Part shown: positions 1 through 64,000 of the stretch, piece after piece
Numbering within the stretch: position 1 is the stretch's first letter
Layout: each line of letters starts with the position of its first letter
Assembly: GCA_050951565.1 (NCBI GenBank)
Contig: JBMNJH010000008.1
Coordinates: 11,111-75,110, forward strand
Length of the DNA: 64,000 bases
Source: Peptococcia bacterium
GTDB lineage: Bacteria > Bacillota > Peptococcia > DRI-13 > DTU073
Direction: 5' to 3'
Notes under the pieces: model-generated
Seen by the model: only the letters and a program-made list of their open reading frames with translations
The model's database searches: none
What the model was told of the DNA's origin: nothing
Translations under genes and position numbers: made by a program

Positions 1-2983
1 GCAGTTCCCGGAAACCGGCCGGACCTACATCATCGTCATCGATATCATCATAAATCCTATCCCGCAAATACAGAGCGCTGAGGTATCCGGCTTTAACCAT
101 AAACCTCGTGTATCTAAACGCTCTTGTGCTCCATCTTCTGAGTTTCCTGCTGGGTTTTTTGTGCCACCTCTCTATGTCATTAATATCAACACGGGTCTCA
201 AAGGTACTACTACTACTCTTATGGCTGCTCTTGCGGCTGCTCTTATGGCTATCATCATCGGTCTTATAACTACTCTTGCGGCTATCATCACTACTCTTAT
301 GGCTACTCTTGCGGCTGTCATCACTGCTCTTATGGCTACTCTTACGGCTGTCATCACCGTTCTTATGGCTGCTCTTACGACTGTCATCACCATCAGATCT
401 TCGCCTCGAGTTGAACTCCTCCGATGAAGTGTCATAATCATTTTTCCTTCGGTGATTATATTCATAATTATCTTTACGAACTTCTGCCCTTTCTGCCCGT
501 TTCTCTTTCTCATTTTTACTTTTCTGTCTCTTTTCTTCCTGCTGTTTATTATACTCGTCATGCCAGGTTCTTAAACGATAAAACTTTGTATATCCTTCTA
601 CTACTTTCTTGGCACGAACAGAAGTTGCTTTAGTGTTACGAACTTGCCTATCCTGCGCGGCAGACCGAACTTTGGTTTTTTTTACATTGTCCGCAGTGTA
701 TTCCTGCTGCCCACTCCGTTTACCCGTTTTCCCTTGACCAGAAGCAGGCTGCCCGGGCGAGCTTTTTTCCCTTACCACCCGGGGCGTAAAATCCGGGGTG
801 GTCTCTTCCGGTACCTTATGATAAAGAGTTGCCGTCCGGTCATATTTAGGTTTTTTATCAACTATTCCCAGTTTCTTTTTTCCCGACGGTTTGTCTATGG
901 AGAGCCTTCTCAACCTGGCTTTGATCCATTTTGTGGACTGTTCCCGGGTACTTCTCAATTTTTCCGCTACGCTCCGGGAAGACTGAATGCTTAAACCCCT
1001 TATTAAATATTTCTTGCCCGTTCTTTTTTCGACATCTTTTGTGGTAAGACCCTTGGCGCCTTCTCTGCGCTCTTTGATCTCTTCCCGGTATTGCTTCGTT
1101 TCAGCCCGGCTCACAGCATCGGTTATCCTTGCCGGATCCTTATGGTGGCGGGTCGCGACGTAACCGGCAACTACTTTTTTCGCCTTCTGGACAGCACGAT
1201 GGCCACCGCCGGCAGCCGACCTGCCCGTTTGCGGTGCGGTTCTGATTCTTGATTCGCTTGGTACTCCTGTTTTGCTTCTGGAGGCAACAACCTTTTGGGC
1301 TTCCTCTTTGCGGGGCGCGGGTGAAATTCCCTTTAAGCCTAAAGGCCCCGTCTCACGAGCTTTCGTTTTGGGAGCCGCACCGGGTTTAGGGGCCGCAGGA
1401 TCCCCTTTGATCCCGGCACGACGCTGGTCGAGACGCTTTTGATTTTCGTGCACGATTCTTTGCGCCCTGCGGACAGCAGTAGACACCCCCGCGTCATCCG
1501 ACCGGCGCGATGGGGTGATGATTTCTTTGACTTTCAATACCTTTTTTGCGGTATGATCAGTTTGCGCACCACTGCCTCTTGTTGGCTCCTTATGGTGGCG
1601 GGTCGCGACGTAACCGGCAACTACTTTTTTCGCCTTCTGGACAGCACGATGGCCACCGCCGGCAGCCGACCTGCCCGTTTGCGGTGCGGTTCTGATTCTT
1701 GATTCGCTTGGTACTCCTGTTTTGCTTCTGGAGGCAACAACCTTTTGGGCTTCCTCTTTGCGGGGCGCGGGTGAAATTCCCTTTAAGCCTAAAGGCCCCG
1801 TCTCACGAGCTTTCGTTTTGGGAGCCGCACCGGGTTTAGGGGCCGCAGGATCACCTTTGATCCCGGCACGACGCTGGTCGAGACGCTTTTGATTTTCGTG
1901 CACGATTCTTTGCGCCCTGCGGACAGCAGTAGACACCCCCGCGTCATCCGACCGGCGCGATGGGGTGATGATTTCTTTGACTTTCAATACCTTTTTTGCG
2001 GTATGATCAGTTTGCGCACCACTGCCTCTTGTTGGCTCCTTGTGGTGGCGGGTCGCGACGTAACCGGCAACTACTTTTTTCGCCTTCTGGACAGCACGAT
2101 GGCCACCGCCGGCAGCCGACCTGCCCGTTTGCGGTGCGGTTCTGATTCTTGATTCGCCTGTTTTTTTTGTTTTGGTTTTTGGGGTGTCGCTGCTGATGGA
2201 GGCAAAGGTTTCGGCTAAAGATCTCCTAAAATACTTTTTCTTTTCCTTTTTTTCTTTCGAAGGTGTTATTCCCTTTAAGCCCAAAGGCCCCGTTTCACGA
2301 GGCTTCTTTTTCGTTGTCGTACCGGTTTTAGCTGCGGTGTGACCACCGAGGATGTCGGTCCGACGCTCTTCGAGGCGTTTTTTGTTTTTATCTACTATTT
2401 TTTGCGCCCTGCGGACAGCAGTAGACACGCCCGCGTCATCCGACCGGCGCGATGGGGTGATGATTTCTTTGACTTTAAAAACCTTTTTAACGGTATGACC
2501 GATTTTTGTTCTTACTTTTGAATCGCCTTTTGGGGTTGGTTTGGCTTTTGTACCGTCGCCGGCGATGGAAGCAATGGTATCCGCTAAAGTACGCCCGGTG
2601 GGCCGCCGATTTTTCTTTCCTTCACTCGAAGATATGATGTCATTTAAGCCCGAACCAGGGGCCTTTTTTTTCTTACCGGGATGATGACGTTCCGCCAGCG
2701 GGATTTCCCCTGCTTTGGAGGCTTTTTGGGCAGAGCGATGCTCACCGCCGGATTTCTTCTTATCCTTTGGCGGTGTTTTTTTAGGGTTTGTTTTCGGTTT
2801 CTCTTCTTTGGTTTCTTTTATTTCATCATAATAGTCAAAGAAACCTTTGCCGACTGATGATTTCAACTGCTTTTCTTTTTCATCAGGCTGGATTTTGATC
2901 AGGGGCTCTTTCTTCTGCTTATTGTTTTGCTGACCGCCGAGGTCGGGCCCTCTGTTTTTACCGCCAGAATTATTGTCGCCCAT
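1..2983 (-). CDS. Large basic repeat protein of unknown function (at least 994 codons; 3' end lies left of the window)
   Basis: Own reading of the minus frame set by the ATG at 2983..2981 (preceded by GGGGTGAGG): plus-strand triplets starting at positions = 2 mod 3 contain no TTA/CTA/TCA from 2 to 2983. It is not in the ORF track, presumably because no stop lies in the window. Starts MGDNNSGGKNRGPDLGG. K/R/S/T/P/G-rich, with no hydrophobic segment. Three copies of KEIITPSRRSDDAGVSTAVRRAQ. Begins 37 nt after the VirB4-like gene on the same strand. Confidence 0.75.
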   Translation of the reverse strand, partial: MGDNNSGGKNRGPDLGGQQNNKQKKEPLIKIQPDEKEKQLKSSVGKGFFDYYDEIKETKEEKPKTNPKKTPPKDKKKSGGEHRSAQKASKAGEIPLAERHHPGKKKKAPGSGLNDIISSSEGKKNRRPTGRTLADTIASIAGDGTKAKPTPKGDSKVRTKIGHTVKKVFKVKEIITPSRRSDDAGVSTAVRRAQKIVDKNKKRLEERRTDILGGHTAAKTGTTTKKKPRETGPLGLKGITPSKEKKEKKKYFRRSLAETFASISSDTPKTKTKKTGESRIRTAPQTGRSAAGGGHRAVQKAKKVVAGYVATRHHKEPTRGSGAQTDHTAKKVLKVKEIITPSRRSDDAGVSTAVRRAQRIVHENQKRLDQRRAGIKGDPAAPKPGAAPKTKARETGPLGLKGISPAPRKEEAQKVVASRSKTGVPSESRIRTAPQTGRSAAGGGHRAVQKAKKVVAGYVATRHHKEPTRGSGAQTDHTAKKVLKVKEIITPSRRSDDAGVSTAVRRAQRIVHENQKRLDQRRAGIKGDPAAPKPGAAPKTKARETGPLGLKGISPAPRKEEAQKVVASRSKTGVPSESRIRTAPQTGRSAAGGGHRAVQKAKKVVAGYVATRHHKDPARITDAVSRAETKQYREEIKERREGAKGLTTKDVEKRTGKKYLIRGLSIQSSRSVAEKLRSTREQSTKWIKARLRRLSIDKPSGKKKLGIVDKKPKYDRTATLYHKVPEETTPDFTPRVVREKSSPGQPASGQGKTGKRSGQQEYTADNVKKTKVRSAAQDRQVRNTKATSVRAKKVVEGYTKFYRLRTWHDEYNKQQEEKRQKSKNEKEKRAERAEVRKDNYEYNHRRKNDYDTSSEEFNSRRRSDGDDSRKSSHKNGDDSRKSSHKSSDDSRKSSHKSSDDSRKSSYKTDDDSHKSSRKSSHKSSSSTFETRVDINDIERWHKKPSRKLRRWSTRAFRYTRFMVKAGYLSALYLRDRIYDDIDDDDVGPAGFREL
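218..394 (-). repeat. 33-nt in-frame tandem repeat array (about 5 units, first ones degenerate) encoding (G/S)DDSRKSSHK(S/N)
   Basis: Plus strand reads cttatggct-nnn-cttgcggct-nnn-atcact-nnn repeatedly. The minus-frame translation gives GDDSRKSSHKN GDDSRKSSHKS SDDSRKSSHKS SDDSRKSSYKT DDDSHKSSRKSSHKSSSS. Confidence 0.85.
1137..2157 (-). repeat. 450-bp in-frame tandem repeat, about 2.27 copies, inside the large repeat-protein ORF
   Basis: Sequence 1141-1590 and 1591-2040 read identical apart from about one substitution (1403 c vs 1853 a). The third partial copy differs at 2042 (g vs a at 1142/1592). Track ORFs 1439..1702 and 1889..2152 are offset by exactly 450 nt and differ by 1 aa. A diverged extra copy is visible at about 2270-2500. 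Confidence 0.9.
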
Positions 2984-3020
2984 CCTGCCTCACCCCGCTT
3001 TCCTTTAAAGCTCCTTAAAG

Positions 3021-5468
3021 CTATGAGGATTTGCGGACAACTGCTTTCCTTTGTGTAGCTTTTTTATCGGCCTTGGTAATCTTTGAAACTTCTTCTACCT
3101 TCGTTGTCATCATCCGGTACAGTTTCGTATCTTGCGGGAACTTATCGATAAAGGGAATAATACTGTTCCCCGAGAAAAGCAATCCTTGCCCGGGATCGGA
3201 GTTGGTAACGTACGACAACTGAGTTGCCGAAATGTTTAAGAGCCTGGCCAACTCTGCCCTGTCGCTGGGGGCCTGGTTCAACATCATGATAAAATCACTG
3301 TTGGAAAGCATCCGGCGTGCCAGTTCGGATCTTAACAGGTCTTCCACGTTCTGGGTGATACCGGTGGGAATGGCACCCCATTTTCTTGCTCTCTTGTAGA
3401 GCTCAAACAAGAAGTTCGCGGAATATTCGTTGGCAAACAGCAAATAAATTTCATCCATGTAAATCCAGGTCCGCTTACCCCTGTTTCTGTTCACGGTAAT
3501 CCTGTTCCAAATGGCATCCAGCACAATTAACATCCCCATTGTTCTTAACTGCTTTCCTAAATCTTTAATATCAAAACAGACCAGACGGTTATTGATATCA
3601 ATGTTGGTTTTATGGGCGAAAACAGACAGGTTACCGGTGATATACAATTCCAGGGAAGTAGCCAGGCTTTCGGCCTCGGGTTCCTTCTGCCGCCTTAAGA
3701 CCTCATAGAAGTCCTTTAAGGTCGGTACTTTATCCGGATCAAAATCCTGCATATATTCACGGTAGGTAATCTTCAAACAACGGTCGATAATGGATTTTTC
3801 TTTGGCGTTCAAGCCTTCTCTACCCCCGACGATGGTCTCACACAGGGAGAGGAAGAAGTCCGATTTTAAAAGCAGGGGATCGTCGTCGTCGGAATAGTCA
3901 ATGCTCATATCTAAAGGATTAATATAGTTTCTGGAACCGGCCGAGATATAAATAACCTCACCCTGGAAATTCTGCACCAGGCGAGTGTACTCTCTTTCCG
4001 GGTCGATGATCATTACGTCGTCATTGGTATTCAGCAACACGTTGACCATTTCCCGTTTGGCGCTGAATGATTTACCGCTACCGGGCGAACCTAAGATAAA
4101 GCCATTGGCGTTTTTCAGGGATTTGCGGTTAAACATAATCAGGTTACGGGAAACGGCATTTAAGCCATAGTACATTCCATCCGGCTGGATTAATTCCTGA
4201 GAAGTAAAAGGAATAAAGATGGCCGTACTTTCCGTCGTGAGACAGCGGTCCACTTTCAAGCTATTAAGGCCAAAAGGCAAGGCCGAATTTAGCCCATCCT
4301 CCTGTTGATAATTGAGGACACCGATCTGACAAAGGTACTTTCTGGCCACCGAGTTAATCAGTTCCGTTTCTTTATCCAAGTCTTCCTTGGTATCCGCCAG
4401 GTGCATCAAAACGATATTCGTTAAGTAGAGTTTTTGGTTTTTATTCACGATGTCATCCAACAAAGCCTGCGCTTCTTCCAGACTGTTCCGCAGATCATAA
4501 GGAATGAACGCTTCCAAATAGCCGCCCCGCAAGCTTCTTTTTTGATATTCGATTTTATTGGCTTCCATCCCGGTGATTTGTCTTTTGACCATTTTTAAAG
4601 CGATATGGGGTTCAATAGGTTTGATGTTGACCGTAAGGACCATGTTGATACTGAAATCCGTCAGTTCCCCTAAAAACATATCATTAATAAAGGAAGGCAA
4701 ATCACGGACAAAAATAGTCCGGGCGTATTTTTCGCCGATAATCATGTAATCACGCTTAAACTCAAAAGAGTCCGGACTAATTAAATCCTTCGTACACAAA
4801 CCTTTTTTCCGGTGCAGGGTAGGTTTGTATTCGAACTCGCCTTCATGCCCGTTGCGGTAGATATCATGAAGTAATTCCAGGCGTTCCTCAAGGGCCAAAA
4901 CCTTCCCGTAACTGCCCAATCTTCTGATTAAGCCCAAAACTTCGATTTCCAATCTGGAAAAGATGCTTTTGGCTTCCTCATAGTTATTAGCCGTAATCGT
5001 TATGGTAATGTATTTTTCTTTCTGGATATCATTTTTGCCGGCAGCGATCTGGTGCAACAACATTTCATTATATTCTTTCCGGTATTCGTTGAAGATGTCG
5101 TCTCTTTCTTTTAATAAGATTTTCCTTTCAAATTGTTCCCGGTTGATTGATTTGTTGATGATAGTAATTTGCACATGGATCGAAGAATTGAAGTAGTTCA
5201 GAAACTCACAGTATTTAATAAAAATATCTTCTTTATCATCTTGCCTGGCAATTTGATAATTAATATCATAAAACCTGATTACCTTAGAAAAACTATTATT
5301 GGTTACCTGAAAAATCCCGTCCTCATAAGCGCGAAGATAAGGAATGGTTTGTTGGGCTGTCTTAGGAATAATTCTTTTGATTCTTTGTTGCTTCTCTTTA
5401 TTAGAATCGTTTTTTCCCAAACCGTTCTTAAACAAATTATCGAGTAACTTCAATTGAATCACCCCCAT
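3021..5468 (-). CDS. VirB4-like conjugal transfer ATPase (Gram-positive T4SS type)
   Basis: 815 aa. Walker A GSPGSGKS, Walker B-like WIYMDEIY, and the C-terminal QNVEDLL motif typical of VirB4/TcpF/Orf16-type ATPases. Its start overlaps the PrgI-like gene by 32 nt. Confidence 0.9.
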   Translation of the reverse strand: MGVIQLKLLDNLFKNGLGKNDSNKEKQQRIKRIIPKTAQQTIPYLRAYEDGIFQVTNNSFSKVIRFYDINYQIARQDDKEDIFIKYCEFLNYFNSSIHVQITIINKSINREQFERKILLKERDDIFNEYRKEYNEMLLHQIAAGKNDIQKEKYITITITANNYEEAKSIFSRLEIEVLGLIRRLGSYGKVLALEERLELLHDIYRNGHEGEFEYKPTLHRKKGLCTKDLISPDSFEFKRDYMIIGEKYARTIFVRDLPSFINDMFLGELTDFSINMVLTVNIKPIEPHIALKMVKRQITGMEANKIEYQKRSLRGGYLEAFIPYDLRNSLEEAQALLDDIVNKNQKLYLTNIVLMHLADTKEDLDKETELINSVARKYLCQIGVLNYQQEDGLNSALPFGLNSLKVDRCLTTESTAIFIPFTSQELIQPDGMYYGLNAVSRNLIMFNRKSLKNANGFILGSPGSGKSFSAKREMVNVLLNTNDDVMIIDPEREYTRLVQNFQGEVIYISAGSRNYINPLDMSIDYSDDDDPLLLKSDFFLSLCETIVGGREGLNAKEKSIIDRCLKITYREYMQDFDPDKVPTLKDFYEVLRRQKEPEAESLATSLELYITGNLSVFAHKTNIDINNRLVCFDIKDLGKQLRTMGMLIVLDAIWNRITVNRNRGKRTWIYMDEIYLLFANEYSANFLFELYKRARKWGAIPTGITQNVEDLLRSELARRMLSNSDFIMMLNQAPSDRAELARLLNISATQLSYVTNSDPGQGLLFSGNSIIPFIDKFPQDTKLYRMMTTKVEEVSKITKADKKATQRKAVVRKSS

Positions 5469-5865
5469 CTTTTTTCTTCAGTTTACTGATGCGCTTATTA
5501 ATGGTATTATATTTTTCTCCCCATTCCTGCTCCTTATAATACATGTCCATCAAAAGATCATAAAGGTTTTCCACTACATATTTTCTTTTTTGCGGGGTTA
5601 AAAACTGAAAGCGAACTATACAGAGGATAAAGTGTTCAAAAGGCATTCCGTTATAGTTAAAAAACCCGATTAAAATTAGTGGTCCGGCCGTAAGGATAAT
5701 CAGCCAACTGGCCAGTTCATCTCCGATGTAAGGACGAATAAATATATATAAAGGGATGTTAATGGAAAGAGCTAAGATAATGGAAAAGGTTTGACGAACA
5801 TTGAGCCCAAAAAAGAGCTTTTCTTTATAATGACGTATTTCTTTCGGCACCCTAACTTCAATCAT
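5437..5865 (-). CDS. PrgI family (VirB3-like) small T4SS membrane protein
   Basis: 142 aa. N-terminal VPKEIRHYKEKLFFGLNVRQ followed by two hydrophobic helices. SD GAAGGAGG upstream. Lies directly upstream of VirB4-like. Confidence 0.8.
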   Translation of the reverse strand: MIEVRVPKEIRHYKEKLFFGLNVRQTFSIILALSINIPLYIFIRPYIGDELASWLIILTAGPLILIGFFNYNGMPFEHFILCIVRFQFLTPQKRKYVVENLYDLLMDMYYKEQEWGEKYNTINKRISKLKKKDGGDSIEVTR

Positions 5866-5888
5866 TTACACTCGCCTCCTTCATCCCA

Positions 5889-6734
5889 TTATAATCCCAT
5901 GATGGCCTTCGCCCATGATTCTGATTTCAAGAGAGCGAAAAGCAAAGCTACCGAAGACAGGACATAAGCTATAACCCCAGCAATGGGCGCGACGCCGTCA
6001 CCCGGATTAATCCATCGTGCGGCAATCATCAGATAGACATAACACAAGACAACAATTACCACTCCCTGCAGGCAAACGGCTATGTAAGACTGGACAAACC
6101 TGAAAGCGATGGAGTTGAACTCATCGGAAACCATGGTGGAAAGAGGAATCGGAGCCATGATGGTATATACGCACAATTCGATTAACCTTCCGAAAACGAC
6201 AAAATAAACCGCGATCCTTATAAGGAGCATTACGGCCCAAATAACGAAATACTGGATAAAATAGAATATTTTGGCAATTAAGCCTATATCTCTAAACTCA
6301 TTGAGAATTTGATCAATCATGCTGTTCCAATTCGCTATCCTGCTAAAACCTTGTAAATCAGGATTGTTCGGAGCCAGGGTATCACAAATCCCGACCACAA
6401 CAGTTGCGATTAGCTCTAACAGTGCAAAGCTATTTACAATTACTACTTTGGCCAAAAACAACCTGATAAGCATACTGACGATGTTTTCCCAATGCATAAG
6501 TTCAAACATGATGGTCTTATTTAAAAAACTGATCATAAAGAAGACGCACATTAAGGTATAGCCGATCGGAAGAATAATATTAAAGACCGTCAGCACATAA
6601 TTGTAAATTGTCCCGTCACTTGTCCCCGCCACATTTGGTACTTCTCTCACCAAATTAATAATTGATTGAATGTCTCCTTCGAGGCCAAAGATTTGGTTAA
6701 GTATATTCCCAAACAATGCAACAAGCTCATCCAC
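5889..6734 (-). CDS. Polytopic T4SS membrane protein (VirB6/TrbL-like)
   Basis: 281 aa with 6 or more hydrophobic helices. GTG start preceded by AGGTGGTGA. Position between the Maff2-like and PrgI-like genes. Confidence 0.65.
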   Translation of the reverse strand: MDELVALFGNILNQIFGLEGDIQSIINLVREVPNVAGTSDGTIYNYVLTVFNIILPIGYTLMCVFFMISFLNKTIMFELMHWENIVSMLIRLFLAKVVIVNSFALLELIATVVVGICDTLAPNNPDLQGFSRIANWNSMIDQILNEFRDIGLIAKIFYFIQYFVIWAVMLLIRIAVYFVVFGRLIELCVYTIMAPIPLSTMVSDEFNSIAFRFVQSYIAVCLQGVVIVVLCYVYLMIAARWINPGDGVAPIAGVIAYVLSSVALLFALLKSESWAKAIMGL

Positions 6735-6841
6735 TTTCCATCACCACCTAATGTATAGGGTGACTACAAAACGAGACGAACCAAACCGAAACGGAATTAT
6801 TTAACACTTCCAACTTTTAGAAAAATATTGACTATTCTGGC

Positions 6842-6904
6842 TTAAAAATAGTGGGTGCCAAAATTTGCGGCCCCACTATCGAATATGGACACAAGCTCAT
6901 CCAT
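6842..6904 (-). pseudogene. Remnant copy of the 5' end of a VirB6-like gene (20 codons, MDELVSIFDSGAANFGTHYF)
   Basis: 13-nt identity TGGATGAGCTTGT with the start of the intact gene at 6734 (MDELVALFG...). The peptide is similar over its first 9 residues and then runs into the terminator hairpin. Confidence 0.4.
6843..6879 (-). terminator. Rho-independent terminator/attenuator after the Maff2-like gene
   Basis: Minus strand reads TAGTGGGGCCGCAAATTTTGGCACCCACTA followed by TTTTT. About 10-bp stem with one bulge. Confidence 0.6.
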
Positions 6905-6985
6905 AAACTTATTCACTAATACGGATCGGGAGCCATTATAATTATGAACACCCTTAAATATTCCTGCCGTGACTAACTGCTATTG

Positions 6986-7369
6986 TTATTGCACGTTCAA
7001 GCCTGTTCCGACGTTGAACAACTGTTGAGCCATCAAACACAGCCCTGCCAACATAAATCCAGCCGCTAATACTTTCAGCCCGGATACTTTAGCATCTGCA
7101 TCATCGTTCATGAAGCCAAGGATTAATTGCAAGGCACCGAAAAACGCGATAACAAAACCGAGACGATAAACCCAGCTGACAATAAAGTTCAATACCATAT
7201 TCAAGTTGTTGAATCCAACGTCATAGGCATTAACCGAACCGCCTTGTTGTTGCTGTCCTAAAACCGGGCTTGCGAAGGTTACCATTAAGACAGCTACCAG
7301 AAAAACCACGGTCAGTATTTTTAACACTTTCCCATGACTGAACCTGAGACAACTTAAGGCATTTACCAT
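6986..7369 (-). CDS. Maff2-like small membrane protein with N-terminal extension (possible pilin-like T4SS component)
   Basis: 127 aa. Signal-like N-terminus, then two helices flanking GFMNDDADAKVSGLKVLAAG, which resembles the Maff2 family core (GYGNDNPGAKSQG.KQL.AG, recalled from memory). SD AGAGGGGGA. Confidence 0.55.
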   Translation of the reverse strand: MVNALSCLRFSHGKVLKILTVVFLVAVLMVTFASPVLGQQQQGGSVNAYDVGFNNLNMVLNFIVSWVYRLGFVIAFFGALQLILGFMNDDADAKVSGLKVLAAGFMLAGLCLMAQQLFNVGTGLNVQ

Positions 7370-7395
7370 TTTAATCCCCCTCTTCGTTGATATTT

Positions 7396-9243
7396 TTATC
7401 TTCCCAAATATCTAAAGTCATGCTCTCTTTCCCTCAACCTGCTGGTAGGCAACCTTTCCCTGAGTAGATCATCCTCCTCCTGCCTCCGGCCTTTTGGTAA
7501 TTCGACTTTCGTTTCATATGGCCTGAGTCTCCTGATGGAACGGTAGTCAAAAAAGTAATTCCCGTTATAATCATTTAAGTACTTGGCGTTTTTATGCTTT
7601 TGCACATCATACTTTTTGGAATAGAAGGGATAAGTACCTCTGATAATGAGGATACAGTCTTCATCGGGCAGACGCTCTAATTCATCAGGTAACATCAGTT
7701 CTCTCTTCATCACGTCGTAAGCCTTGGAACTGGTCCGGGTCCATTTCTGTTCTTTATTGTATGTATAGACATATGTATCGATTGTTTCTACGCCCAGGGC
7801 TTTGCTGACGTACTCCAGGGTGAATAAATCCATACTGCCCAGGAAAAGCAGGCTGTCACAGTTACCGACAATGGTTTCAAAGTCATCTTTATAGGTCGCC
7901 TTAATCTGAGATAGATTCTGCACGATGATACTGGCGCTGATTTCCCTGCCCCGCATGGTTCCCAGCACGCGGGCAATACTGGGAAGAAAACCGATATTCG
8001 CGAATTCATCAAGTATGCAGCGGACATGAAGATTCAGCTTACCGGTGGGCGAAGTATCCGCCTTGTTATACAGTGTTTCAAATAGTTGCGTATACATTAA
8101 AGCCGCGATAAAATTATAGGTTACAAACGCATCGGAAATGATTACGAACAAAGCTGTTTTTTCATCCCCGAGTTTATCCAGTTCCAAAGTGTCCTTGGCC
8201 ATAATATTGGCCACATCCTGAATATTGAAGATTGCCAGCCGCACCCCGGTAGAGATAAGAATGGAGCGCGCCGTTTTCCCTGAAGATTGTTTGAACACCG
8301 AATACTGTTTGACCGCCAGATGGTTCGGTTTTTCGAGCGCTAATTGGGCGAAAATTTGGTCAAGTTCGCTCTCAAAAGTCGGATCATCTTCCTTGACATC
8401 GCCTTTTCTGAGTAAATCAAGAACTGCGTTAACGGACTGGTCCTTTTTCGGGAGTTCATACCAGACATAGAAGAAAAGAGCTTGCAGAAGAGCTTTTTCG
8501 GCTCTTTCCCAGAAGGGGTCATAGGATTTGGCCTCTTCCGGCGTTGTATTGTCAATCAAACACTGAATCGCTGTTACGACGTCACCTTCATCACGCATAT
8601 AGTCGAAGGGGTTATATCCATCACTATATTCCCTTTGCACTAAATTAAGTACTTTAATTTTATACCCTTCTTTTTGCAGGAAGGCTCCCGTATCTCTCAA
8701 CAATTCGCCTTTCGGATCCGTAACCACATATGAGGAATGGGCCTGTAAGATATTGGGTTTCACATAAAGCCTGGTTTTTCCTGTGCCGGGGCCGCCAATC
8801 ACTACTGCGTTCAGGTTTTTCCCTGTTTGCATGGTATTGAGACTTAGACCTTCGGTTTGGGTGAAAATAATATTTTGATCCGGGTTTTTATCCAGCAATG
8901 GTTTAATGTCGTTTTTGCCGCCCCACTGAGCCGTACCGTGTTCTTTACCGGTCATGTATTTCTTTCTGGTAGTAAGAAAGTATACTACAAAGAGAAAATA
9001 GAAAACGGAAAAGAAGCCTAGTATTTTAAACGCTAATATGTCCGGTTGAAAAATAGGATTCGTGTTCATGTGTTGCTCAAAATCCGTCATAAACTGATTA
9101 AAATTAAAAATGGTAACTTGTTCATAAGTGCTTAATACGGTTCCGAAATGGAGAAGCGTATATGCTATGAAAAGATATATGACAATAAAAGCTATTTTAT
9201 AGTTCTGAATTCTTTTTTCCCTTTTGGCTTGTTCTGTCGTCAT
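7396..9243 (-). CDS. Type IV coupling protein (VirD4/TraG family)
   Basis: 615 aa. Two N-terminal TM helices, Walker A GGPGTGKT, VVTDPKGEL, Walker B ILDEFANIG, VQNLSQI. SD AAGAGGTG. Confidence 0.9.
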   Translation of the reverse strand: MTTEQAKREKRIQNYKIAFIVIYLFIAYTLLHFGTVLSTYEQVTIFNFNQFMTDFEQHMNTNPIFQPDILAFKILGFFSVFYFLFVVYFLTTRKKYMTGKEHGTAQWGGKNDIKPLLDKNPDQNIIFTQTEGLSLNTMQTGKNLNAVVIGGPGTGKTRLYVKPNILQAHSSYVVTDPKGELLRDTGAFLQKEGYKIKVLNLVQREYSDGYNPFDYMRDEGDVVTAIQCLIDNTTPEEAKSYDPFWERAEKALLQALFFYVWYELPKKDQSVNAVLDLLRKGDVKEDDPTFESELDQIFAQLALEKPNHLAVKQYSVFKQSSGKTARSILISTGVRLAIFNIQDVANIMAKDTLELDKLGDEKTALFVIISDAFVTYNFIAALMYTQLFETLYNKADTSPTGKLNLHVRCILDEFANIGFLPSIARVLGTMRGREISASIIVQNLSQIKATYKDDFETIVGNCDSLLFLGSMDLFTLEYVSKALGVETIDTYVYTYNKEQKWTRTSSKAYDVMKRELMLPDELERLPDEDCILIIRGTYPFYSKKYDVQKHKNAKYLNDYNGNYFFDYRSIRRLRPYETKVELPKGRRQEEDDLLRERLPTSRLREREHDFRYLGR

Positions 9244-9342
9244 ATCGGCTGCACCTCTTTTGCTGCTGACTTAAAATCCTTTCTTCATCCCTATCTTCAT
9301 CCACCGTATCAGCCGAGATACAATACCCTTCAGGTTACTTTC

Positions 9343-9371
9343 ATTATAGCAGTTTTCACCAGTGCCTACAA
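9343..9371 (-). promoter_or_regulatory. Sigma-A type promoter for the T4SS operon (TTGTAG-17-TATAAT)
   Basis: Minus strand reads cTTGTAGgcactggtgaaaactgcTATAATgaaag, about 95 nt upstream of the coupling-protein ATG. Confidence 0.5.
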
Positions 9372-9418
9372 GATAAAATAAAGAAAATTGCAATATATTA
9401 AAAATAAATATTATCAAT

Positions 9419-9463
9419 TAAAAAGAGGTGCCAAAAAGCCGGAACCCTTGACTTGTGCACCTC
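9419..9463 (-). terminator. Rho-independent terminator of the ECF/A2M/Memo operon
   Basis: Minus strand: GAGGTGC-(25 nt)-GCACCTC followed by TTTTTAATT, about 17 nt after the Memo-like stop. Confidence 0.55.
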
Positions 9464-9479
9464 CTATTTTGTTTATTTT

Positions 9480-10550
9480 TTATTTATGTCCTAGATAGGT
9501 TTCAAAAAAAAGTAAATTGAAGTAGCTGGTGGTTGCCATTTTATCGTCCCGGAACAGCACACCGGAGTTAGTGTTTCCTAGGATATGGAAGTTTTTTATC
9601 CCCGCTCGCTCCGCCCAGCGCAGCGCGCCGGCTAAAGAGGCCGGAGAATCCAGATAGGCATTGTCTAAACGAAACAGGGTCGCATAATCGAAATCCCGCA
9701 TCACCTGAAGGGTAAAGCGGTCCTTTTCCTGGGCTTCTTCCCGGGTCAGGTAATGGGAAAAATCGACGGAAGCGAGCAAAACCGCTCTCTTATCCTGCAG
9801 GGCGGCCTGCAACCGGTCAAGCAATTGGTCCACCTCCGTCAAAGACACCCCATAGTGAAGAATCACAGGCACTACCGGCGTTGCCGGGAGAAAATGCTTG
9901 ATCAAGGGCATCAGGTTCCCTACGGAATGTTCCTTGCCCAGGATTTTTTCATCCCTGACCACTTCCCGCTGCTCCAGCAAACTACACACAAGGCTTTTTT
10001 CCGTTTTAACCAGACCCAGGGGCGTCTGCCAGTCCGCCAGTCCGGTGATGATCCTTCCGCCCTGGTTATAATGGTTCGGCCCGATGAGCACCAGCACTTC
10101 CGGCTCCTGGGCAGCTACGTGCTCCAGTAGCTCCATGATCATGGTCCCGGCCACCAAATGATGGGGAAGTACCCCGGCAACGATTCTTTTCCCCTGAAGC
10201 CGTCCGGATCGCCCTCCGGTTTCAGTCAATTGACCTGTCTTTGCGGATTGAACCGCCTGAATCGATGGAGACGCTTGAGCCGCTTCCAATGATTGAGCCG
10301 ATGGAGATTCTTGCGCCGGGCTGCCGGCCGCAGGGTATTGCGCCAGGATTTGGGCCAAATCTTCCGCCGAGACAAAACTGGCCTGCGCCTTTACATTGTT
10401 CCACTCCCGTTCCTCCCCCTTAATGGGGAGGCTGCCGGCGCTGGGACAGTTGGCTTTTTCCGCTTCCAGCCGACCGCTGGCCGCCTGACAGGCGGCCAGC
10501 GCCACAGCCCCGGCCATTATAATTACTAAGGCAATCCGGCTTCGTCTCAT
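9480..10550 (-). CDS. Memo-like (MEMO1/AmmeMemoRadiSam system protein B family) protein with lipoprotein signal peptide
   Basis: 356 aa. N-terminal MRRSRIALVIIMAGAVALAAC (lipobox LAAC), an A/Q/S-rich linker, then VLPHH, GPNH and VDFSHY motifs in Memo order. The ATG overlaps the upstream stop (TAATG). Confidence 0.7.
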   Translation of the reverse strand: MRRSRIALVIIMAGAVALAACQAASGRLEAEKANCPSAGSLPIKGEEREWNNVKAQASFVSAEDLAQILAQYPAAGSPAQESPSAQSLEAAQASPSIQAVQSAKTGQLTETGGRSGRLQGKRIVAGVLPHHLVAGTMIMELLEHVAAQEPEVLVLIGPNHYNQGGRIITGLADWQTPLGLVKTEKSLVCSLLEQREVVRDEKILGKEHSVGNLMPLIKHFLPATPVVPVILHYGVSLTEVDQLLDRLQAALQDKRAVLLASVDFSHYLTREEAQEKDRFTLQVMRDFDYATLFRLDNAYLDSPASLAGALRWAERAGIKNFHILGNTNSGVLFRDDKMATTSYFNLLFFETYLGHK

Positions 10551-13500
10551 TATTTAATCACAATCCTGTCTTCCTCGCCCAGGATCCGGACGTCCCGGTT
10601 CCTGCCGTTACTCAGCAGGGTACCCTGGGCCGTAAATTCACCCGGCGAGACAACCCGTGCGTAATAGACCACTTTTTGCGTCCCGGCTCCCCCTTTTCCC
10701 GTGCCTTTCCATACGCCGAAAGCAATCTTTGGCCCTTTCACCTCAAAGGGGAAAGTCCAGTCCCTGGACACTTTTTCCCAGCTCATCCTTGCGTAGGGCC
10801 GCGGCACGTACTTCAAACCGGAGGGCAAAACATCCACCAGTTCGTAGAGGCCGGCCGGCGCCAAATCCTTGATTTCGTATTCCAGCACCACCTCCACCAG
10901 ATCCCCCGGCCGCAGCGTGGAGGTAGCCACTCCGTTGACCTTGTAGGTCCGCTTGACCGCCAGGTCGTCCCGCGCCGGCTTTTCTTCTTTTTCGTACGGC
11001 TGACTATACACGGTGGTTAGCCCTACTTTGCCGCGAATATCCTTAAACTGCAGCTGCGCCAATTCTTCCGGCAAGAGGTACAGGGCAAGTATTTCATCCC
11101 CTTGCAAGGTCTTTTGTTCCGTTTTACCCTTCCTGACATAGGTGAAGGAAACCGGTTCGCTGTCCAGATAACGCAGCTTGTATTTCAGGATCTGTAATTG
11201 TTCCAGGTTGTTGAGCAGTTCCTGGCCGGGGTTTTCCAGCAGGTACTGGTATAATTTGTTGTTCTCGGGAGCACCCAGTTTGGCCGCCAACATGGCCAAC
11301 TGGCCGGTCGCAGCGATGATTTCATCCTGGCTTTGGCCAATCTTTACACGCATGGTCGGGCCAAGGTCTTCCCCATAGACCTCCAGTAACTCCGCGTAAA
11401 TCGTCCTGGCCACCGCGCCGTTCCCGATATCCAGCATGGCCAGGGCCAGATAAACCTGCTGCTCCGGCGCCAGATCCTCCTGCGCGAGATATTTGTTGAT
11501 CTCCGGCAGGACCGGTTCGCCCAGAGCCCCTAAGCCCCACAAGGCCGGGGTGGGATCTTTTCCTTCCTTCTCCCCTTTCTCCAGTAAGGCGTAGAAGTAG
11601 CCAATCAGCGCGCTCCGGTCAAAGCCCGGACTGCCTAAGGAGGCCACCAAAGCCGTCAAAACCGGGTCGCTTTCCCCATAGGGCAAGAGGGCAATTCCCC
11701 CGTCTTCCTTCTGATAGGGCAGGAACTCATCGGTTTCGGCCGGTTCGTCGACGAACTCCTTAAAGGAAGCATCCTCCTGGGCATAATATTCCGCCAGCAG
11801 CTTCCGGGCTTCCGCAGCGGCTAATTTCTGCTCCAGCCGCTCCCCCCGATCCCAAACCAGTTGCCACAAACCACACAGGTACTGCCCCTGCTCGTAATTG
11901 CTGAATACCACGTAAGTCGGTTCTTTCGGGCTGCCTTGCAGCTTCGTGTTTTCCTCCAGCAACCGGTGGGAACTGACAAAACGCTCCAGGAAAGAGGCAG
12001 CCACGGTAAAGCTTTGACTTAGTTTATCCTGGGAATCCCCTGCCTTTCCTTCCGCAACCAGCGTGTACGTTCCTTCCTGGAGGGCGGGAAGTTGCCAGTT
12101 AAAGCTTTCCGCCACCTTCGCTTTGCCTTGTTTCTTGATCACTTTCCCCGCCGGGTCGTGCAACTCCAATTGGTAAACCACCGTATCCTGTGGGCTCACC
12201 TTTTCCCCGTAGGAACGCACCAGGACCACCGGGGTGTCCCCCACCAAATACTGCTCGTTAAACACCAGGTCGACGAAGAAAGGCAAGCGAACGGGAATCT
12301 GGTAAGTACCGCTGGCGGCCTGCAAATCCTGGGTCATAGCGTGGTAAGTCACCCGCCAGTTGGTCAAATTATCAGGCAAAACGAACTCCACCTGCGCCTC
12401 GCCGCGTCCATCGGTTTCCACGGTGGTAAACAGGACGGTATCGGTAAAATCGTCCCGTAGCTCATCGCCTCCTCCCCCCTGTTCCGCTCCGCCCGGATAG
12501 GCGGGATGGTCGTGGGAAGCCCGGGTATCCAGGTACATCAGCACGTAATCATGATAAAGGTCGACTAAGAAATTGACGTCCTGTTCATTCATGGCATAGA
12601 TCGCTTCATCGACCAGATTCAGATTGACCCTGGCTTTCACCGGCCGCTTCTCTTGATCGGTCACCTTCACCCGAAGGGAGACCTTATCCTTCGGACGGTA
12701 TTCTTTTTGGTCCGTGGTCAGCTCTACTTGCAGGGCTTTCTCTTCCCTGTCGAAGGGAATAATCTCGGACATGGACCCAATGTATACGTTCCCGTCAAAA
12801 TAGACCGCCCCGACGTTGGTGTTGGGAATGTCCGTCTTGGAGAAGACAAAACCATACTCCGGCCGGTCGGACACCTGAAAGGCTTCAATCTCTTTCTGAC
12901 CGCGATAGAACAGGAAAGCCTGTTCTCTTTCGGCCAGTTTATGCTCACTGTCCATAAAGGCCACCGACACCTGTTCCCCTTCGTTATAATACTCTTTGTC
13001 TTTTTGCAGGCGGTAATATTTATAATATTCCCCGCGGCCATAGGCGCTGTCTTCATGAATATAGACCCGCTTGCGGGCGATGCGGCCCTCTGCGTCGGGT
13101 GCGGTTAAATCAACGTAATAGGAATGCTGTGGATCGAGGGCTAGCTTGTAAAGGGCCTTCCCTTCCTGATTGGTAGTCATGGTAAAATCGGTCAGCTTTT
13201 TCGTGTCGTAAGTATAGGAATATTGTTTTTCCACCTGCTTGGTAATAAAGTTGTAGCTTTGCCCGGTCTCGATTTTCGTCCATATTTCCTGATAAATGGT
13301 CCCCTTAATGGGCTGCCCCGCCACCGGTTGACCCAGGTAGTTTTCCTGCTTTATATCCATGCCGGCATTTATTTTGTCCAAATCAATCCGGAATAACCCG
13401 GCGTCCAGGGTGACCTCCTGTCCGTTCCGCTGGACCGCGCCCTCCAAAAAGAACTTGCTGGCAAAAACATAGATTACACTGGAAGCGCTGATCTCCCCGG

Positions 13501-15700
13501 CTTCAGGCGTCGCCACCGTAACTTCCAAAGGAACATAACGGTAGGGTTCGGAATAAAAGTTATCCACATGGCCCGAATAGGGGATCTGCGCCTGTCCTTT
13601 TTCGTCTGTGACAACCTGCCCCGTTTCATCCATGATGTTGTAATTCAATTTCACCTGGGAGACAGGGGTCCCTTCGAAAAAGGCCGCCTCAGTTGGAAAA
13701 TGGACCTTTTCCCCGGCAAAGATAGCTGTTTTTTCCCGTTCTACTTTAATCTTGTAGGCCGGTTTCTGGTAAGTGGCCACCTTAAAGCCCCGGGAAAGGA
13801 AGAGGGTATCCCCTTTCCGGACTTCCAGGTAATAATAATCAGGAGCCAGGGTCGGCAGTTCAATTTCGCCGCTGAAGACGCCCTGCTTAACGGAAACCGT
13901 TTTGCTAAGCAGGGAAGTATCGTGCTGCTGCCAATAAAGGTCATTGCCCAGTCCCCGCAGGATAAGTTCTACTTCCTTCAGTTCTTCGGCTCCCCGGCGC
14001 GGGCTGAGCACGCCCCAGAAACGCACCGTATCCCCCGGCTTGAACAGCTCCCGGTCCAGGTAGAAATACTTCCAATAATCCCGCGGGTCATAGGGTAATT
14101 TTTCGGCAGCGGCGATGTTGGGGTTATCCTCTGCCGTAAACAGCGGCACAACGGTTTCCCTGGAACCGCTTTTAATAAGGGCATATTCCCTTTCCTCCGT
14201 CCGCAGGTTTTGCTCCAGGACAATGACCCCCTCTTTGTTGCCTTCAACCTTCCGGCCACTGCCCACGATTTGCAGTTGGGCATCCTGAACCGGCTTTTTG
14301 GTCTGCAGGTCATTTATCCAGAGCAGACTCTTTTCTTCTCCTTGCACCAGGTACACCGCCAAATCGGTTACCTGGAACCAAACCTGACGCACACAATCCT
14401 GCATTTCGATTTGGGCGGCATAATAGCCTGCCGGCAGGGCTTCCGGCGCCACCAGATAATGCTGGTAATCATTCGTACTGACCAGGTTTTGTTCAAATTC
14501 GGCGATTTTGGACAGTTTGCTGAAATCCTGCTGCTTTTGCTCCCATACGAAACTGGCCCATTCCGGCAATTGGTCGTTTTCGCGCAAGGCCTTGCAAAAG
14601 GCCCGGTAATCGCCATAGCGGTATACAGAAACCGCAGCTTTCGGCACTTCCTCTTCAACAAAGAAATAGACAGGAAACGCCGGAGGCTCAGAGGTCTTAA
14701 ATTCCGTTGTTTCCCGGCTTACTTGGAAAGTAAAGGCCTCCTCATCCTCTTCCGATTCGGTTTCAAAGCTGAAGGTGTAATCTGCGGGCAAGGAAGCGGC
14801 TCTGTCGGTCAGGGGCAAGCCTTTTTTCACCGTTACCACATATAAACATTCCGCTTCCAATTTTTCCGGCACAAAAACCAGGGTTTTGCCGTGTTTCTCA
14901 AAACGGCCCTTCACCTGCGGCACAATCTTTACGTACTCCTGTGCCTTTTCTAAAGAGAAATTGTCATGAGAAAAGAGAATCTCAATGCCTGTATTTAAGG
15001 GAACATAGGTGGTTTGGTCACCGGGCAGGGTTCGCACCACCCGGAAATCCCCTTTGGTTTGGAAAGCCCAGCTGTATTGGGCCCTTTCTTTTCCTTCCGG
15101 GTCAAAGGCCAGCCGGTAAACCGTATTGGCAGCCAATTTCATCTTGGGAATAATACGGTATTCCTTGCCCCCGGCTTTTTGATCCAGGGTGTACTCAAAA
15201 GCCGGTTCGACCTTGAGCTTCTTTTGCAACTCCTTTTCGGAGATGGGATCTTGACTGAGTAAGACAAAGCCGGCTTCCGGGTCGACCCCCAGAGAGTCTT
15301 CCTTCAGGGCTTTAATAGTAATTTCGCCGGCCAGGGCCGGTTGGATCCCCGGACCAAACAAGCCCGCCTGCCACAGCAGGCCGCCACAAAGCAACAAAAC
15401 CAGAAATCCAGCCACCAGTTTAAGCCCCCGGCCATTCCTGAGCCAGTTGGGCCAGGAAAAGGCGCCTTTTTGCCTGGCCCCGGTACCGTCCGGGCCCGCC
15501 TGAGCCGGATCCATCTTTTGTTCCGCCGGCTTTTGCTGTTCTTCCCCCGCCTTTTTCTCTATCGCCTGTTGTAAAGTACTGCGCAATTCATCCTGAAAAC
15601 CTTCCCTTAGCGGTGCCGGCTCTAATTCCTTAACCAACTTGCCCAACTCTTTTTCAATTGGCGTCATATCCCTATCCTGCTCAAATCGCTTTTTACTCAT
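10550..15700 (-). CDS. Membrane-anchored alpha-2-macroglobulin family protein in anti-sigma position
   Basis: 1716 aa. About 95 cytoplasmic residues, one TM helix (LKLVAGFLVLLLCGGLLWQAGLF), then a long beta-rich ectodomain. A2M-domain motif LPDNLTNWRVTYHAMT. No CxEQ thioester motif. The start overlaps the sigma-factor stop (ATGAGTAA). Confidence 0.75.
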   Translation of the reverse strand: MSKKRFEQDRDMTPIEKELGKLVKELEPAPLREGFQDELRSTLQQAIEKKAGEEQQKPAEQKMDPAQAGPDGTGARQKGAFSWPNWLRNGRGLKLVAGFLVLLLCGGLLWQAGLFGPGIQPALAGEITIKALKEDSLGVDPEAGFVLLSQDPISEKELQKKLKVEPAFEYTLDQKAGGKEYRIIPKMKLAANTVYRLAFDPEGKERAQYSWAFQTKGDFRVVRTLPGDQTTYVPLNTGIEILFSHDNFSLEKAQEYVKIVPQVKGRFEKHGKTLVFVPEKLEAECLYVVTVKKGLPLTDRAASLPADYTFSFETESEEDEEAFTFQVSRETTEFKTSEPPAFPVYFFVEEEVPKAAVSVYRYGDYRAFCKALRENDQLPEWASFVWEQKQQDFSKLSKIAEFEQNLVSTNDYQHYLVAPEALPAGYYAAQIEMQDCVRQVWFQVTDLAVYLVQGEEKSLLWINDLQTKKPVQDAQLQIVGSGRKVEGNKEGVIVLEQNLRTEEREYALIKSGSRETVVPLFTAEDNPNIAAAEKLPYDPRDYWKYFYLDRELFKPGDTVRFWGVLSPRRGAEELKEVELILRGLGNDLYWQQHDTSLLSKTVSVKQGVFSGEIELPTLAPDYYYLEVRKGDTLFLSRGFKVATYQKPAYKIKVEREKTAIFAGEKVHFPTEAAFFEGTPVSQVKLNYNIMDETGQVVTDEKGQAQIPYSGHVDNFYSEPYRYVPLEVTVATPEAGEISASSVIYVFASKFFLEGAVQRNGQEVTLDAGLFRIDLDKINAGMDIKQENYLGQPVAGQPIKGTIYQEIWTKIETGQSYNFITKQVEKQYSYTYDTKKLTDFTMTTNQEGKALYKLALDPQHSYYVDLTAPDAEGRIARKRVYIHEDSAYGRGEYYKYYRLQKDKEYYNEGEQVSVAFMDSEHKLAEREQAFLFYRGQKEIEAFQVSDRPEYGFVFSKTDIPNTNVGAVYFDGNVYIGSMSEIIPFDREEKALQVELTTDQKEYRPKDKVSLRVKVTDQEKRPVKARVNLNLVDEAIYAMNEQDVNFLVDLYHDYVLMYLDTRASHDHPAYPGGAEQGGGGDELRDDFTDTVLFTTVETDGRGEAQVEFVLPDNLTNWRVTYHAMTQDLQAASGTYQIPVRLPFFVDLVFNEQYLVGDTPVVLVRSYGEKVSPQDTVVYQLELHDPAGKVIKKQGKAKVAESFNWQLPALQEGTYTLVAEGKAGDSQDKLSQSFTVAASFLERFVSSHRLLEENTKLQGSPKEPTYVVFSNYEQGQYLCGLWQLVWDRGERLEQKLAAAEARKLLAEYYAQEDASFKEFVDEPAETDEFLPYQKEDGGIALLPYGESDPVLTALVASLGSPGFDRSALIGYFYALLEKGEKEGKDPTPALWGLGALGEPVLPEINKYLAQEDLAPEQQVYLALAMLDIGNGAVARTIYAELLEVYGEDLGPTMRVKIGQSQDEIIAATGQLAMLAAKLGAPENNKLYQYLLENPGQELLNNLEQLQILKYKLRYLDSEPVSFTYVRKGKTEQKTLQGDEILALYLLPEELAQLQFKDIRGKVGLTTVYSQPYEKEEKPARDDLAVKRTYKVNGVATSTLRPGDLVEVVLEYEIKDLAPAGLYELVDVLPSGLKYVPRPYARMSWEKVSRDWTFPFEVKGPKIAFGVWKGTGKGGAGTQKVVYYARVVSPGEFTAQGTLLSNGRNRDVRILGEEDRIVIK

Positions 15701-16247
15701 GGTCCACCATCCTTTTCCGCAAATTCCTCAACCCACGGTGCAAGAGCTGTTTGACGGAACCTTCACTTTTGTCCATGATTTCGGAAATCTCTTGATAAGA
15801 CAATTCGTACAGGTAGCGCAAAATCAGCGCTTGTCCCTGTAAGGCGGGCAATGCCTGTAACTCTTTCCTTAAACGCTCTTTTTCGACCCGCAACAACACC
15901 ACCGTCTCCGGCAAGGGGTTTTCGTCGCGCAGGCTGTCCGTCTCCAACCAATCAGCCGTTAATCCTTTCTTCCGGTAAAGATCATTTACCGCGTTGGAGG
16001 CAATTTTAAACAGCCAAACCCCCACCGGAATATTCCGGTACTCATACCGGTCAATGTGCTCCAGGGCCGAAAGAAAGGTTTGGGAAGTTAGCTCTTCAGC
16101 ATCCGCCTGGTTAAAAGTACGGTAAAATACGTAGTTGTATACCTTCAAAAAATAAGTATCGTAGAGTTCTAAAAATGCTGCTTTATCCCGTTTTATTCTT
16201 TCCACCAATTCCCTGTCATCCACTGCCGTGGTCCCAAATGAAATCAT
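15693..16247 (-). CDS. ECF-type sigma-70 family RNA polymerase sigma factor
   Basis: Region 2 (FLELYDTYFLKVYNYVFYRT) and region 4 (LILRYLYELSYQEISEIMDKSEGSVKQLLHRGLRNLRK). Start moved to Met-26 of the track ORF because it is preceded by AAGGAGGGAGAAG. Confidence 0.85.
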   Translation of the reverse strand: MISFGTTAVDDRELVERIKRDKAAFLELYDTYFLKVYNYVFYRTFNQADAEELTSQTFLSALEHIDRYEYRNIPVGVWLFKIASNAVNDLYRKKGLTADWLETDSLRDENPLPETVVLLRVEKERLRKELQALPALQGQALILRYLYELSYQEISEIMDKSEGSVKQLLHRGLRNLRKRMVDHE

Positions 16248-16280
16248 CTTCTCCCTCCTTAATGCACTGCTCATTAATAA

Positions 16281-16306
16281 TAACGCGGATGTTGAGCAAA
16301 AGTTAC
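16281..16306 (-). promoter_or_regulatory. Candidate ECF-type autoregulatory promoter (GTAAC-N16-CGTTA)
   Basis: Minus strand reads ggcGTAACttttgctcaacatccgCGTTAtt about 30 nt upstream of the revised sigma start. It matches the AAC-N16-CGT architecture of Bacillus ECF promoters. Confidence 0.4.
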
Positions 16307-16354
16307 GCCTTTTCCCGCGCAATTTTTAACCTGGCCCAAAATGCGCTAAAAAAC

Positions 16355-16399
16355 CTAAAAAAAGAAGCTGTTGCCCCTATTCTATCACACCAGCTTCTT
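16355..16399 (-). terminator. Rho-independent terminator downstream of asd
   Basis: Minus strand: AGAAGCTGG-(loop)-CAGCTTCT followed by TTTTTTT. Confidence 0.6.
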
Positions 16400-16507
16400 T
16401 TGCGTATTATTCTAATCAATCTAAACTATTGCGTTCGTTTTGTTCCTTTTGCTCCTTTTTCTTTCCTTATTCTTTTGCTTATATTATCGCTTTCCGTCCG
16501 GCTGTTT

Positions 16508-17527
16508 TTACTTTCTTTCCAGCCAGCCTTTTTCCACCAGCAATTCGGCAATTTGCACTGCGTTCAACGCGGCCCCTTTCCGCAGATTATCCGCCACCAC
16601 CCACATATTCAGACCGTTAGACACCGTGAAGTCTTTTCTGAGCCGCCCGACAAAGACATCATCCGTGCCGGAACAATTAACGGCCAGCGGATAAAGCTTG
16701 TCTTGCACATCGTCGATCACTTTAACGCCCGGAGCGGTGGCAAGGATGTTTTTGATTTCCTCGATTTCCGGCAACGCTCGCTCGGTCTCGATGTTGATCG
16801 CTTCCGAATGACAATTCAAAACAGGTACCCTTGCGGCCGTAGGTGAAACCAGAATTTGGTCATCTTCAAAGATCTTCCTGGTTTCATTGACCATCTTCAT
16901 CTCTTCCTTGGTATAGCCATTATCCAGGAAGACATCAATGTGCGGCAGCACATTAAAGGCAATCTGATGCGGATAGACATTAACCTCGATTTCCTGCCCC
17001 TCCAGATAAGCTTTCGACTGATTCTGCAGTTCCTCAATGGCTTCCCGGCCGGTGCCGGAAACCGCCTGATAGGTGGAGACCACAATTCTCTTGATTTTAA
17101 ACAAATCATGCAAGGGCTTTAATGGCACCAACATCTGGGTCGTGGAGCAATTCGGATTGGCAATTAACCCCCGGTGGTTACGAGCCGCTTCGGGATTGAC
17201 CTCCGGGATAACCAGCGGAACCTCCGGATCCATCCGAAAGGCGCTGCTGTTGTCAATAACCACTGCTCCCTCCTGGCGGGCGAGCGGGGCCAATTGCTGG
17301 GCCGCCTCTCCTCCGGCTGCCATAAGCACTAAATCGACACCTTGAAACACCCCAGGACTCACTTTTTTTACCACATAGCTCTTGCCACGAAATTCAATCA
17401 CTTTGCCATCACGGCTTCTTACCAAGGGGACTAATTCAGAAACCGGCACACGGGACTTTTCCAGGATTTTGACCATTTCCGTCCCCACTGCGCCCATTCC
17501 TACAACGGCCACTTTATACTCTTTCAT
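16508..17527 (-). CDS. asd: Aspartate-semialdehyde dehydrogenase
   Basis: 339 aa. N-terminal VAVVGMGAVG Rossmann motif and active-site NPNCSTTQM. SD AAGGAG. Confidence 0.92.
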   Translation of the reverse strand: MKEYKVAVVGMGAVGTEMVKILEKSRVPVSELVPLVRSRDGKVIEFRGKSYVVKKVSPGVFQGVDLVLMAAGGEAAQQLAPLARQEGAVVIDNSSAFRMDPEVPLVIPEVNPEAARNHRGLIANPNCSTTQMLVPLKPLHDLFKIKRIVVSTYQAVSGTGREAIEELQNQSKAYLEGQEIEVNVYPHQIAFNVLPHIDVFLDNGYTKEEMKMVNETRKIFEDDQILVSPTAARVPVLNCHSEAINIETERALPEIEEIKNILATAPGVKVIDDVQDKLYPLAVNCSGTDDVFVGRLRKDFTVSNGLNMWVVADNLRKGAALNAVQIAELLVEKGWLERK

Positions 17528-17792
17528 TACCTTCAGCTCCTTGTTACATAAAACTCGCTAGTTTTGCTTACTGCAATTTTAATTATTATATTTACTCCTG
17601 ACCCCTTTGTCAATGGTCTTTTCGGGACAATTTTCAGACAACTTCTACATTCTTTCTTCTTGCATAAATTGTTATCTGGATTTATAATATAATTAGGGAA
17701 TATTCTGTATAATTTTCTTGTCTGCTAAGTGCTAACCTTGTTTGCTTGCACCTCCGCTTAATCGGGAAACTGACAGTAAGGGGGGGGAAAAA

Positions 17793-19298
17793 ATGAATAA
17801 AAGGTGGATATGGGTCATTTTGTTCGCGGTGGTTTTATTCCTCTTGGTCCCGATGACAGTATGGGGAGCAACCTTGTATGTAGGACCCGGCCAAACCTAC
17901 AACGGCACCACCCAGGACGTAATTAACCAAGCAATTCAAGACGCTAACGCCGGAGATACGGTGTATCTTCGGGCAGCCACCTATAACATCACCGGTCCAA
18001 TAATCTTAAAAAGCGGGATCACCCTGCGCGGGGACGGCGGTAAAACGGTAATCCATGCGGCAGGAGATAATGTATGTAATAACCCCAGTAGCGAAACCGG
18101 CAGTGCGTATGTAATCGGAAACGATGTCTCCAATGTGACCATCTGCAACCTGCGCTTTACCAGTACGGCCGATGAAAAAAATGACGGTGGGCACGGAGAC
18201 GGACGAAATTGTATCCAATTCCGCAGAGCCCAAAATTGTGAAGTGTACAACGTCATCTTCTCCAGATGGTTGTTCAATGACGGCGTCCGCGTAAGCAAAT
18301 CCAACGGGATTAGCGTCCATGATTGCGAAATCAATGCCGGCCATGACGGGATTTGTTTTTACGCCTCACAAAACTGTAAAGCTTATAACAACCAAATCTC
18401 CGTGCAAATAAACAACGGTATTCGGGCCAATGGTTCCAGTAACGTCGAAATCCATAATAACAATTTCACCAGCAGATCTGACCTCGGTGGCTGGTGCTGT
18501 GTCCAGATTCAGGGAAATGCCAGAAACGTGAACATCCATCATAATATCTTTTATGATACGGCCGGAAAAATCGGAGTCGCACCTTATGACTTCTCCGGCT
18601 CCAATATCCAGGTTCATGACAATGTCTTCTGGAATTGCGTGACACCGATCCAAGTCGGGTCTGGCTCCAATAACATTGTCAATCCGTCCGATCGAAATTT
18701 AGGCAACTGGGTCCAGCAAGGGTACGGCAGAAGCATTAATAATAGTAATATCCCTGCTCCTTCGGGCAACAATACTCCTGTCCAAAATGGAAAACAGCAA
18801 CAACAACAGCAACAACAACCAACAACCCAGCCCCGTTCTAATCCATCTTCCCAGTCCCGTTCCAATCCTTCTTCTCAACCCAGTTCCAATAATAGTAATC
18901 TTCCCAATTATTATTATCCTCGTTCGAATTATAGCCCTAATTACAATTATAGTCCTAATTACAATTATAGTCCCAATTCCGGCTCTCCTTCCAACTCAAA
19001 TTATGACTATAACTATTATTACTATCCTCGTTCCAGTTCAAACAATAATAATAACTATTATTACTATCCTCGTTCCAGTTCAAATAATAATAATAACTAT
19101 TATTACAGTCCTCGTTCCAGTTCAAATAATAATAACAGCCCTCGTTCCGGTAATAGTTCCCGGCCTAGCAGTTCACGCCCGAATAATAATAACCGTTCCG
19201 GCCAGACTTATATTATTGCTCCCGGTATTGGTCCTAATTCCGACGTTATCATCCCCAATCTCAGCTATGAAGACCTTTTCGGACGCTTTGCTCGTTAA
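17793..19298 (+). CDS. Secreted right-handed beta-helix (PbH1/pectate-lyase-like fold) protein with N/Y/S/P-rich C-terminal tail
   Basis: Start moved to MNKRWIWVILFAVVLFLLVPMTVWG (signal peptide) after AAGGGGGGGG. Repeated N/D-G-I/V-x-V motifs (NDGVRVS, HDGICFY, NNGIRANG) typical of parallel beta-helix repeats. Confidence 0.7.
   Translation: MNKRWIWVILFAVVLFLLVPMTVWGATLYVGPGQTYNGTTQDVINQAIQDANAGDTVYLRAATYNITGPIILKSGITLRGDGGKTVIHAAGDNVCNNPSSETGSAYVIGNDVSNVTICNLRFTSTADEKNDGGHGDGRNCIQFRRAQNCEVYNVIFSRWLFNDGVRVSKSNGISVHDCEINAGHDGICFYASQNCKAYNNQISVQINNGIRANGSSNVEIHNNNFTSRSDLGGWCCVQIQGNARNVNIHHNIFYDTAGKIGVAPYDFSGSNIQVHDNVFWNCVTPIQVGSGSNNIVNPSDRNLGNWVQQGYGRSINNSNIPAPSGNNTPVQNGKQQQQQQQQPTTQPRSNPSSQSRSNPSSQPSSNNSNLPNYYYPRSNYSPNYNYSPNYNYSPNSGSPSNSNYDYNYYYYPRSSSNNNNNYYYYPRSSSNNNNNYYYSPRSSSNNNNSPRSGNSSRPSSSRPNNNNRSGQTYIIAPGIGPNSDVIIPNLSYEDLFGRFAR
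18790..19200 (+). repeat. Low-complexity coding repeats (Q8, SNPSSQ x2, NY(N/S)P x3, NYYYYPRSSSNNNNN x about 2.5)
   Basis: Read directly from the protein tail and from the 45-nt nucleotide repeats around 19010-19130. Confidence 0.85.
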
Positions 19299-19325
19299 GC
19301 TCTCAAGCAAATACCTAGTTCACCA

Positions 19326-19366
19326 GGGGCTTGTGTGAAACTTGAATTCACACAGCCCCTTTTTTG
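19326..19366 (+). terminator. Rho-independent terminator
   Basis: GGGGCTTGTGTGAA-(loop)-TTCACACAGCCCC followed by TTTTTTG. Confidence 0.8.
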
Positions 19367-19481
19367 TGCCCAGGGGGTCTTTCCGCGATGCCGGAAAAAG
19401 TAAAAAGAGAGAACTGGTCGTCATCTGCCGAGTTGTGATAAAATTAAACGCAGATCCGTTTTTTGTGAGGAGGCTATTGTC

Positions 19482-21512
19482 TTGAAAAATACTCGCTTTA
19501 TGATCACCCTCTTTTTACTGTTCTTCCTGGGCATTCTTTTGCCGGCACCGGCTGTGGCCGCGTCAACGGCAGCGCAAAGTGTGGTAGCCCCCGTTAGCTC
19601 AAACACAGTCACCGTACCTGCGGAGAGCAGGTTCCCCGAGGTCTTTCCGCAAGCGATTTTCCCGCTGGCCAAAACCAGCCTGGAGTTACATGAAGAAAGA
19701 ATCACCCTGGATTGGTCGGAACTCAGCACAACCGTCCAAGGTGCTTATAAAATCGTCAACCCCGAGGAAAAAAAGGTCAAGGTTAAGCTCGGGCTGCCCA
19801 ACATTACCTCAGCTTTAGAAATATACTGCAATGAAGAAAAGAAGGAAAGCACCTTGGAACCCCGTTTAAACGCCCAAGTCTGGGAACTGCAACTGGAAGC
19901 AAAAGCGGAAATCAACCTGCATCTTATCTACACCATCGAAAACAGCGTGGACGAAGCAGGAATCATGAAAACAGGATACCGCTTTAATCCTGAAAAATCT
20001 GCGTTCTGGGGAAATACAAGTTCTCCTTCCTTTTCCCTTACTCTAAACTTTAAAGACACCCATCCCGGGCAAATCCTCAAGCTTGTTCCCTACAGCTTTC
20101 AATTTAAAAGGAATTCCCTGGTTTGGGAGCAAGCCGCCAACGCGGAGAAAAAAGACATCCTGATTTTGGCCAGCCTCCAGGAAGAAATGAAGTCCTGGCA
20201 AAAGCTCCTTTCTCCCGGCGAAAAAGCCCAACTCCAGGAACTAACGGCCCTGGGCGGCTATAAAACGGCCGCGGAAATCCTGGAGAAAAAGGCCCGCGAA
20301 GTAAAGAACAAACATGACAAGCGCCTGTTAAAGCTGGGACAAGCCTATTATCTAACCAAAACAAATTACCAGCAAAAAGCCCTCTCCATCTTCGAGGAAC
20401 TCGTCGACAGCGAGGAGGCGTATCCCCGGGCGTACTGGGAACTGGGGAAAAGCCTGGCTCAGCATCCCGGCAAACTGGAAGATTTATTGGAAAAAGTACG
20501 CGAACACGAAGTGCATGCACTCTTGCAACCATGGCTCCTCGCCCAACTGCCCGATGGAGAAAGGGAGTCCTCCGCCCCGCAAATTATCATCAAATATACC
20601 GATACCAATATGAACAAGAAGGGAATTACGATCAAAGGCCACCTGACGGACCCTGATGGTGACATTGACCAGGTTACGCTCCACTACCACTGGGAAGGCG
20701 AAAGAACCGAAGAAATGGCACTACAGGCCCAGCAATTTTACTATGAATACGAACCGGTCTTTTTTGTCCCCGCCCCCAGTCCTTTTAAACGCCTCTATTT
20801 TGAAATCAGCGCCGTGGATTTTAGCGGCAATAAGGTTACCACCGGAACAAAAGAGGCCTTCTACCTGACCGAGGATTTTCAAAGCGAAACCTTCGTCCTG
20901 GATGGGGCCAACCTGATCCTGGCGGATTACACGCCGCGGGAACAAAACAAGCTGTACGCCTGGTTCAAAAGCTATTTGAACATTGCCCAGGAAGTTGGCT
21001 TTGTGCCTATTGAAGCCAAAAGCCCCCTTTTCATCTTCATGGGCAAAAACTATGACTTCATTAAAGATTATCAGGGGGTCATTTTCATGCAGTACACTCC
21101 GGCTCCCTTTTCCCCCAAACAGGCCCGGATTGCCGTCCACCGCCATTTTTTAAGTTACTGGTATGGCGCAGGCTGGAACTACCTCCCTGAAAAGGAGATC
21201 GCCAAATTTGGCGATGCCTTGTTATTGGGTAAAAACTGGTACTATTATGTTTTTAAATACCTCCAGCAAAAAGATTACCATCGATTTGCCCAATTATTAT
21301 GTAAAATCGGAGAAGGCCAAAACTGGCGCCAGGCGTTAATGCACAGTTATGGACTAAGCCCCCTTCAATTGTACCTGTTTACAGGATGGCACACTGTGGG
21401 GTCCTATGTCCTCGCTTTGATTATCATCATCGGTTTTGCCTGGCTGGGGAAACACGGTTATATTACTAAATTCGTGCGGAAAGTGAAAAACACCAATTTT
21501 TCTCAGAAATAA
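19482..21512 (+). CDS. Secreted/membrane-anchored hypothetical protein (signal peptide, TPR-like middle, C-terminal TM helix)
   Basis: 676 aa. TTG start after GTGAGGAGG. N-terminal LLFFLGILLPAPAVAAS and C-terminal VGSYVLALIIIIGFAWL. No catalytic motif recognised. Confidence 0.6.
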   Translation: MKNTRFMITLFLLFFLGILLPAPAVAASTAAQSVVAPVSSNTVTVPAESRFPEVFPQAIFPLAKTSLELHEERITLDWSELSTTVQGAYKIVNPEEKKVKVKLGLPNITSALEIYCNEEKKESTLEPRLNAQVWELQLEAKAEINLHLIYTIENSVDEAGIMKTGYRFNPEKSAFWGNTSSPSFSLTLNFKDTHPGQILKLVPYSFQFKRNSLVWEQAANAEKKDILILASLQEEMKSWQKLLSPGEKAQLQELTALGGYKTAAEILEKKAREVKNKHDKRLLKLGQAYYLTKTNYQQKALSIFEELVDSEEAYPRAYWELGKSLAQHPGKLEDLLEKVREHEVHALLQPWLLAQLPDGERESSAPQIIIKYTDTNMNKKGITIKGHLTDPDGDIDQVTLHYHWEGERTEEMALQAQQFYYEYEPVFFVPAPSPFKRLYFEISAVDFSGNKVTTGTKEAFYLTEDFQSETFVLDGANLILADYTPREQNKLYAWFKSYLNIAQEVGFVPIEAKSPLFIFMGKNYDFIKDYQGVIFMQYTPAPFSPKQARIAVHRHFLSYWYGAGWNYLPEKEIAKFGDALLLGKNWYYYVFKYLQQKDYHRFAQLLCKIGEGQNWRQALMHSYGLSPLQLYLFTGWHTVGSYVLALIIIIGFAWLGKHGYITKFVRKVKNTNFSQK

Positions 21513-21588
21513 ACACAAAAAGTAGCAGGATTTATAAAATCAATGTCGAAGTATTGCTAGTGGCAAACAGGTATCAAGGAGGTATATA

Positions 21589-22746
21589 GTGGTGAAATAT
21601 TCTAACAACTTTTCTTGGCTCAAAGTAACAACGATTACCACCTGTTTCTTTATAACCACCAGCCTTTTTCCTCTTTCCCCGCTCTATGGAACGGAGTTAG
21701 ATTTAAAAAAACAACAGGAAATGCTGAGTCAGCAGATTAAACAGAACCAGAGCCTGCTTCAATCGAAGAAAAATGAAGAAAATAAAACCTATTTGGAATT
21801 AAAGGCCATTAATAATACTTTAAGTAAAACCTCCCGGCAGTTAAAAAGTACCGAATCCCAGCTCTATAACCTCCAGCGGGAATTAATTGCCCTGGAACAA
21901 GAGCTGGCCAAGGAATCCGAAACACTGGAAAACTGCAAGGAAACCCTCGAAGAGCGGCTGATCGCCATATATCAGCAGGGGGACGTACATATTCTGGAGG
22001 TTCTGTTCGGCTCCACAACTATTACCGACTTTTTAACCCGTTGGGATCTGTTAAGCCGCCTTACGGAAAACAACAAAAACCTGATCTGTGAAACCCAGGC
22101 GAAAGTTACCTCGATTCAAGAAAAACAAAAAGCGATCGAGGAGAAAAAGCAGGCTTTAGCCACTTTAAAAGAGCACCAAAATGCCCAAAAACGCGAATTA
22201 GCCGTCGCCAGTTCACGTCAGCAAAAATTGTATTCCTCGGTTAAATCCGAAAGAGCCAAACTGGAGCAGGCCTTAAACGAACTGGAGGAACAATCGCGAA
22301 AGATTGCCGAAGAAATCCGGCGCAAAACTCAGGGCACTACCGGACAATCCTTAGGAACAGGAACCTTTACCTGGCCGGCGCCCGGCTATAAACGGATTAC
22401 CTCTCAATATGGTATGCGCTATCATCCCATTCTTAAGAAAAGAAAGTTGCATACGGGAATGGACATCGGCGCTCCCAAAGGCGCGAACATCGTGGCCGCG
22501 GACAGTGGTACCGTGATTCAGGTGGGCTGGAACGGCGGTTACGGCAATACAGTGATGATTAACCACGGTAATAACAAGGTTACTCTTTACGCCCACTGCT
22601 CTGCCACTCTGGTCAGCGTAGGCCAAACCGTCCAAAAGGGTGACGTGATCGCCAAAGTAGGCAGCACAGGCTGGAGTACCGGTCCTCACCTCCATTTTGA
22701 AGTAAGAATAAACGGAGAACCGGTTAATCCAACTAAATATCTCTAA
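21589..22746 (+). CDS. M23 family metallopeptidase with N-terminal coiled coil (EnvC-like)
   Basis: 385 aa. HTGMDIGAP, NHGNNKVTLYAH and GPHLHFEV motifs, with a long Q/E/K/L coiled-coil segment. Confidence 0.88.
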   Translation: MVKYSNNFSWLKVTTITTCFFITTSLFPLSPLYGTELDLKKQQEMLSQQIKQNQSLLQSKKNEENKTYLELKAINNTLSKTSRQLKSTESQLYNLQRELIALEQELAKESETLENCKETLEERLIAIYQQGDVHILEVLFGSTTITDFLTRWDLLSRLTENNKNLICETQAKVTSIQEKQKAIEEKKQALATLKEHQNAQKRELAVASSRQQKLYSSVKSERAKLEQALNELEEQSRKIAEEIRRKTQGTTGQSLGTGTFTWPAPGYKRITSQYGMRYHPILKKRKLHTGMDIGAPKGANIVAADSGTVIQVGWNGGYGNTVMINHGNNKVTLYAHCSATLVSVGQTVQKGDVIAKVGSTGWSTGPHLHFEVRINGEPVNPTKYL

Positions 22747-22797
22747 TGGTTTTTCGTTACTAAATACAAATACAACATATGCCGGACTTGCCTGTTA

Positions 22798-22845
22798 AAG
22801 AAGCTTTCATCAAGCGTTACTTGAAGAAAGCTTCTTTTGTTTTTC
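22798..22845 (+). terminator. Rho-independent terminator
   Basis: AAGAAGCTTTC-(loop)-GAAAGCTTCTT followed by TTGTTTTT. Confidence 0.7.
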
Positions 22846-22862
22846 CTGCTCTCCCCTTTTTC

Positions 22863-22920
22863 TTGCATAAACAAAGCGGGCTGGGATATAATATAAGATG
22901 CAAATGCTAATCTTTTGCAT
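22863..22920 (+). promoter_or_regulatory. znu promoter (TTGCAT-18-TATAAT) with downstream inverted repeat ATGCAAA-N9-TTTGCAT (candidate Zur operator)
   Basis: Read directly upstream of the AGGAGG-ATG of znuA. The repeat sits at the expected transcription start. Confidence 0.45.
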
Positions 22921-22935
22921 TTAGGAGGAACAAAC

Positions 22936-24012
22936 ATGCTGTCCGTAAGAAAACTACTTTTTGTCTTAATCCTGCTTGCGTTTTTCGGCACCGCCCTTTT
23001 TTTGCTTTCCGGATGCCAAACCGACCAGGCCACACCTCCTTCTCCTTCTATGGCTGCCTCTCCGCAAGCTGTTGTTTATACCAGCATTTACCCGCTTTTC
23101 GACTTTACTCAAAAAATTGGCGGCGACAAAGTGACCGTATTGAATATTACTCCCGCCGACAGTGACCCCCACTCTTTTGAACCTTCCAGCAAGTTAATCG
23201 CCGACCTGAGCAAAGCCTCGCTCTTTCTTTATCATGGTGCCGGGATGGAGCCCTACCTGGAAAAACTGCAGGCTACCCTCCAAAGGAGCCCCTTACTGAT
23301 GATCGAAGCCAGCCGCGGCATCTCCCTGATCAAGCATGAGCATCCCAAGGATGAGCAAGCCCACGAAACGCACCGGTCCGGCGAAACAGGCTCCAACAAA
23401 ACTGACTCCCACGAAAAAGCCACGCACCAGGCAGTGCCACAACAGCATGGGGATAGTTCAACCCACAAAACGCACCGGCACGCCCAAACCGACCCGCATA
23501 CCTGGCTTAGTCCCCTTTGCGCGCAAGAGCTCTGCCACAATATCCTGCAGGCGCTGATCCAGATCGCCCCTGAGCATGAAGCCTCTTTTGCGGCAAACTA
23601 CCAAAAGCTGGAGCAGCAATTACAGGAACTGCACCGGGATTACCAAAGGGTTCTTGCCGCCTGTCCCCGCAAAGAGATCGTGGTTACCCACGAGGCCTTT
23701 GGTTACCTTTGCCGGGAATACGGCTTAACGCAAGTTCCGATGATGGGCTTAAGCGCCGAAGCCGAACCGACACCGGGCACCCTCAAGGAAATTATCAACT
23801 TCGTCCGTAAACACAAGATCAAATATATCTTCTTTGAGTCTCTCTATAGTCCCAAAGTCGCCGAAACCATCACCCGGGAAACCAACACAAAGCTGCTCCC
23901 GCTTAATCCTTTGGGCAGCCTGACCGAAGAAGCCGTCGCCAACGGTGAAGACTACTTCAGCGTGATGCGCCAAAACCTCCAAAATCTGAAGCTGGCCCTG
24001 GAGGAGAAGTAA
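22936..24012 (+). CDS. znuA: Zinc ABC transporter substrate-binding lipoprotein with His-rich loop
   Basis: Start moved to MLSVRKLLFVLILLAFFGTALFLLSGC (lipobox) after AGGAGG. His/Asp/Glu-rich insert HEHPKDEQAHETHRSGE...HKTHRHAQTDPHTW typical of ZnuA/AdcA. Confidence 0.85.
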   Translation: MLSVRKLLFVLILLAFFGTALFLLSGCQTDQATPPSPSMAASPQAVVYTSIYPLFDFTQKIGGDKVTVLNITPADSDPHSFEPSSKLIADLSKASLFLYHGAGMEPYLEKLQATLQRSPLLMIEASRGISLIKHEHPKDEQAHETHRSGETGSNKTDSHEKATHQAVPQQHGDSSTHKTHRHAQTDPHTWLSPLCAQELCHNILQALIQIAPEHEASFAANYQKLEQQLQELHRDYQRVLAACPRKEIVVTHEAFGYLCREYGLTQVPMMGLSAEAEPTPGTLKEIINFVRKHKIKYIFFESLYSPKVAETITRETNTKLLPLNPLGSLTEEAVANGEDYFSVMRQNLQNLKLALEEK

Positions 24013-24013
24013 C

Positions 24014-24712
24014 ATGAAGAACATAAACGCAACTCTCCGGACCAAGGAAACACCGGAACAAAAAAAGCCCATCCTTCGGCTGGCGGAAATCTCCTTTGCC
24101 TATCCCGGGCAACCAGCAATCTTAGAGCAGATTAGTTTGACCGTTTGCAAAAATGATTTTCTGGTTATCAGTGGCCCCAACGGCTCAGGGAAAACCACCC
24201 TGTTAAAAATCATCCTGGGTTTGCTGAAAGCCCAAAAAGGAACGGCACAGATCGGCGGCGGGTTGCCCCCAAAGCCCGTGATCGGCTACCTGCCGCAAAA
24301 AGCCCATATCAACTCCGGTTTCCCGGCCACGGTTTGGGAAGTGCTTACGCTTGCCGCACGACAACGGAAAAACAAGGCCCAGGCGTGGGAAACCATGGTA
24401 CGGGTAGGTCTTCTGACCAAAAAAGACGCCCTCTTAGGAACCCTTTCCGGCGGGCAATTACAGCGGGTCTTTTTAGCGCGGGCCCTGTTAAATAAGCCGG
24501 AAATCATTATTTTGGACGAACCGGCCAACAATCTGGACAACCGGGGCAAACAGGAACTGTATCAACTGCTCGCCGCCTTACATCAAGAAGGGTTAACCAT
24601 CATCGCGGTTACCCATGACCTGGCCGCTTTGCGGCCCTACGCCTCACGCCTTCTTTTAATGGCCAACAAAAAAGTTACCGAAATCCCCCCGGAAAAATGG
24701 AAAGTGGTGTGA
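24014..24712 (+). CDS. znuC: Zinc ABC transporter ATP-binding protein
   Basis: Walker A GPNGSGKTT, signature LSGGQLQR, Walker B IIILDEP. Confidence 0.85.
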   Translation: MKNINATLRTKETPEQKKPILRLAEISFAYPGQPAILEQISLTVCKNDFLVISGPNGSGKTTLLKIILGLLKAQKGTAQIGGGLPPKPVIGYLPQKAHINSGFPATVWEVLTLAARQRKNKAQAWETMVRVGLLTKKDALLGTLSGGQLQRVFLARALLNKPEIIILDEPANNLDNRGKQELYQLLAALHQEGLTIIAVTHDLAALRPYASRLLLMANKKVTEIPPEKWKVV

Positions 24713-24717
24713 CCAAA

Positions 24718-25560
24718 ATGCCGGAAATCCTGCAATATGAATTTATGCAAAAAGCCTTTATCGTGGGTTTGTTTGTGGGCGTGTTATGCCCCACCATCGG
24801 GATGTTTCTTGTCCTGCGCCGGCTTTCGATGGTCGGGGACACCTTGTCCCATGTCTCGCTGACCGGAGTCCTGCTGGGACTGTTATGGAACATCAGCCCG
24901 CTTCCTTTTGCCCTTTTTTTCTCGCTCCTCACAGCGTTCCTGCTGGAAAAATTAAGAATGATCTACAAAAATTACGCTGAAATCTCCCTGGCCATTATCA
25001 TGTCCGCCGGGCTGGGCTTAGCCGTGATTCTGATGGGGATTGCCAATACCTCCGATACCGGACTTTCCAGCCTCCTTTTCGGCAGCATCTTAACACTCAC
25101 CAATCAGGATCTGCTGATCATCACGGTCTTAGCCTTCTTTTCCCTGCTGTTGCTTTGGGGATATTACCGCGAATTCTTCTTCCTGACCTTTGATGAAGAA
25201 GGGGCCCGCCTGGCCGGGATACCGGTGGAACGTTTTAACTATTTGCTGCTGTTTTTGACCGCGATGGTTATTGCGCTGGGGCTGAAAATTGTCGGAGCCT
25301 TACTCATTTCTTCGCTCTTAACCGTTCCCGTGGCGGCCGCTTTGCTACTTTCCCGCAGCTTCAGGCAAACGATGCTCTGGTCGGTTTGCTTCGGCCTGGC
25401 CTCGGTCGTCATCGGCCTTACCAGCTCTTTTTATTTCGACCTGGCCCCCGGCGGGACTATTGTGCTCACTTCGGTCATCATCCTTCTCGTGGTACTTCTC
25501 AGTACAAAAGTATACGATTTTTTCAGCAAAAAGGAGGTCAAGAGCACCGATGAACGATAA
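24718..25560 (+). CDS. znuB: Zinc/metal ABC transporter permease (ABC-3 family)
   Basis: Polytopic. MPEILQYEFMQKAF N-terminus typical of ZnuB/AdcB. The start could alternatively be 24697 as in the track. Confidence 0.8.
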   Translation: MPEILQYEFMQKAFIVGLFVGVLCPTIGMFLVLRRLSMVGDTLSHVSLTGVLLGLLWNISPLPFALFFSLLTAFLLEKLRMIYKNYAEISLAIIMSAGLGLAVILMGIANTSDTGLSSLLFGSILTLTNQDLLIITVLAFFSLLLLWGYYREFFFLTFDEEGARLAGIPVERFNYLLLFLTAMVIALGLKIVGALLISSLLTVPVAAALLLSRSFRQTMLWSVCFGLASVVIGLTSSFYFDLAPGGTIVLTSVIILLVVLLSTKVYDFFSKKEVKSTDER

Positions 25561-25990
25561 GCAACTCACCAAACTTTTACACGCCATGAAGGAAAAAGGG
25601 CTTAAATTTACGCCGGCCCGGGAAATCATGCTGAAAATATTTCTGCAAGCCGATGATAAACTCCTTAGTGCCGCCGATACTTTTGACCTGGTCCGCAAGG
25701 AAAACGCCAAAATCAATTTTTCCACGGTCTACAGGAACTTAGACACGCTGGTAACCAATCAACTCATTGAAAAAATTACTTGCCATGACGGCATCAGGTA
25801 CAAACTAATCAGTCAGAAACAGCACCATCATTTAATGATTTGCACCCATTGCCACAAAACGGAGCCTCTTCCCTTCTGCCCATACGGGGAACTGGAAGCC
25901 TTCATCAAAAACGGGACCGATTTTCTTCCGACCAACCACCATGTGGAAATATACGGCTACTGTAAAAATTGCCGTCAGGAGCTTAAGTAA
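25550..25990 (+). CDS. zur: Fur family transcriptional regulator (Zur-like)
   Basis: Start at MNDKQLTKLL after AAAGGAGG. Winged-helix N-terminus, HHH, CxxC...CxxC (CTHCHK, CKNC). Overlaps the znuB end by 11 nt. Confidence 0.8.
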   Translation: MNDKQLTKLLHAMKEKGLKFTPAREIMLKIFLQADDKLLSAADTFDLVRKENAKINFSTVYRNLDTLVTNQLIEKITCHDGIRYKLISQKQHHHLMICTHCHKTEPLPFCPYGELEAFIKNGTDFLPTNHHVEIYGYCKNCRQELK

Positions 25991-26019
25991 ACGCAAATTA
26001 TATAAATGTTCAGATGTTT

Positions 26020-26048
26020 AGCGCACTGCTGAGGGCGCTTTTTTATTT
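26020..26048 (+). terminator. Possible Rho-independent terminator after zur
   Basis: AGCGC-(10 nt)-GCGCT followed by TTTTTTATTTT. The stem is short. Confidence 0.4.
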
Positions 26049-26094
26049 TCCCGGGATGCTGCGTTTTTAAAGGACCGCATCAAATCAAGACAGG

Positions 26095-26280
26095 TCAATG
26101 CAGGAAAAAAAGTACAAAACTGGCATACAGCACAGCGAAAACCGCTAAGAAAGCCACCCCCCAGCCAGCCCTTTTATTCTTCCGGCGCAGAAGCCACCTG
26201 GCGTAAACCAAGGTATACAATCCCACGCAAAGGGCGACTAGCCACAATAAGAGATCGGAAAGCAGGACACTCATCATCAT
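26095..26280 (-). CDS. Small two-helix membrane protein, last gene of the ger operon
   Basis: 61 aa, two hydrophobic helices. The start overlaps the GerC-type stop (4-nt overlap). Confidence 0.5.
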   Translation of the reverse strand: MMMSVLLSDLLLWLVALCVGLYTLVYARWLLRRKNKRAGWGVAFLAVFAVLYASFVLFFLH

Positions 26281-27548
26281 CCCTCCTTTTGCTCCGAAGG
26301 CGCTGTCCTCATCATCATGCCGGTCCGTCGCACATGAAATTCCGTTTCCACACTTACTTCAAACTGCGGGTATTTGCTCAACCAATCATATTCAATCCAA
26401 TCCTGCCAGGTCAAAAAATCAGTCCTGGTATTTTCTCCGAAGCCAAAAATGTCCGCACGAAATTCCTCCTGGGTTTTGCGAATTAAACGAGTCGCCTCCC
26501 GGGAAATGGTTCGGCTGACGTAATCCTCCAGTTGCCTTCTTAATCTTCCCTGCTCGTAATTTTCGCCGCTTTGAACCGAGAGAATTTCCCCTTCCAAAAA
26601 CAAACGGATCTTCATCTTTTGCTGCCTGAGATCAATTGTTACCTCCGGTTTACGCCCTTGGATTATTTCTGCCACGATAATATTACTGCCGGCTTCCTTC
26701 GGGTCAGGATCAGGAAAGGTAATGCTTCCCCGGACAAAATTTCCCGTAAGTAGCTGATAAAACCTGGTTTCTTTCCCGTTGAGATACCCTATCAATTTAT
26801 CCTCGCGAAATGCGGCCAATCCGATGATCTCAATCTCATTGCCCCCCTTCCGGGGAATCTCCCCGGGAAGATAAGCCAGTCCCTGTTCCACTTTCTCTTT
26901 GCTGTTTTGCTCTTGCTGTTTCAACTCGTCTTCCTTTTCTTTTTCCGGGCTCTTTTTTTCCATGCCGATTAAGGCCGCAATCGGCTGGCTCCCGGGGGAA
27001 TTCAACCCTTCATAAAAGCGATGAATATCGGCATGGGGAAGCAGTCCCGTCGTCCTGGAGGCCGCCATAAAAATATCGATTTGCCGCGAGGGATATCTTT
27101 CAAAAACAAGGGTTTTATTGGCCTGAATCAGCTCACTGGCCTTCCCTTGCGTAACCATTAAAAAGTTGGTCCGGCGCACTTCCCGGCTGCGCACCAAAGG
27201 ATTAATATACCGGTCTAAGCCTTCCCGGGCGATTTCTTCCGAAACAATGATCGCTTTATTATGGATGAAGGTCAGATGTTTGCTGATAAAACTGTCCGCC
27301 AGTTCTAACGCGGCAAAAAGGGAAGGCGCCTCCACCGAAATTACTTCACTGGCTTTTTCCGCATCTCCTCCTTCAATGGGCTGCGGGATGGCCAACTGGA
27401 AAGTAACATTAACGATATTCCGTTCTCCTTTGTCAATGCCCAGCAGGATGATATAGCCCAATTCGTCGGTTTCATGTGAGCTCCAGCAAGCCGTCAAAAA
27501 GACCAAAGCTGCCGCCAGCAGCATCAGAAAGACGATTTTTTGCTTCAT
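26277..27548 (-). CDS. Spore germination lipoprotein, Ger(x)C family
   Basis: Start moved to MKQKIVFLMLLAAALVFLTAC (lipobox) after AAAGGAGAG, giving an ATGA overlap with the upstream gene. Length and position match GerAC-type proteins. Confidence 0.8.
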   Translation of the reverse strand: MKQKIVFLMLLAAALVFLTACWSSHETDELGYIILLGIDKGERNIVNVTFQLAIPQPIEGGDAEKASEVISVEAPSLFAALELADSFISKHLTFIHNKAIIVSEEIAREGLDRYINPLVRSREVRRTNFLMVTQGKASELIQANKTLVFERYPSRQIDIFMAASRTTGLLPHADIHRFYEGLNSPGSQPIAALIGMEKKSPEKEKEDELKQQEQNSKEKVEQGLAYLPGEIPRKGGNEIEIIGLAAFREDKLIGYLNGKETRFYQLLTGNFVRGSITFPDPDPKEAGSNIIVAEIIQGRKPEVTIDLRQQKMKIRLFLEGEILSVQSGENYEQGRLRRQLEDYVSRTISREATRLIRKTQEEFRADIFGFGENTRTDFLTWQDWIEYDWLSKYPQFEVSVETEFHVRRTGMMMRTAPSEQKEG

Positions 27549-28642
27549 TTTGCTTTCTCTCCTTTCCCGCCTAAAAAAGCAATGGCGCACAGCAATAAGG
27601 GCAAGCCAAAAGTAATGGCCCCCCCATAGTACATACTGAACAGACTTTCCAGTTTTACTGTTTCAACTATATTCTGCGGAGTAAAAGCGATCGTAAAAAG
27701 CAGCAAAGAAAACAGTCCTAGCAACGGGCGGTAATAAGGAATTTTTAAGGTGTCTTTCAGGATCTGCAATGTTACGAACAAGCCGATGGCAATCCGCATA
27801 ATGGCGGTAAAAGCCGCAAAAATAACAAAGACCGCTTCGACCCGTTGGACGTAATGCCCCAAAAAAATACTTCGGTATAACTGGTAAATCGGCACAAAAG
27901 TTTCCGTGCTGGTAGGATAGGGCAGCACCATGAGATAAACTGTCACCATGCTCGTAAAAAGCAGAATGACAACCCCCATACTCCAAACGCCGATCTTTTT
28001 TATTTTCGCCCGGTCGCTGGAAGAAAAATAGGAGACCAGATAGGCCAGCGCGATCACTTCGCCAAAAGAAGATATTTCAAAAACGCTGCTTTTCAGAAAA
28101 GAACCGAACCCAAAACCCATTACCGGAAAAAGCATTCTAAAATCATAGTAGGGAAACAAAGCCGCCAGAGACATCACTAAGCCGATCCCGATATAAACCA
28201 GCGCAATATAACTGCTTCGCGCAAGGGCTTCAACCCCGTAATATAACGCATACCAGGCGCCAAACAGATAAAAAACCGCAATGGCGCTAAGCGGGGTTTC
28301 GGGAAGAAGACTCAAGATTACCGACTCGCTGAAAATCCTTAAAAGCAGCCCTGTGGTGACCAGAAAATAGCAAAACATAATTAAATTGACCGCTATCCCC
28401 AGACCGGGACCTAACAGTAATTCCGTTATCGCCGTCAGTGGTTTTCCGGGAAAACGCTCCAAAAGCCTCGCGATGATTAACCATAAACCAAGAGCCAACG
28501 CGCCGCTGGCGATAGGCAGAAGCCAACCGGCGGTGGCGCCATGTTCCGTGATCATCCGAGGATAACCGATAAACGCTTTCATCCCAATCAGGATAACCAG
28601 GACGGCCGTCATCTCGGAATAGCCGATCCGAATCTTGTTCAT
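27545..28642 (-). CDS. Spore germination permease, GerAB/GerKB type (APC-like transporter fold)
   Basis: 365 aa with about 10 TM helices, positioned between the GerA- and GerC-type genes. Confidence 0.8.
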   Translation of the reverse strand: MNKIRIGYSEMTAVLVILIGMKAFIGYPRMITEHGATAGWLLPIASGALALGLWLIIARLLERFPGKPLTAITELLLGPGLGIAVNLIMFCYFLVTTGLLLRIFSESVILSLLPETPLSAIAVFYLFGAWYALYYGVEALARSSYIALVYIGIGLVMSLAALFPYYDFRMLFPVMGFGFGSFLKSSVFEISSFGEVIALAYLVSYFSSSDRAKIKKIGVWSMGVVILLFTSMVTVYLMVLPYPTSTETFVPIYQLYRSIFLGHYVQRVEAVFVIFAAFTAIMRIAIGLFVTLQILKDTLKIPYYRPLLGLFSLLLFTIAFTPQNIVETVKLESLFSMYYGGAITFGLPLLLCAIAFLGGKGEKAK

Positions 28643-30555
28643 TGCTGTTTTCCTCCACGCGTATTCTTAATCCAACCACGACTGATCTTGGGTTGACGTA
28701 TTTCATCCAACGGGGTAAGATAGTCTACCCGCTTTTCCATGGACCAAACGGGCCCACGCAAGACCACATCCGGCTCCGTTTTCACGGGCGGCCCCACCGG
28801 AGCAAGGAAAGGAACCCCGAAGGATTTCATGCTGACCATCGTCACTAAGAACAAAAACAAACCTCCCGATATGCCAAAGAATCCGAAAAAGGCCGCCAGG
28901 ATCGTAAAAACAAAGCGGATAAACCGTAAACCAAAGGAAATGGAATAATTTGGTATAGCAAAGGAAGCCAGACCGGTGATGGCCACGACAATAATCAAAA
29001 TGGGGCTGATAATCCCGGCCTGGGCGGCGGCCTGCCCTAGAATCAGCGCCCCCACAATCCCGATGGTATTGCCGATAACTCCCGGCACCCTTACGCCCGC
29101 TTCCCGGATTAATTCAAAAGCGAATTCCATCACAAAAAGTTCAAAAATCGTCGGAAACGGTACGATCACGTGAGCTGCGGCAATGGCTAACAAGAGTTCC
29201 GTCGGAATCATTTCCTGATGGAAATTGACCACCGAAACATACAGGCCGGGCGTAAGAAGGGTAATAAAAAGGGCCAGCACCCTTAAGACCCGCAAAAAAT
29301 TCCCGTAGGGAACCCGTAAATAATAATCCTCCGGACTATGTAAAAGGGAAAACATCGTAACGGGAACAATCAAGGCCTGCGCACTTCCATCGACAATAAT
29401 CGCCACATGCCCTTCCACCAGAAAGGAGACTACCCGGTCCGGCCGCTCCGTGGTAAGTACCTGGGGCGCCAGTTTAAAAGGAGCGTCTTCGATAAATTGT
29501 TCCAAAATCCCGGCTACCCCGATGTAATCGGTCTTAATGGAAGCAATCCGGTGTTTGACTTCTTCCACCAGCTTCGGATTGGCCAAATCGTCGATATACA
29601 TGATGGCCACATCCACATTCGTCCGTGAGCCTATTTTTTGTATTTCCGTAATCAACTTTTCGTTACGGAGCGCTTTCCTGATCAGGCCGGTATTACTGCG
29701 CAAGGTTTCGTTAAAGGCTTCATGCGGCCCAAAGATGACCTCTTCCGTTTGCGGAATGCCGACACCCCGCCTGTCCCAGCCTTTGGTCTCGATCACCAGG
29801 CTTTTGTCGCACCCTTCGATAAATATAGCGGTGTTCCCATAATTAACCAGGTCTAAAATGCTCCGGTATTGATCCAAAAGTGCTACATCATGTCCGGGCA
29901 GTAAATGCTCCATAACATATTCGGCCAGGCGTCCGCGCTCCTCGACGATCTCGCCTTCATCAATCAAAACCATCAGGGACTTTAAAATGTCGTTGTTGAT
30001 GATATTTTTATCGGTCAAGCCGTCGATAAAAATCAAAAAAGCTTTTAACGGCGGCTTCGTGGCAATATAAAAATCACGAATGATGATGTCCTTGTTTTTG
30101 GAAAGGGCATAGATTTTGTTCAGATACTCCCGATTAGTTTCTAAATCCATGCTTACGTATAGGTCTTCCGGTTTACCGGACCTTTTTTCTTTTTGCTTGT
30201 GTAGAGGCAAAGGCTTCCTCGGCTTTTTCAGCTTGTTTTTGTCCTGGTCTGCGTCCCTTTCTTTATCCTCCTTTTCCCCGGCTGCGGCCTGGTTTTGCTC
30301 CTTGTCCTTGTCCCCGGCCTGGTCCTTCTCCTGCTCCCGGCCTTTGTCCTGGTCCGCGTCTTTTGCTTTGTCCAGAGCCTTTTCTTCCCCTTCGCCTTTT
30401 GCTTGGCCTTTTGCTTCACCTTTGTCTTCAGCCTTGCCTTCACCTTTGTCTTCAGTTTTGTCTTCATTGCCTGGTTCTAAAATGAATTTTTCCTGATAGC
30501 GCGCATTTTTAAAGTTGAATAATTTCTCCTCGAGCTTCTCCCAAAAGTTGGCCAT
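28639..30555 (-). CDS. Spore germination protein, GerAA/GerKA type, with long acidic/basic N-terminal extension
   Basis: 638 aa. The conserved GerA core starts near DLYVSMDLETNREYL, with C-terminal membrane helices. Residues about 29-128 are a K/E/D/G/A/Q low-complexity stretch. Confidence 0.85.
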   Translation of the reverse strand: MANFWEKLEEKLFNFKNARYQEKFILEPGNEDKTEDKGEGKAEDKGEAKGQAKGEGEEKALDKAKDADQDKGREQEKDQAGDKDKEQNQAAAGEKEDKERDADQDKNKLKKPRKPLPLHKQKEKRSGKPEDLYVSMDLETNREYLNKIYALSKNKDIIIRDFYIATKPPLKAFLIFIDGLTDKNIINNDILKSLMVLIDEGEIVEERGRLAEYVMEHLLPGHDVALLDQYRSILDLVNYGNTAIFIEGCDKSLVIETKGWDRRGVGIPQTEEVIFGPHEAFNETLRSNTGLIRKALRNEKLITEIQKIGSRTNVDVAIMYIDDLANPKLVEEVKHRIASIKTDYIGVAGILEQFIEDAPFKLAPQVLTTERPDRVVSFLVEGHVAIIVDGSAQALIVPVTMFSLLHSPEDYYLRVPYGNFLRVLRVLALFITLLTPGLYVSVVNFHQEMIPTELLLAIAAAHVIVPFPTIFELFVMEFAFELIREAGVRVPGVIGNTIGIVGALILGQAAAQAGIISPILIIVVAITGLASFAIPNYSISFGLRFIRFVFTILAAFFGFFGISGGLFLFLVTMVSMKSFGVPFLAPVGPPVKTEPDVVLRGPVWSMEKRVDYLTPLDEIRQPKISRGWIKNTRGGKQQ

Positions 30556-30680
30556 CTTCTTCTTCCTTTCCGGTTATTAATTTATTCTTTGAAAATACAA
30601 ATCAAAATATGCCCCGTCACCCTTTCCCGATATTCGCATAGAGTATTAAAGAGTAGCGAAAACGAAAGGAGAATTACTGA

Positions 30681-31079
30681 ATGATGAAAATGTATAACAG
30701 CGTGCGTCACCTGATCATGGAGCTGAATGAACTACTGATCGTCTATGGTTACATGATTCAAAACGCCCCGACGGAAGAAGCAAGAAGATTGTCGGAACTC
30801 AACAGGAGAACGGTTAAGGCTACGAAGGAACTCTTCGGAAATATGTTTAACGATACCTTCAACGAGAATCTCGCCGCCATGTCGGAGGTGGCGGAAGAAG
30901 TACCGGTCTTCGCGGAATTTCGGGCCGCCGCCCAATACGCCTTTATTGAAGAAAGCCAAATCATCCAAATGCTGAAAAACATCTACCTGAATGCGGATAA
31001 ATGCCATCATGATACGATTTTCGGTCAATTGATCGAACATATCGTCAACGCCATGCGCCTCCTCTACCTCTTAACTTAA
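30681..31079 (+). CDS. Hypothetical helical protein (132 aa)
   Basis: Good SD (AAAGGAGAA), its own strong terminator, and helical heptad-like composition. No family recognised. Confidence 0.55.
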   Translation: MMKMYNSVRHLIMELNELLIVYGYMIQNAPTEEARRLSELNRRTVKATKELFGNMFNDTFNENLAAMSEVAEEVPVFAEFRAAAQYAFIEESQIIQMLKNIYLNADKCHHDTIFGQLIEHIVNAMRLLYLLT

Positions 31080-31120
31080 CAGCCCCCACTTCATCTTTAG
31101 TAAATACCTTTTCGAAAAAG

Positions 31121-31153
31121 GCTGATTGAAAAACGTTTTCAATCAGCTTTTTT
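31121..31153 (+). terminator. Rho-independent terminator
   Basis: GCTGATTGAAAA-CG-TTTTCAATCAGC followed by TTTTTTG. Confidence 0.85.
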
Positions 31154-31284
31154 GCAAACAGCTATGTTGAGGGTCCGCAAAATTTAGGTTTGGGCAACTT
31201 TTTGAAGCAAGCACTTCTCTTAATTGTCCGTACATATCATAAAGAGAAAAAGAAAAAAGTGCGGAGCACAAAGGAGTTGGCGGT

Positions 31285-32097
31285 ATGCAGAATCCCTGGC
31301 AGGAAGTTATCAGAATTCCTTTGGGCCAAAGAGAGCCCAAACCAAGAACAAAAGGCATTACCATGGTGATTGATAAAGGCCTTGGTTTAAGAGAATTAAA
31401 AGATTTGCTGGAAGTGGCGGGAACCTACCTGGATTTTCTTAAACTGGGCTTCGGCACGTCGGTCCTTTATCAAGAAAGTCTTTTGAAAGCAAAAATAAGG
31501 CTCTGCCGGAAATACCAGGTGAAAGTATATCCCGGCGGAACCTTGACGGAAATCGCTTTACTGCAAAAGCGCTTTGAGCCATATCTGGAGGAAGCACGGA
31601 AATTAGGCTTTGAGGCCGTCGAGATTTCCGACGGCACCATTTTTTTAGACAAAGCAAGGCGGAAAGATTGTCTAAAACGAGCAGTAGAAGCAGGTTTTAC
31701 GGTGTTGACGGAAGTCGGAAAGAAAGACCCGCACCAGGCTCCTTCGCCCCGGGCTCTCGCCGAACAATGTGCGGAAGACCTGGCGAACGGTGCCTGGAAG
31801 GTCATTATGGAAGCCCGGGACAGCGGAAAAGGAATCGGCATTTACGATCCCCAGGGGAAACTGCAGCAAGAGGAACTGGAAAAGCTTTTAAAAGAATTGC
31901 CGGACCCGAACCAGATTATCTGGGAAGCGCCTTTGAAAAACCAGCAAGTAAAACTGATTCAACGCTTCGGTGCAAGAGTAAATCTTGGCAATATCCAGCC
32001 CCCGGAGCTCATTGCCCTGGAAGCCTTAAGAGGCGGCTTGCGCAACGATACCTTATGCTTAACCGAACAAATCAGCGCCGGAAGCCTTTGTTCGTAA
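31285..32097 (+). CDS. comA: Phosphosulfolactate synthase family protein (ComA/YitD-like)
   Basis: 270 aa. N-terminal REPKPRTKGITMVIDKGLG and LDFLKLGFGTS match the (2R)-phospho-3-sulfolactate synthase family pattern as I recall it. Confidence 0.7.
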   Translation: MQNPWQEVIRIPLGQREPKPRTKGITMVIDKGLGLRELKDLLEVAGTYLDFLKLGFGTSVLYQESLLKAKIRLCRKYQVKVYPGGTLTEIALLQKRFEPYLEEARKLGFEAVEISDGTIFLDKARRKDCLKRAVEAGFTVLTEVGKKDPHQAPSPRALAEQCAEDLANGAWKVIMEARDSGKGIGIYDPQGKLQQEELEKLLKELPDPNQIIWEAPLKNQQVKLIQRFGARVNLGNIQPPELIALEALRGGLRNDTLCLTEQISAGSLCS

Positions 32098-32131
32098 GCA
32101 GAAACTTTAAAAAGGGAGGGATTCAAAAGAC

Positions 32132-32911
32132 ATGATCAAAGAGCTGACCATCTTGCCAGGCAAAGATAAAAACGCCAACCGGGAAAACTTTGATCAAATC
32201 ACCATCCAGGCGGGAGAAACCATTTCAATTGTTGGGCCAACCGGAAGCGGAAAAACCGCTTTCATCACCGATATTGAGCTGTTAGCCCAGGGTGATACCG
32301 CTACCAAAAGGCGGATTTTAATCAACGGAAAAATCCCCCGGGAGGAAGTCCGCTACGACCCCGCACAAAAACCCATCGCCATGATTACCCAAAATACCAA
32401 GTGTTTCGCCGACCTGTCGGTGGAGGATTTTTTGAGCGTCCATGCGCGGGCCAGAAAAATCCGCAGTAAAAAAATCATTAATGATACCATCGAACTGGCC
32501 AACAAATTCACCGGCGAAAAAATCAAACCCCACTACAAAGTGACCGTCCTTTCCGGAGGGCAGACCAGGTCCCTTTTAATCGCCGATGCCCTCTTGATCG
32601 GCGCTGCCCCGATAATTCTCCTGGATGAAATCGAAAACGCCGGCATTTTCAAACAGGAGGTTATCGAAATTATCCAAAATACCTCTAAAATTATCATTTT
32701 TGTCACCCATGATCCGGTCATTGCCCTGCTCACGAAAAAACGCCTGATCATGGGTACCGGCGCGGTGAAGAAAATCCTCTGCCAGAACGAATCCGAAACC
32801 GGTGCCGCCCAAAACCTGTTAGAGCTCGACCGGAAAATGGGCGTAATCCGCGAGAACCTGCGGGCCGGGTTCGAAATTACCAATGAACTGCTGAACGTCA
32901 GTTTTGCCTAA
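32132..32911 (+). CDS. Stand-alone ABC-type ATPase (no cognate permease nearby)
   Basis: Walker A GPTGSGKT, signature-like LSGGQTRS, Walker B ILLDEIENAG, H-loop VTHD. Confidence 0.7.
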   Translation: MIKELTILPGKDKNANRENFDQITIQAGETISIVGPTGSGKTAFITDIELLAQGDTATKRRILINGKIPREEVRYDPAQKPIAMITQNTKCFADLSVEDFLSVHARARKIRSKKIINDTIELANKFTGEKIKPHYKVTVLSGGQTRSLLIADALLIGAAPIILLDEIENAGIFKQEVIEIIQNTSKIIIFVTHDPVIALLTKKRLIMGTGAVKKILCQNESETGAAQNLLELDRKMGVIRENLRAGFEITNELLNVSFA

Positions 32912-32951
32912 ACGCAGTTTTACCTAAATCATTGAAGGTGGTGTTGCTTCC

Positions 32952-33662
32952 TTGAAACTGGTGATTATTGCCGGCCCTCCCTCCGCAGGGAAAACCTCCC
33001 TGACCAAACAGATTGTGAAAGCCTTTCACCCGGACTTGAAAATCGCCTATTTGAAAATTGACGTGGTGAAAGCTTATGAAGATATTGAGCTGCAGAAAGA
33101 ATTCCAAGTTTTAACCAAAAAAATCTATTCCGGCGATCTGTGCCCCGATCATGCCGAAGTAATGGTCATGGGTGAAGCCATCCAATGGGCGGAAAACAAT
33201 CACGCCGACCTGTTTATCGTGGAAAGCGCGGGGCTTTGTCTCCGCTGTTCCCCTTACCTGAATCAGGGGCTGGGCATTGTGGTCCTAAGCTCCATTGCCG
33301 GAATCCACGCCCCGGAAAAAATGGGCGCCATGGTCGCCTTAGCCGATATCGCTGTAGTGACCAAAATCGACCTGGTGAGCCAGGCCGAACGAGAAGTCCT
33401 GATTCAAAAAATTAAGGATGTGCATCCGGGAATTATCCTGCTCGAAACCAATGCCCTGCAAGGCACTTCCCTCAACCGGCTTTATGAACTGATTAAAAAT
33501 TCACCCCCCATTGACCAAAAGACACTGATGCTAAAAGGTAACCCCCCACTGGGCACCTGCACCATCTGTGTGGGCAAAAAGGAGATTGGCTGGAAATATC
33601 ATTTCGGCATTGTTAAAAAACTGGACGGCCTCGCCGCCGAATATTTATACCGGGGGGAATAG
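32952..33662 (+). CDS. P-loop GTPase, G3E-like (HypB/UreG/CobW-like motif order)
   Basis: TTG start. GPPSAGKTS, VESAGLCLRCSP, VVTKIDLV motifs. Confidence 0.6.
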   Translation: MKLVIIAGPPSAGKTSLTKQIVKAFHPDLKIAYLKIDVVKAYEDIELQKEFQVLTKKIYSGDLCPDHAEVMVMGEAIQWAENNHADLFIVESAGLCLRCSPYLNQGLGIVVLSSIAGIHAPEKMGAMVALADIAVVTKIDLVSQAEREVLIQKIKDVHPGIILLETNALQGTSLNRLYELIKNSPPIDQKTLMLKGNPPLGTCTICVGKKEIGWKYHFGIVKKLDGLAAEYLYRGE

Positions 33663-33665
33663 CCA

Positions 33666-34364
33666 ATGAGTCCGGTTAAACACTGGCTGCCGCCGGGCAA
33701 AAACTGCGGCCTGTGCGGCGCCGAAAACTGCAAGCAGTTTCTGCGCCTGGTCCACGGCGGGAAGAAAAGCTACGTCGACTGCCCCTACTATCAAAAAAGG
33801 AAAAAACGCAACCGCCATGGAGAAGGGTTTAAGGAGGAAGGACTAAATGATGAAGGGTCGGTTCAGGAGGTGTTGGAAGCTCATTACCTCCCCTACGACA
33901 TTTTGGGCAACCCCTATGACTTTATCCTTAACCCCCTTCCCGGCGAAGTTTCCGCCCGCAAAATTATCCTTCCTTTTCGCGCCGATCTGGTGGAAAAAAT
34001 GGGTATTGCCGAAGGGGATTACGTCCTGGGCCGCCCCATGGGGGCAGGTTGTCCCATTCCCCACGTTTTGAAAGTAATCAAAGCCGAACCGGTGACCGGG
34101 CTGCTCTACACCTGGGTCGTCGGCCCCAGGTTTTCCCGGTCCCCCAGGCAGGAAATCAAGGATGTGGTCGCTTATCACATGATCGGTTTTGAAGGAATGG
34201 CCACGGCAGTGCGAAAAGAACCTGCTTTCGGCTGCCGCATGACCTTTCTGCCCGGTTTTTGCATGATGAACCTGAACCACACCGGGCTGGTCAACATGGT
34301 CCTGCAAAAGGCGGAAGGCTATCAGGTCCGGCTGGAGGATATCCGCATCCTGGCGGGAAAATAA
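33666..34364 (+). CDS. Protein with N-terminal RnfB/AcsC-type putative Fe-S cluster domain and uncharacterised C-terminal domain
   Basis: N-terminus LPPGKNCGLCGAENCKQF...DCPYY resembles the PF04060-type Cys motif. The remaining 170 aa are unassigned. Confidence 0.55.
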   Translation: MSPVKHWLPPGKNCGLCGAENCKQFLRLVHGGKKSYVDCPYYQKRKKRNRHGEGFKEEGLNDEGSVQEVLEAHYLPYDILGNPYDFILNPLPGEVSARKIILPFRADLVEKMGIAEGDYVLGRPMGAGCPIPHVLKVIKAEPVTGLLYTWVVGPRFSRSPRQEIKDVVAYHMIGFEGMATAVRKEPAFGCRMTFLPGFCMMNLNHTGLVNMVLQKAEGYQVRLEDIRILAGK

Positions 34365-35432
34365 TCATTGCTCTAACAAAGTCTTGAGCCCTGTTCCCTC
34401 CACGAACCAGCGCTCTTCACGGAGCAGGTCTTTAACCACGGCAAGCTGTCCTTTTTTATCCCGCCGGACAGTTCCGTCCGGATATTGCAGGGTCAGCGTT
34501 ATTTCATAAATTCTTCTGTTCGGATTATCCTGCGCCATCTGCTCAGTCGTGTTAATTTTGCCGGACGGATTATGCTTTTCCGGCTCCTTTTCCGTCCCCC
34601 TGGCCTCCCCGGTCGGTTTTACCGGGGTCAGCCTTTTTAGCGTGATGGAGGGCAAACGGTCCTGCCACACTTGGGTGGCCAGCCAAAGGTCCTCCCCAAA
34701 AGGGCAAACCAAGCCCAGGGAGGCCAAGGCCACATCCTTCTGGTTCAGGGCGATCAAAACCAGGTTGATTGTTTCCTCCGGTCCCGCTTCGAGAAAAGGC
34801 TTTTCCGGACATCCGGCCGCTTTCCACACCATCATCTGGTGCGCCGGATCAACCTTCCTGCTTTGGTGAACCCGGCTCCCGAGAAAATGAATACAAAAAT
34901 GACCCGGAAAGTCATTGTTTAGCTTGCCCGCACCATGGGGCATTCCATTGATCGAAGCCGCCAGCCGTTTTAAACCGATTTCTGCTACAACCGCCCGCCG
35001 CCGCCAACTCCAGCTTCCCCCGTATATTTCTTTCAATACCGTCGTATCGGCTTTGGTGACCGGCTGAATGTCCGCATGATACGTTCCGCCCCGGCGCTCC
35101 ACCTCCAATTGCTTGCCCGTCTCCAGGTCGGTCAGCAAGATCGTGGTGTATTTAGGGAAAATTTTATTCACTTGTTCCCAGGACAGCGGCTCCCCGTAAA
35201 GAACCTTCCCCTGATAGCGACGGGACTCTTTTCCCTTCTGCTCCTCCCTCGACCCTTTGTTCCCCCCTCCGGACAAGCCGACCCCTTCTTCCTTCCGGTT
35301 TCCGCCGTTTGCGGATAAACCGGCGCTATTTAGGGGCAAGCCCTTTTCCTCTGCCGGTAAATTAAGGTAATCCCCCATTCCTTGGCAGGTCAACACCAGT
35401 AAACCGATTAATAAAAGCAACCGCCAGCTCAT
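34365..35432 (-). CDS. Secreted hypothetical protein
   Basis: Start moved to MSWRLLLLIGLLVLTCQG after AGGAGGGGG. The conserved-looking block GMPHGAGKLNNDFPGHFCIHFLGSRVH is not assigned to a family. Confidence 0.55.
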   Translation of the reverse strand: MSWRLLLLIGLLVLTCQGMGDYLNLPAEEKGLPLNSAGLSANGGNRKEEGVGLSGGGNKGSREEQKGKESRRYQGKVLYGEPLSWEQVNKIFPKYTTILLTDLETGKQLEVERRGGTYHADIQPVTKADTTVLKEIYGGSWSWRRRAVVAEIGLKRLAASINGMPHGAGKLNNDFPGHFCIHFLGSRVHQSRKVDPAHQMMVWKAAGCPEKPFLEAGPEETINLVLIALNQKDVALASLGLVCPFGEDLWLATQVWQDRLPSITLKRLTPVKPTGEARGTEKEPEKHNPSGKINTTEQMAQDNPNRRIYEITLTLQYPDGTVRRDKKGQLAVVKDLLREERWFVEGTGLKTLLEQ

Positions 35433-35624
35433 TTCCCCCTCCTGTGTTCCTATCACCGCTACTCTCTGAAAACAATGCTTCCGCAGATTATGTCTTCTGC
35501 AGATTATGCTTCCTGAAAATGCTTCCTGAAAAAAAGATGCCTCTCCTCAAAAAATATGCTTCTCCTCCTTTCTTATGCCTTATGAAACTTGGGAGCATCC
35601 AACGACCTAAGTTTTTGTTCCCTC

Positions 35625-35653
35625 TTGACGAACGCGTGTTCGGGTGTTATACT
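35625..35653 (+). promoter_or_regulatory. dinB promoter (TTGACG-17-TATACT) overlapped by a Cheo-type LexA box CGAACGCGTGTTCG
   Basis: Read directly. The box at 35629..35642 has perfect CGAAC/GTTCG arms. The -10 element ends 6 nt before the ATG at 35660. Confidence 0.75.
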
Positions 35654-35659
35654 GGACCT

Positions 35660-36880
35660 ATGAAAAGGACTGTTCTATTAGCCGACATGAATGCCTTTTA
35701 CGCCAGTGTAACACAGGTGTTGGAGCCGGAACTGAAGGGCAAGCCGCTGCTTATCGCGGGGGACCCGGAAAAACGCCACGGGATTATCCTTACGGCCAGC
35801 TACGAAGCAAAAAAAAGGGGCGTGAAAACCGGTATGCCCATCTGGGAAGCCAAGATGCATTGTCCCCAAGCGATTTTACGTCCCCCCAACTTCGCTGCCT
35901 TCATGGACTTTTCCAACCGGGTTTTCGCCATTTTGCGCGATTTCAGCCCGCTGGTGGAACCCTTCAGCATTGACGAAGCCTTTGTGGAACTAACCGGCAC
36001 AGAAAAGCTTTGGGGCAGCCCCCTGCAAGCAGCGCAAGCTATTAAAAAACGGATTAAGGAGGAGGTGGGGATCCTTTGTTCGGTGGGGATCGGCCCTTCC
36101 AAAGTCGTCGCCAAAATGGCGGCCGGTTTGCAAAAACCCGACGGTCTTACCTTGCTTACCGAAGCCGACATCCCTCGCCGTCTCTGGCCCCTCCCCATCG
36201 GGGAACTCTTTGGGGTAGGCAAAAGAATGGAACAACACCTGCTGAACATGGGCATCCGGACCATCGGGGATTTGGCGCAGACTCCGCCCAAACTTCTCCG
36301 GCAGCGTTTTGGGGTGGTCGGAGTCACTTTACGGGAATTGGCCCGGGGGCAGGACAGCAGCCCGGTCAACCCCTCCTCCCTTGACACCGTGAAAAGTGTC
36401 GGCCACCAAATCACCCTGCCTAAAGATTACTCCCTGCTTAAGGAAATTAAGGTGGTCCTGCTGGAACTGGCGGAAGCCGTAAGCCGGAGAGCCCGACTGG
36501 GTAATTACCTGGGGAAAACGGTCTCCCTTTCGGTGAGAGGAAGCGATTTTTCAGGAATCCACCGCTCCCTGACCCTCAAGGAAGCCACCGCCTATCCCTC
36601 GGTCATCTACGAAACCGCCCTGAAGCTCTTTCAACAGCATTGGCCCCAAGAGCTCCCGGTCCGTCTGCTCGGGGTCTCTTTAGGCAACCTGGTCCGCGCC
36701 GAGGGCCAACAATTATCCCTTTTTGAACCGGAGCCACAGCTTTACCAGGCGATCGACCGGATTAAAAACAAATTCGGCGAAAAAAGCCTGCTCCGCGGCA
36801 GTTTTCTCTTGGAAGAAGGGGTTTTTTATGAAGCAGGAAAAAAACAAGATGTGGGAAGGTCACCGCATTATCTATCCTAA
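35660..36880 (+). CDS. dinB: DNA polymerase IV (Y-family)
   Basis: Start moved to MKRTVLLADMNAFYASV, the canonical DinB N-terminus. SIDEAF motif and the little-finger region are present. The track ORF start at 35444 would include the promoter. Confidence 0.9.
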   Translation: MKRTVLLADMNAFYASVTQVLEPELKGKPLLIAGDPEKRHGIILTASYEAKKRGVKTGMPIWEAKMHCPQAILRPPNFAAFMDFSNRVFAILRDFSPLVEPFSIDEAFVELTGTEKLWGSPLQAAQAIKKRIKEEVGILCSVGIGPSKVVAKMAAGLQKPDGLTLLTEADIPRRLWPLPIGELFGVGKRMEQHLLNMGIRTIGDLAQTPPKLLRQRFGVVGVTLRELARGQDSSPVNPSSLDTVKSVGHQITLPKDYSLLKEIKVVLLELAEAVSRRARLGNYLGKTVSLSVRGSDFSGIHRSLTLKEATAYPSVIYETALKLFQQHWPQELPVRLLGVSLGNLVRAEGQQLSLFEPEPQLYQAIDRIKNKFGEKSLLRGSFLLEEGVFYEAGKKQDVGRSPHYLS

Positions 36881-37142
36881 TTTGCGGGAAAGATTCCTGC
36901 AAAGCAAAAACGAGCCTTTCCCCAGACCCTATTGGGATGAACAAAGGCTCGAATACCTGGAAAGCGTCCTGGCCCAAGCATTAAATAATTCCCTAATGGT
37001 TAAGCTCACTCTTTGGCACGTGGACGGCCCAAGAGAAAAAGAAATTATTCCCATTCAACAAAGAGGCCGGTTTCTGGAGGCTTTAGACCAACAGGGGCAG
37101 CGCCTGTATATCCGCCTGGCCGATATCCTGGACATTAATTAG
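36828..37142 (+). CDS. YolD-like protein
   Basis: About 104 aa from MKQEKNKMWEGHRII. Overlaps the dinB end by 53 nt. Size, position after a Y-family polymerase and the C-terminal pattern fit the YolD-like family. Confidence 0.55.
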   Translation: MKQEKNKMWEGHRIIYPNLRERFLQSKNEPFPRPYWDEQRLEYLESVLAQALNNSLMVKLTLWHVDGPREKEIIPIQQRGRFLEALDQQGQRLYIRLADILDIN

Positions 37143-37210
37143 ACTAATCTCATATGATAAAACGACCAAAGAATTTTTAGCCCAACTGAGAGTAAAGGAG
37201 GATATGAAAA

Positions 37211-37396
37211 ATGAACGGATGGATTTGGTCGGCCCGTAACCCACTTAACGCGGGAAAGGCCTGCAAAGCCCCTTTAAAAGAACAATGGATCTTCTGTTAC
37301 AGCAAAAAGAGCAAGCCAAAAACGGCCCAAAACGCACCGGAGCAACAATTCACCGAACAGGACAACACAGAGCCAACGCAGGAAATAACAGATTAA
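37211..37396 (+). CDS. Possible small hydrophilic protein (61 aa)
   Basis: AAGGAGG lies 10 nt upstream of the ATG. There is no homology clue and the composition is low complexity. Confidence 0.3.
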   Translation: MNGWIWSARNPLNAGKACKAPLKEQWIFCYSKKSKPKTAQNAPEQQFTEQDNTEPTQEITD

Positions 37397-37525
37397 GGCA
37401 CAACCAAAGCAGGGCAAAACAGAGTACAAGACCAATACAACAAAGATGAGCATGAAGACAAAAGGGAAAGCTGGAACAACCAGCGGAGAAGAATAAGAAA
37501 AAGCGGGAATAATAAGCAGGACATC

Positions 37526-37558
37526 TAGTGGCGCGGAAAAAGCAAAACCGCGCCACTA
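37526..37558. other. Perfect 11-bp stem hairpin (TAGTGGCGCGG-A5GCA4-CCGCGCCACTA) without a U-tract
   Basis: Read directly. It lies at the end of a purine-rich non-coding stretch upstream of the rhomboid gene. Confidence 0.6.
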
Positions 37559-37658
37559 ATGAAAATAGGCATTAAAAAAGTACTCTTCCTGTGATATCAT
37601 GGAGTTAATTTAAAACCGACTTGACCTGACGTCAAGACGAGGAAAAGATTAAACCGAG

Positions 37659-38345
37659 GTGAAAAATTTGATTCCTTTGCGCGATAGCACCTATTCCCAT
37701 AGCTTTCCCATCGTGACCATCAGTATCATTGTTGTTAACTTATTCATCTTTTTTTTGCAAATAACCAGCCCTTACGCGTTTACAGAGCAGTTAATCTACA
37801 ATTATGCCTTTTTTCCTTCTGTACTTACGGAACGCTTGCAAACATATTCGGTCTTCGGACTTTTTTATCTTCCGTTAATAAGCTCCATCTTTTTGCACGG
37901 GGGCTGGTTTCATGTGCTTTTTAACATGCTTTACCTCTGGATTTTTGGGGATAACATCGAGGATCGCTTGGGACACCTGCGTTTTCTCCTTTTCTACCTG
38001 GCCATGGGGGCGGGCGCCAATCTGATTTACTACATGACCGCGGCCCATTCGACCATCCCTTTAATCGGAGCCAGCGGCGCGATTGCCGGCATGTTGGGAG
38101 CCTATATTATCACATTCCCGCGGGCCAAAATCACTACCCTCATTATTATCTTTATTTTTATCACGATTCGTAAAATCCCGGCCGTGTATTTCCTGCTCTT
38201 CTGGTTTCTGATCCAGGTCTTTAACGCCAGCACCAACGCCGGTTTAACCGATAGCTCGGTGGCCTGGTGGGCGCATATCGGCGGTTTTCTACTGGGCTTT
38301 TTATGCATGCCCCTGCTCTCCAGGAAAAACCAATCGCTCGTCTGA
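37659..38345 (+). CDS. Rhomboid family intramembrane serine protease
   Basis: HGGWFHVLFNMLYLWIFG and catalytic GASGAIAGMLGAY motifs, plus a late HIGGFLLG. Confidence 0.88.
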   Translation: MKNLIPLRDSTYSHSFPIVTISIIVVNLFIFFLQITSPYAFTEQLIYNYAFFPSVLTERLQTYSVFGLFYLPLISSIFLHGGWFHVLFNMLYLWIFGDNIEDRLGHLRFLLFYLAMGAGANLIYYMTAAHSTIPLIGASGAIAGMLGAYIITFPRAKITTLIIIFIFITIRKIPAVYFLLFWFLIQVFNASTNAGLTDSSVAWWAHIGGFLLGFLCMPLLSRKNQSLV

Positions 38346-38389
38346 TGGCGAGCGATTTTTAAATCTCCCAGCTATGTAATTCACAGGTT

Positions 38390-39013
38390 CTAGCAATCAA
38401 TCCCTTTGCGGGCAGGTACCCCTTGGGTGTAATAATGCTTTACCTCGCGCATTTCAGTTACCAGGTCTGCTTTCGCCAGCAATTCCGGAGGAGCTCCCCG
38501 GCCGGTGAAGACCAGTTCCACCTGTTCACCCTTCGCCGCAAGCAGTTCCTCTACTTGGGGCCAGGTAACCAGTTCAAAATGTAAAGCGACATTTAACTCA
38601 TCAAGAATAACCACATCGTATTGCTTCCCGCTGACCGCCGCTTGGGCCCGCGCCAACCCTCCGGCGATTTGTTCTAAATATTCCCGGGGCGGCTGCCCCG
38701 GCGGGAAAACCACCGCTTGTTTCTTCCATTTTTCCAATTCCTCTTGGGGCATACTGCCTTCTTTAATCACAAAAAAAGGTTCGCCAACACATTCTAAGGT
38801 TAAATTTGGCGAAATGGTGGAAAGAACTTTATGTTCGCTATATACGGGGGTTTTCATAAACTGGAAAAACATGACCCGTTTTCCGGCGCCTAAAGCCCGG
38901 ACAGCCAGCCCAATGGCCGCCGTGGTCTTTCCTTTGCCGTTTCCTGTGTATACATGGATTAATCCTTGACCTGACACGCTGCTCCTCTCCTTTGCTGCAT
39001 AAGTTTTTACCAC
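38390..39013 (-). CDS. cobO: Cob(I)yrinic acid a,c-diamide adenosyltransferase (CobA/CobO/BtuR type)
   Basis: IHVYTGNGKGKTTAAIGLAVRALGAGKRV, ILDELN, and C-terminal KHYY..GV.ARKGID. Confidence 0.85.
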   Translation of the reverse strand: MVKTYAAKERSSVSGQGLIHVYTGNGKGKTTAAIGLAVRALGAGKRVMFFQFMKTPVYSEHKVLSTISPNLTLECVGEPFFVIKEGSMPQEELEKWKKQAVVFPPGQPPREYLEQIAGGLARAQAAVSGKQYDVVILDELNVALHFELVTWPQVEELLAAKGEQVELVFTGRGAPPELLAKADLVTEMREVKHYYTQGVPARKGIDC

Positions 39014-39082
39014 TCCTGTGATGACTACATCGAAGACTCCTACCGTTATTATACTACAAAAAGATTTTCTGTTTTTAGTTTT

Positions 39083-39727
39083 CTAAGAGGTCCCCGTCTC
39101 CATCAGCTTGGCGCTATCTTCCTTATGCACTCCTAAAAGGGGCGTCTTTTCTAATTTTTTCCCCTCGTCCATTATCTCCATCTGATGGCAAATATATTCT
39201 AAATTGTAAAAGGCCAAATCCATATTATGATCCAGCTCTAACGCATTCATAAAATACTGGGCTGCCAATTGCAAACAGCATTCTCCTTCTTCCTTCTTCT
39301 TTTTCTTAAGCAAATTCATGCCCAGTTCACTATAGGCCAAACCCAAATTAAAATGGCTTTCCGAGCGGTCGGGATCAAGAAGAATCGCTGCCTGGAAAAT
39401 CCAAATCGCCTTTTCCAGCTTGTTCGCGCTAGCGCTTTCCACTCCATCGAAGATTAATTCATCCACAATGAAGGGATTATACCGTTTCAGCCAATAAATG
39501 TACGCTGGCACTTGAACGTGATCCGGCTGATGTCCCATTACATAAATCATTGCCCCAGCAACAGCTTTCCAAAAAGGCTCACCTTTTAACCCTTTGTTGA
39601 TCGCCTCGAGAAAAACAGGATAAGTGAAATTACAGCCCATTTCCACTGGAGCATTGGACTGGTAGGGAAGTAAAACGTGAATAATTTCGTACTGCCATGA
39701 ATCGTTCCACGGATAATAGTCTTTCAT
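39083..39727 (-). CDS. Hypothetical protein with TPR-like helical repeats
   Basis: 214 aa. SD AAAGGGGGGA. Contains AIWIFQAAILLDPDRSESHFNLGLAY. Confidence 0.55.
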   Translation of the reverse strand: MKDYYPWNDSWQYEIIHVLLPYQSNAPVEMGCNFTYPVFLEAINKGLKGEPFWKAVAGAMIYVMGHQPDHVQVPAYIYWLKRYNPFIVDELIFDGVESASANKLEKAIWIFQAAILLDPDRSESHFNLGLAYSELGMNLLKKKKKEEGECCLQLAAQYFMNALELDHNMDLAFYNLEYICHQMEIMDEGKKLEKTPLLGVHKEDSAKLMETGTS

Positions 39728-39992
39728 CTTCCCGTCCCCCCTTTTTAATTATGTAAGAAACACTTGGACCATTGGCAACCAAACATTTGACCAAAATTTC
39801 CTGCAATTTAAAACTTTCTTTCTTCTTAAGACACACTTCACCTACCATTACCACATCTTTACTATAAGTATTCGCCATCCATGCGCTATTTCCTTTTTTT
39901 CTCCGGGCTTTTTTCCGAAAAATTCTTTCAACTTTGCCAGAAAAATATCCTGCTTTTTTCCCAATAAAATGCACAATATAACGGCCTCATTA

Positions 39993-40028
39993 AAAGGGGA
40001 AGATCAACTTAAGGCTGATTTCCCCTTT
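39993..40028 (-). terminator. Symmetric Rho-independent terminator after cysK
   Basis: AAAAGGGGAA-(loop)-TTCCCCTTTTT. Confidence 0.7.
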
Positions 40029-40044
40029 TTAATGCAAAAACGTA

Positions 40045-40974
40045 TCATAACTTAAATAATTCTGTGCTTAAATAGCGCTCACCCGTATCCGGCAAGAGAA
40101 CCACAACCATTTTGTCCCTGTTTTCCTCACGTCGCGCTATTTCCAGCGCCCCTTGCACCGCAGCGCCGGAAGAAATCCCTACCAACAGCCCTTCCGTCCG
40201 GGCCAAAAGCCGGCTGATGGCGAAAGCGTCTTCATCCTTTACCCTAACGATTTCATCAATCAGTTCTTTCCGTAAAATCTCCGGCACAAATCCGGCCCCA
40301 ATCCCTTGTAACTTATGTGCTCCCGGCGGCCCGCCGGAAAGAACCGGCGAACCGAAAGGTTCCACCGCCACAATTTTCACGGAGGGTTTCCTGCTCTTTA
40401 AGACCTCCGCCACCCCCGTCAGCGTCCCGCCGGTACCCACCGCGGACACAAAGAGATCAACTTGCCCCTCCGTATCCCGCCAGATTTCTTCGCCTGTGGT
40501 TGCACGGTGCATGGCGGGATTGGCCGGGTTTTGAAACTGTTGCAGGATGAGGGCGCCCTCGATTTTTTGGGCCAACTCCTCTGCTTTTTTGATGGCCCCG
40601 GTCATGCCTTCCTGCCCCGGGGTTAATACAATTTCCGCCCCCAAAGCAGCCAAAAGCTTCCTTCTTTCCATGCTCATGGTCTCCGGCATCGTCAGGATCA
40701 GCCGGTAGCCTTTCACCGCCGCCACCATCGCCAGGCCAATCCCGGTATTCCCGCTGGTGGGTTCAATCAGCACCGCCTTTTCCCCGATTAACCCTTGCTC
40801 CTCCGCTGCCTTGATCATCCCATAGCCCACCCGGTCCTTGACACTACCGGCCGGGTTAAAGTATTCCAGCTTGGCAATCAGCGGCCTCGCCAAAGCTTGT
40901 GCTCTGCTGAAATTAGCTAGCTCCACCAAGGGAGTATTCCCGATTAAATCAATTAAGTTTTTCGCAATTTTCAT
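40045..40974 (-). CDS. cysK: Cysteine synthase A (O-acetylserine sulfhydrylase)
   Basis: 309 aa. [16 protein letters not shown] (PLP lysine), [18 protein letters not shown]. Confidence 0.92.
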
Positions 40975-40996
40975 TTTTGGCCACGCTCCCGTTTTT

Positions 40997-41020
40997 CCTG
41001 GACTATCTATCCTGGACTAT
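40997..41020. repeat. Direct repeat CCTGGACTAT x2 (period 14) in the cysK/membrane-protein divergent promoter region
   Basis: Read directly: tttttCCTGGACTATctatCCTGGACTATatatta. Confidence 0.6.
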
Positions 41021-41149
41021 ATATTATATTAAAAAACTAAAAATTGCCCTTGAGAAACGCCGGAGCAAAAGGTATACTTGAAAAAACGCCCTTACAACCT
41101 GGCAATCATCCCTTCCGCAAAAGCTGACAAATTTGAGGTGATAACTGAT

Positions 41150-42367
41150 ATGGAAGCATTGAAAAGCATCTTTGTCCTAATCGTCTTACTCTTTATGGTC
41201 AGAAAGCGTCTCCATTTAGGGCACGCTTTTCTCTTGGCCACCGGCTTATTCGGGCTGTTGCACCAAATCAGCCCTAAAGAAATGGCCCTCATCGCCCTGG
41301 AGACCGTGCTGGACTCCTCCACTTTAATTGTGTTGGGGTCCCTTTACTTAATCAGGATCATGGAAAAAATCATTAACGATACCGGTGTGCAATCCCGCTT
41401 GGTGGCCAGTATCAAAAGCCTTACCGGGAACCCCCGCGCCGCGATGATCATCCTGCCCGGCTTGATCGGTTTACTGCCCAACCCCGGCGGGGCCAGGTTC
41501 TCTGCACCCATGGTTAAAGAAGCTTCCCGTGAATTAACGATTTCGCCGGAACAAAGCGCCGCCATCAATTATTATTTCCGTCATATCTGGGAGTTTTTCC
41601 TCCCCCTTTATCCGGCCAACCTGATCGCCGCCCAAATCATCGGTGTGCCGATCAGCCAGTTTTTGTTAATGATGTTCCCTTTTACGCCGATCACGATTCT
41701 GATTGGCTTAATCCTGTTCCGCAACATCCCCGGCCTCGCCGAAGCCAGGGAAAAACCGGAGGAGAAAGAAAAAGCCTCCTCTCAACTATGGTTACACCTT
41801 AGCGAAGGGCTTCTCCCTATCCTCGCCATTTTGCTCCTCGTCATCGGCTTTAAAATCTCCATTCTGCCGTCCCTCGTAATGGTAATCGGGACAATGCTCC
41901 TCTTTTATCGCGTTGGTTTCGTCAAATGCCTGAAGATGATGAAAGAATCCCTGGCGCCCGGCATTTTTTACATGACCTTTGCTGCCATCTACCTCAGTGA
42001 GGTCCTGCAAAAAAGCGGCAGCATCGAAGCGCTGCTTTCCTCAGTGGTCGCCAGTGGGCTCAATCCGCTCCTCATTACGATTTTCTTTCCCTTCCTCATC
42101 GGCTTGTTTAGCGGTATAACCCTGCCCGGCATTACCATCGCGCTGCCGATTATCCTTACCATAGCCGGGCCGGAGCAAACCCTCACCCTGGCCTGCCTGG
42201 CTTTTATGAGCAATTATGTCGGCGTAATGCTTTCGCCGACCCACCTTTGTTTGCTAATGTCCACGGAATATTTTGGCGCCAATCTGGCGCGCACGTACCG
42301 GTATTTATATCTTCCGGAAACAACCTTACTGGTTTTCAGTTTGCTCTATGCCTTTTGCCTCTTTTAA
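41150..42367 (+). CDS. Polytopic membrane protein (possibly DUF401 / ion-transporter superfamily)
   Basis: Start moved to MEALKSIFVLIV after GAGGTGA. At least 10 hydrophobic helices. LPGLIGLLPNPGGARFSAPMV resembles DUF401 as recalled. Confidence 0.55.
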   Translation: MEALKSIFVLIVLLFMVRKRLHLGHAFLLATGLFGLLHQISPKEMALIALETVLDSSTLIVLGSLYLIRIMEKIINDTGVQSRLVASIKSLTGNPRAAMIILPGLIGLLPNPGGARFSAPMVKEASRELTISPEQSAAINYYFRHIWEFFLPLYPANLIAAQIIGVPISQFLLMMFPFTPITILIGLILFRNIPGLAEAREKPEEKEKASSQLWLHLSEGLLPILAILLLVIGFKISILPSLVMVIGTMLLFYRVGFVKCLKMMKESLAPGIFYMTFAAIYLSEVLQKSGSIEALLSSVVASGLNPLLITIFFPFLIGLFSGITLPGITIALPIILTIAGPEQTLTLACLAFMSNYVGVMLSPTHLCLLMSTEYFGANLARTYRYLYLPETTLLVFSLLYAFCLF

Positions 42368-43062
42368 CGGTCAGAAACGGGGCTTTCCAGGGAAAGCACT
42401 TCCAACAGGGCGTTTTCCGCACTTTCAATATGTTCCCGGGCGGCCTGTTTCGCTGCTTCAACATTACGGGCGGCAATGGCCTCCACTATTTTCCGGTGCT
42501 CCGCCAAAGCAAACTTCAGCCGGCCTGGCGCCGTCAAACTTTTGGTCCTGATACGCTGGACCTGGTCGCGCAGTTCTTTCAACATGTTTTGCAAACGCTT
42601 GTTTTTAGCGGCCTGATAGATCAACTCATGAAAGCGCGTGTCCACGTCAATGGTTTTGACTAAATCGCTGCTCTCGTAATGAGCCGCCTCCAGCACCAGA
42701 TTCCTTTCCATTTCTTCGATTTCTTCCGGAGTGGCTCTCGCTGCGGCCAGCCCCGCCGCTAATGCTTCCAAGGCGCCGCGCATTTCAAATACATTGCAAA
42801 AATCCTTGATGGATAAGCCCGCCACATAGGCTCCTTTACGCGGAACCAGCACTATATAGCCCTCCTGTTCCAGTTTCCGGAGGGCCTCCCGCACCGGAGT
42901 GCGGCTTACGCCCATTTCTTCCGCCAATTCTTGTTCCATCAGCCTTTCGCCGGGCTTTAACACTTGCTGAAGAATCGCCTCGCGCAAGGTGTTATAGACC
43001 ACTTTGCCCAAAGGCTGGTAATTGTCCAGTTCGATCCGTAAGTTTTTCTTTTCCATCATCAT
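42364..43062 (-). CDS. GntR family transcriptional regulator (FadR/FCD C-terminal type)
   Basis: HTH LMEQELAEEMGVSRTPVREALRKLEQEGY. Helical C-terminal domain with H..I. Start chosen at MMMEKK after CAGGAG. Confidence 0.85.
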   Translation of the reverse strand: MMMEKKNLRIELDNYQPLGKVVYNTLREAILQQVLKPGERLMEQELAEEMGVSRTPVREALRKLEQEGYIVLVPRKGAYVAGLSIKDFCNVFEMRGALEALAAGLAAARATPEEIEEMERNLVLEAAHYESSDLVKTIDVDTRFHELIYQAAKNKRLQNMLKELRDQVQRIRTKSLTAPGRLKFALAEHRKIVEAIAARNVEAAKQAAREHIESAENALLEVLSLESPVSDR

Positions 43063-43113
43063 CCTGGCTCCTGTCTTGTTCAAGCTTTCCCTAATCAGTG
43101 CCCAAGCTTATAG

Positions 43114-44613
43114 CTATACCGTAGAAAGTCCAGTGAATTCCTGGAAAAGGTAGAGGAATTTCTTCCAGCCTGATGTTTCCCGGTATTCTTCAAAGTCTAC
43201 GGTATAAAACGCATCTTCGTTACTCCATATTTTGGTAAAGTAGTTTTCCACATCCTTCACGATTTTACTGTCATTGGTCGCCATGATCTTGAGATCCGTT
43301 TCCAAATTGTAGTCGGCGAGGTTCCTTCTCGTCAAATTCGCGGAACCGCCAAAAATCACACTATGGGCGCGTCCTTTCAGGAATACTAATTTGGCATGGT
43401 ATTGCTCCCCATGGGTCTTGTACCATCGAATCTTGATTTTCCCCTGGGACTTTTCATGGAGTTCATTGGCTACCGGTTTATTGGGAATCCCGTTTTTCTC
43501 CAGCCCAAAGGCATCTTTATTGGCATCCAGGACCAGGCGGACCTCCACCCCACGTTCCGCGGCTTGCAGCAACCGGTGGATGACGGAACGGTCCGACAGG
43601 TAAAACATCCCGATCCAGATCTGGTCACCTGCGCCGAGCGCATCCAACTCGTTCAGCAGGTGCTTTTTTATTTTCCCCTCGGTCAGAAGGCAAACCGTCA
43701 CATTGGAGGGAGCCACATTCTCCCCGGAGGCCGGGTTTTCCGCAAGGGCGGTTTGCACCGGCTCTTTTAAAAGGGCATACATTTCGGCCACCTGTTCTTC
43801 TTCCCTGACCTGATAATCGATGGCCAACTCCTGCTTGCTCATTGCTGCGACCGCCCCTTCCGAAACCAGAAGGTCCTCAATAATCTTTCCTTCGACCACA
43901 AAAGCGATATTGGAATGATAAGCGCTGGCATCATGGGGATTAGCGGAAGAAATCAGCGCTTTTTGCTCGGTAACCAGCACCTTGCGGTGATTAGCTTTAA
44001 AATTCAGCATCTTCAGATAGGAACGCAGGGTCACCTTGGGCCCCTCTTTCCCGAAAATATTCGGAAGCCAGCCCTTCCCTTCCGTGCCCCACCAACGAAA
44101 AAGGGTATTCCAGATCCCCGAATAGAGCGGATTGGAGTCTCTTAAGGAGTTTAAGTCGGTGAAAATGACCGTAATGTCGTTTTCTTGCATCAAGCGGAAA
44201 TTTTCCGGCACATAAGAACCATAAAAATTATTGATCTCGTCCGTTATTACCACGATGTCAACAGCCGGGTTCTTTTGCTTTTTCTCCACCAAATGTTGGG
44301 TTAAAGTATCCGTAAGTGCCGGATAGTCTGCTTCCGGCTGGGTGTGCAATTTATTAAACAAAAACATGTCGAGGACGATAAATTCCTGGGCCTGGTCCAT
44401 AATCTCCAAAACTTTCGCAAAAATGTTTTGCTGGTGGACAATCATCCCATCCTGTTCGTAGGTTAAGTCGTAAAGAAACTCCACCCGCGAATTATGATAC
44501 GGTTGACCGTCCAAAGTCAAGCCTTCTTCCAAGGGTTTGTAAATGCCGTATATCGCCACGATAACAATTACTCCCAAAAGAGCCCACAGAATGAACCTGA
44601 GCAATTTTTTCAC
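43114..44613 (-). CDS. Phospholipase D family protein (two HKD motifs), N-terminal TM anchor
   Basis: HRKVLVTEQKALISSANP and HAKLVFLKGRAHSVIFGGSANLT. N-terminal LRFILWALLGVIVIVAIY. Confidence 0.85.
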   Translation of the reverse strand: MKKLLRFILWALLGVIVIVAIYGIYKPLEEGLTLDGQPYHNSRVEFLYDLTYEQDGMIVHQQNIFAKVLEIMDQAQEFIVLDMFLFNKLHTQPEADYPALTDTLTQHLVEKKQKNPAVDIVVITDEINNFYGSYVPENFRLMQENDITVIFTDLNSLRDSNPLYSGIWNTLFRWWGTEGKGWLPNIFGKEGPKVTLRSYLKMLNFKANHRKVLVTEQKALISSANPHDASAYHSNIAFVVEGKIIEDLLVSEGAVAAMSKQELAIDYQVREEEQVAEMYALLKEPVQTALAENPASGENVAPSNVTVCLLTEGKIKKHLLNELDALGAGDQIWIGMFYLSDRSVIHRLLQAAERGVEVRLVLDANKDAFGLEKNGIPNKPVANELHEKSQGKIKIRWYKTHGEQYHAKLVFLKGRAHSVIFGGSANLTRRNLADYNLETDLKIMATNDSKIVKDVENYFTKIWSNEDAFYTVDFEEYRETSGWKKFLYLFQEFTGLSTV

Positions 44614-44661
44614 CAAAACCCCCTCCAGAAGTAGATGGCATTTTCATTATTATACCACAAA

Positions 44662-45645
44662 CTATCGGCGGCGGGTAATTCCCCTCAGAAACAGGACGTT
44701 TACGCCTACCAGCACTAAGAACAGCCCCAAAAGGTCCAAACCGTCCCGCAAAGCGTTTAACTGGGGAAAAAGCACCAGCAATAGGAGCGCCCCGAGCAAC
44801 TGGAGCAGCAAAAACAGCCCCATGATTTTTGTTCGCCACCCCAACTGCCCCGCGCTTTTATTCAGTTTAGAACCAAATTGCCCGGCGCTTCTCCCCTGTT
44901 CGGCCCCAGGCTGCCCGGCGCTATTGGCCTGTTGTGATGCAGACGGCCAGGCTATTTTCCCCTTCACTTTAAACACCGGGCGCCCTTCCCTTGCCCTTGC
45001 CCCCCGCTCTGGGGCCCGCAAGGCGGAACCGCTTAATTGGAAGGGCTTTTCCTTCGGCCCCCTTAAGGTTTCTTTTTTGCGCACCGCAAAGTAGACCTCT
45101 TCAAGCCGTTCCCGGAAATCCTTCAGTTGAAAATCCTGGTCCTGGCATAAAGAAAGGAGTTCCGGCGGCAGGTCGCTCCGGTACTGGAAAAGGGTCGACA
45201 ATAAATGACGAAAGTTTTTATTCACATCATCGGAATAAACAAAACCGGAAAGGTCCTTTAAGGGGACATAGATTAAAGACACCCCATCACAGGACAAATC
45301 AAGATAAATATATTCCGGCTTGAGCAAAAAATGGGCCGGGTGCAATAACAAATTTTTGCTCTCCAGTAAGACTGTAAGCAACTGGTCCAGGATTTCCACA
45401 ATTTTGGAGGTCTGAACCTTTTCATCCTGCAAATATTGTTCCAGAGGCACCCTGGAATCCAACTGATAGCGCAATTTTACCCCGTTATTGTCCCTTTGCG
45501 CCGTAAAAGGAATAAGCCCCGGATGAGGGTTTTGGCTAATCATCTCCACTTGAAAAGCGATTAACTTTGCCGCCTCCGGGCAACGCAACACCAAATAATT
45601 ACGAAAGCCTTCCTGGATATAGTCCAGGGTCTCGTCTTGCGCCAT
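44662..45645 (-). CDS. Hypothetical membrane-anchored protein, last gene of the Tad locus
   Basis: 327 aa. SD AAAGGAGG. C-terminal TM MGLFLLLQLLGALLLLVLF preceded by SAGQ(P/F/L)G repeats. Confidence 0.55.
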   Translation of the reverse strand: MAQDETLDYIQEGFRNYLVLRCPEAAKLIAFQVEMISQNPHPGLIPFTAQRDNNGVKLRYQLDSRVPLEQYLQDEKVQTSKIVEILDQLLTVLLESKNLLLHPAHFLLKPEYIYLDLSCDGVSLIYVPLKDLSGFVYSDDVNKNFRHLLSTLFQYRSDLPPELLSLCQDQDFQLKDFRERLEEVYFAVRKKETLRGPKEKPFQLSGSALRAPERGARAREGRPVFKVKGKIAWPSASQQANSAGQPGAEQGRSAGQFGSKLNKSAGQLGWRTKIMGLFLLLQLLGALLLLVLFPQLNALRDGLDLLGLFLVLVGVNVLFLRGITRRR

Positions 45646-45675
45646 GCTGCTAAAAACCTCCTTTCAGAACTACCT

Positions 45676-46719
45676 TTACTTAAAACGATGCGGACAACCT
45701 TGGTGAGGACGTTTGCCTCTTTGCTCGGCCTCTTTTTTCGTCATGATGATAATCTGGCTGCCTAAATAGTCACAATGCCGCAAGGTATGATATACCGGGG
45801 TATCGGATTTGCACACATATACTTCCTGGTCTTCCTCCTCCCTGTCTTTCCCCTTCCCACTGCCCTTTCCTTTATCCTCAGGGTCTTTAAACAAAGTCAG
45901 GTCTACTTTTTCCTCGCTCCTGGCGGCGGTATAGATGCCATTACTTCCCTTGAGCCAGGCTTTTTCCACCGCCGTATGCCGCAAAAACAACTCCTGCTGG
46001 CCGAAAAAAGGCAAAGGGATGGAAAAAGCATACTCTACCTGCACGATTGCGTCCTGATGGTCGAAATCCTGATCCGCTTGCAAGCCGGTCCGGTCATAAT
46101 AGCCCTGTGCTTTCTTGAACTGGTATTCGGCCTTGCCTTGCGGCAATTCCACCAGCTTAAGCTGCAGCTTGTCGCGATTAATCGTACTTCCGGCCAGCTT
46201 CTTTTCCAACATTTCCTGAACCAAAAGATATTGCCCCGCGCTTTTTAGCTCCACCAGCGCCGGCAAAAAATGATTCACAATCATCCCCTGGAAGCCTTTT
46301 TCCAGGTCGCTTTGGATAGTCTTGCCGATGTCTTGCCAACACTTTTCCAAATCAGGCTCGGCAGCCTCGCCGGTCAAAATCATCGTAATCAGCGATTCTT
46401 TGGCAAGCTGGTTCGCTTTCCCTTTGGCTTTGTCCGCTTCCTTGGGAATGAAGTTTTCCAGGATTTTGGACTGAGCCGTTTGGCTATCCAGATAATCATT
46501 GGCAAAACGGAGAGGATAAGCCGACGCCGCCAACTGCCGCGCCGTGTCTTTGACGGCGTGGTCCAACTCAATGTTGATACAGGCAATTTTCACAAAGAAA
46601 AGCAGCAGGAAAAAGAAGCATAGAAAAACCGGCAGCGCCAGGCAGGCTTCCACCGTAAGCGAGCCTTGATTCTTTTTCCGCAAGCTGTTCAACTTTGGCC
46701 CCAAAAAACTCTTGCCCAT
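45676..46719 (-). CDS. TadE-like pseudopilin-type protein with C-terminal Cys/His module
   Basis: Start moved to MGKSFLG... after GGAAAGGAG. N-terminal QGSLTVEACLALPVFLCFFFLL (TadE motif). C-terminus VCKSDTPVYHTLRHCDYL...GCPH. Confidence 0.7.
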   Translation of the reverse strand: MGKSFLGPKLNSLRKKNQGSLTVEACLALPVFLCFFFLLLFFVKIACINIELDHAVKDTARQLAASAYPLRFANDYLDSQTAQSKILENFIPKEADKAKGKANQLAKESLITMILTGEAAEPDLEKCWQDIGKTIQSDLEKGFQGMIVNHFLPALVELKSAGQYLLVQEMLEKKLAGSTINRDKLQLKLVELPQGKAEYQFKKAQGYYDRTGLQADQDFDHQDAIVQVEYAFSIPLPFFGQQELFLRHTAVEKAWLKGSNGIYTAARSEEKVDLTLFKDPEDKGKGSGKGKDREEEDQEVYVCKSDTPVYHTLRHCDYLGSQIIIMTKKEAEQRGKRPHQGCPHRFK

Positions 46720-46738
46720 GGTGCGCTCCTTTCCCCGG

Positions 46739-48754
46739 CTAGTATTGGGCCAGCGCGGTTTTTTTGATGATGTATCTGTTGCCTTGCACCTGCGGAAGGC
46801 CAAACTTGTCTAACTGTAAAAGCGAGGCAAACCACAAATCAATACTGATTTCCGCCGTGGCTTCCACCCTGGTCCCATAATCCTTTAAGAGGAAGGCCTC
46901 CTTCGTTTGCCGGATGTTAATCTGCATCAGTTGCCTGATCCGGTCCAGTTGCTCCTTTTCACTCCGCATTAATAACAGCAGGCGCAGGTGGTCGGAATAA
47001 GACAGTCTGGTGGGCAGGGTCTTCAAGCTGTCACAGAGGGGCGCCCCCCTGCCGGCGTACATATTCGTCAGGTCATTGGTGGCACAGATAAAACCTTCGA
47101 CCAGAGCCGTCCCCAAGCGGGACAAAAAGGTAGGCGCGGGATTGGTGAAGAAACTGTCCACCACATTAACCGCAAAGCGCAACTGCCAAATGGATAAAAA
47201 GGCCAGGAAGATATTGTCCCGTTCAGCGGGTCTTCCGAAAAGGATGTATTCCACCTCGCCTTTGTTGAAATAGTGACCTCTTTGGGTCGGCGAGGTGATA
47301 AAAGTATGTTTGTCCATGATGTATTCGGTAAGATAGATTTTTTCCACTCCGCCAATGGCGATTTGTTGCAGGGTGGCGGTTAATTCCTTCAGATAAGTGA
47401 AAACGTTTTCCTCCAGTTCCCCCGCAGCCTTTTCATTCCATTGCGCCATTTTTTCGTCATAAGCAAACATCCCCTGCTCCTGCGCCGGCGGCTGGGATGC
47501 ACCACGGTTGTTGGCCGCCCGGAACTCCTCGTCCGTAATCAGCCGGGTCACCGGATTGCCGGCGCTGATTTTTCGTCCGAGGAAGGCCTCCACTTGTTCG
47601 CGCAAGAACTCCTTGGCTTTTTTTTCCGTTTTTTCCAAAGCAGGCGGCAACTTATTCTGGATGGACAAATCACTGATTTGCGGCAAGGGCTTTAACTGCT
47701 GGTTGAGCGCTTTGATTTCAGCGCGCAGCTGCTTTCTTTTTTCCCGGGCCGCCTGGGTAGATTCTCCCGCCTGCGCTAAGGCGGCAATCTCCTCCGTTAA
47801 GGCTTGCTCTTCCTCTTCCAGTTCGGCAATTTGCTCTAAAAGCGCACGGTTATGTTTAATAATTCCCGGCAGTTCCTGCAATTCTTTTTTTAAGGTTTGC
47901 AGGTCCGGGGGCAGAGTAAACTTGCCCCCTTGCGCCTTTACCGCGGGAGTATTGCCGGCATTGCCCTCACCGCCCGGAGCGCCGGTGCCGCTTTCCTCAT
48001 CGCTGTCTGCGCGCCAAGCCTCCGTAACAGCCGTTTCTATTTCCTGCACTTGCCGGTTATTCGCCTGCAGTTGCTTTTCGTATTCCTTCATCAGGGCCGC
48101 CAAATCTTTTTGCGCCTGCTCGATGGTTTCCAGGTCCAGCAACTGGTCCAGCGCTTTTTTCGCACTGTTCCGCGTGGCATTTTTAAGCGCTTTTTTCAGG
48201 TCCACCTGCGTAATTAAAATACTGTCCAGGGTTTTTCCCGAAGGCTGGGCGCTTTCCAGCAAATCGGCTTTCTTCCCGAAGGCTCCTTTTAAAAAAATGT
48301 CCAGCACATTCTGGGTGACCATCACCGGAGCCTTGTATTTCATGTATTCCATGATTTGTTCCTGAAAAGCCCCGTCATTCAAAAGGCTTTTTTCCACTTT
48401 CCCCGTTATTTTCAAATCATCCTGGTTAAACCGCAGGAAATGAAAAGTCTCCTCTTTTTCTATCAAATTAACCAGAAAGTACCTTTGCAAGTCCTCGGCC
48501 TGCCGGGTCGTGTAAGGGACACCATAAATCCCGTACTGCCCCACCAACTCCTCGTCATAGTCAGCTAAAACCGAACGGACAGCCGTGTTCAAGGCAGTCT
48601 GCACCTTACGCTCGGCCACCATGACCCGGCTGATATCCACGACCAGCCCGGCCAGCATCAGCATACCGAGAAAAATCAGAAGCAGAAAAACCGAAACCGC
48701 CCCTTGTTCTGTTTTGAAAAAGCTCCTTCCTCCTCTTTGCACTGCCATCCCCAC
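46739..48754 (-). CDS. TadG-like (Flp pilus assembly TadE/G-like N-terminus) protein with long coiled coil
   Basis: 671 aa. N-terminal EQGAVSVFLLLIFLGMLMLAGLVVD and a central Q/E/A/L/K coiled coil of about 200 aa. Confidence 0.7.
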   Translation of the reverse strand: MGMAVQRGGRSFFKTEQGAVSVFLLLIFLGMLMLAGLVVDISRVMVAERKVQTALNTAVRSVLADYDEELVGQYGIYGVPYTTRQAEDLQRYFLVNLIEKEETFHFLRFNQDDLKITGKVEKSLLNDGAFQEQIMEYMKYKAPVMVTQNVLDIFLKGAFGKKADLLESAQPSGKTLDSILITQVDLKKALKNATRNSAKKALDQLLDLETIEQAQKDLAALMKEYEKQLQANNRQVQEIETAVTEAWRADSDEESGTGAPGGEGNAGNTPAVKAQGGKFTLPPDLQTLKKELQELPGIIKHNRALLEQIAELEEEEQALTEEIAALAQAGESTQAAREKRKQLRAEIKALNQQLKPLPQISDLSIQNKLPPALEKTEKKAKEFLREQVEAFLGRKISAGNPVTRLITDEEFRAANNRGASQPPAQEQGMFAYDEKMAQWNEKAAGELEENVFTYLKELTATLQQIAIGGVEKIYLTEYIMDKHTFITSPTQRGHYFNKGEVEYILFGRPAERDNIFLAFLSIWQLRFAVNVVDSFFTNPAPTFLSRLGTALVEGFICATNDLTNMYAGRGAPLCDSLKTLPTRLSYSDHLRLLLLMRSEKEQLDRIRQLMQINIRQTKEAFLLKDYGTRVEATAEISIDLWFASLLQLDKFGLPQVQGNRYIIKKTALAQY

Positions 48755-48778
48755 TTTTTAGCCCATTTATGCCCCGTT

Positions 48779-49459
48779 TTATTGCTTTTGCTCTTTAGGC
48801 GTTGCCGCTTTTTGCACTTTGCCCATTAAGGCGGAAAAATCGAATTTTTCCTTGGCCTTGCTGGCGTATTCGATGGCCAGGTCCACGTTCCGGATCATTT
48901 CCGCCGGTTCGGTAATCACGGCGCTGCTTTCAGCGTAGAGCGTCGCCGTGGCTTTGCCGTCAAAAAGCTTTTTCCACCGGCCAAAGGGAATCCGTACTTC
49001 CTGCGTAATCTCCACCTGGATTTTCCGCAGGATTAAACCGCCCTGGTAGGATACTTTGACCGTGGTCTTTTCCGGTTCCCTGAGCCAGCGCACCAGTTGG
49101 GGAAAAGTGTTTTTCAAAACTACCGCCAGCTTTTGTTCTACGCCCTCCGGCGTTATCTGCGCCTCCGGGAAAGCCCCCTGGAGCTTCTTTTGGTCAATAG
49201 CGCCGGCAATGGTTTTTTCCACGGCCTTTTCCCCGCCGATTATTTCAAAAACCCGGTAATAGGGGTTGTTTTCTCTTGTCCAGTCATTTGCCGCCAACTC
49301 CGCAATTTCGGCCGCGGCTTTCGTTAAAAGCACCCGGTGGTACATGAGCATAAAGGAAAAACAAAGTAAAAAGAGCGCAAACAGTACCGCCGACATCAGC
49401 AAGACCGCTTCTACCGTGAAGCTTCCCTGCTGGTTAACACCCATTCGTTGAAACTTCAT
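48779..49459 (-). CDS. TadE-like protein
   Basis: Start moved to MKFQRMGVNQQGSFTVEAVLLMSAVLFALFLL after GGGAGGAAG. Confidence 0.7.
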   Translation of the reverse strand: MKFQRMGVNQQGSFTVEAVLLMSAVLFALFLLCFSFMLMYHRVLLTKAAAEIAELAANDWTRENNPYYRVFEIIGGEKAVEKTIAGAIDQKKLQGAFPEAQITPEGVEQKLAVVLKNTFPQLVRWLREPEKTTVKVSYQGGLILRKIQVEITQEVRIPFGRWKKLFDGKATATLYAESSAVITEPAEMIRNVDLAIEYASKAKEKFDFSALMGKVQKAATPKEQKQ

Positions 49460-49645
49460 CCAGGCTTCCTCCCGTAAAAGTCCGATTTCACTCCTGTCCG
49501 GCCAGGCTTTCAGCCCCCGGGCAGGAGTGAAATCCGCCCCAACAGGGCGCATGCCAACAAACAAACAAGCAAATAAGTTGAAAATAATGAACAGCCAACT
49601 TAAAAAAGATCAGAAATACAGGATTCCGGTTTTAAGAGGCAAGGC

Positions 49646-49858
49646 TTAAGGAGTACTTGTGCCTCCCCCGGTACTTGGCGCAATGGATTCATCAATGATT
49701 TTCGTATCAAATACTTTGGCGGTAGCCGCGCTTACAAAATTGGTGATTTGTCCCCGGAAAAGCAAGGCGACGCCAACCAAAACAGCGATAATAATCACGA
49801 TTTCTACTGTGCCCATTCCCTCTTCTTTTTTCCAGATGTTTTGCCAAAAACGTCTCAT
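49646..49858 (-). CDS. Flp family type IVb pilin
   Basis: Start moved to MRRFWQNIWKKEEG/MGTVEIVIIIAVLVGVALLF (Flp G/xxxxE-hydrophobic motif). SD GAAGGGAGG 9 nt upstream. Confidence 0.8.
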   Translation of the reverse strand: MRRFWQNIWKKEEGMGTVEIVIIIAVLVGVALLFRGQITNFVSAATAKVFDTKIIDESIAPSTGGGTSTP

Positions 49859-49964
49859 TCTGTCCACCTCCCTTCAAAAAGATGCGGGTGTATATATGAA
49901 AAGCCAAAGCTGACTAAAGCTGGCTATAGCCCCGGCATGACCGACACCGCAGGCAGGACCACAA

Positions 49965-50852
49965 TTAGATTCCCTGCATGGCCAACACCGCCGGCATGGC
50001 CACAATCAGCAGAATCGCGATAAACATCAGCATCATCGGAAAAAGCAGTTTCGTCGAAGCTTCTTCCCCCAGGCGTTTGGCGGCATTCTTCCGCATTTCC
50101 CAGCATTCCGCCGCCTGCAGCCTTAAAACCGGGACCAGTTCCGCACTGCCCTTTTTCTGATTTTGCAGCACCACCGCGGTGAACCTGGATATTTCCGGCA
50201 CCCGGAGCCGCCGGGCAAAGTCTTCGTACGCCTGGGATTCCGGTTTCCCGCTGTTGATCTCATAAATGACCCGCTCCACTTCCCGGTACAGGAAAGTGTC
50301 TTTCTGCTTGGCCCTGGCAATCCGTTCCCAGGCGTTTTGTAGCGTCAAACCGGCGTTGATTAACAAAATGAGTTTGTTCAAAAAGTCCGGAAAATCCAAC
50401 TGGACGGTCAGCCGGCGCTGGATGGCCTTCTTTTTTAAATCATAATCGGGAGCCAGGAAAAGCGCCCCTAAAAGGCAAAGGGAAAAGACCCCCAGCACGG
50501 CATCTACTGCGCCGAGCGCCGCCAGGAAAAAAGAAACTAGCAAGACCCCTAACAACAGGTAAGCCAGCTTGTTCGCCCAGAAAACCTGTAAAAAATAGCG
50601 GGCGTTAGTGGAGCCATAAAGCTCTAACAAGTGCTTATGCAGTCCCTGGTCATAGGGCGTGGAGTATTTATAGCGAACCGCCTGCAAAAGCGCATGGCCC
50701 ATCGCCAGGAGGCTTTGGGGCAGCGGAAATTCTTCTTTATCCAGCGCGGCAAAAAAGGAAAGATACTGCCGGGCGTGCCGGTAAAGCACAAAAAAGGCAA
50801 TTAAGACAAGCAAAAAAACAACCTGAACATAGGAAAAACCCGCTGCGCTCAT
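49965..50852 (-). CDS. Type II secretion system F family protein (TadC-like)
   Basis: 295 aa. Polytopic with a cytoplasmic GspF-type helical domain. Position after the TadB-like gene. Confidence 0.8.
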   Translation of the reverse strand: MSAAGFSYVQVVFLLVLIAFFVLYRHARQYLSFFAALDKEEFPLPQSLLAMGHALLQAVRYKYSTPYDQGLHKHLLELYGSTNARYFLQVFWANKLAYLLLGVLLVSFFLAALGAVDAVLGVFSLCLLGALFLAPDYDLKKKAIQRRLTVQLDFPDFLNKLILLINAGLTLQNAWERIARAKQKDTFLYREVERVIYEINSGKPESQAYEDFARRLRVPEISRFTAVVLQNQKKGSAELVPVLRLQAAECWEMRKNAAKRLGEEASTKLLFPMMLMFIAILLIVAMPAVLAMQGI

Positions 50853-50854
50853 GC

Positions 50855-51844
50855 TTACACCTCAATTCTCATAATCTTCCCGGAAATGTAGAAAGCAAGA
50901 CCCAACAGGAACACCGCCACCGTCATGGCCATCCGGCCGGCAGCCGTTTCAAAGACCGGCACCATGTAATCCCCGGTGGACCAACTGAGCAGGAGAATCA
51001 TGGCAATGGGCATAATATTCAGGATCTTGCGCTCAAACTTCCTTTCCGCAAGGATGGTGTCAATTTCCTGTTTAATCTGCAGCTTGTCGCCGATAATGGC
51101 CGACGTATTCTTGATAATCTCCACAATATTGCCGCCGGTCCTTTTGCTGATCACAAACACATCCACAAAATTGTCAATGTCCTCGATGTGGGCCCGCCGG
51201 GCGAAATCCGCCAGGGCATCCTCAATCGTCTCGTTCATTTCCAGGCGGCGGACAATGTAACTTAATTCCTTGATAATCGGGGTGTCGGGCGACGGATAGA
51301 CCACGGTCAGGTCCTTTAAGGCCTCTTTAAAGGCCGCCTCTACCGAGCGCCCGGCGGACAGGGAAGAAGAAAGAGCATACAAGGCTTCCTTAAACTGCAT
51401 CGTTAATTCCCGTTTTCGCTCCGCAATAATCTCTTTCGTCTTGTACCGGGGGTAAAAAAAGGCCAGGGGCGTAACCAGGACCGCCAGGAAAAGACTCCGG
51501 TAAAAGACATAGGCCAGGAAAAAGCAAAAGGCAGCGGCCAGTCCGAAGTAAAACAACCATTCCTGCTTCCTCATTTGATAAACACCATAATCCGGTAACA
51601 GCTCTTTCTTAGGCTGGACCGTCGGTTGAGATAAATTGGCCACGGCGCTGGGTTCATTTCCCGGGCAATAGGTTCCTTCATCCTGTGCCGGGTCCTCCTG
51701 GCATTGTTCCGGCCGGACACGATTGTGCAGAACCCTTTTGAGCAAGGCCGGTCCCTGCGGGGTATTTTTATCCGCAAACAGTATTTTTGCGCATAAACCC
51801 ACGGACAAAAGGCTTGCCGCCACAACAATAAGCAAAAAATACAT
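50855..51844 (-). CDS. Type II secretion system F family protein (TadB-like)
   Basis: 329 aa. N-terminal TM, GspF-type domain, C-terminal TM pair. Confidence 0.8.
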   Translation of the reverse strand: MYFLLIVVAASLLSVGLCAKILFADKNTPQGPALLKRVLHNRVRPEQCQEDPAQDEGTYCPGNEPSAVANLSQPTVQPKKELLPDYGVYQMRKQEWLFYFGLAAAFCFFLAYVFYRSLFLAVLVTPLAFFYPRYKTKEIIAERKRELTMQFKEALYALSSSLSAGRSVEAAFKEALKDLTVVYPSPDTPIIKELSYIVRRLEMNETIEDALADFARRAHIEDIDNFVDVFVISKRTGGNIVEIIKNTSAIIGDKLQIKQEIDTILAERKFERKILNIMPIAMILLLSWSTGDYMVPVFETAAGRMAMTVAVFLLGLAFYISGKIMRIEV

Positions 51845-51918
51845 CCTCTTTCCTCCCTTGTACGCTCAACAGCTAAAACATTTAGTCCTGTAGTTACCAA
51901 TGCTGACCTTTAGGCCTT

Positions 51919-53166
51919 TTACACCTCTTCCGGAAGTCCGGCCATTTTCAGCTTGTAGGTACGCAAAAACCGGTTCGGGGTCCTCTCCAGGGTCCCTTCA
52001 ACCTTGCCCGGATCCTGCGCTTTAGGCCCTTCCGCTTCCCGGAAAACAAAGAGGGGGTTAAGCTTGATTTCGCCGTTCTGGTAGCCGACTACCTCGCTGA
52101 TTTCCAGGACGCGCCGGGATTTGTCCCTTAGCCGACCCAAATGAATAATCAGGTCGATGGCCGAGGCGATCTGCTGCCGGATGGCTTCCAAAGGAAGGGC
52201 GGCCGCCATCAGGACCATGGTTTCCAGGCGGCTGAACATATCTTTCGTGGAATTGGCGTGGCCGGTGGATAAGGAACCGTCATGGCCGGTGTTCATGGCC
52301 TGCAGCATATCCAAAGCCTCCTCGCCCCTCACCTCGCCCACAATAATCCGGTCCGGACGCATCCGTAAAGAGGTTTTGATTAAATCCCGCATGGTAATCT
52401 GCCCTTTTCCTTCCGTATTGGCATTCCTGGTTTCCAGGCGCACAATATTTTTCACGTTGGTAATCTGCAATTCTGCCGAATCCTCAATGGTCACAATCCG
52501 TTCATCGGCCGGGATAAAATTGGAAAGCACATTTAAAAAAGTGGTTTTCCCGGAACTGGTGCCGCCGGAAATGAAAATGTTGTATTTGGCCTTCACCAGG
52601 CGTTCCAATACCGCCGCGGCCTGCTCACTAACAGTGCCCAAAGCAATAAACTGCTCCATGGTCATCGGCTTGTCCGGGAACTTCCGGATGGTCAAAATCG
52701 GCCCGTTTAAGGCAATAGGCGTCAAGACCACGCTGACCCGGGACCCGTCCGCCAGGCGGGCGTCCACAATCGGGGAAGCCTCATTAACCGTGCGGTTCAC
52801 TTTCGAAACAATGGACTGGATGACGTCCTCCAGCTTTTCCCGGTCCGCAAAAGCCAGGGGAAGCTGGCTGATTTCACCCTCTCTTTCCACAAAGATATGC
52901 TCCGGTCCGTTGACCATAATCTCCGTCACCGCCGGATCGTCCAGGAGCGGTTGAATAATATCCAGCCGGCGCATGGAATTAAAAATATAGCTGATTAAGT
53001 ACTGCTTTTCCTCCACACTGATGTAAGTTTCCCTGGCTTTTTCGAAAACAGCCCTGGTGATGATTTCTTCGATCTCTTCATCACCCAACTCTTTTTGTAA
53101 ATCAAGGTTCTCGTTGATGATTCTTTTAATGTCCTGAATTAATCCCGGTTCCACCTGAAAATTCAT
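51919..53166 (-). CDS. CpaF/TadA family secretion ATPase
   Basis: Walker A GGTSSGKTT, Asp box IVTIEDSAEL, Walker B RIIVGEVRG, His box TGHDGSLSTGHA. Confidence 0.92.
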   Translation of the reverse strand: MNFQVEPGLIQDIKRIINENLDLQKELGDEEIEEIITRAVFEKARETYISVEEKQYLISYIFNSMRRLDIIQPLLDDPAVTEIMVNGPEHIFVEREGEISQLPLAFADREKLEDVIQSIVSKVNRTVNEASPIVDARLADGSRVSVVLTPIALNGPILTIRKFPDKPMTMEQFIALGTVSEQAAAVLERLVKAKYNIFISGGTSSGKTTFLNVLSNFIPADERIVTIEDSAELQITNVKNIVRLETRNANTEGKGQITMRDLIKTSLRMRPDRIIVGEVRGEEALDMLQAMNTGHDGSLSTGHANSTKDMFSRLETMVLMAAALPLEAIRQQIASAIDLIIHLGRLRDKSRRVLEISEVVGYQNGEIKLNPLFVFREAEGPKAQDPGKVEGTLERTPNRFLRTYKLKMAGLPEEV

Positions 53167-53334
53167 GCCTTTCCCTCCACTAAACTACTCTGCCGAAGCA
53201 CTCCCTACTGACTAACGCTCTGCCGAACCGCCTCCACCGAATAAGCCTCCTCCGAATAACTCCTCCGCCTCATCACGTTTGCGCTTAAAATTCCTCCCCT
53301 GCCCAACAGCGCCGCTTTGTGTTGAACAGACCGG

Positions 53335-54480
53335 TCAATCCTCGCAGGCTTGCAACAGACTATACAGCGCTTTTCCAAATTCGCTGTTCAAATCAAGCCG
53401 GTAGCCCCCGTTTTGCAGCAGGGCCAATCCTTGCACCAGGGGAATTTTGAAAAATGTTCCTTTACTGAGGCCGGACCAGGCTTCCTGGACGTATTGCCTT
53501 TCCGGGTCTTCGGGAAGGCCTTTGGCCACCTTATTCAGCACAAAAACAAATTTATCTCTGATGTCCCAGCCTTCGCGGGAACTTAACAAGTCCAGTTCCC
53601 GGAACAACTGTTGCAGTTTGACCAGGGAGGTCATGTTGGGTTCCGCGACCAGGATAATCCGGTCACAGGCCTGCAACACGGCCAGATTATTCCGGTTGAC
53701 CTCGGTGGACAGATCCACAAAAATGCGGTCATACTGGCCACTGCCGCTTAATTCCCGCAAGAGCAGCCGGAGCTCCGTCGCGATATCCTCCTTGAAATCA
53801 ATGACGTTGTCCGGGGGCTGGTAGTAGGCAATTTTCGTAAGAGGATCAATACACTTGGCCTTTTCCAGGTGTATTGACAGGTTTTTTCTATTGTTTTTTA
53901 GATAATACAGAATTCCAGAAAGATTCTCACGCTGTTCCCCAAAAAAATATAAGGGTACGGAAGTCATATTCTCCAGATTGAGGTAAAAACAGCTTTTCCC
54001 TTCCCAGGCCGTCTGCATGCTGGCCCCTACCGCCAGGGTGGTTTTACCGGCGCCTCCCACCGGTGAAAAAACCCCGATGGTTTTTGTTTTCCTGGGCTGA
54101 GGCGTAAAAGCGTACTCCGCAGCCGCTTCGGCCGCAAAAAGCTCTAAAAGCGCTGCCACAATGCGCTCCCCACACTGGTATTTGTAGAGCTCCTTCTTTG
54201 ACCTGGCGTTTTCATCGTTCTTTTCATCCTTTATTTCGCAAGTCAGCGCAATGACCAAAGCCTTCTTTTCCGCGGCCATCTCCTTGCAGGCGGATGCAAA
54301 CACCGGCCCCGCCAGGATGATTTCCGGAAGAACTTCTTCCTGCCAATAGCGCCGTAAGGAAGCCTCCTCCGTAAAGGTGGTGACTTCAAACTTATCCCCG
54401 TGATAGAGCATGAGATACTCGGCCAGACAGTTCACAAAGTCCTGATCATCATCCGCAATCACCAAGCTAATCCTTTTCAT
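53335..54480 (-). CDS. CpaE/TadZ-like protein: receiver-like N-domain plus ParA/MinD-type ATPase domain
   Basis: N-terminal ISLVIADDDQDF and deviant Walker A VFSPVGGAGKTT. Confidence 0.75.
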   Translation of the reverse strand: MKRISLVIADDDQDFVNCLAEYLMLYHGDKFEVTTFTEEASLRRYWQEEVLPEIILAGPVFASACKEMAAEKKALVIALTCEIKDEKNDENARSKKELYKYQCGERIVAALLELFAAEAAAEYAFTPQPRKTKTIGVFSPVGGAGKTTLAVGASMQTAWEGKSCFYLNLENMTSVPLYFFGEQRENLSGILYYLKNNRKNLSIHLEKAKCIDPLTKIAYYQPPDNVIDFKEDIATELRLLLRELSGSGQYDRIFVDLSTEVNRNNLAVLQACDRIILVAEPNMTSLVKLQQLFRELDLLSSREGWDIRDKFVFVLNKVAKGLPEDPERQYVQEAWSGLSKGTFFKIPLVQGLALLQNGGYRLDLNSEFGKALYSLLQACED

Positions 54481-54572
54481 GGACCTCCCCGCTTCATTCC
54501 TGCTATTATTGACACATATTGCTAATATTATACTATATTTTGACTACTTTGGGAATATAGTTCTTTCTTGAG

Positions 54573-54599
54573 CAAAAAAAGCGCAGAATTTCTTCTGCT
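54573..54599 (-). terminator. Rho-independent terminator ending the LevR/HPr operon
   Basis: Minus strand: GCAGAA-GAAA-TTCTGC followed by GCTTTTTTT. Confidence 0.65.
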
Positions 54600-54612
54600 G
54601 AATTTTTTCTGC

Positions 54613-54864
54613 TTATTTTTTAAAAAAGGCGTGCAGTACCTGATCCGCCAGGTGCTCATCTGCGCCTTCGATAATCAGGTTAAACTTTTCTCCCTGGGCA
54701 ATTCCCGCCGAGAGTACCGAAACAATACTTTTCGCGTTATAGCGGGTGTCTTCTTTTTCGAGATAGATGGTCGAACAAAACTTTGAGGCCAGATCAACCA
54801 ACAAAAGAGCCGGGCGAGCGTGCAGCCCGGCTTCTTTTGTCAGGATGAATTGTCTGATGATCAT
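54613..54864 (-). CDS. HPr family phosphocarrier protein (paralog 2)
   Basis: 83 aa. GLHARPA with His-15 and NAKSI with Ser-46. Confidence 0.85.
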   Translation of the reverse strand: MIIRQFILTKEAGLHARPALLLVDLASKFCSTIYLEKEDTRYNAKSIVSVLSAGIAQGEKFNLIIEGADEHLADQVLHAFFKK

Positions 54865-54869
54865 GTTGG

Positions 54870-55397
54870 TTATTTCCGGTCAAAGTAAATGTTTTTGCCC
54901 GTCGCGGAAACAGGGACCCCAACCACCAGTTCTCCTTCAATGAGACCCATCTTTTTCGCCACGGCGCCGATCCGGTACATGATGCGGTTGTCCAGGTTAA
55001 ATATGCTTGCCGTTTTGGCCGCCGACCCTAAAGCCACCCCCAGGTCCAGCACTCGCCAGGCGCAAAGCGGCCCGTCAAATTCCGCCCCCTCGACGGTCTT
55101 GAGGTCGGCGCAACGGTCCTGGCCACAAGCTCCGCAGTTTAAGCCGGCCGGGCTTGCTTGATTAAGGGACAGCAACAAAACGGCACTGGAACGGCGGACG
55201 TTTTCCCCGTCCCGGTCGTAATTCCTGCGCTGAGTTTCCTTCCCATACTGCACCATGGCATCCGCCAGCCTGGCGACCCCTTCTCCGCTGACAATTTCAA
55301 TGCCCACAAAATCGTCACCCCGGGCCTTGGGCGCTGTTTTCGCCGCAAGCGCCATAAATTCCACTACCTTAAGAATAGCCTCGTCTAAATCAGGCAT
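54870..55397 (-). CDS. DUF2148 domain-containing protein (Cys-rich, ferredoxin-like)
   Basis: 175 aa. AAKTAPKARG, LNCGACGQDRC, DLGVALGSAAKTA, and C-terminal GKNIYFDRK, matching DUF2148 as recalled. Confidence 0.8.
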   Translation of the reverse strand: MPDLDEAILKVVEFMALAAKTAPKARGDDFVGIEIVSGEGVARLADAMVQYGKETQRRNYDRDGENVRRSSAVLLLSLNQASPAGLNCGACGQDRCADLKTVEGAEFDGPLCAWRVLDLGVALGSAAKTASIFNLDNRIMYRIGAVAKKMGLIEGELVVGVPVSATGKNIYFDRK

Positions 55398-55454
55398 CTT
55401 GCCAACCTCCTTTCCTTATCGCCGGACCGAATGCCTTTCTTTTTTGATTACTCC

Positions 55455-55820
55455 TTATTCATTCTCCTTGGGCGCTGCCTTTTCCTCTGTAGCTTTGCCT
55501 TTTTTTTCATCCACCACTTCTTCTACTTCCCTGACGATCCGGTAAGGCTTGGTGATGATGCGGACGGGCAAGGTTAAGATGGCGTGGCGCAAATCCTGCT
55601 TCAATTCCTCGTTTAAACGTTTCGGTTTCGTGAGGATCCGTTTTACCATATCTTTGGCATAGAGCTTTAACAGGGCTTCTTCGTGAAAAGGGACTTCCCG
55701 CCCGCAATTTTGACATTCGGAGCGAATCAGTACATCATTGCTGTAAACCAAAAAGTGGGGCCCCTCCTGATGACAACCGTTACAATAAAAGTCACATTCG
55801 ATGCGTTTCAGGCTCGTCAT
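55455..55820 (-). CDS. Zinc-ribbon hypothetical protein
   Basis: 121 aa. CDFYCNGC ... CQNC gives four Cys in ribbon spacing. K/E-rich C-terminus. Confidence 0.55.
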   Translation of the reverse strand: MTSLKRIECDFYCNGCHQEGPHFLVYSNDVLIRSECQNCGREVPFHEEALLKLYAKDMVKRILTKPKRLNEELKQDLRHAILTLPVRIITKPYRIVREVEEVVDEKKGKATEEKAAPKENE

Positions 55821-55823
55821 TGT

Positions 55824-56087
55824 TTACTCTCCAAAATTACTCTCAATTAACTCCACCAGGGCTTTTTCCGCTTCCTGTTCATCTTCCCCGTCAATCACCA
55901 GCGTAATCTTCGTTCCCTGGCCAATCCCGCCGGAGAGAACGGAGATAATGCTCTTGGCATTGATGGTTTTGTCCTCTTTTTCAATCGTCACCGAGGACTT
56001 GAATTTACCGGCCGTTTGCACAAACATGGAAGCCGGACGTGCGTGCAGGCCTGTTTTGTTGGTAATGGTAATTTCTCTTTTAATCAT
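55824..56087 (-). CDS. HPr family phosphocarrier protein (paralog 1)
   Basis: 87 aa. GLHARPA (His-15) and NAKSI (Ser-46). Overlaps the LevR-like gene end by 8 nt. Confidence 0.88.
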   Translation of the reverse strand: MIKREITITNKTGLHARPASMFVQTAGKFKSSVTIEKEDKTINAKSIISVLSGGIGQGTKITLVIDGEDEQEAEKALVELIESNFGE

Positions 56088-59000
56088 TTGTTACTGCCTC
56101 CCCATCTTTGTACTTTGTTAAAATCCTTAAGACTTCCTCTGCGTCATGTGCTTTTTTTATCGCTTTCGCAATTTCGGTATTCTTGATGATTTTATAAACG
56201 CGCCGGAAGGCGCTTTGGGCATCTTCATTAAGCGCCAGCAGAAAAACCAGCGACACCTTTTCTCCCTCTCCCCAGTCCACCGGCTCCTTTAAAACCAGGA
56301 CCCCAATCACGGGAACAATGATTTCCTCGCTATAACCGTGGGGGATGGCCAATTCATTACCGACAAAGGTGGAAGCCAGCTTTTCCCTTTCCAAAACCCC
56401 TTGGAGATAATGTGCGGTGACATAGCCCCGCTTGACTAATAAATCCGTGATTATATGCAAAGCTTCGTTTTTGTCTTTAGCTTGCGCATTTACCAGAATT
56501 AAATCCTTCCGAAACAAGGAATCCCCATGCTTAAAAAAGGAGGCGCCTCCTTTCCACAAAGCCAGGTGATCATTAACTAAGCGGATTAATTTGGCCATGC
56601 CGGCTCCTTTCAGGATTTCCGCCGAAGAGATAAAGGGTAGGTCGGGGTGTTTGGGATTAACCGTGCCCACAATGGCTAAAATATGCATGTTCCGCCTGAT
56701 TTTTTCGATTTGTTCCAGAATGTCGTTTTCATCCAGGATCCCTAAGGTCACAATTTTGACCTCCGGATTGATTTCCTTGATTCGATCGGCGATTTTCCGC
56801 TGGAGCAGTTTCGCGGTCCCGTCCCCCGTCAGGCAGAGACTGATGATGGCGCTTTCCTTTGGACCGAAAGAGGATAAATTGGCGATTTCCTGAGCCGTCC
56901 CCCATTCGCTGCTTTTTTCCTTGATTAACGAATCCGCCACATAATCCAGATCCGCATCCGGGAGGAGAACCTTGCGGACCGCTTCGATCACCATGACGGT
57001 GTCCACCCGCCCGACGGTGCGGGTCCTGATACCGGTCATTTGGGTGATCTGCTGGCCAAAACCCAGGGGCGAGCCCATATCCACCAAAAGCAAGACCCCT
57101 TTTTGCCGGTTGACCTGCCGCACTTTTTCCAAGGTCCTTTTTAAGGCTGCTTCCGGCTTTTCGTCCAAGGTCATCTCCACCGTCTTCACCAGATTGACCC
57201 CTAATAAGCGGTTGGCAACGGCGGCCATCCCTTCCGCCACGTGGCCGTGGGAGATGACAATAAGGCCGATGGTATCCTGCGGGTGCACTTCCTTCTTGGA
57301 GAGTGTCCGCAAATACATGGCAATAAAGCCGATTTCCTCTTCCGGCAGTTCGATTCCTAAATAGTAGTGGGTCAGGGACGCCATTTCCGTAGCAAGCTTA
57401 AACTCTTTGGCGTAATCCTCCTTCACCTTTTCCAGGTGGGGATTCGTAATCGCTTTTCCCGATTTGATCCTTTCCACGGAGGCATTCAGGTGGGTGGCCA
57501 GACAATAAAAGAGGGTTTCATCAAGTTCGCCCAGACCGGATTCCGCAATTTTAATCATTTCCTCGACCAATTCCACGATTTTTGGACCTACAATCAGCTT
57601 TAAATCGTCTTTAATGTACTTGTTTTTGTTTTTTTGCACCTGCTTGATAATATTTTTAACCTTGATTTCCAGATCATCGCCAATTAGTTTGTTAATCACC
57701 GCATTGGAAAAACCCAGCTCCTGCAGCTTCTGGTAGTTTTCCTCAATGTTCCGGTAGATTTCGGCAGGCAGGTTATAGAGATTGTCGCCGCCGGTGTTGT
57801 TATTGTTGTTTTCCAGGGACACCCCGTCCCCCGCGGCCTGGTAAGGATAAAAGACGAGGTCGCCGGTGATAAACTGTTCAATCTCCATCCGGTTCCAACT
57901 GGCATTAATCATCCCTTTGGCCACATGGGAAGGCAAAGCCCCTAAATCCACATAGATCCCCGCGTCCTCTTGATTTCCTTTAATCTGCATCTCGGCCATA
58001 TAGGTCAGAAAGCCACGGGCGCAGGCCACCTGGATATCCGAACGGAGTTGTCCGATGTTGCCGAGGCACTCGTAAACCAAAAGAGCCTTTAAGGCATTGT
58101 AGGACACGGTAATCCGGTTATGAATGCGGGCAGCTTCCTTTCGGAAAAACATTTTTATAATTTCAAACCTTTCTTCCGCAGGCCGGCCCGCTAAGGGCGG
58201 TAGTTCAATAATCATCGGAATCCGGCGGCGGAAAGTCCCCAGGAGGCTTGTTTCAATATCTTCCGTGGTAGCCGCGATAATCATGACATGGGCCGACAAG
58301 GTGGAAGATGTTTCCCCGAGCCTCCGGTATTTGCCCTTGTCAATCAGTTGAAACAAAATCTCCTGCCCATCAGGCGGGAGACGGTGCACTTCGTCCAAAA
58401 AGAGAATCCCGCCGTCGGCTTTGGCCACCAGGCCGTCCCGGTCCGTATCCGCCCCGGTAAAAGCTCCTTTTTTGTAACCAAATAATTGGGCCAGCAAAAG
58501 CTGGGGGTTTTCGGCATAATCGGCGCAGTTAAAAACTACAAAAGGAAATTGTTGCGCTTTCAGTTTTTTGACCTGTAAAGCATATTTATACATGGCCTCC
58601 GCCATTTCACTTTTGCCCACACCGGTCATCCCCACAATCAAGGTGTGCAAACCATGGGGAGGATAAAGCACCGCCGCCTTGGCCTGTTCCACCTTGACCC
58701 GCAGGCTCTTGTCCCAGCCAATCATGGCCGAAAAGGGGTCCACGCCCTGGAAAACAAAGCCCTGCCGCGTTTCCTCTTCCCTTCCGCTGACCGGTCCTTG
58801 CTCTCTTGGCATGCCCTTTTCTTTTGCGGCCGGGTTTTTCCCGGCTGCGTCCGGCTTTGACGGCGCGCCTGGTAAAGTCCCCTCCTGGGCCATCTCGCTT
58901 AGGATTTTCGAGATACTGTACCTGGAAACAGCAAAGCCCCGGTTGTTAATCTCCGTGGTGAGCATTCGCTCCGAGATGCCGGGCGAAGCCGTTAAAATCG

Positions 59001-59178
59001 CTTTGATTTCTTTGATTAACAAAGGCTTTCTTCTTTCCCGGGAATCGGCGATATTGGCCGCCTGCCTCAGTTGGGTCACCTCGCTGCGGTTCATGTAAAG
59101 CCGTTTGGCTAATTCCTCATCGGTAAAAGGATTCTTTTTATCTTCTTGCTCGATCAGGTGCAACAATTTTTCCTTCAT
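56080..59178 (-). CDS. Sigma-54-dependent transcriptional activator with PTS regulation domains (LevR-type)
   Basis: 1032 aa. N-terminal HTH. AAA+ domain with GMTGVGKS, GAFTGA and ILFLDEVHRL. Then a PRD, an EIIA-Man-like ISHGHVAEG, an EIIB-like CLTGDGTAKLL, and a C-terminal EIIA-2-like AIPHG. Confidence 0.9.
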   Translation of the reverse strand: MKEKLLHLIEQEDKKNPFTDEELAKRLYMNRSEVTQLRQAANIADSRERRKPLLIKEIKAILTASPGISERMLTTEINNRGFAVSRYSISKILSEMAQEGTLPGAPSKPDAAGKNPAAKEKGMPREQGPVSGREEETRQGFVFQGVDPFSAMIGWDKSLRVKVEQAKAAVLYPPHGLHTLIVGMTGVGKSEMAEAMYKYALQVKKLKAQQFPFVVFNCADYAENPQLLLAQLFGYKKGAFTGADTDRDGLVAKADGGILFLDEVHRLPPDGQEILFQLIDKGKYRRLGETSSTLSAHVMIIAATTEDIETSLLGTFRRRIPMIIELPPLAGRPAEERFEIIKMFFRKEAARIHNRITVSYNALKALLVYECLGNIGQLRSDIQVACARGFLTYMAEMQIKGNQEDAGIYVDLGALPSHVAKGMINASWNRMEIEQFITGDLVFYPYQAAGDGVSLENNNNNTGGDNLYNLPAEIYRNIEENYQKLQELGFSNAVINKLIGDDLEIKVKNIIKQVQKNKNKYIKDDLKLIVGPKIVELVEEMIKIAESGLGELDETLFYCLATHLNASVERIKSGKAITNPHLEKVKEDYAKEFKLATEMASLTHYYLGIELPEEEIGFIAMYLRTLSKKEVHPQDTIGLIVISHGHVAEGMAAVANRLLGVNLVKTVEMTLDEKPEAALKRTLEKVRQVNRQKGVLLLVDMGSPLGFGQQITQMTGIRTRTVGRVDTVMVIEAVRKVLLPDADLDYVADSLIKEKSSEWGTAQEIANLSSFGPKESAIISLCLTGDGTAKLLQRKIADRIKEINPEVKIVTLGILDENDILEQIEKIRRNMHILAIVGTVNPKHPDLPFISSAEILKGAGMAKLIRLVNDHLALWKGGASFFKHGDSLFRKDLILVNAQAKDKNEALHIITDLLVKRGYVTAHYLQGVLEREKLASTFVGNELAIPHGYSEEIIVPVIGVLVLKEPVDWGEGEKVSLVFLLALNEDAQSAFRRVYKIIKNTEIAKAIKKAHDAEEVLRILTKYKDGEAVTND

Positions 59179-59255
59179 CAGCTATCCTCCTACATCCCGC
59201 GGGTCACCAAGGAGCAATCCTGCCCAAGAGAATCCCTCCCGGGCAAAACTCTTCC

Positions 59256-60017
59256 CTAAGCATAAGTACGACCACCATCGAGGATAATAACCTGCCCATT
59301 GATAAAACTGCCTAAATCCGAGGCAAGAAAGGCGGCCAGATAAGCCACGTCTTCCGGGTACCCCAATCTTCTCAAGGGCACCTGCAAAATCAGTTTGTGC
59401 TGGTCCTCCGGACTGGGATAAAGACTTTTCAGAAAATCCGTCACGATTAAAGTTGGCGCCAGCACATTAGTCCTGATTCCTTTAGGTCCTAAAGAACGGG
59501 CCAGGTTTCTCGTAAAACCAATCAGCGCCGATTTGGAAGCAGCGTAATGCGGGCCACCCCCACCGCCGGTATAGGCCCCGGTGGAAGCGATATTAATGAT
59601 GACGCCGCTCTGGGTAGGCAACATAAAAGGCAATACTTCCTTCACACTATAAAACGCGCCCAGCAGGTTTACTTGCATGGTCTTTTCGAGCTCCCCGTAA
59701 GCCAGCTCTTCGATCCCCTTCCGTGAGGTTATGCCCGCGTTATTGACCAGAATATCGATTTTGCCATATTTCTGCCCCACCTGCTCGCAGATTCTCCTGA
59801 CCTCGGCCGGTTCACTGACACTGCCCTGCACAGGAAAAGCCTCGCCCCCCAGCGTCTCAATCTCCTGGACTAAGGACCGGGCATCCGCTTCACTCTGCGC
59901 ATAGTTTACCGCCACTTTGGCCCCGCATTGGGCAAAAGTGAGGGCAATACTCCGTCCGATTCCTCTGGAGGCACCGGTAATTAAAGCAACTTTAGAAGCT
60001 AAATCGATGGCCAGCAT
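59256..60017 (-). CDS. SDR family oxidoreductase (FabG-like)
   Basis: TGASRGIG, NNAG, Y..ASK catalytic motif. Start chosen at MLAIDLASK; the track start at 60041 is also possible. Confidence 0.85.
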   Translation of the reverse strand: MLAIDLASKVALITGASRGIGRSIALTFAQCGAKVAVNYAQSEADARSLVQEIETLGGEAFPVQGSVSEPAEVRRICEQVGQKYGKIDILVNNAGITSRKGIEELAYGELEKTMQVNLLGAFYSVKEVLPFMLPTQSGVIINIASTGAYTGGGGGPHYAASKSALIGFTRNLARSLGPKGIRTNVLAPTLIVTDFLKSLYPSPEDQHKLILQVPLRRLGYPEDVAYLAAFLASDLGSFINGQVIILDGGRTYA

Positions 60018-60125
60018 CCTGCACACGCCCCCTTCTGCCACTTTCTTTCCGCTTGCGTTTTTTCATTCATCTGCCCTTTGCTTTTTTACCCCTGGGCTTT
60101 TCATTGGCCCTTTTTACTGTTTATT

Positions 60126-60815
60126 TTACTTCGCTGTCCTTACTTTCTCCCGTTTCCCGGGTCCGGGTTGTTGCGCTTTTTCGGGGTGTAACCGTTGTTG
60201 CCAGTAGGTCAGTTTCTGCATCAACTCATCGCCGTTGCTCATTTCTTTGGGGAAAAACCAGTACCGGCCCCGCATGAAATTATTCCGGCCAATCCGCAGA
60301 AGCACCTTGCTGGTTAGGGGAAACCGGCGGACGTTCAGGTAATCCAAATCGGCCCACCGGAATTCATGGGCCCGACCAAAGCCGTGAAAGCGGATTTTTT
60401 CCCCATCATCCGTGATTTTGGCCGGATTATTTAAACCAACCACTTCAAAAAACAGGACGACGGACACGAGAATGATTATATACTGGTAAAAGAGATTGTC
60501 GGGATTCTGGATAAAGTTGACGATGGCACCGGCCAGGATCACCGTCATCAAGATAACCGGGCCCAGGGAAGCAAAAAGATATTTGGAGGTGGTATACTTA
60601 TACACCCTTACTCCCTGTGGCCATGTGGGAACGGCGTTTTCTCCCGCAAGCCCCTGCTTCTCTTTGGTCAAATCCGCTTTCGCTTTAGCCGTAGCAGCCG
60701 CATTTTCGTTCATCGCGGTATTTTTCACTCTTGCTGCATGCTCATCCACTGGCGGTCCCCCTTTAGGTCCCTTTTCCCCTTTTATAGCCCCTAGGGGATA
60801 GACAATTCCCTTCAT
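60126..60815 (-). CDS. Hypothetical membrane protein (two TM helices plus a PH-like soluble domain)
   Basis: 229 aa in the track. The real start may be the GTG at 60749 (preceded by AAAGGGGGA), because the sigma-54 promoter predicts a transcript start at about 60814. Confidence 0.5.
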   Translation of the reverse strand: MKGIVYPLGAIKGEKGPKGGPPVDEHAARVKNTAMNENAAATAKAKADLTKEKQGLAGENAVPTWPQGVRVYKYTTSKYLFASLGPVILMTVILAGAIVNFIQNPDNLFYQYIIILVSVVLFFEVVGLNNPAKITDDGEKIRFHGFGRAHEFRWADLDYLNVRRFPLTSKVLLRIGRNNFMRGRYWFFPKEMSNGDELMQKLTYWQQRLHPEKAQQPGPGKREKVRTAK

Positions 60816-60823
60816 TTTATTAA

Positions 60824-60839
60824 TGCAAAAAAGGTGCCC
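60824..60839 (-). promoter_or_regulatory. Sigma-54 (-24/-12) promoter GGGCAC-CTTTT-TTGCA
   Basis: Minus strand reads ttttGGGCACcttttTTGCAttaataaaATG. GGCAC-N5-TTGCA matches the TGGCAC-N5-TTGCA consensus except for the first T. A sigma-54 activator gene lies 1.6 kb downstream. Confidence 0.7.
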
Positions 60840-60886
60840 AAAACCGGCATATACTGTTGTTTAAAAAATGTGGGTGGTGGCCGCCT

Positions 60887-61534
60887 TTACTTTTGCCCGT
60901 AGCGCTCCACAATCCACTGCCGCAAAACCTGGCATTCGTCCGGATCCATTTCTTTCAGGCGGCCCAGCATTTTGGCGTAAAAGGTGATTTTGGCCGCTTC
61001 TTCCACGATCACCGCATTGGCAAAAGCAGTCTTAATATCGGGTCCTACGGTTAACAGGCCGTGGTTGGACATCAACACCGCAGATTTGTCTTCTAAAGTC
61101 TCCGCAACAGTTTCCGCCAGTTCCACCGAACCCATCCGCCGGTAAGGGGCTGTTTTCACAGGTTCAGCCACTAAAGCTGCCAGTTCCGCGGCAACCAGCG
61201 TAAACTCCACATCACAGGAGGCCCAGGCCGTCGCAAAGACGGAATGGGTATGCACGACCCCGCCCACATCCTTTCTTTTCCGGTAAACAGTGGTGTGCAG
61301 CGGCGTTTCGATGGAGGGCTTCCGGTCTCCCTCGATGGTTTTCCCCTGCTCATCCACAACCACAATATCAGCCGGTTCAAGTTCCTCATAATCCATTCCG
61401 CTGGGCGTGATACAAATATGGCCGGTGGCAGGGTCCCGCAAGCTGAAATTACCAAAAGTTAAGGAAATTAACCCCATTTGCTGAGCTTTCAGCGCAATTT
61501 TGATGACCATTTCCCGTTCCTTTTTTAATAGCAT
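60887..61534 (-). CDS. Class II aldolase/adducin family protein (FucA/AraD/MtnB-like)
   Basis: 215 aa. FGNFSLR, ITPSG, KPSIETPLH, VVHTHS, SNHGLLTVG (zinc His ligands). Confidence 0.88.
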   Translation of the reverse strand: MLLKKEREMVIKIALKAQQMGLISLTFGNFSLRDPATGHICITPSGMDYEELEPADIVVVDEQGKTIEGDRKPSIETPLHTTVYRKRKDVGGVVHTHSVFATAWASCDVEFTLVAAELAALVAEPVKTAPYRRMGSVELAETVAETLEDKSAVLMSNHGLLTVGPDIKTAFANAVIVEEAAKITFYAKMLGRLKEMDPDECQVLRQWIVERYGQK

Positions 61535-61644
61535 TGATCCAACACTCCCTTCTGTTCTCGCTTTTTATTATGCAACTTGACCCCTGTTTTTATGTAAACA
61601 AGCCCTGTTCTCGCGTTAGGGTTTCCCTAAGGGCAGTGATAGTA

Positions 61645-61680
61645 ATTCAGAGCTGGAGCAATTGCCGACCAGCTCTGAAT
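61645..61680. other. Perfect 12-bp stem hairpin ATTCAGAGCTGG-N12-CCAGCTCTGAAT between the RLP and aldolase genes
   Basis: Read directly. No U-tract on either strand. Confidence 0.6.
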
Positions 61681-61754
61681 CATTCGTTATACTATTATGT
61701 GTGTGTTGAAGCTCTTCTGAGGATGGTCACACTTAGCTAAACAACTCACCAAAA

Positions 61755-63074
61755 TTAATTCTTTTTGAGATCGTAGATGTCTTTCTCACCGTAAATACCC
61801 CAGGCATCGATGGCTGCTTTCAGTTCCTTGTTGGCCGGATCCTGACAAGCTTCTCTCAAGCTTTGTCCCTTCATAACAGCGTCAATACCTTGTCTGAAGG
61901 CTTTTCCACCGGCAACAGTGCCCATCGGATGGCCAATGACCGCACCACCGGCAGCGATTATAACATCCTTGCCAAACTTGTGGATTAATTCTTCAATGTG
62001 GCCCTGTGTGGTTCCGCCACCAGGCATCAGCATCATGGGTTTAATATTCTTCCACGGGCTGGCCATCGCATAGGAGGTGTTAAGGAAGGCATCCATGCTG
62101 AAGGGGAACTTACCGTATGGGCTTAACAATATCGCCATGTCCATACCGGCTAAACGAGGTAATTTCGCATTGGCCAGCAAGACGGAGATTCCGGAGGAGT
62201 CGGATACCGACAAAGCGCCTTGCAGGTCAGGATGGGAGAGAATCGGCACATTGATTTCCGGATCTTCGGCCAACATTCTCGCGGCATCCAAACCAATAGT
62301 CCAGGTGTTGACCATTAAACCATTGGCACCGGCTTCGATAGCCCGTAAAGCGTTGTCTCTGAGTTTTTCGGTCCTGTCCGTAATGTTGAAGGTGAAAATG
62401 GTCTTTTCGCCCTTTTCCTCATCAGCAGCTTTCAGAGCCTTCATGACCTCTTTAACTCTTTCTTCCAAGGGGCAATAGGGTTGATCGGCTGTTAATTCAT
62501 CGTCTTTAATGATATCAACGCCGCCTAAAGCAACTTCATAAGCCAGTTCGGCAGTTTGTTTCGGATTCAAACCGGTGCAGGGTTTAATCATGTTGTTGAT
62601 GAGCGGTCTGTCATAAACGCCTAACACTTCGCGGATCCCCTGGGTACCGAATTTCGGCCCTTGGAACTGAGCCAGGTAACTTTCCGGGAACTCAACGTCC
62701 ATTAATTTTAACTTGCCCATGAAAGAAATGTTACCTACTAATACGGTTAATATCATCGAGAAAGCGGTGCCAACATTAACCACCGGGAAAGCAACTCTGA
62801 GGATGTATTGTCTTTCGAGAACATCATCAGGCAGGGCGCCGATATAGGCCGGGATTTCATAAAGGCCCACCACACGGCCTAAATGCTTTTGTCTTAATTC
62901 CGGGGTTTCACCGGGAACAGGCGTCCAGGTGCCGGAAGTTTGTTCAACAGCGATGGCGGCAGCATATTTTACTGATTCCACATCACGGTTGGTTTGAATG
63001 TAGTAAGTAGCGATAATAAAGTCTTCTTTTTCAATTCCATCCGGGAATTGCATAAATAAGGGATCTACATACAT
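61755..63074 (-). CDS. RuBisCO large-subunit-like protein (form IV RLP type)
   Basis: 439 aa. AVEQTSGTWT, VGNISF, IKPCTGL (KPK with the second Lys replaced), GGVDIIKDDE, PGGG, AGGAVIGHP. The HxHRA block is replaced by LSHPDLQ. Confidence 0.8.
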   Translation of the reverse strand: MYVDPLFMQFPDGIEKEDFIIATYYIQTNRDVESVKYAAAIAVEQTSGTWTPVPGETPELRQKHLGRVVGLYEIPAYIGALPDDVLERQYILRVAFPVVNVGTAFSMILTVLVGNISFMGKLKLMDVEFPESYLAQFQGPKFGTQGIREVLGVYDRPLINNMIKPCTGLNPKQTAELAYEVALGGVDIIKDDELTADQPYCPLEERVKEVMKALKAADEEKGEKTIFTFNITDRTEKLRDNALRAIEAGANGLMVNTWTIGLDAARMLAEDPEINVPILSHPDLQGALSVSDSSGISVLLANAKLPRLAGMDMAILLSPYGKFPFSMDAFLNTSYAMASPWKNIKPMMLMPGGGTTQGHIEELIHKFGKDVIIAAGGAVIGHPMGTVAGGKAFRQGIDAVMKGQSLREACQDPANKELKAAIDAWGIYGEKDIYDLKKN

Positions 63075-63132
63075 TTTCTCTGACCTCCTGTTTTTAGTAT
63101 GATTTTGTTAGATGTTTTGTTGGATCTATCTC

Positions 63133-63161
63133 AACTTTTTGGCGGGCCCGGCCAAAAAGTT
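63133..63161. other. 11-bp stem hairpin AACTTTTTGGC-GGGCCCG-GCCAAAAAGTT overlapping the regulator stop codon (possible terminator)
   Basis: Read directly. No separate U-tract beyond the stem. Confidence 0.4.
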
Positions 63162-64000
63162 AAACATGATTTAAGAGGGATTCACCCAAGGCATAGTCTA
63201 CAATTAAAACATTAGTCAAATTACCTTTGATGGCCGCATGAACAATCTCCGTCTTTACTTTGCCGGAGGCCACCGTAACTTTGGTCGGGATGTTTCTGAA
63301 AGTCTCCAAATCAATGGCGATGATACGTTCTTTTAAATCGGTGTCGCACTCTTGCCCCTGCCGGTCAATAAAGCGTAGGGCCAGGTCCCCAACCACTTCT
63401 TTCTTTTTTAATTCGGCAATCTCATGGGGATTTAAATATTCCGGACTAGAAAGCAGGGAGGTCGGATGGGGACAAAACGCGCCCACCCCGTTTAAGGCAA
63501 TGGTGATTTTATCAAACATCGAAATTACTCGTTCAATATTCTTCTCTTTTTTCAGCGTCGCGGTCAGGTCCTTATGGCTCAGCAAGCCTTCGGTCAGCAA
63601 AGAATAGTTGCGGCCGCCAAAGGTCATCGACATTCTGGAAACCAGGCTCCGGACGTCCAGTTCGTTACTGATAAAGGAAATACTGCCGTGCATGGTGACA
63701 AAAGCTGCATTAATCTTTTGACATGGATTGAGGTAATGGATTAAATGATAGATGGTCTTGCCCCAGGTGACACCTAAGACATCCCTTTCGGTAATAATGC
63801 GCTGAATATAGCGGGCACCTTCCAGGGCAACCAGCTTCTTCACATTATCCGTGGCATCCATCTCTTCCGCTTGGTCGATACTGTTTTGTTGGTGATGAAT
63901 GTTCGTCGCCGGAGCGACAATGACATCCTTCAATTGATATTTATTCTTCAACTTTTGTTCAAGTTCTATACATTGAAGGTAGGGATCGCGAATCACAAAC
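63160..64000 (-). CDS. SorC/DeoR-type sugar-binding transcriptional regulator (N-terminal HTH probably right of the window)
   Basis: Sugar-phosphate-binding domain pattern: VIVAP..., GVTWGKT, VTMHGS, IALNGVG, ...VASG..K. The track Met at 63996 lies 4 nt from the window edge and no HTH is visible. Confidence 0.7.
   Translation of the reverse strand, partial: FVIRDPYLQCIELEQKLKNKYQLKDVIVAPATNIHHQQNSIDQAEEMDATDNVKKLVALEGARYIQRIITERDVLGVTWGKTIYHLIHYLNPCQKINAAFVTMHGSISFISNELDVRSLVSRMSMTFGGRNYSLLTEGLLSHKDLTATLKKEKNIERVISMFDKITIALNGVGAFCPHPTSLLSSPEYLNPHEIAELKKKEVVGDLALRFIDRQGQECDTDLKERIIAIDLETFRNIPTKVTVASGKVKTEIVHAAIKGNLTNVLIVDYALGESLLNHV

Follow-up and report, generated by a model that had tools for sequence, protein, structure and literature searches.

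A candidate anti-sigma factor with an alpha-2-macroglobulin ectodomain, encoded between an ECF sigma factor and an exported Memo-family lipoprotein in a Peptococcia bacterium

In this study, we describe a three-gene transcription unit of a Peptococcia bacterium, a spore-forming anaerobe, in which an ECF sigma factor gene is followed by the gene of a 1716-aa single-pass membrane protein with a full-length, thioester-less alpha-2-macroglobulin (A2M) ectodomain, and then by the gene of a Memo-family lipoprotein. The reading that we favour is that the operon is autoregulated and that its middle gene encodes an ECF anti-sigma factor, which arose when a cytoplasmic sigma-binding domain was placed before the signal-anchor of a secreted A2M and which would work as a protease sensor; for this reading as a whole we estimate a probability of roughly 0.4. 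Protease sensing by an A2M receptor is, as a hypothesis, plausible. Proteases usually destroy ECF anti-sigma factors, but we know of none that has a protease trap as its own sensor domain, and there are, to our knowledge, few accounts of how bacteria perceive extracellular protease attack.

Results

The window (the whole 64-kb stretch of DNA analysed) carries the unit on its minus strand, as it does all features described below, in the order promoter (16283-16307), ECF sigma factor (15693-16247), A2M protein (10550-15700), Memo-family lipoprotein (9480-10550) and a terminator-like hairpin. The open reading frames themselves span 15693-16322, 10550-15700 (1716 aa) and 9480-10550 (356 aa). Successive genes overlap, sigma and A2M by 8 nt and A2M and Memo by 1 nt: at the first junction, ATGAGTAA (15700-15693), the A2M ATG occupies 15700-15698 and the sigma TAA 15695-15693, and the second reads TAATG (10552-10548). 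The 8-nt overlap is seen again in about half of the homologues, and an MSK(D/E)xF N-terminus kept across homologues supports M1 as the A2M start. The operon ends at a hairpin followed by UUUUU (9418-9465; RNA fold -17.2 kcal/mol, z -2.6), and the terminator of the upstream asd gene (16355-16400; hairpin -14.3 kcal/mol, z -3.3, then U7) would insulate it on the other side. The host is uncultured. A preliminary description of this DNA had proposed that the three genes are translationally coupled and that the A2M gene lies in the anti-sigma position; both junctions are as it described, and the A2M gene follows the ECF sigma gene directly, its start overlapping the sigma stop. The anti-sigma gene standardly sits immediately downstream of its ECF sigma gene.

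The sigma factor most likely starts at ATG 16247, which is preceded by an AAGGAGG ribosome-binding site and gives 184 aa, orthologues having 183-186 aa. A TTG at 16322 was rejected as the start: it would make the gene overlap the promoter, and the orthologue lengths favour ATG 16247. The only Pfam domains are Sigma70_r2, r4_2 and r4, the sigma2 plus sigma4 layout of ECF (group 4) factors, and the score against TIGR02937 (sigma70-ECF) is 91.8 bits for a cutoff of 42.9. As to the ECF group, which the preliminary description had left to be assigned, the BldN family is the top-scoring one: TIGR02952 is the best NCBIfam model, at 132.9 bits but under its cutoff of 206.45, and the best PDB match is BldN itself (6dxo_A, 9e-21). 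We take TIGR02952 to be ECF121 of Casas-Pastor 2021, with an N-terminal pro-extension and an RsbN-type partner as its presumed marks. Given the score and the lack of a pro-extension, we rejected full membership of the BldN family and refer to a BldN-like lineage.

Upstream of the sigma gene, an ECF-type promoter, CGTAAC(TTTT)-N16-CGT(TA), occupies 16283-16307, with a -35-like element at 16307-16302 and a -10-like CGT at 16285-16283. CGTAAC-N16-CGT has no second match within the window (chance expectation 0.12). Besides the window, it precedes the sigma gene in all nine unique orthologous loci that have upstream DNA; it is absent upstream of A2M in the 58 sigma-less loci (0/58), and all loci together contain only two other matches. 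The GTAAC-N16-CGT motif pointed out earlier is thus a conserved feature of the sigma-coupled orthologues, lacking in the sigma-less loci, and fits autoregulation of the operon by its own sigma factor.

The last gene encodes an exported Memo-family lipoprotein of 356 aa (9480-10550), with a signal peptide, an LAAC lipobox ending at Cys21 and, after a low-complexity linker, a Memo domain (residues 119-336). The domain scores 81.5 bits with Pfam Memo PF01875 (cutoff 27; 7.8e-23) and 111.1 bits with the NCBIfam AmmeMemoRadiSam B model TIGR04336 (cutoff 26; 5.5e-32), so the Memo-like lipoprotein of the preliminary description stands. The motifs PHH130-131, GPNH160, EH208, DFSH266 and DSP301-303 are found again in 60 partners, and of these motifs the His/Asp metal-site ones, PHH, GPNH, EH and DFSH, are invariant. 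A place in the three-gene AmmeMemoRadiSam system was considered and rejected, as there is neither an AMMECR1 nor a radical-SAM partner and the protein is exported.

The 1716-aa protein truly belongs to the A2M family and includes a TED-like domain. In Pfam, Big_5, MG2, A2M_BRD and A2M score above gathering, which bears out the A2M assignment made from the letters alone. The A2M signature LPDNLTNWRVTYHAMT (residues 1108-1123; 12332-12379) lies within Pfam A2M PF00207 (residues 1088-1146), and 19 homologues share its columns P1109, D1110, T1113, W1115 and R1116 without exception. A family profile search finds ECAM (3e-15) and SaA2M (4e-13) and also matches TEP1, human A2M, CD109 and C4. Two confident AF2 models of the ectodomain (pLDDT 86.6 and 92.7) were obtained; Foldseek matches both to ECAM and SaA2M, with values of 4e-39 and 8e-38, respectively, over about 1040 columns. 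These E. coli and Salmonella A2Ms and the ectodomain are collinear through the MG array, bait-position loop, TED-like domain and C-terminal MG, and the ectodomain follows the A2M/TEP superfamily order of MG array, bait-region domain, A2M, TED and C-terminal MG/receptor.

Two of the earlier proposals on the ectodomain held in part. An all-helical TED-like domain is indeed predicted (residues ~1269-1510; 11171-11896; AF2 pLDDT 92.7), with Foldseek matches to the ECAM MG7-to-C-terminus structure 4ziu (1e-22) and to 4ziq (TMq 0.65), but it has no thioester. A degenerate motif, G-E-R-L-E-Q (residues 1286-1291; 11828-11845), has R1288 in the place of the Cys, followed by Q1291; at this position, which was judged by where the TED-like domain begins in the AF2 model and not by a residue-level structural alignment, Cys is replaced by Arg in 19/19 homologues, and the CxEQ motif of A2M/TEP proteins is thus lacking. 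Likewise, a disordered loop does lie at the ECAM bait position (residues 1067-1085, AYPGGAEQGGGGDELRDDF, inside A2M_BRD; 12446-12502). It is the longest low-confidence loop of the MG array (pLDDT <50) and aligns with the ECAM region bearing its disordered bait, Arg923-Leu942. Nevertheless, with about 19 residues it is short, Gly-rich and conserved (GGAExGGEGG), unlike the hypervariable broad-spectrum baits, and a long variable insert at the bait position is found only in the ZAS clade.

The protein begins with a cytoplasmic N-terminus of 94 aa, placed inside because RNGRGLK precedes the hydrophobic core, and a hydropathy scan puts the TM helix at residues ~95-117 (15350-15418). The topology given earlier (about 95 cytoplasmic residues, one TM helix, a large ectodomain and no HxxxCxxC) agrees with this. 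Residues 1-60 (15521-15700) form a conserved segment with two predicted helices and an invariant F35-L39-L43 stripe plus P30; in an alignment of 10 orthologues, E16, P30, F35 and L39 are invariant. The segment is confined to sigma-coupled family members, has no match in Pfam or the PDB, and would be a sigma-binding domain of no known class. The N-terminal domain (residues 1-95) had no match to known anti-sigma domains in Pfam, PDB or hhalign, and the N-terminus has neither an HxxxCxxC motif nor any Pfam match, which sets it apart from class I (ASDI/ZAS), whose helical bundle is picked up by zf-HC2 or RskA-type profiles and bears HxxxCxxC in ZAS members. As it matches no known anti-sigma domain, binding of the sigma factor is predicted purely from genomic association. 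Just outside the membrane, A-L-A (residues 122-124; 15329-15337) precedes G125, a signal-peptidase-type AxA motif that we propose as site-1. Nearly all members of the window's clade and of the clades next to it, among them every sigma-coupled one, have [AV]xA exactly 11 residues before DxxG, and at this spacing the -3/-1 rule holds for 43 of the 72 unique family members. The site is homologous to the cleavage site of short signal peptides in sigma-less relatives. In the AF2 model the segment around it is flexible (residues 120-124, pLDDT <50), and the predicted model gives no sign that the A2M body occludes it, so that constitutive cleavage would be possible.

We surveyed 84 related loci, using unique loci or family members for counts. 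The A2M-Memo pair is their common core, the Memo gene lying directly downstream of A2M in 54 of 69 unique loci, and no further conserved neighbours beyond the trio were found among the 84. The suggestion that the trio is conserved as a unit holds within the Peptococcia clade, where sigma, A2M and Memo are kept together in 10 other distinct loci (an eleventh keeps sigma and A2M, its sequence ending before the Memo position), but the widespread and ancestral unit is A2M plus Memo without sigma, with sigma as a lineage-specific add-on. A long pre-TM extension (TM core at or after residue 70) is present in 13/13 unique sigma-coupled loci and in 3/52 sigma-less loci (Fisher p = 3e-11, with no correction for phylogeny). 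Elsewhere, sigma coupling involves other sigma and anti-sigma types, once without Memo. In a distant clade (L002, L073), a zf-HC2 anti-sigma domain is fused to the TM and A2M (33.1 and 29.1 bits; cutoff 22.2), and its sigma factor belongs to a different lineage, best matched by TIGR02954 and SigV-like models and sharing 24% identity with that of the window; L069 represents a third type of sigma-coupled A2M. In the ectodomain tree, the window type, L002/L073 and L069 take three separate positions; sigma coupling of A2M thus has at least three origins, involving different sigma lineages. Forms with and without sigma are intermingled in this tree; the coupling is therefore dispensable.

Discussion

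The anti-sigma role of the 1716-aa protein is, in our opinion, well supported, if indirectly, by the gene position, the overlap and the co-occurrence of extension and sigma. The closest parallels are RsiV-sigmaV (Bacillus, Clostridioides) and RsiP-sigmaP, whose anti-sigma factors are also single-pass proteins of Bacillota. There, the ectodomain is the receptor for a hostile factor (lysozyme, or a beta-lactam via PbpP), site-1 cleavage is made by signal peptidase at an AxA by the membrane, site-2 cleavage by RasP follows, and the system is autoregulated and protective (PMC4183432, PMC6066255, PMC8844934). A conserved AxA motif lies just outside the TM of the window protein and suggests an RsiV-like release. 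There are differences: the ectodomain here is an A2M fold of about 1600 aa, where those anti-sigma factors have the small RsiV domain or DUF4179; the protease presumed to be the ligand would cut instead of binding; and the cytoplasmic domain is unclassified. A second parallel is RsbN-sigmaBldN of Streptomyces (class III anti-sigma domain), BldN being the best structural and sequence relative of the window sigma. RsbN, too, crosses the membrane once, and its cytoplasmic N-terminal domain, which is helical and about 117 aa long, resembles no other anti-sigma family (PMC6101532). However, the window sigma falls short of the BldN family in score and pro-sequence, the ectodomains are unrelated, and the N-terminal likeness is one of general layout. 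RsgI-SigI of cellulolytic clostridia is also a Bacillota system in which the large modular extracellular domain of an anti-sigma factor (CBM or glycoside-hydrolase-like) senses a macromolecule (PMC6582324), but with the SigI sigma family, another N-terminal anti-sigma domain, and sensor modules related to carbohydrates rather than proteases.

Compared with bacterial A2Ms, the ectodomain shares its domain order with type I (ECAM/YfhM, Salmonella A2M), which also provides its top matches in the Foldseek and HMM searches. Type I members carry a CLEQ thioester, are anchored as lipoproteins in the inner membrane of Gram-negative bacteria and share their operon with PBP1c (pbpC), whereas here we find RLEQ, a TM anchor with a 94-aa cytoplasmic domain, Memo and sigma neighbours and a monoderm host, which places the protein outside type I. 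Type II (MagD, YfaS; mag operon) likewise lacks the thioester; its proteins keep a bait region, are tied to the membrane via a partner and trap the protease non-covalently (PMC5764988). MagD, however, is encoded together with MagA, B, C, E and F in a mag operon of six genes and works in the periplasm of Gram-negative bacteria, with no sigma link; the operon here has three genes between promoter and terminator and no mag partners, so that it is not type II either. In agreement with the preliminary description, we found no published description of an A2M fused to an anti-sigma-like anchor.

In the mechanism that we propose, residues ~10-50 would at rest tether the BldN-like sigma factor to the membrane, and outside the cell the native A2M body would shield the AxA (A122-L-A124, before G) from signal peptidase. 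A foreign protease would cut the exposed bait-position loop (residues 1067-1085); judging from the family, the cut A2M would then undergo a large conformational change and trap the protease non-covalently, like type II A2Ms, which do so without a thioester (PMC5764988). Because a bait cut at ~1075 alone makes no site-2 substrate, a juxtamembrane step is needed, and we propose the AxA for it. This site would become cleavable, either by signal peptidase, the site-1 protease for RsiV and RsiP (PMC6066255, PMC8844934), or by the attacking protease itself. The stub would then be cut by a site-2 protease and degraded, and the freed sigma factor would transcribe its own operon from CGTAAC-N16-CGT, replenishing sigma, A2M and the Memo-family partner enzyme. 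The more general proposal, that bacteria have at least three times made a protease trap of the innate-immunity type into a transmembrane receptor, in which a bait cut by a foreign protease leads, by way of the spring-loaded conformational change of A2Ms and a signal-peptidase site, to regulated intramembrane proteolysis of that polypeptide and switches on an ECF sigma factor, we regard as somewhat unlikely.

A genuine sigma/anti-sigma pair could also respond to another trigger, such as an envelope cue, a developmental (sporulation) cue or another ligand, with the A2M body and Memo as regulated cargo or surface structure. The BldN family, the nearest to the sigma factor, acts in development in Streptomyces; the host forms spores, and a GerA operon lies near the locus. 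The short, conserved bait-position loop and missing thioester point the same way. We nevertheless find this fairly unlikely: the full A2M conformational machinery is retained, collinear with ECAM (BRD loop, TED-like domain, C-terminal MG), and the pairing of two unrelated sigma lineages with the same ectodomain argues for the ectodomain as an input module. Alternatively, no external signal may be involved at all. If signal peptidase cut the AxA at each translocation, A2M would be released, the stub of anti-sigma domain and TM degraded and one sigma factor freed per A2M, in a homeostatic loop whose output would track export capacity or A2M consumption and not protease attack. The homology of the AxA to constitutively cleaved signal peptides and the flexibility around it are consistent with this, as is the fact that the sole sigma-type promoter found is the operon's own. 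But an anti-sigma factor that constitutively destroys itself would produce runaway positive feedback and no regulation, RsiV and RsiP are shielded until their ligand arrives (PMC6066255, PMC8844934), and three independent fusions suggest a benefit from sensing; we judge such a loop unlikely.

Finally, the 1716-aa protein might not be an anti-sigma factor, its N-terminal tail having another role (anchoring, sorting) and the sigma factor being the operon's transcription factor, controlled elsewhere. That residues 1-95 show no recognisable homology to anti-sigma domains would agree with this, as would the 45-97-aa tails of a few sigma-less relatives (the L003 clade, L060 and L072). Set against the extension in every sigma-coupled locus, the conserved stop/start overlap, the gene's place right after the ECF sigma gene and the canonical zinc anti-sigma domain at the same position in the L002/L073 clade, this seems to us quite improbable.

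If the protease-sensing reading is true, the cell may switch genes on under foreign protease attack, and this would be the first A2M-based transcriptional sensor dedicated to extracellular proteases, in an operon that could serve as a testable input-output device, protease in and transcription out. The protein would then represent a third, monoderm class of bacterial A2M, working with an exported Memo-family metalloenzyme, and would take bacterial A2Ms beyond periplasmic defence in Gram-negative bacteria, into monoderm spore formers and Chloroflexota. Likewise, it would bring to light an unstudied and very widespread partnership of A2M with an exported Memo-family protein, a clue to the function of Memo in bacteria. 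The independent fusions with different sigma lineages represent a natural experiment in how receptors are assembled from the signal peptide of a secreted protein.

Results

Three minus-strand ORFs of 356, 1716 and 209 aa lie within 9480-16322 and encode, in reverse order of transcription, the Memo lipoprotein, the alpha-2-macroglobulin (A2M) protein and the ECF Sigma factor. The Sigma stop codon falls inside the start of the A2M gene (ATGAGTAA at 15700-15693) and the A2M and Memo genes meet in TAATG at 10552-10548, so that both overlapping junctions of the preliminary description are found in the sequence. The most likely Sigma start is ATG 16247, which lies behind AAGGAGG and gives a protein of 184 aa, the same length as the orthologues. 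A terminator-like hairpin with a U-run, after the upstream asd gene (16400-16355, minus strand), insulates the operon, and another hairpin with a U-run after the Memo stop (9465-9418, minus strand) forms its 3' end. The stretch that separates the Sigma gene from the asd terminator contains a CGTAAC-N16-CGT promoter motif (16307-16283, minus strand), the sole match in the 64-kb window where 0.12 would be expected by chance. The GTAAC-N16-CGT element first proposed here is thus present, and it is also conserved: CGTAACTTTT-N12-CGTT(T/A)A stands upstream of Sigma in 9/9 unique orthologous loci having upstream DNA, is missing upstream of A2M from each of the 58 Sigma-less loci, and has just two further occurrences across all loci. 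Positive autoregulation is usual for ECF systems. Since the motif is kept upstream of Sigma and absent from Sigma-less loci, the promoter pattern fits such a loop.

Identical or near-identical proteins are found in uncultured Peptococcaceae MAGs from many metagenomes; the lineage is frequent in anaerobic digesters. The host is a spore former, as had been supposed, since the window holds a GerA/GerB/GerC-type germinant-receptor operon (26277-30555, minus strand); an operon for metal uptake of the ZnuABC type occupies 22915-25560. The operon is chromosomal and vertically inherited, because asd, the Sigma factor, A2M and Memo genes, an upstream M23 peptidase gene and a gene for a 676-aa protein are syntenic with the related locus L001. 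The gene for this 676-aa protein, which has no Pfam match (19482-21512, plus strand; 1922-3958 in L001), is conserved beside that of the PcsB-like M23 peptidase in the window as well as in L001. At 17742-19298 (plus strand) is encoded a secreted right-handed beta-helix (pectate-lyase-like) protein, whose C-terminal 170 residues form an N/S/Y/P repeat of extremely low complexity (NNNNNYYYYPRSSS...); ORFs that run there on the opposite strand or out of frame were rejected as artefacts of this repeat. Directly 3' of the operon are conjugation genes, all on the minus strand, which encode a coupling protein of the VirD4/TraG type (7396-9243), a small membrane protein (6986-7369) and a P-loop ATPase resembling TraG/VirB4 (3021-5468), and GC drops from 0.57 to 0.40-0.43 in this region (GC profile 4001-10000). 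L001 has a homologous coupling-protein gene some 3 kb 3' of Memo, so that this neighbourhood may be shared by an integrated conjugative element.

In the 1716-aa protein, basic residues precede a hydrophobic core (about 95-117), and the Pfam domains Big_5, bMG3, MG2, A2M_BRD and A2M follow. A profile of 19 homologues matched, in the PDB, the E. coli A2M ECAM/YfhM (3e-15), Salmonella A2M (SaA2M, 4e-13), TEP1, human A2M, CD109 and C4. AlphaFold models of residues 120-1160 (pLDDT 86.6) and 1150-1716 (pLDDT 92.7) agree: the former matches ECAM (4e-39) and SaA2M (8e-38) across some 1040 columns, and the latter matches ECAM from MG7 to the C-terminus (1e-22) and trypsin-activated ECAM (TMq 0.65). The ectodomain is therefore a complete bacterial A2M, including a helical domain (1269-1510) like the thioester domain (TED), in line with the A2M signature and TED-like region originally reported. 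The thioester itself appears to be absent from this protein and its 19 homologues, since its position reads G-E-R-L-E-Q (1286-1291) with the Arg invariant (19/19). The longest disordered loop of the macroglobulin (MG) array (1067-1085) lies at the position of the disordered bait of ECAM (Arg923-Leu942), and is short, Gly-rich and conserved (GGAExGGEGG). Seven relatives (P0088, P0107, P0108, P0116, P0118-P0120), of a type found e.g. in Candidatus Magasanikiibacteriota, match the A2M body over roughly its first 55% only and end in HINT/polymorphic-toxin-type domains (PF07591, PF14890); here the A2M-like scaffold appears to have been reused as a toxin-delivery stalk.

The third gene encodes the exported Memo-like lipoprotein that had been described, in which a low-complexity linker joins a signal peptide bearing the lipobox LAAC to a Memo domain (Pfam 81.5 bits; TIGR04336 111 bits). 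A single-sequence PDB search with it gave no match. Because 60 partner proteins all keep the Memo/LigB-type motifs PHH, GPNH, EH and DFSH unchanged, this partner is probably an active exported metalloenzyme. None of the operon's three proteins matched the PADLOC defence models.

Our homologue search gave 232 relatives, most of them from uncultured Bacillota and with annotations no more specific than 'Ig-like domain-containing protein' or 'alpha-2-macroglobulin', and we compared 84 loci of a family that has more than 553. The Memo gene lies directly 3' of A2M, mostly with a 4-nt overlap, in 54 of the 69 unique complete loci, across Peptococcia, Syntrophomonadales, Tepidanaerobacter, Symbiobacteriaceae, Oscillospiraceae, Dehalococcoidia and others, so that A2M with Memo is the ancestral, widespread unit. 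An ECF Sigma factor is found directly upstream only of A2Ms that have a long cytoplasmic extension: the TM core lies at or after residue 70 in 13/13 unique Sigma-coupled loci versus 3/52 Sigma-less ones (Fisher p = 3e-11, uncorrected for phylogeny), the three exceptions being one ORF over-extension and two unrelated tails. The long N-terminus of one locus, L059, was accepted as an ORF-calling artefact. For the window protein this explanation was ruled out, because orthologues conserve residues 1-11.

Cytoplasmic tails of 45-97 aa and of other sequence types occur in Sigma-less A2Ms of L003, L018, L020, L022, L025 (Syntrophomonadales/Syntrophothermus), L060 and L072, the last starting MANDQLKKYVSEQLARGASRSDLERIILESGW, and a Dehalococcoidia locus (L048) has a 125-aa tail on a contig that stops before an upstream gene is reached. 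The A2M family may have other kinds of cytoplasmic coupling as well.

Discussion

Our analysis assigns a probability of about 0.8 to the A2M protein of the window being an anti-Sigma factor. The contrary possibility, that anti-Sigma function is absent altogether, would agree with the orphan character of its N-terminal domain. This extension, which is of the Peptococcia type (consensus ELxxLEKE..F..L..APLRxxFQxxLRxxL, with P30, F35 and L39 invariant), matched no known anti-Sigma domain in Pfam, PDB or hhalign comparisons; its profile gave only chance matches in the PDB (lactococcin immunity protein, E 0.3), and two wider searches, with the profile in 5.8 billion proteins and by phmmer with residues 1-95 in 1.84 billion representatives, yielded nothing but fragments of the A2M family (P0170, P0199) and no other architecture with this domain. 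The 83-aa piece P0170, identical (100%) to window residues 12-78, and P0189 (439 aa) come from NCBI record CZCB01, where the same A2M gene is broken into small pieces, probably by an assembly or frameshift artefact, so that the domain seems an orphan small protein in databases. We also considered the nearest non-A2M Sigma factor (P0165, 43% identity), but its downstream small single-TM protein with the motif LTPLNPSAEFADKLGVELR was discarded as anti-Sigma evidence, the likeness being superficial (hhalign E 0.45).

The strongest argument for an anti-Sigma domain is that such modules have been fused to A2M independently at least three times, as judged from the differing Sigma factors and from a neighbour-joining tree of ectodomains that puts the three extension types in three separate places. 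In the zinc type (L002 and L073; MNCGE...HLSDCESC) the extension is a canonical zinc anti-Sigma domain, with 33.1 and 29.1 bits for zf-HC2 against a cutoff of 22.2. The third type, L069, bears no significant relation to the window N-terminal domain by hhalign. The window Sigma factor has sigma2 and sigma4 only (Pfam), is 24% identical to that of L002, and is closest to the BldN family (TIGR02952, 132.9 bits, under the cutoff of 206) and to BldN in the solved RsbN-BldN complex (6dxo_A, 9e-21), whereas TIGR02954 and SigV-like models score highest at loci of the other two types. BldN-RsbN is thus the nearest known pair by Sigma lineage, and RsbN likewise crosses the membrane once and has a helical N-terminal domain that is an orphan (PMC6101532).

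The preliminary description did not include a signal-peptidase-type motif, P-A-L-A|G-E (residues 121-126), which directly separates the TM helix from the first beta-strand. Nearly all members of the window clade and its neighbour clades, Sigma-coupled or not, have an [AV]xA at a distance of exactly 11 residues ahead of a conserved DxxG, and 43 of 72 unique family members pass the -3/-1 rule at that spacing. The zinc type nests in a clade of secreted A2Ms that lack Memo and have ordinary signal peptides, and since its VNA|GD aligns with the cleavage sites in the short, classical signal peptides of its Sigma-less sisters (TVSA|DS, ASA|DT, GFA|SG), the anti-Sigma forms resemble secreted A2Ms with a signal peptide lengthened on its cytoplasmic side. 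RsiV, the lysozyme sensor, and RsiP of Bacillota are both cut at site 1 by signal peptidase, and only after a stimulus (PMC6066255, PMC8844934). In a less likely, rival reading, cleavage by signal peptidase would be constitutive and the operon an export- or turnover-coupled loop.

The mechanism that we favour, at somewhat below even odds, would be RsiV-like protease sensing. Residues ~10-50 would hold Sigma until a foreign protease cleaves the bait-position loop; the cleaved A2M would rearrange, as ECAM does on activation (PMC4498604), and trap the protease non-covalently, as the thioester-less MagD does (PMC5764988). Signal peptidase, or the attacking protease, would thereby gain access to the AxA site, after which site-2 cleavage would release Sigma, and the freed Sigma would re-express the operon. 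Of the protease-sensing interpretation put forward earlier, the A2M identity and the anti-Sigma position stand; from this anatomy, which is what we observe, we infer the binding of Sigma, the protease trigger and the cleavages. The weak points of this favoured model are the short conserved bait loop, the lack of a thioester, an N-terminal domain that cannot be classified, and the Sigma-less forms interspersed in the tree. The trigger could also be something other than a protease, with A2M and Memo as cargo. In the zinc-type clade (P0099, P0103) the bait-position loop holds a variable insert of ~50 aa, and the Memo partner is missing; the sensors of this clade may recognize different proteases from those of the window clade, or work differently.

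The bacterial A2Ms described so far come from Gram-negative bacteria, type I being a thioester-bearing lipoprotein in a PBP1c operon and type II a thioester-less protein in the six-gene mag operon (PMC5764988, PMC3735191). The window family shares its fold and missing thioester with type II, but differs from both types in operon and anchor; as a signaling device its closest counterpart in working would be RsiV-sigmaV. A 2026 review mentions neither Gram-positive forms nor a Sigma link, full-text searches of the literature gave no paper linking macroglobulins with anti-Sigma factors or Memo and nothing relevant combining macroglobulin with ECF or Firmicutes, and the ECF reclassification paper mentions neither macroglobulins nor Memo in its main text. 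In conclusion, the operon probably encodes an ECF anti-Sigma factor with an A2M as putative sensor body, and its A2M would represent a third, monoderm, Memo-paired class of bacterial A2Ms.
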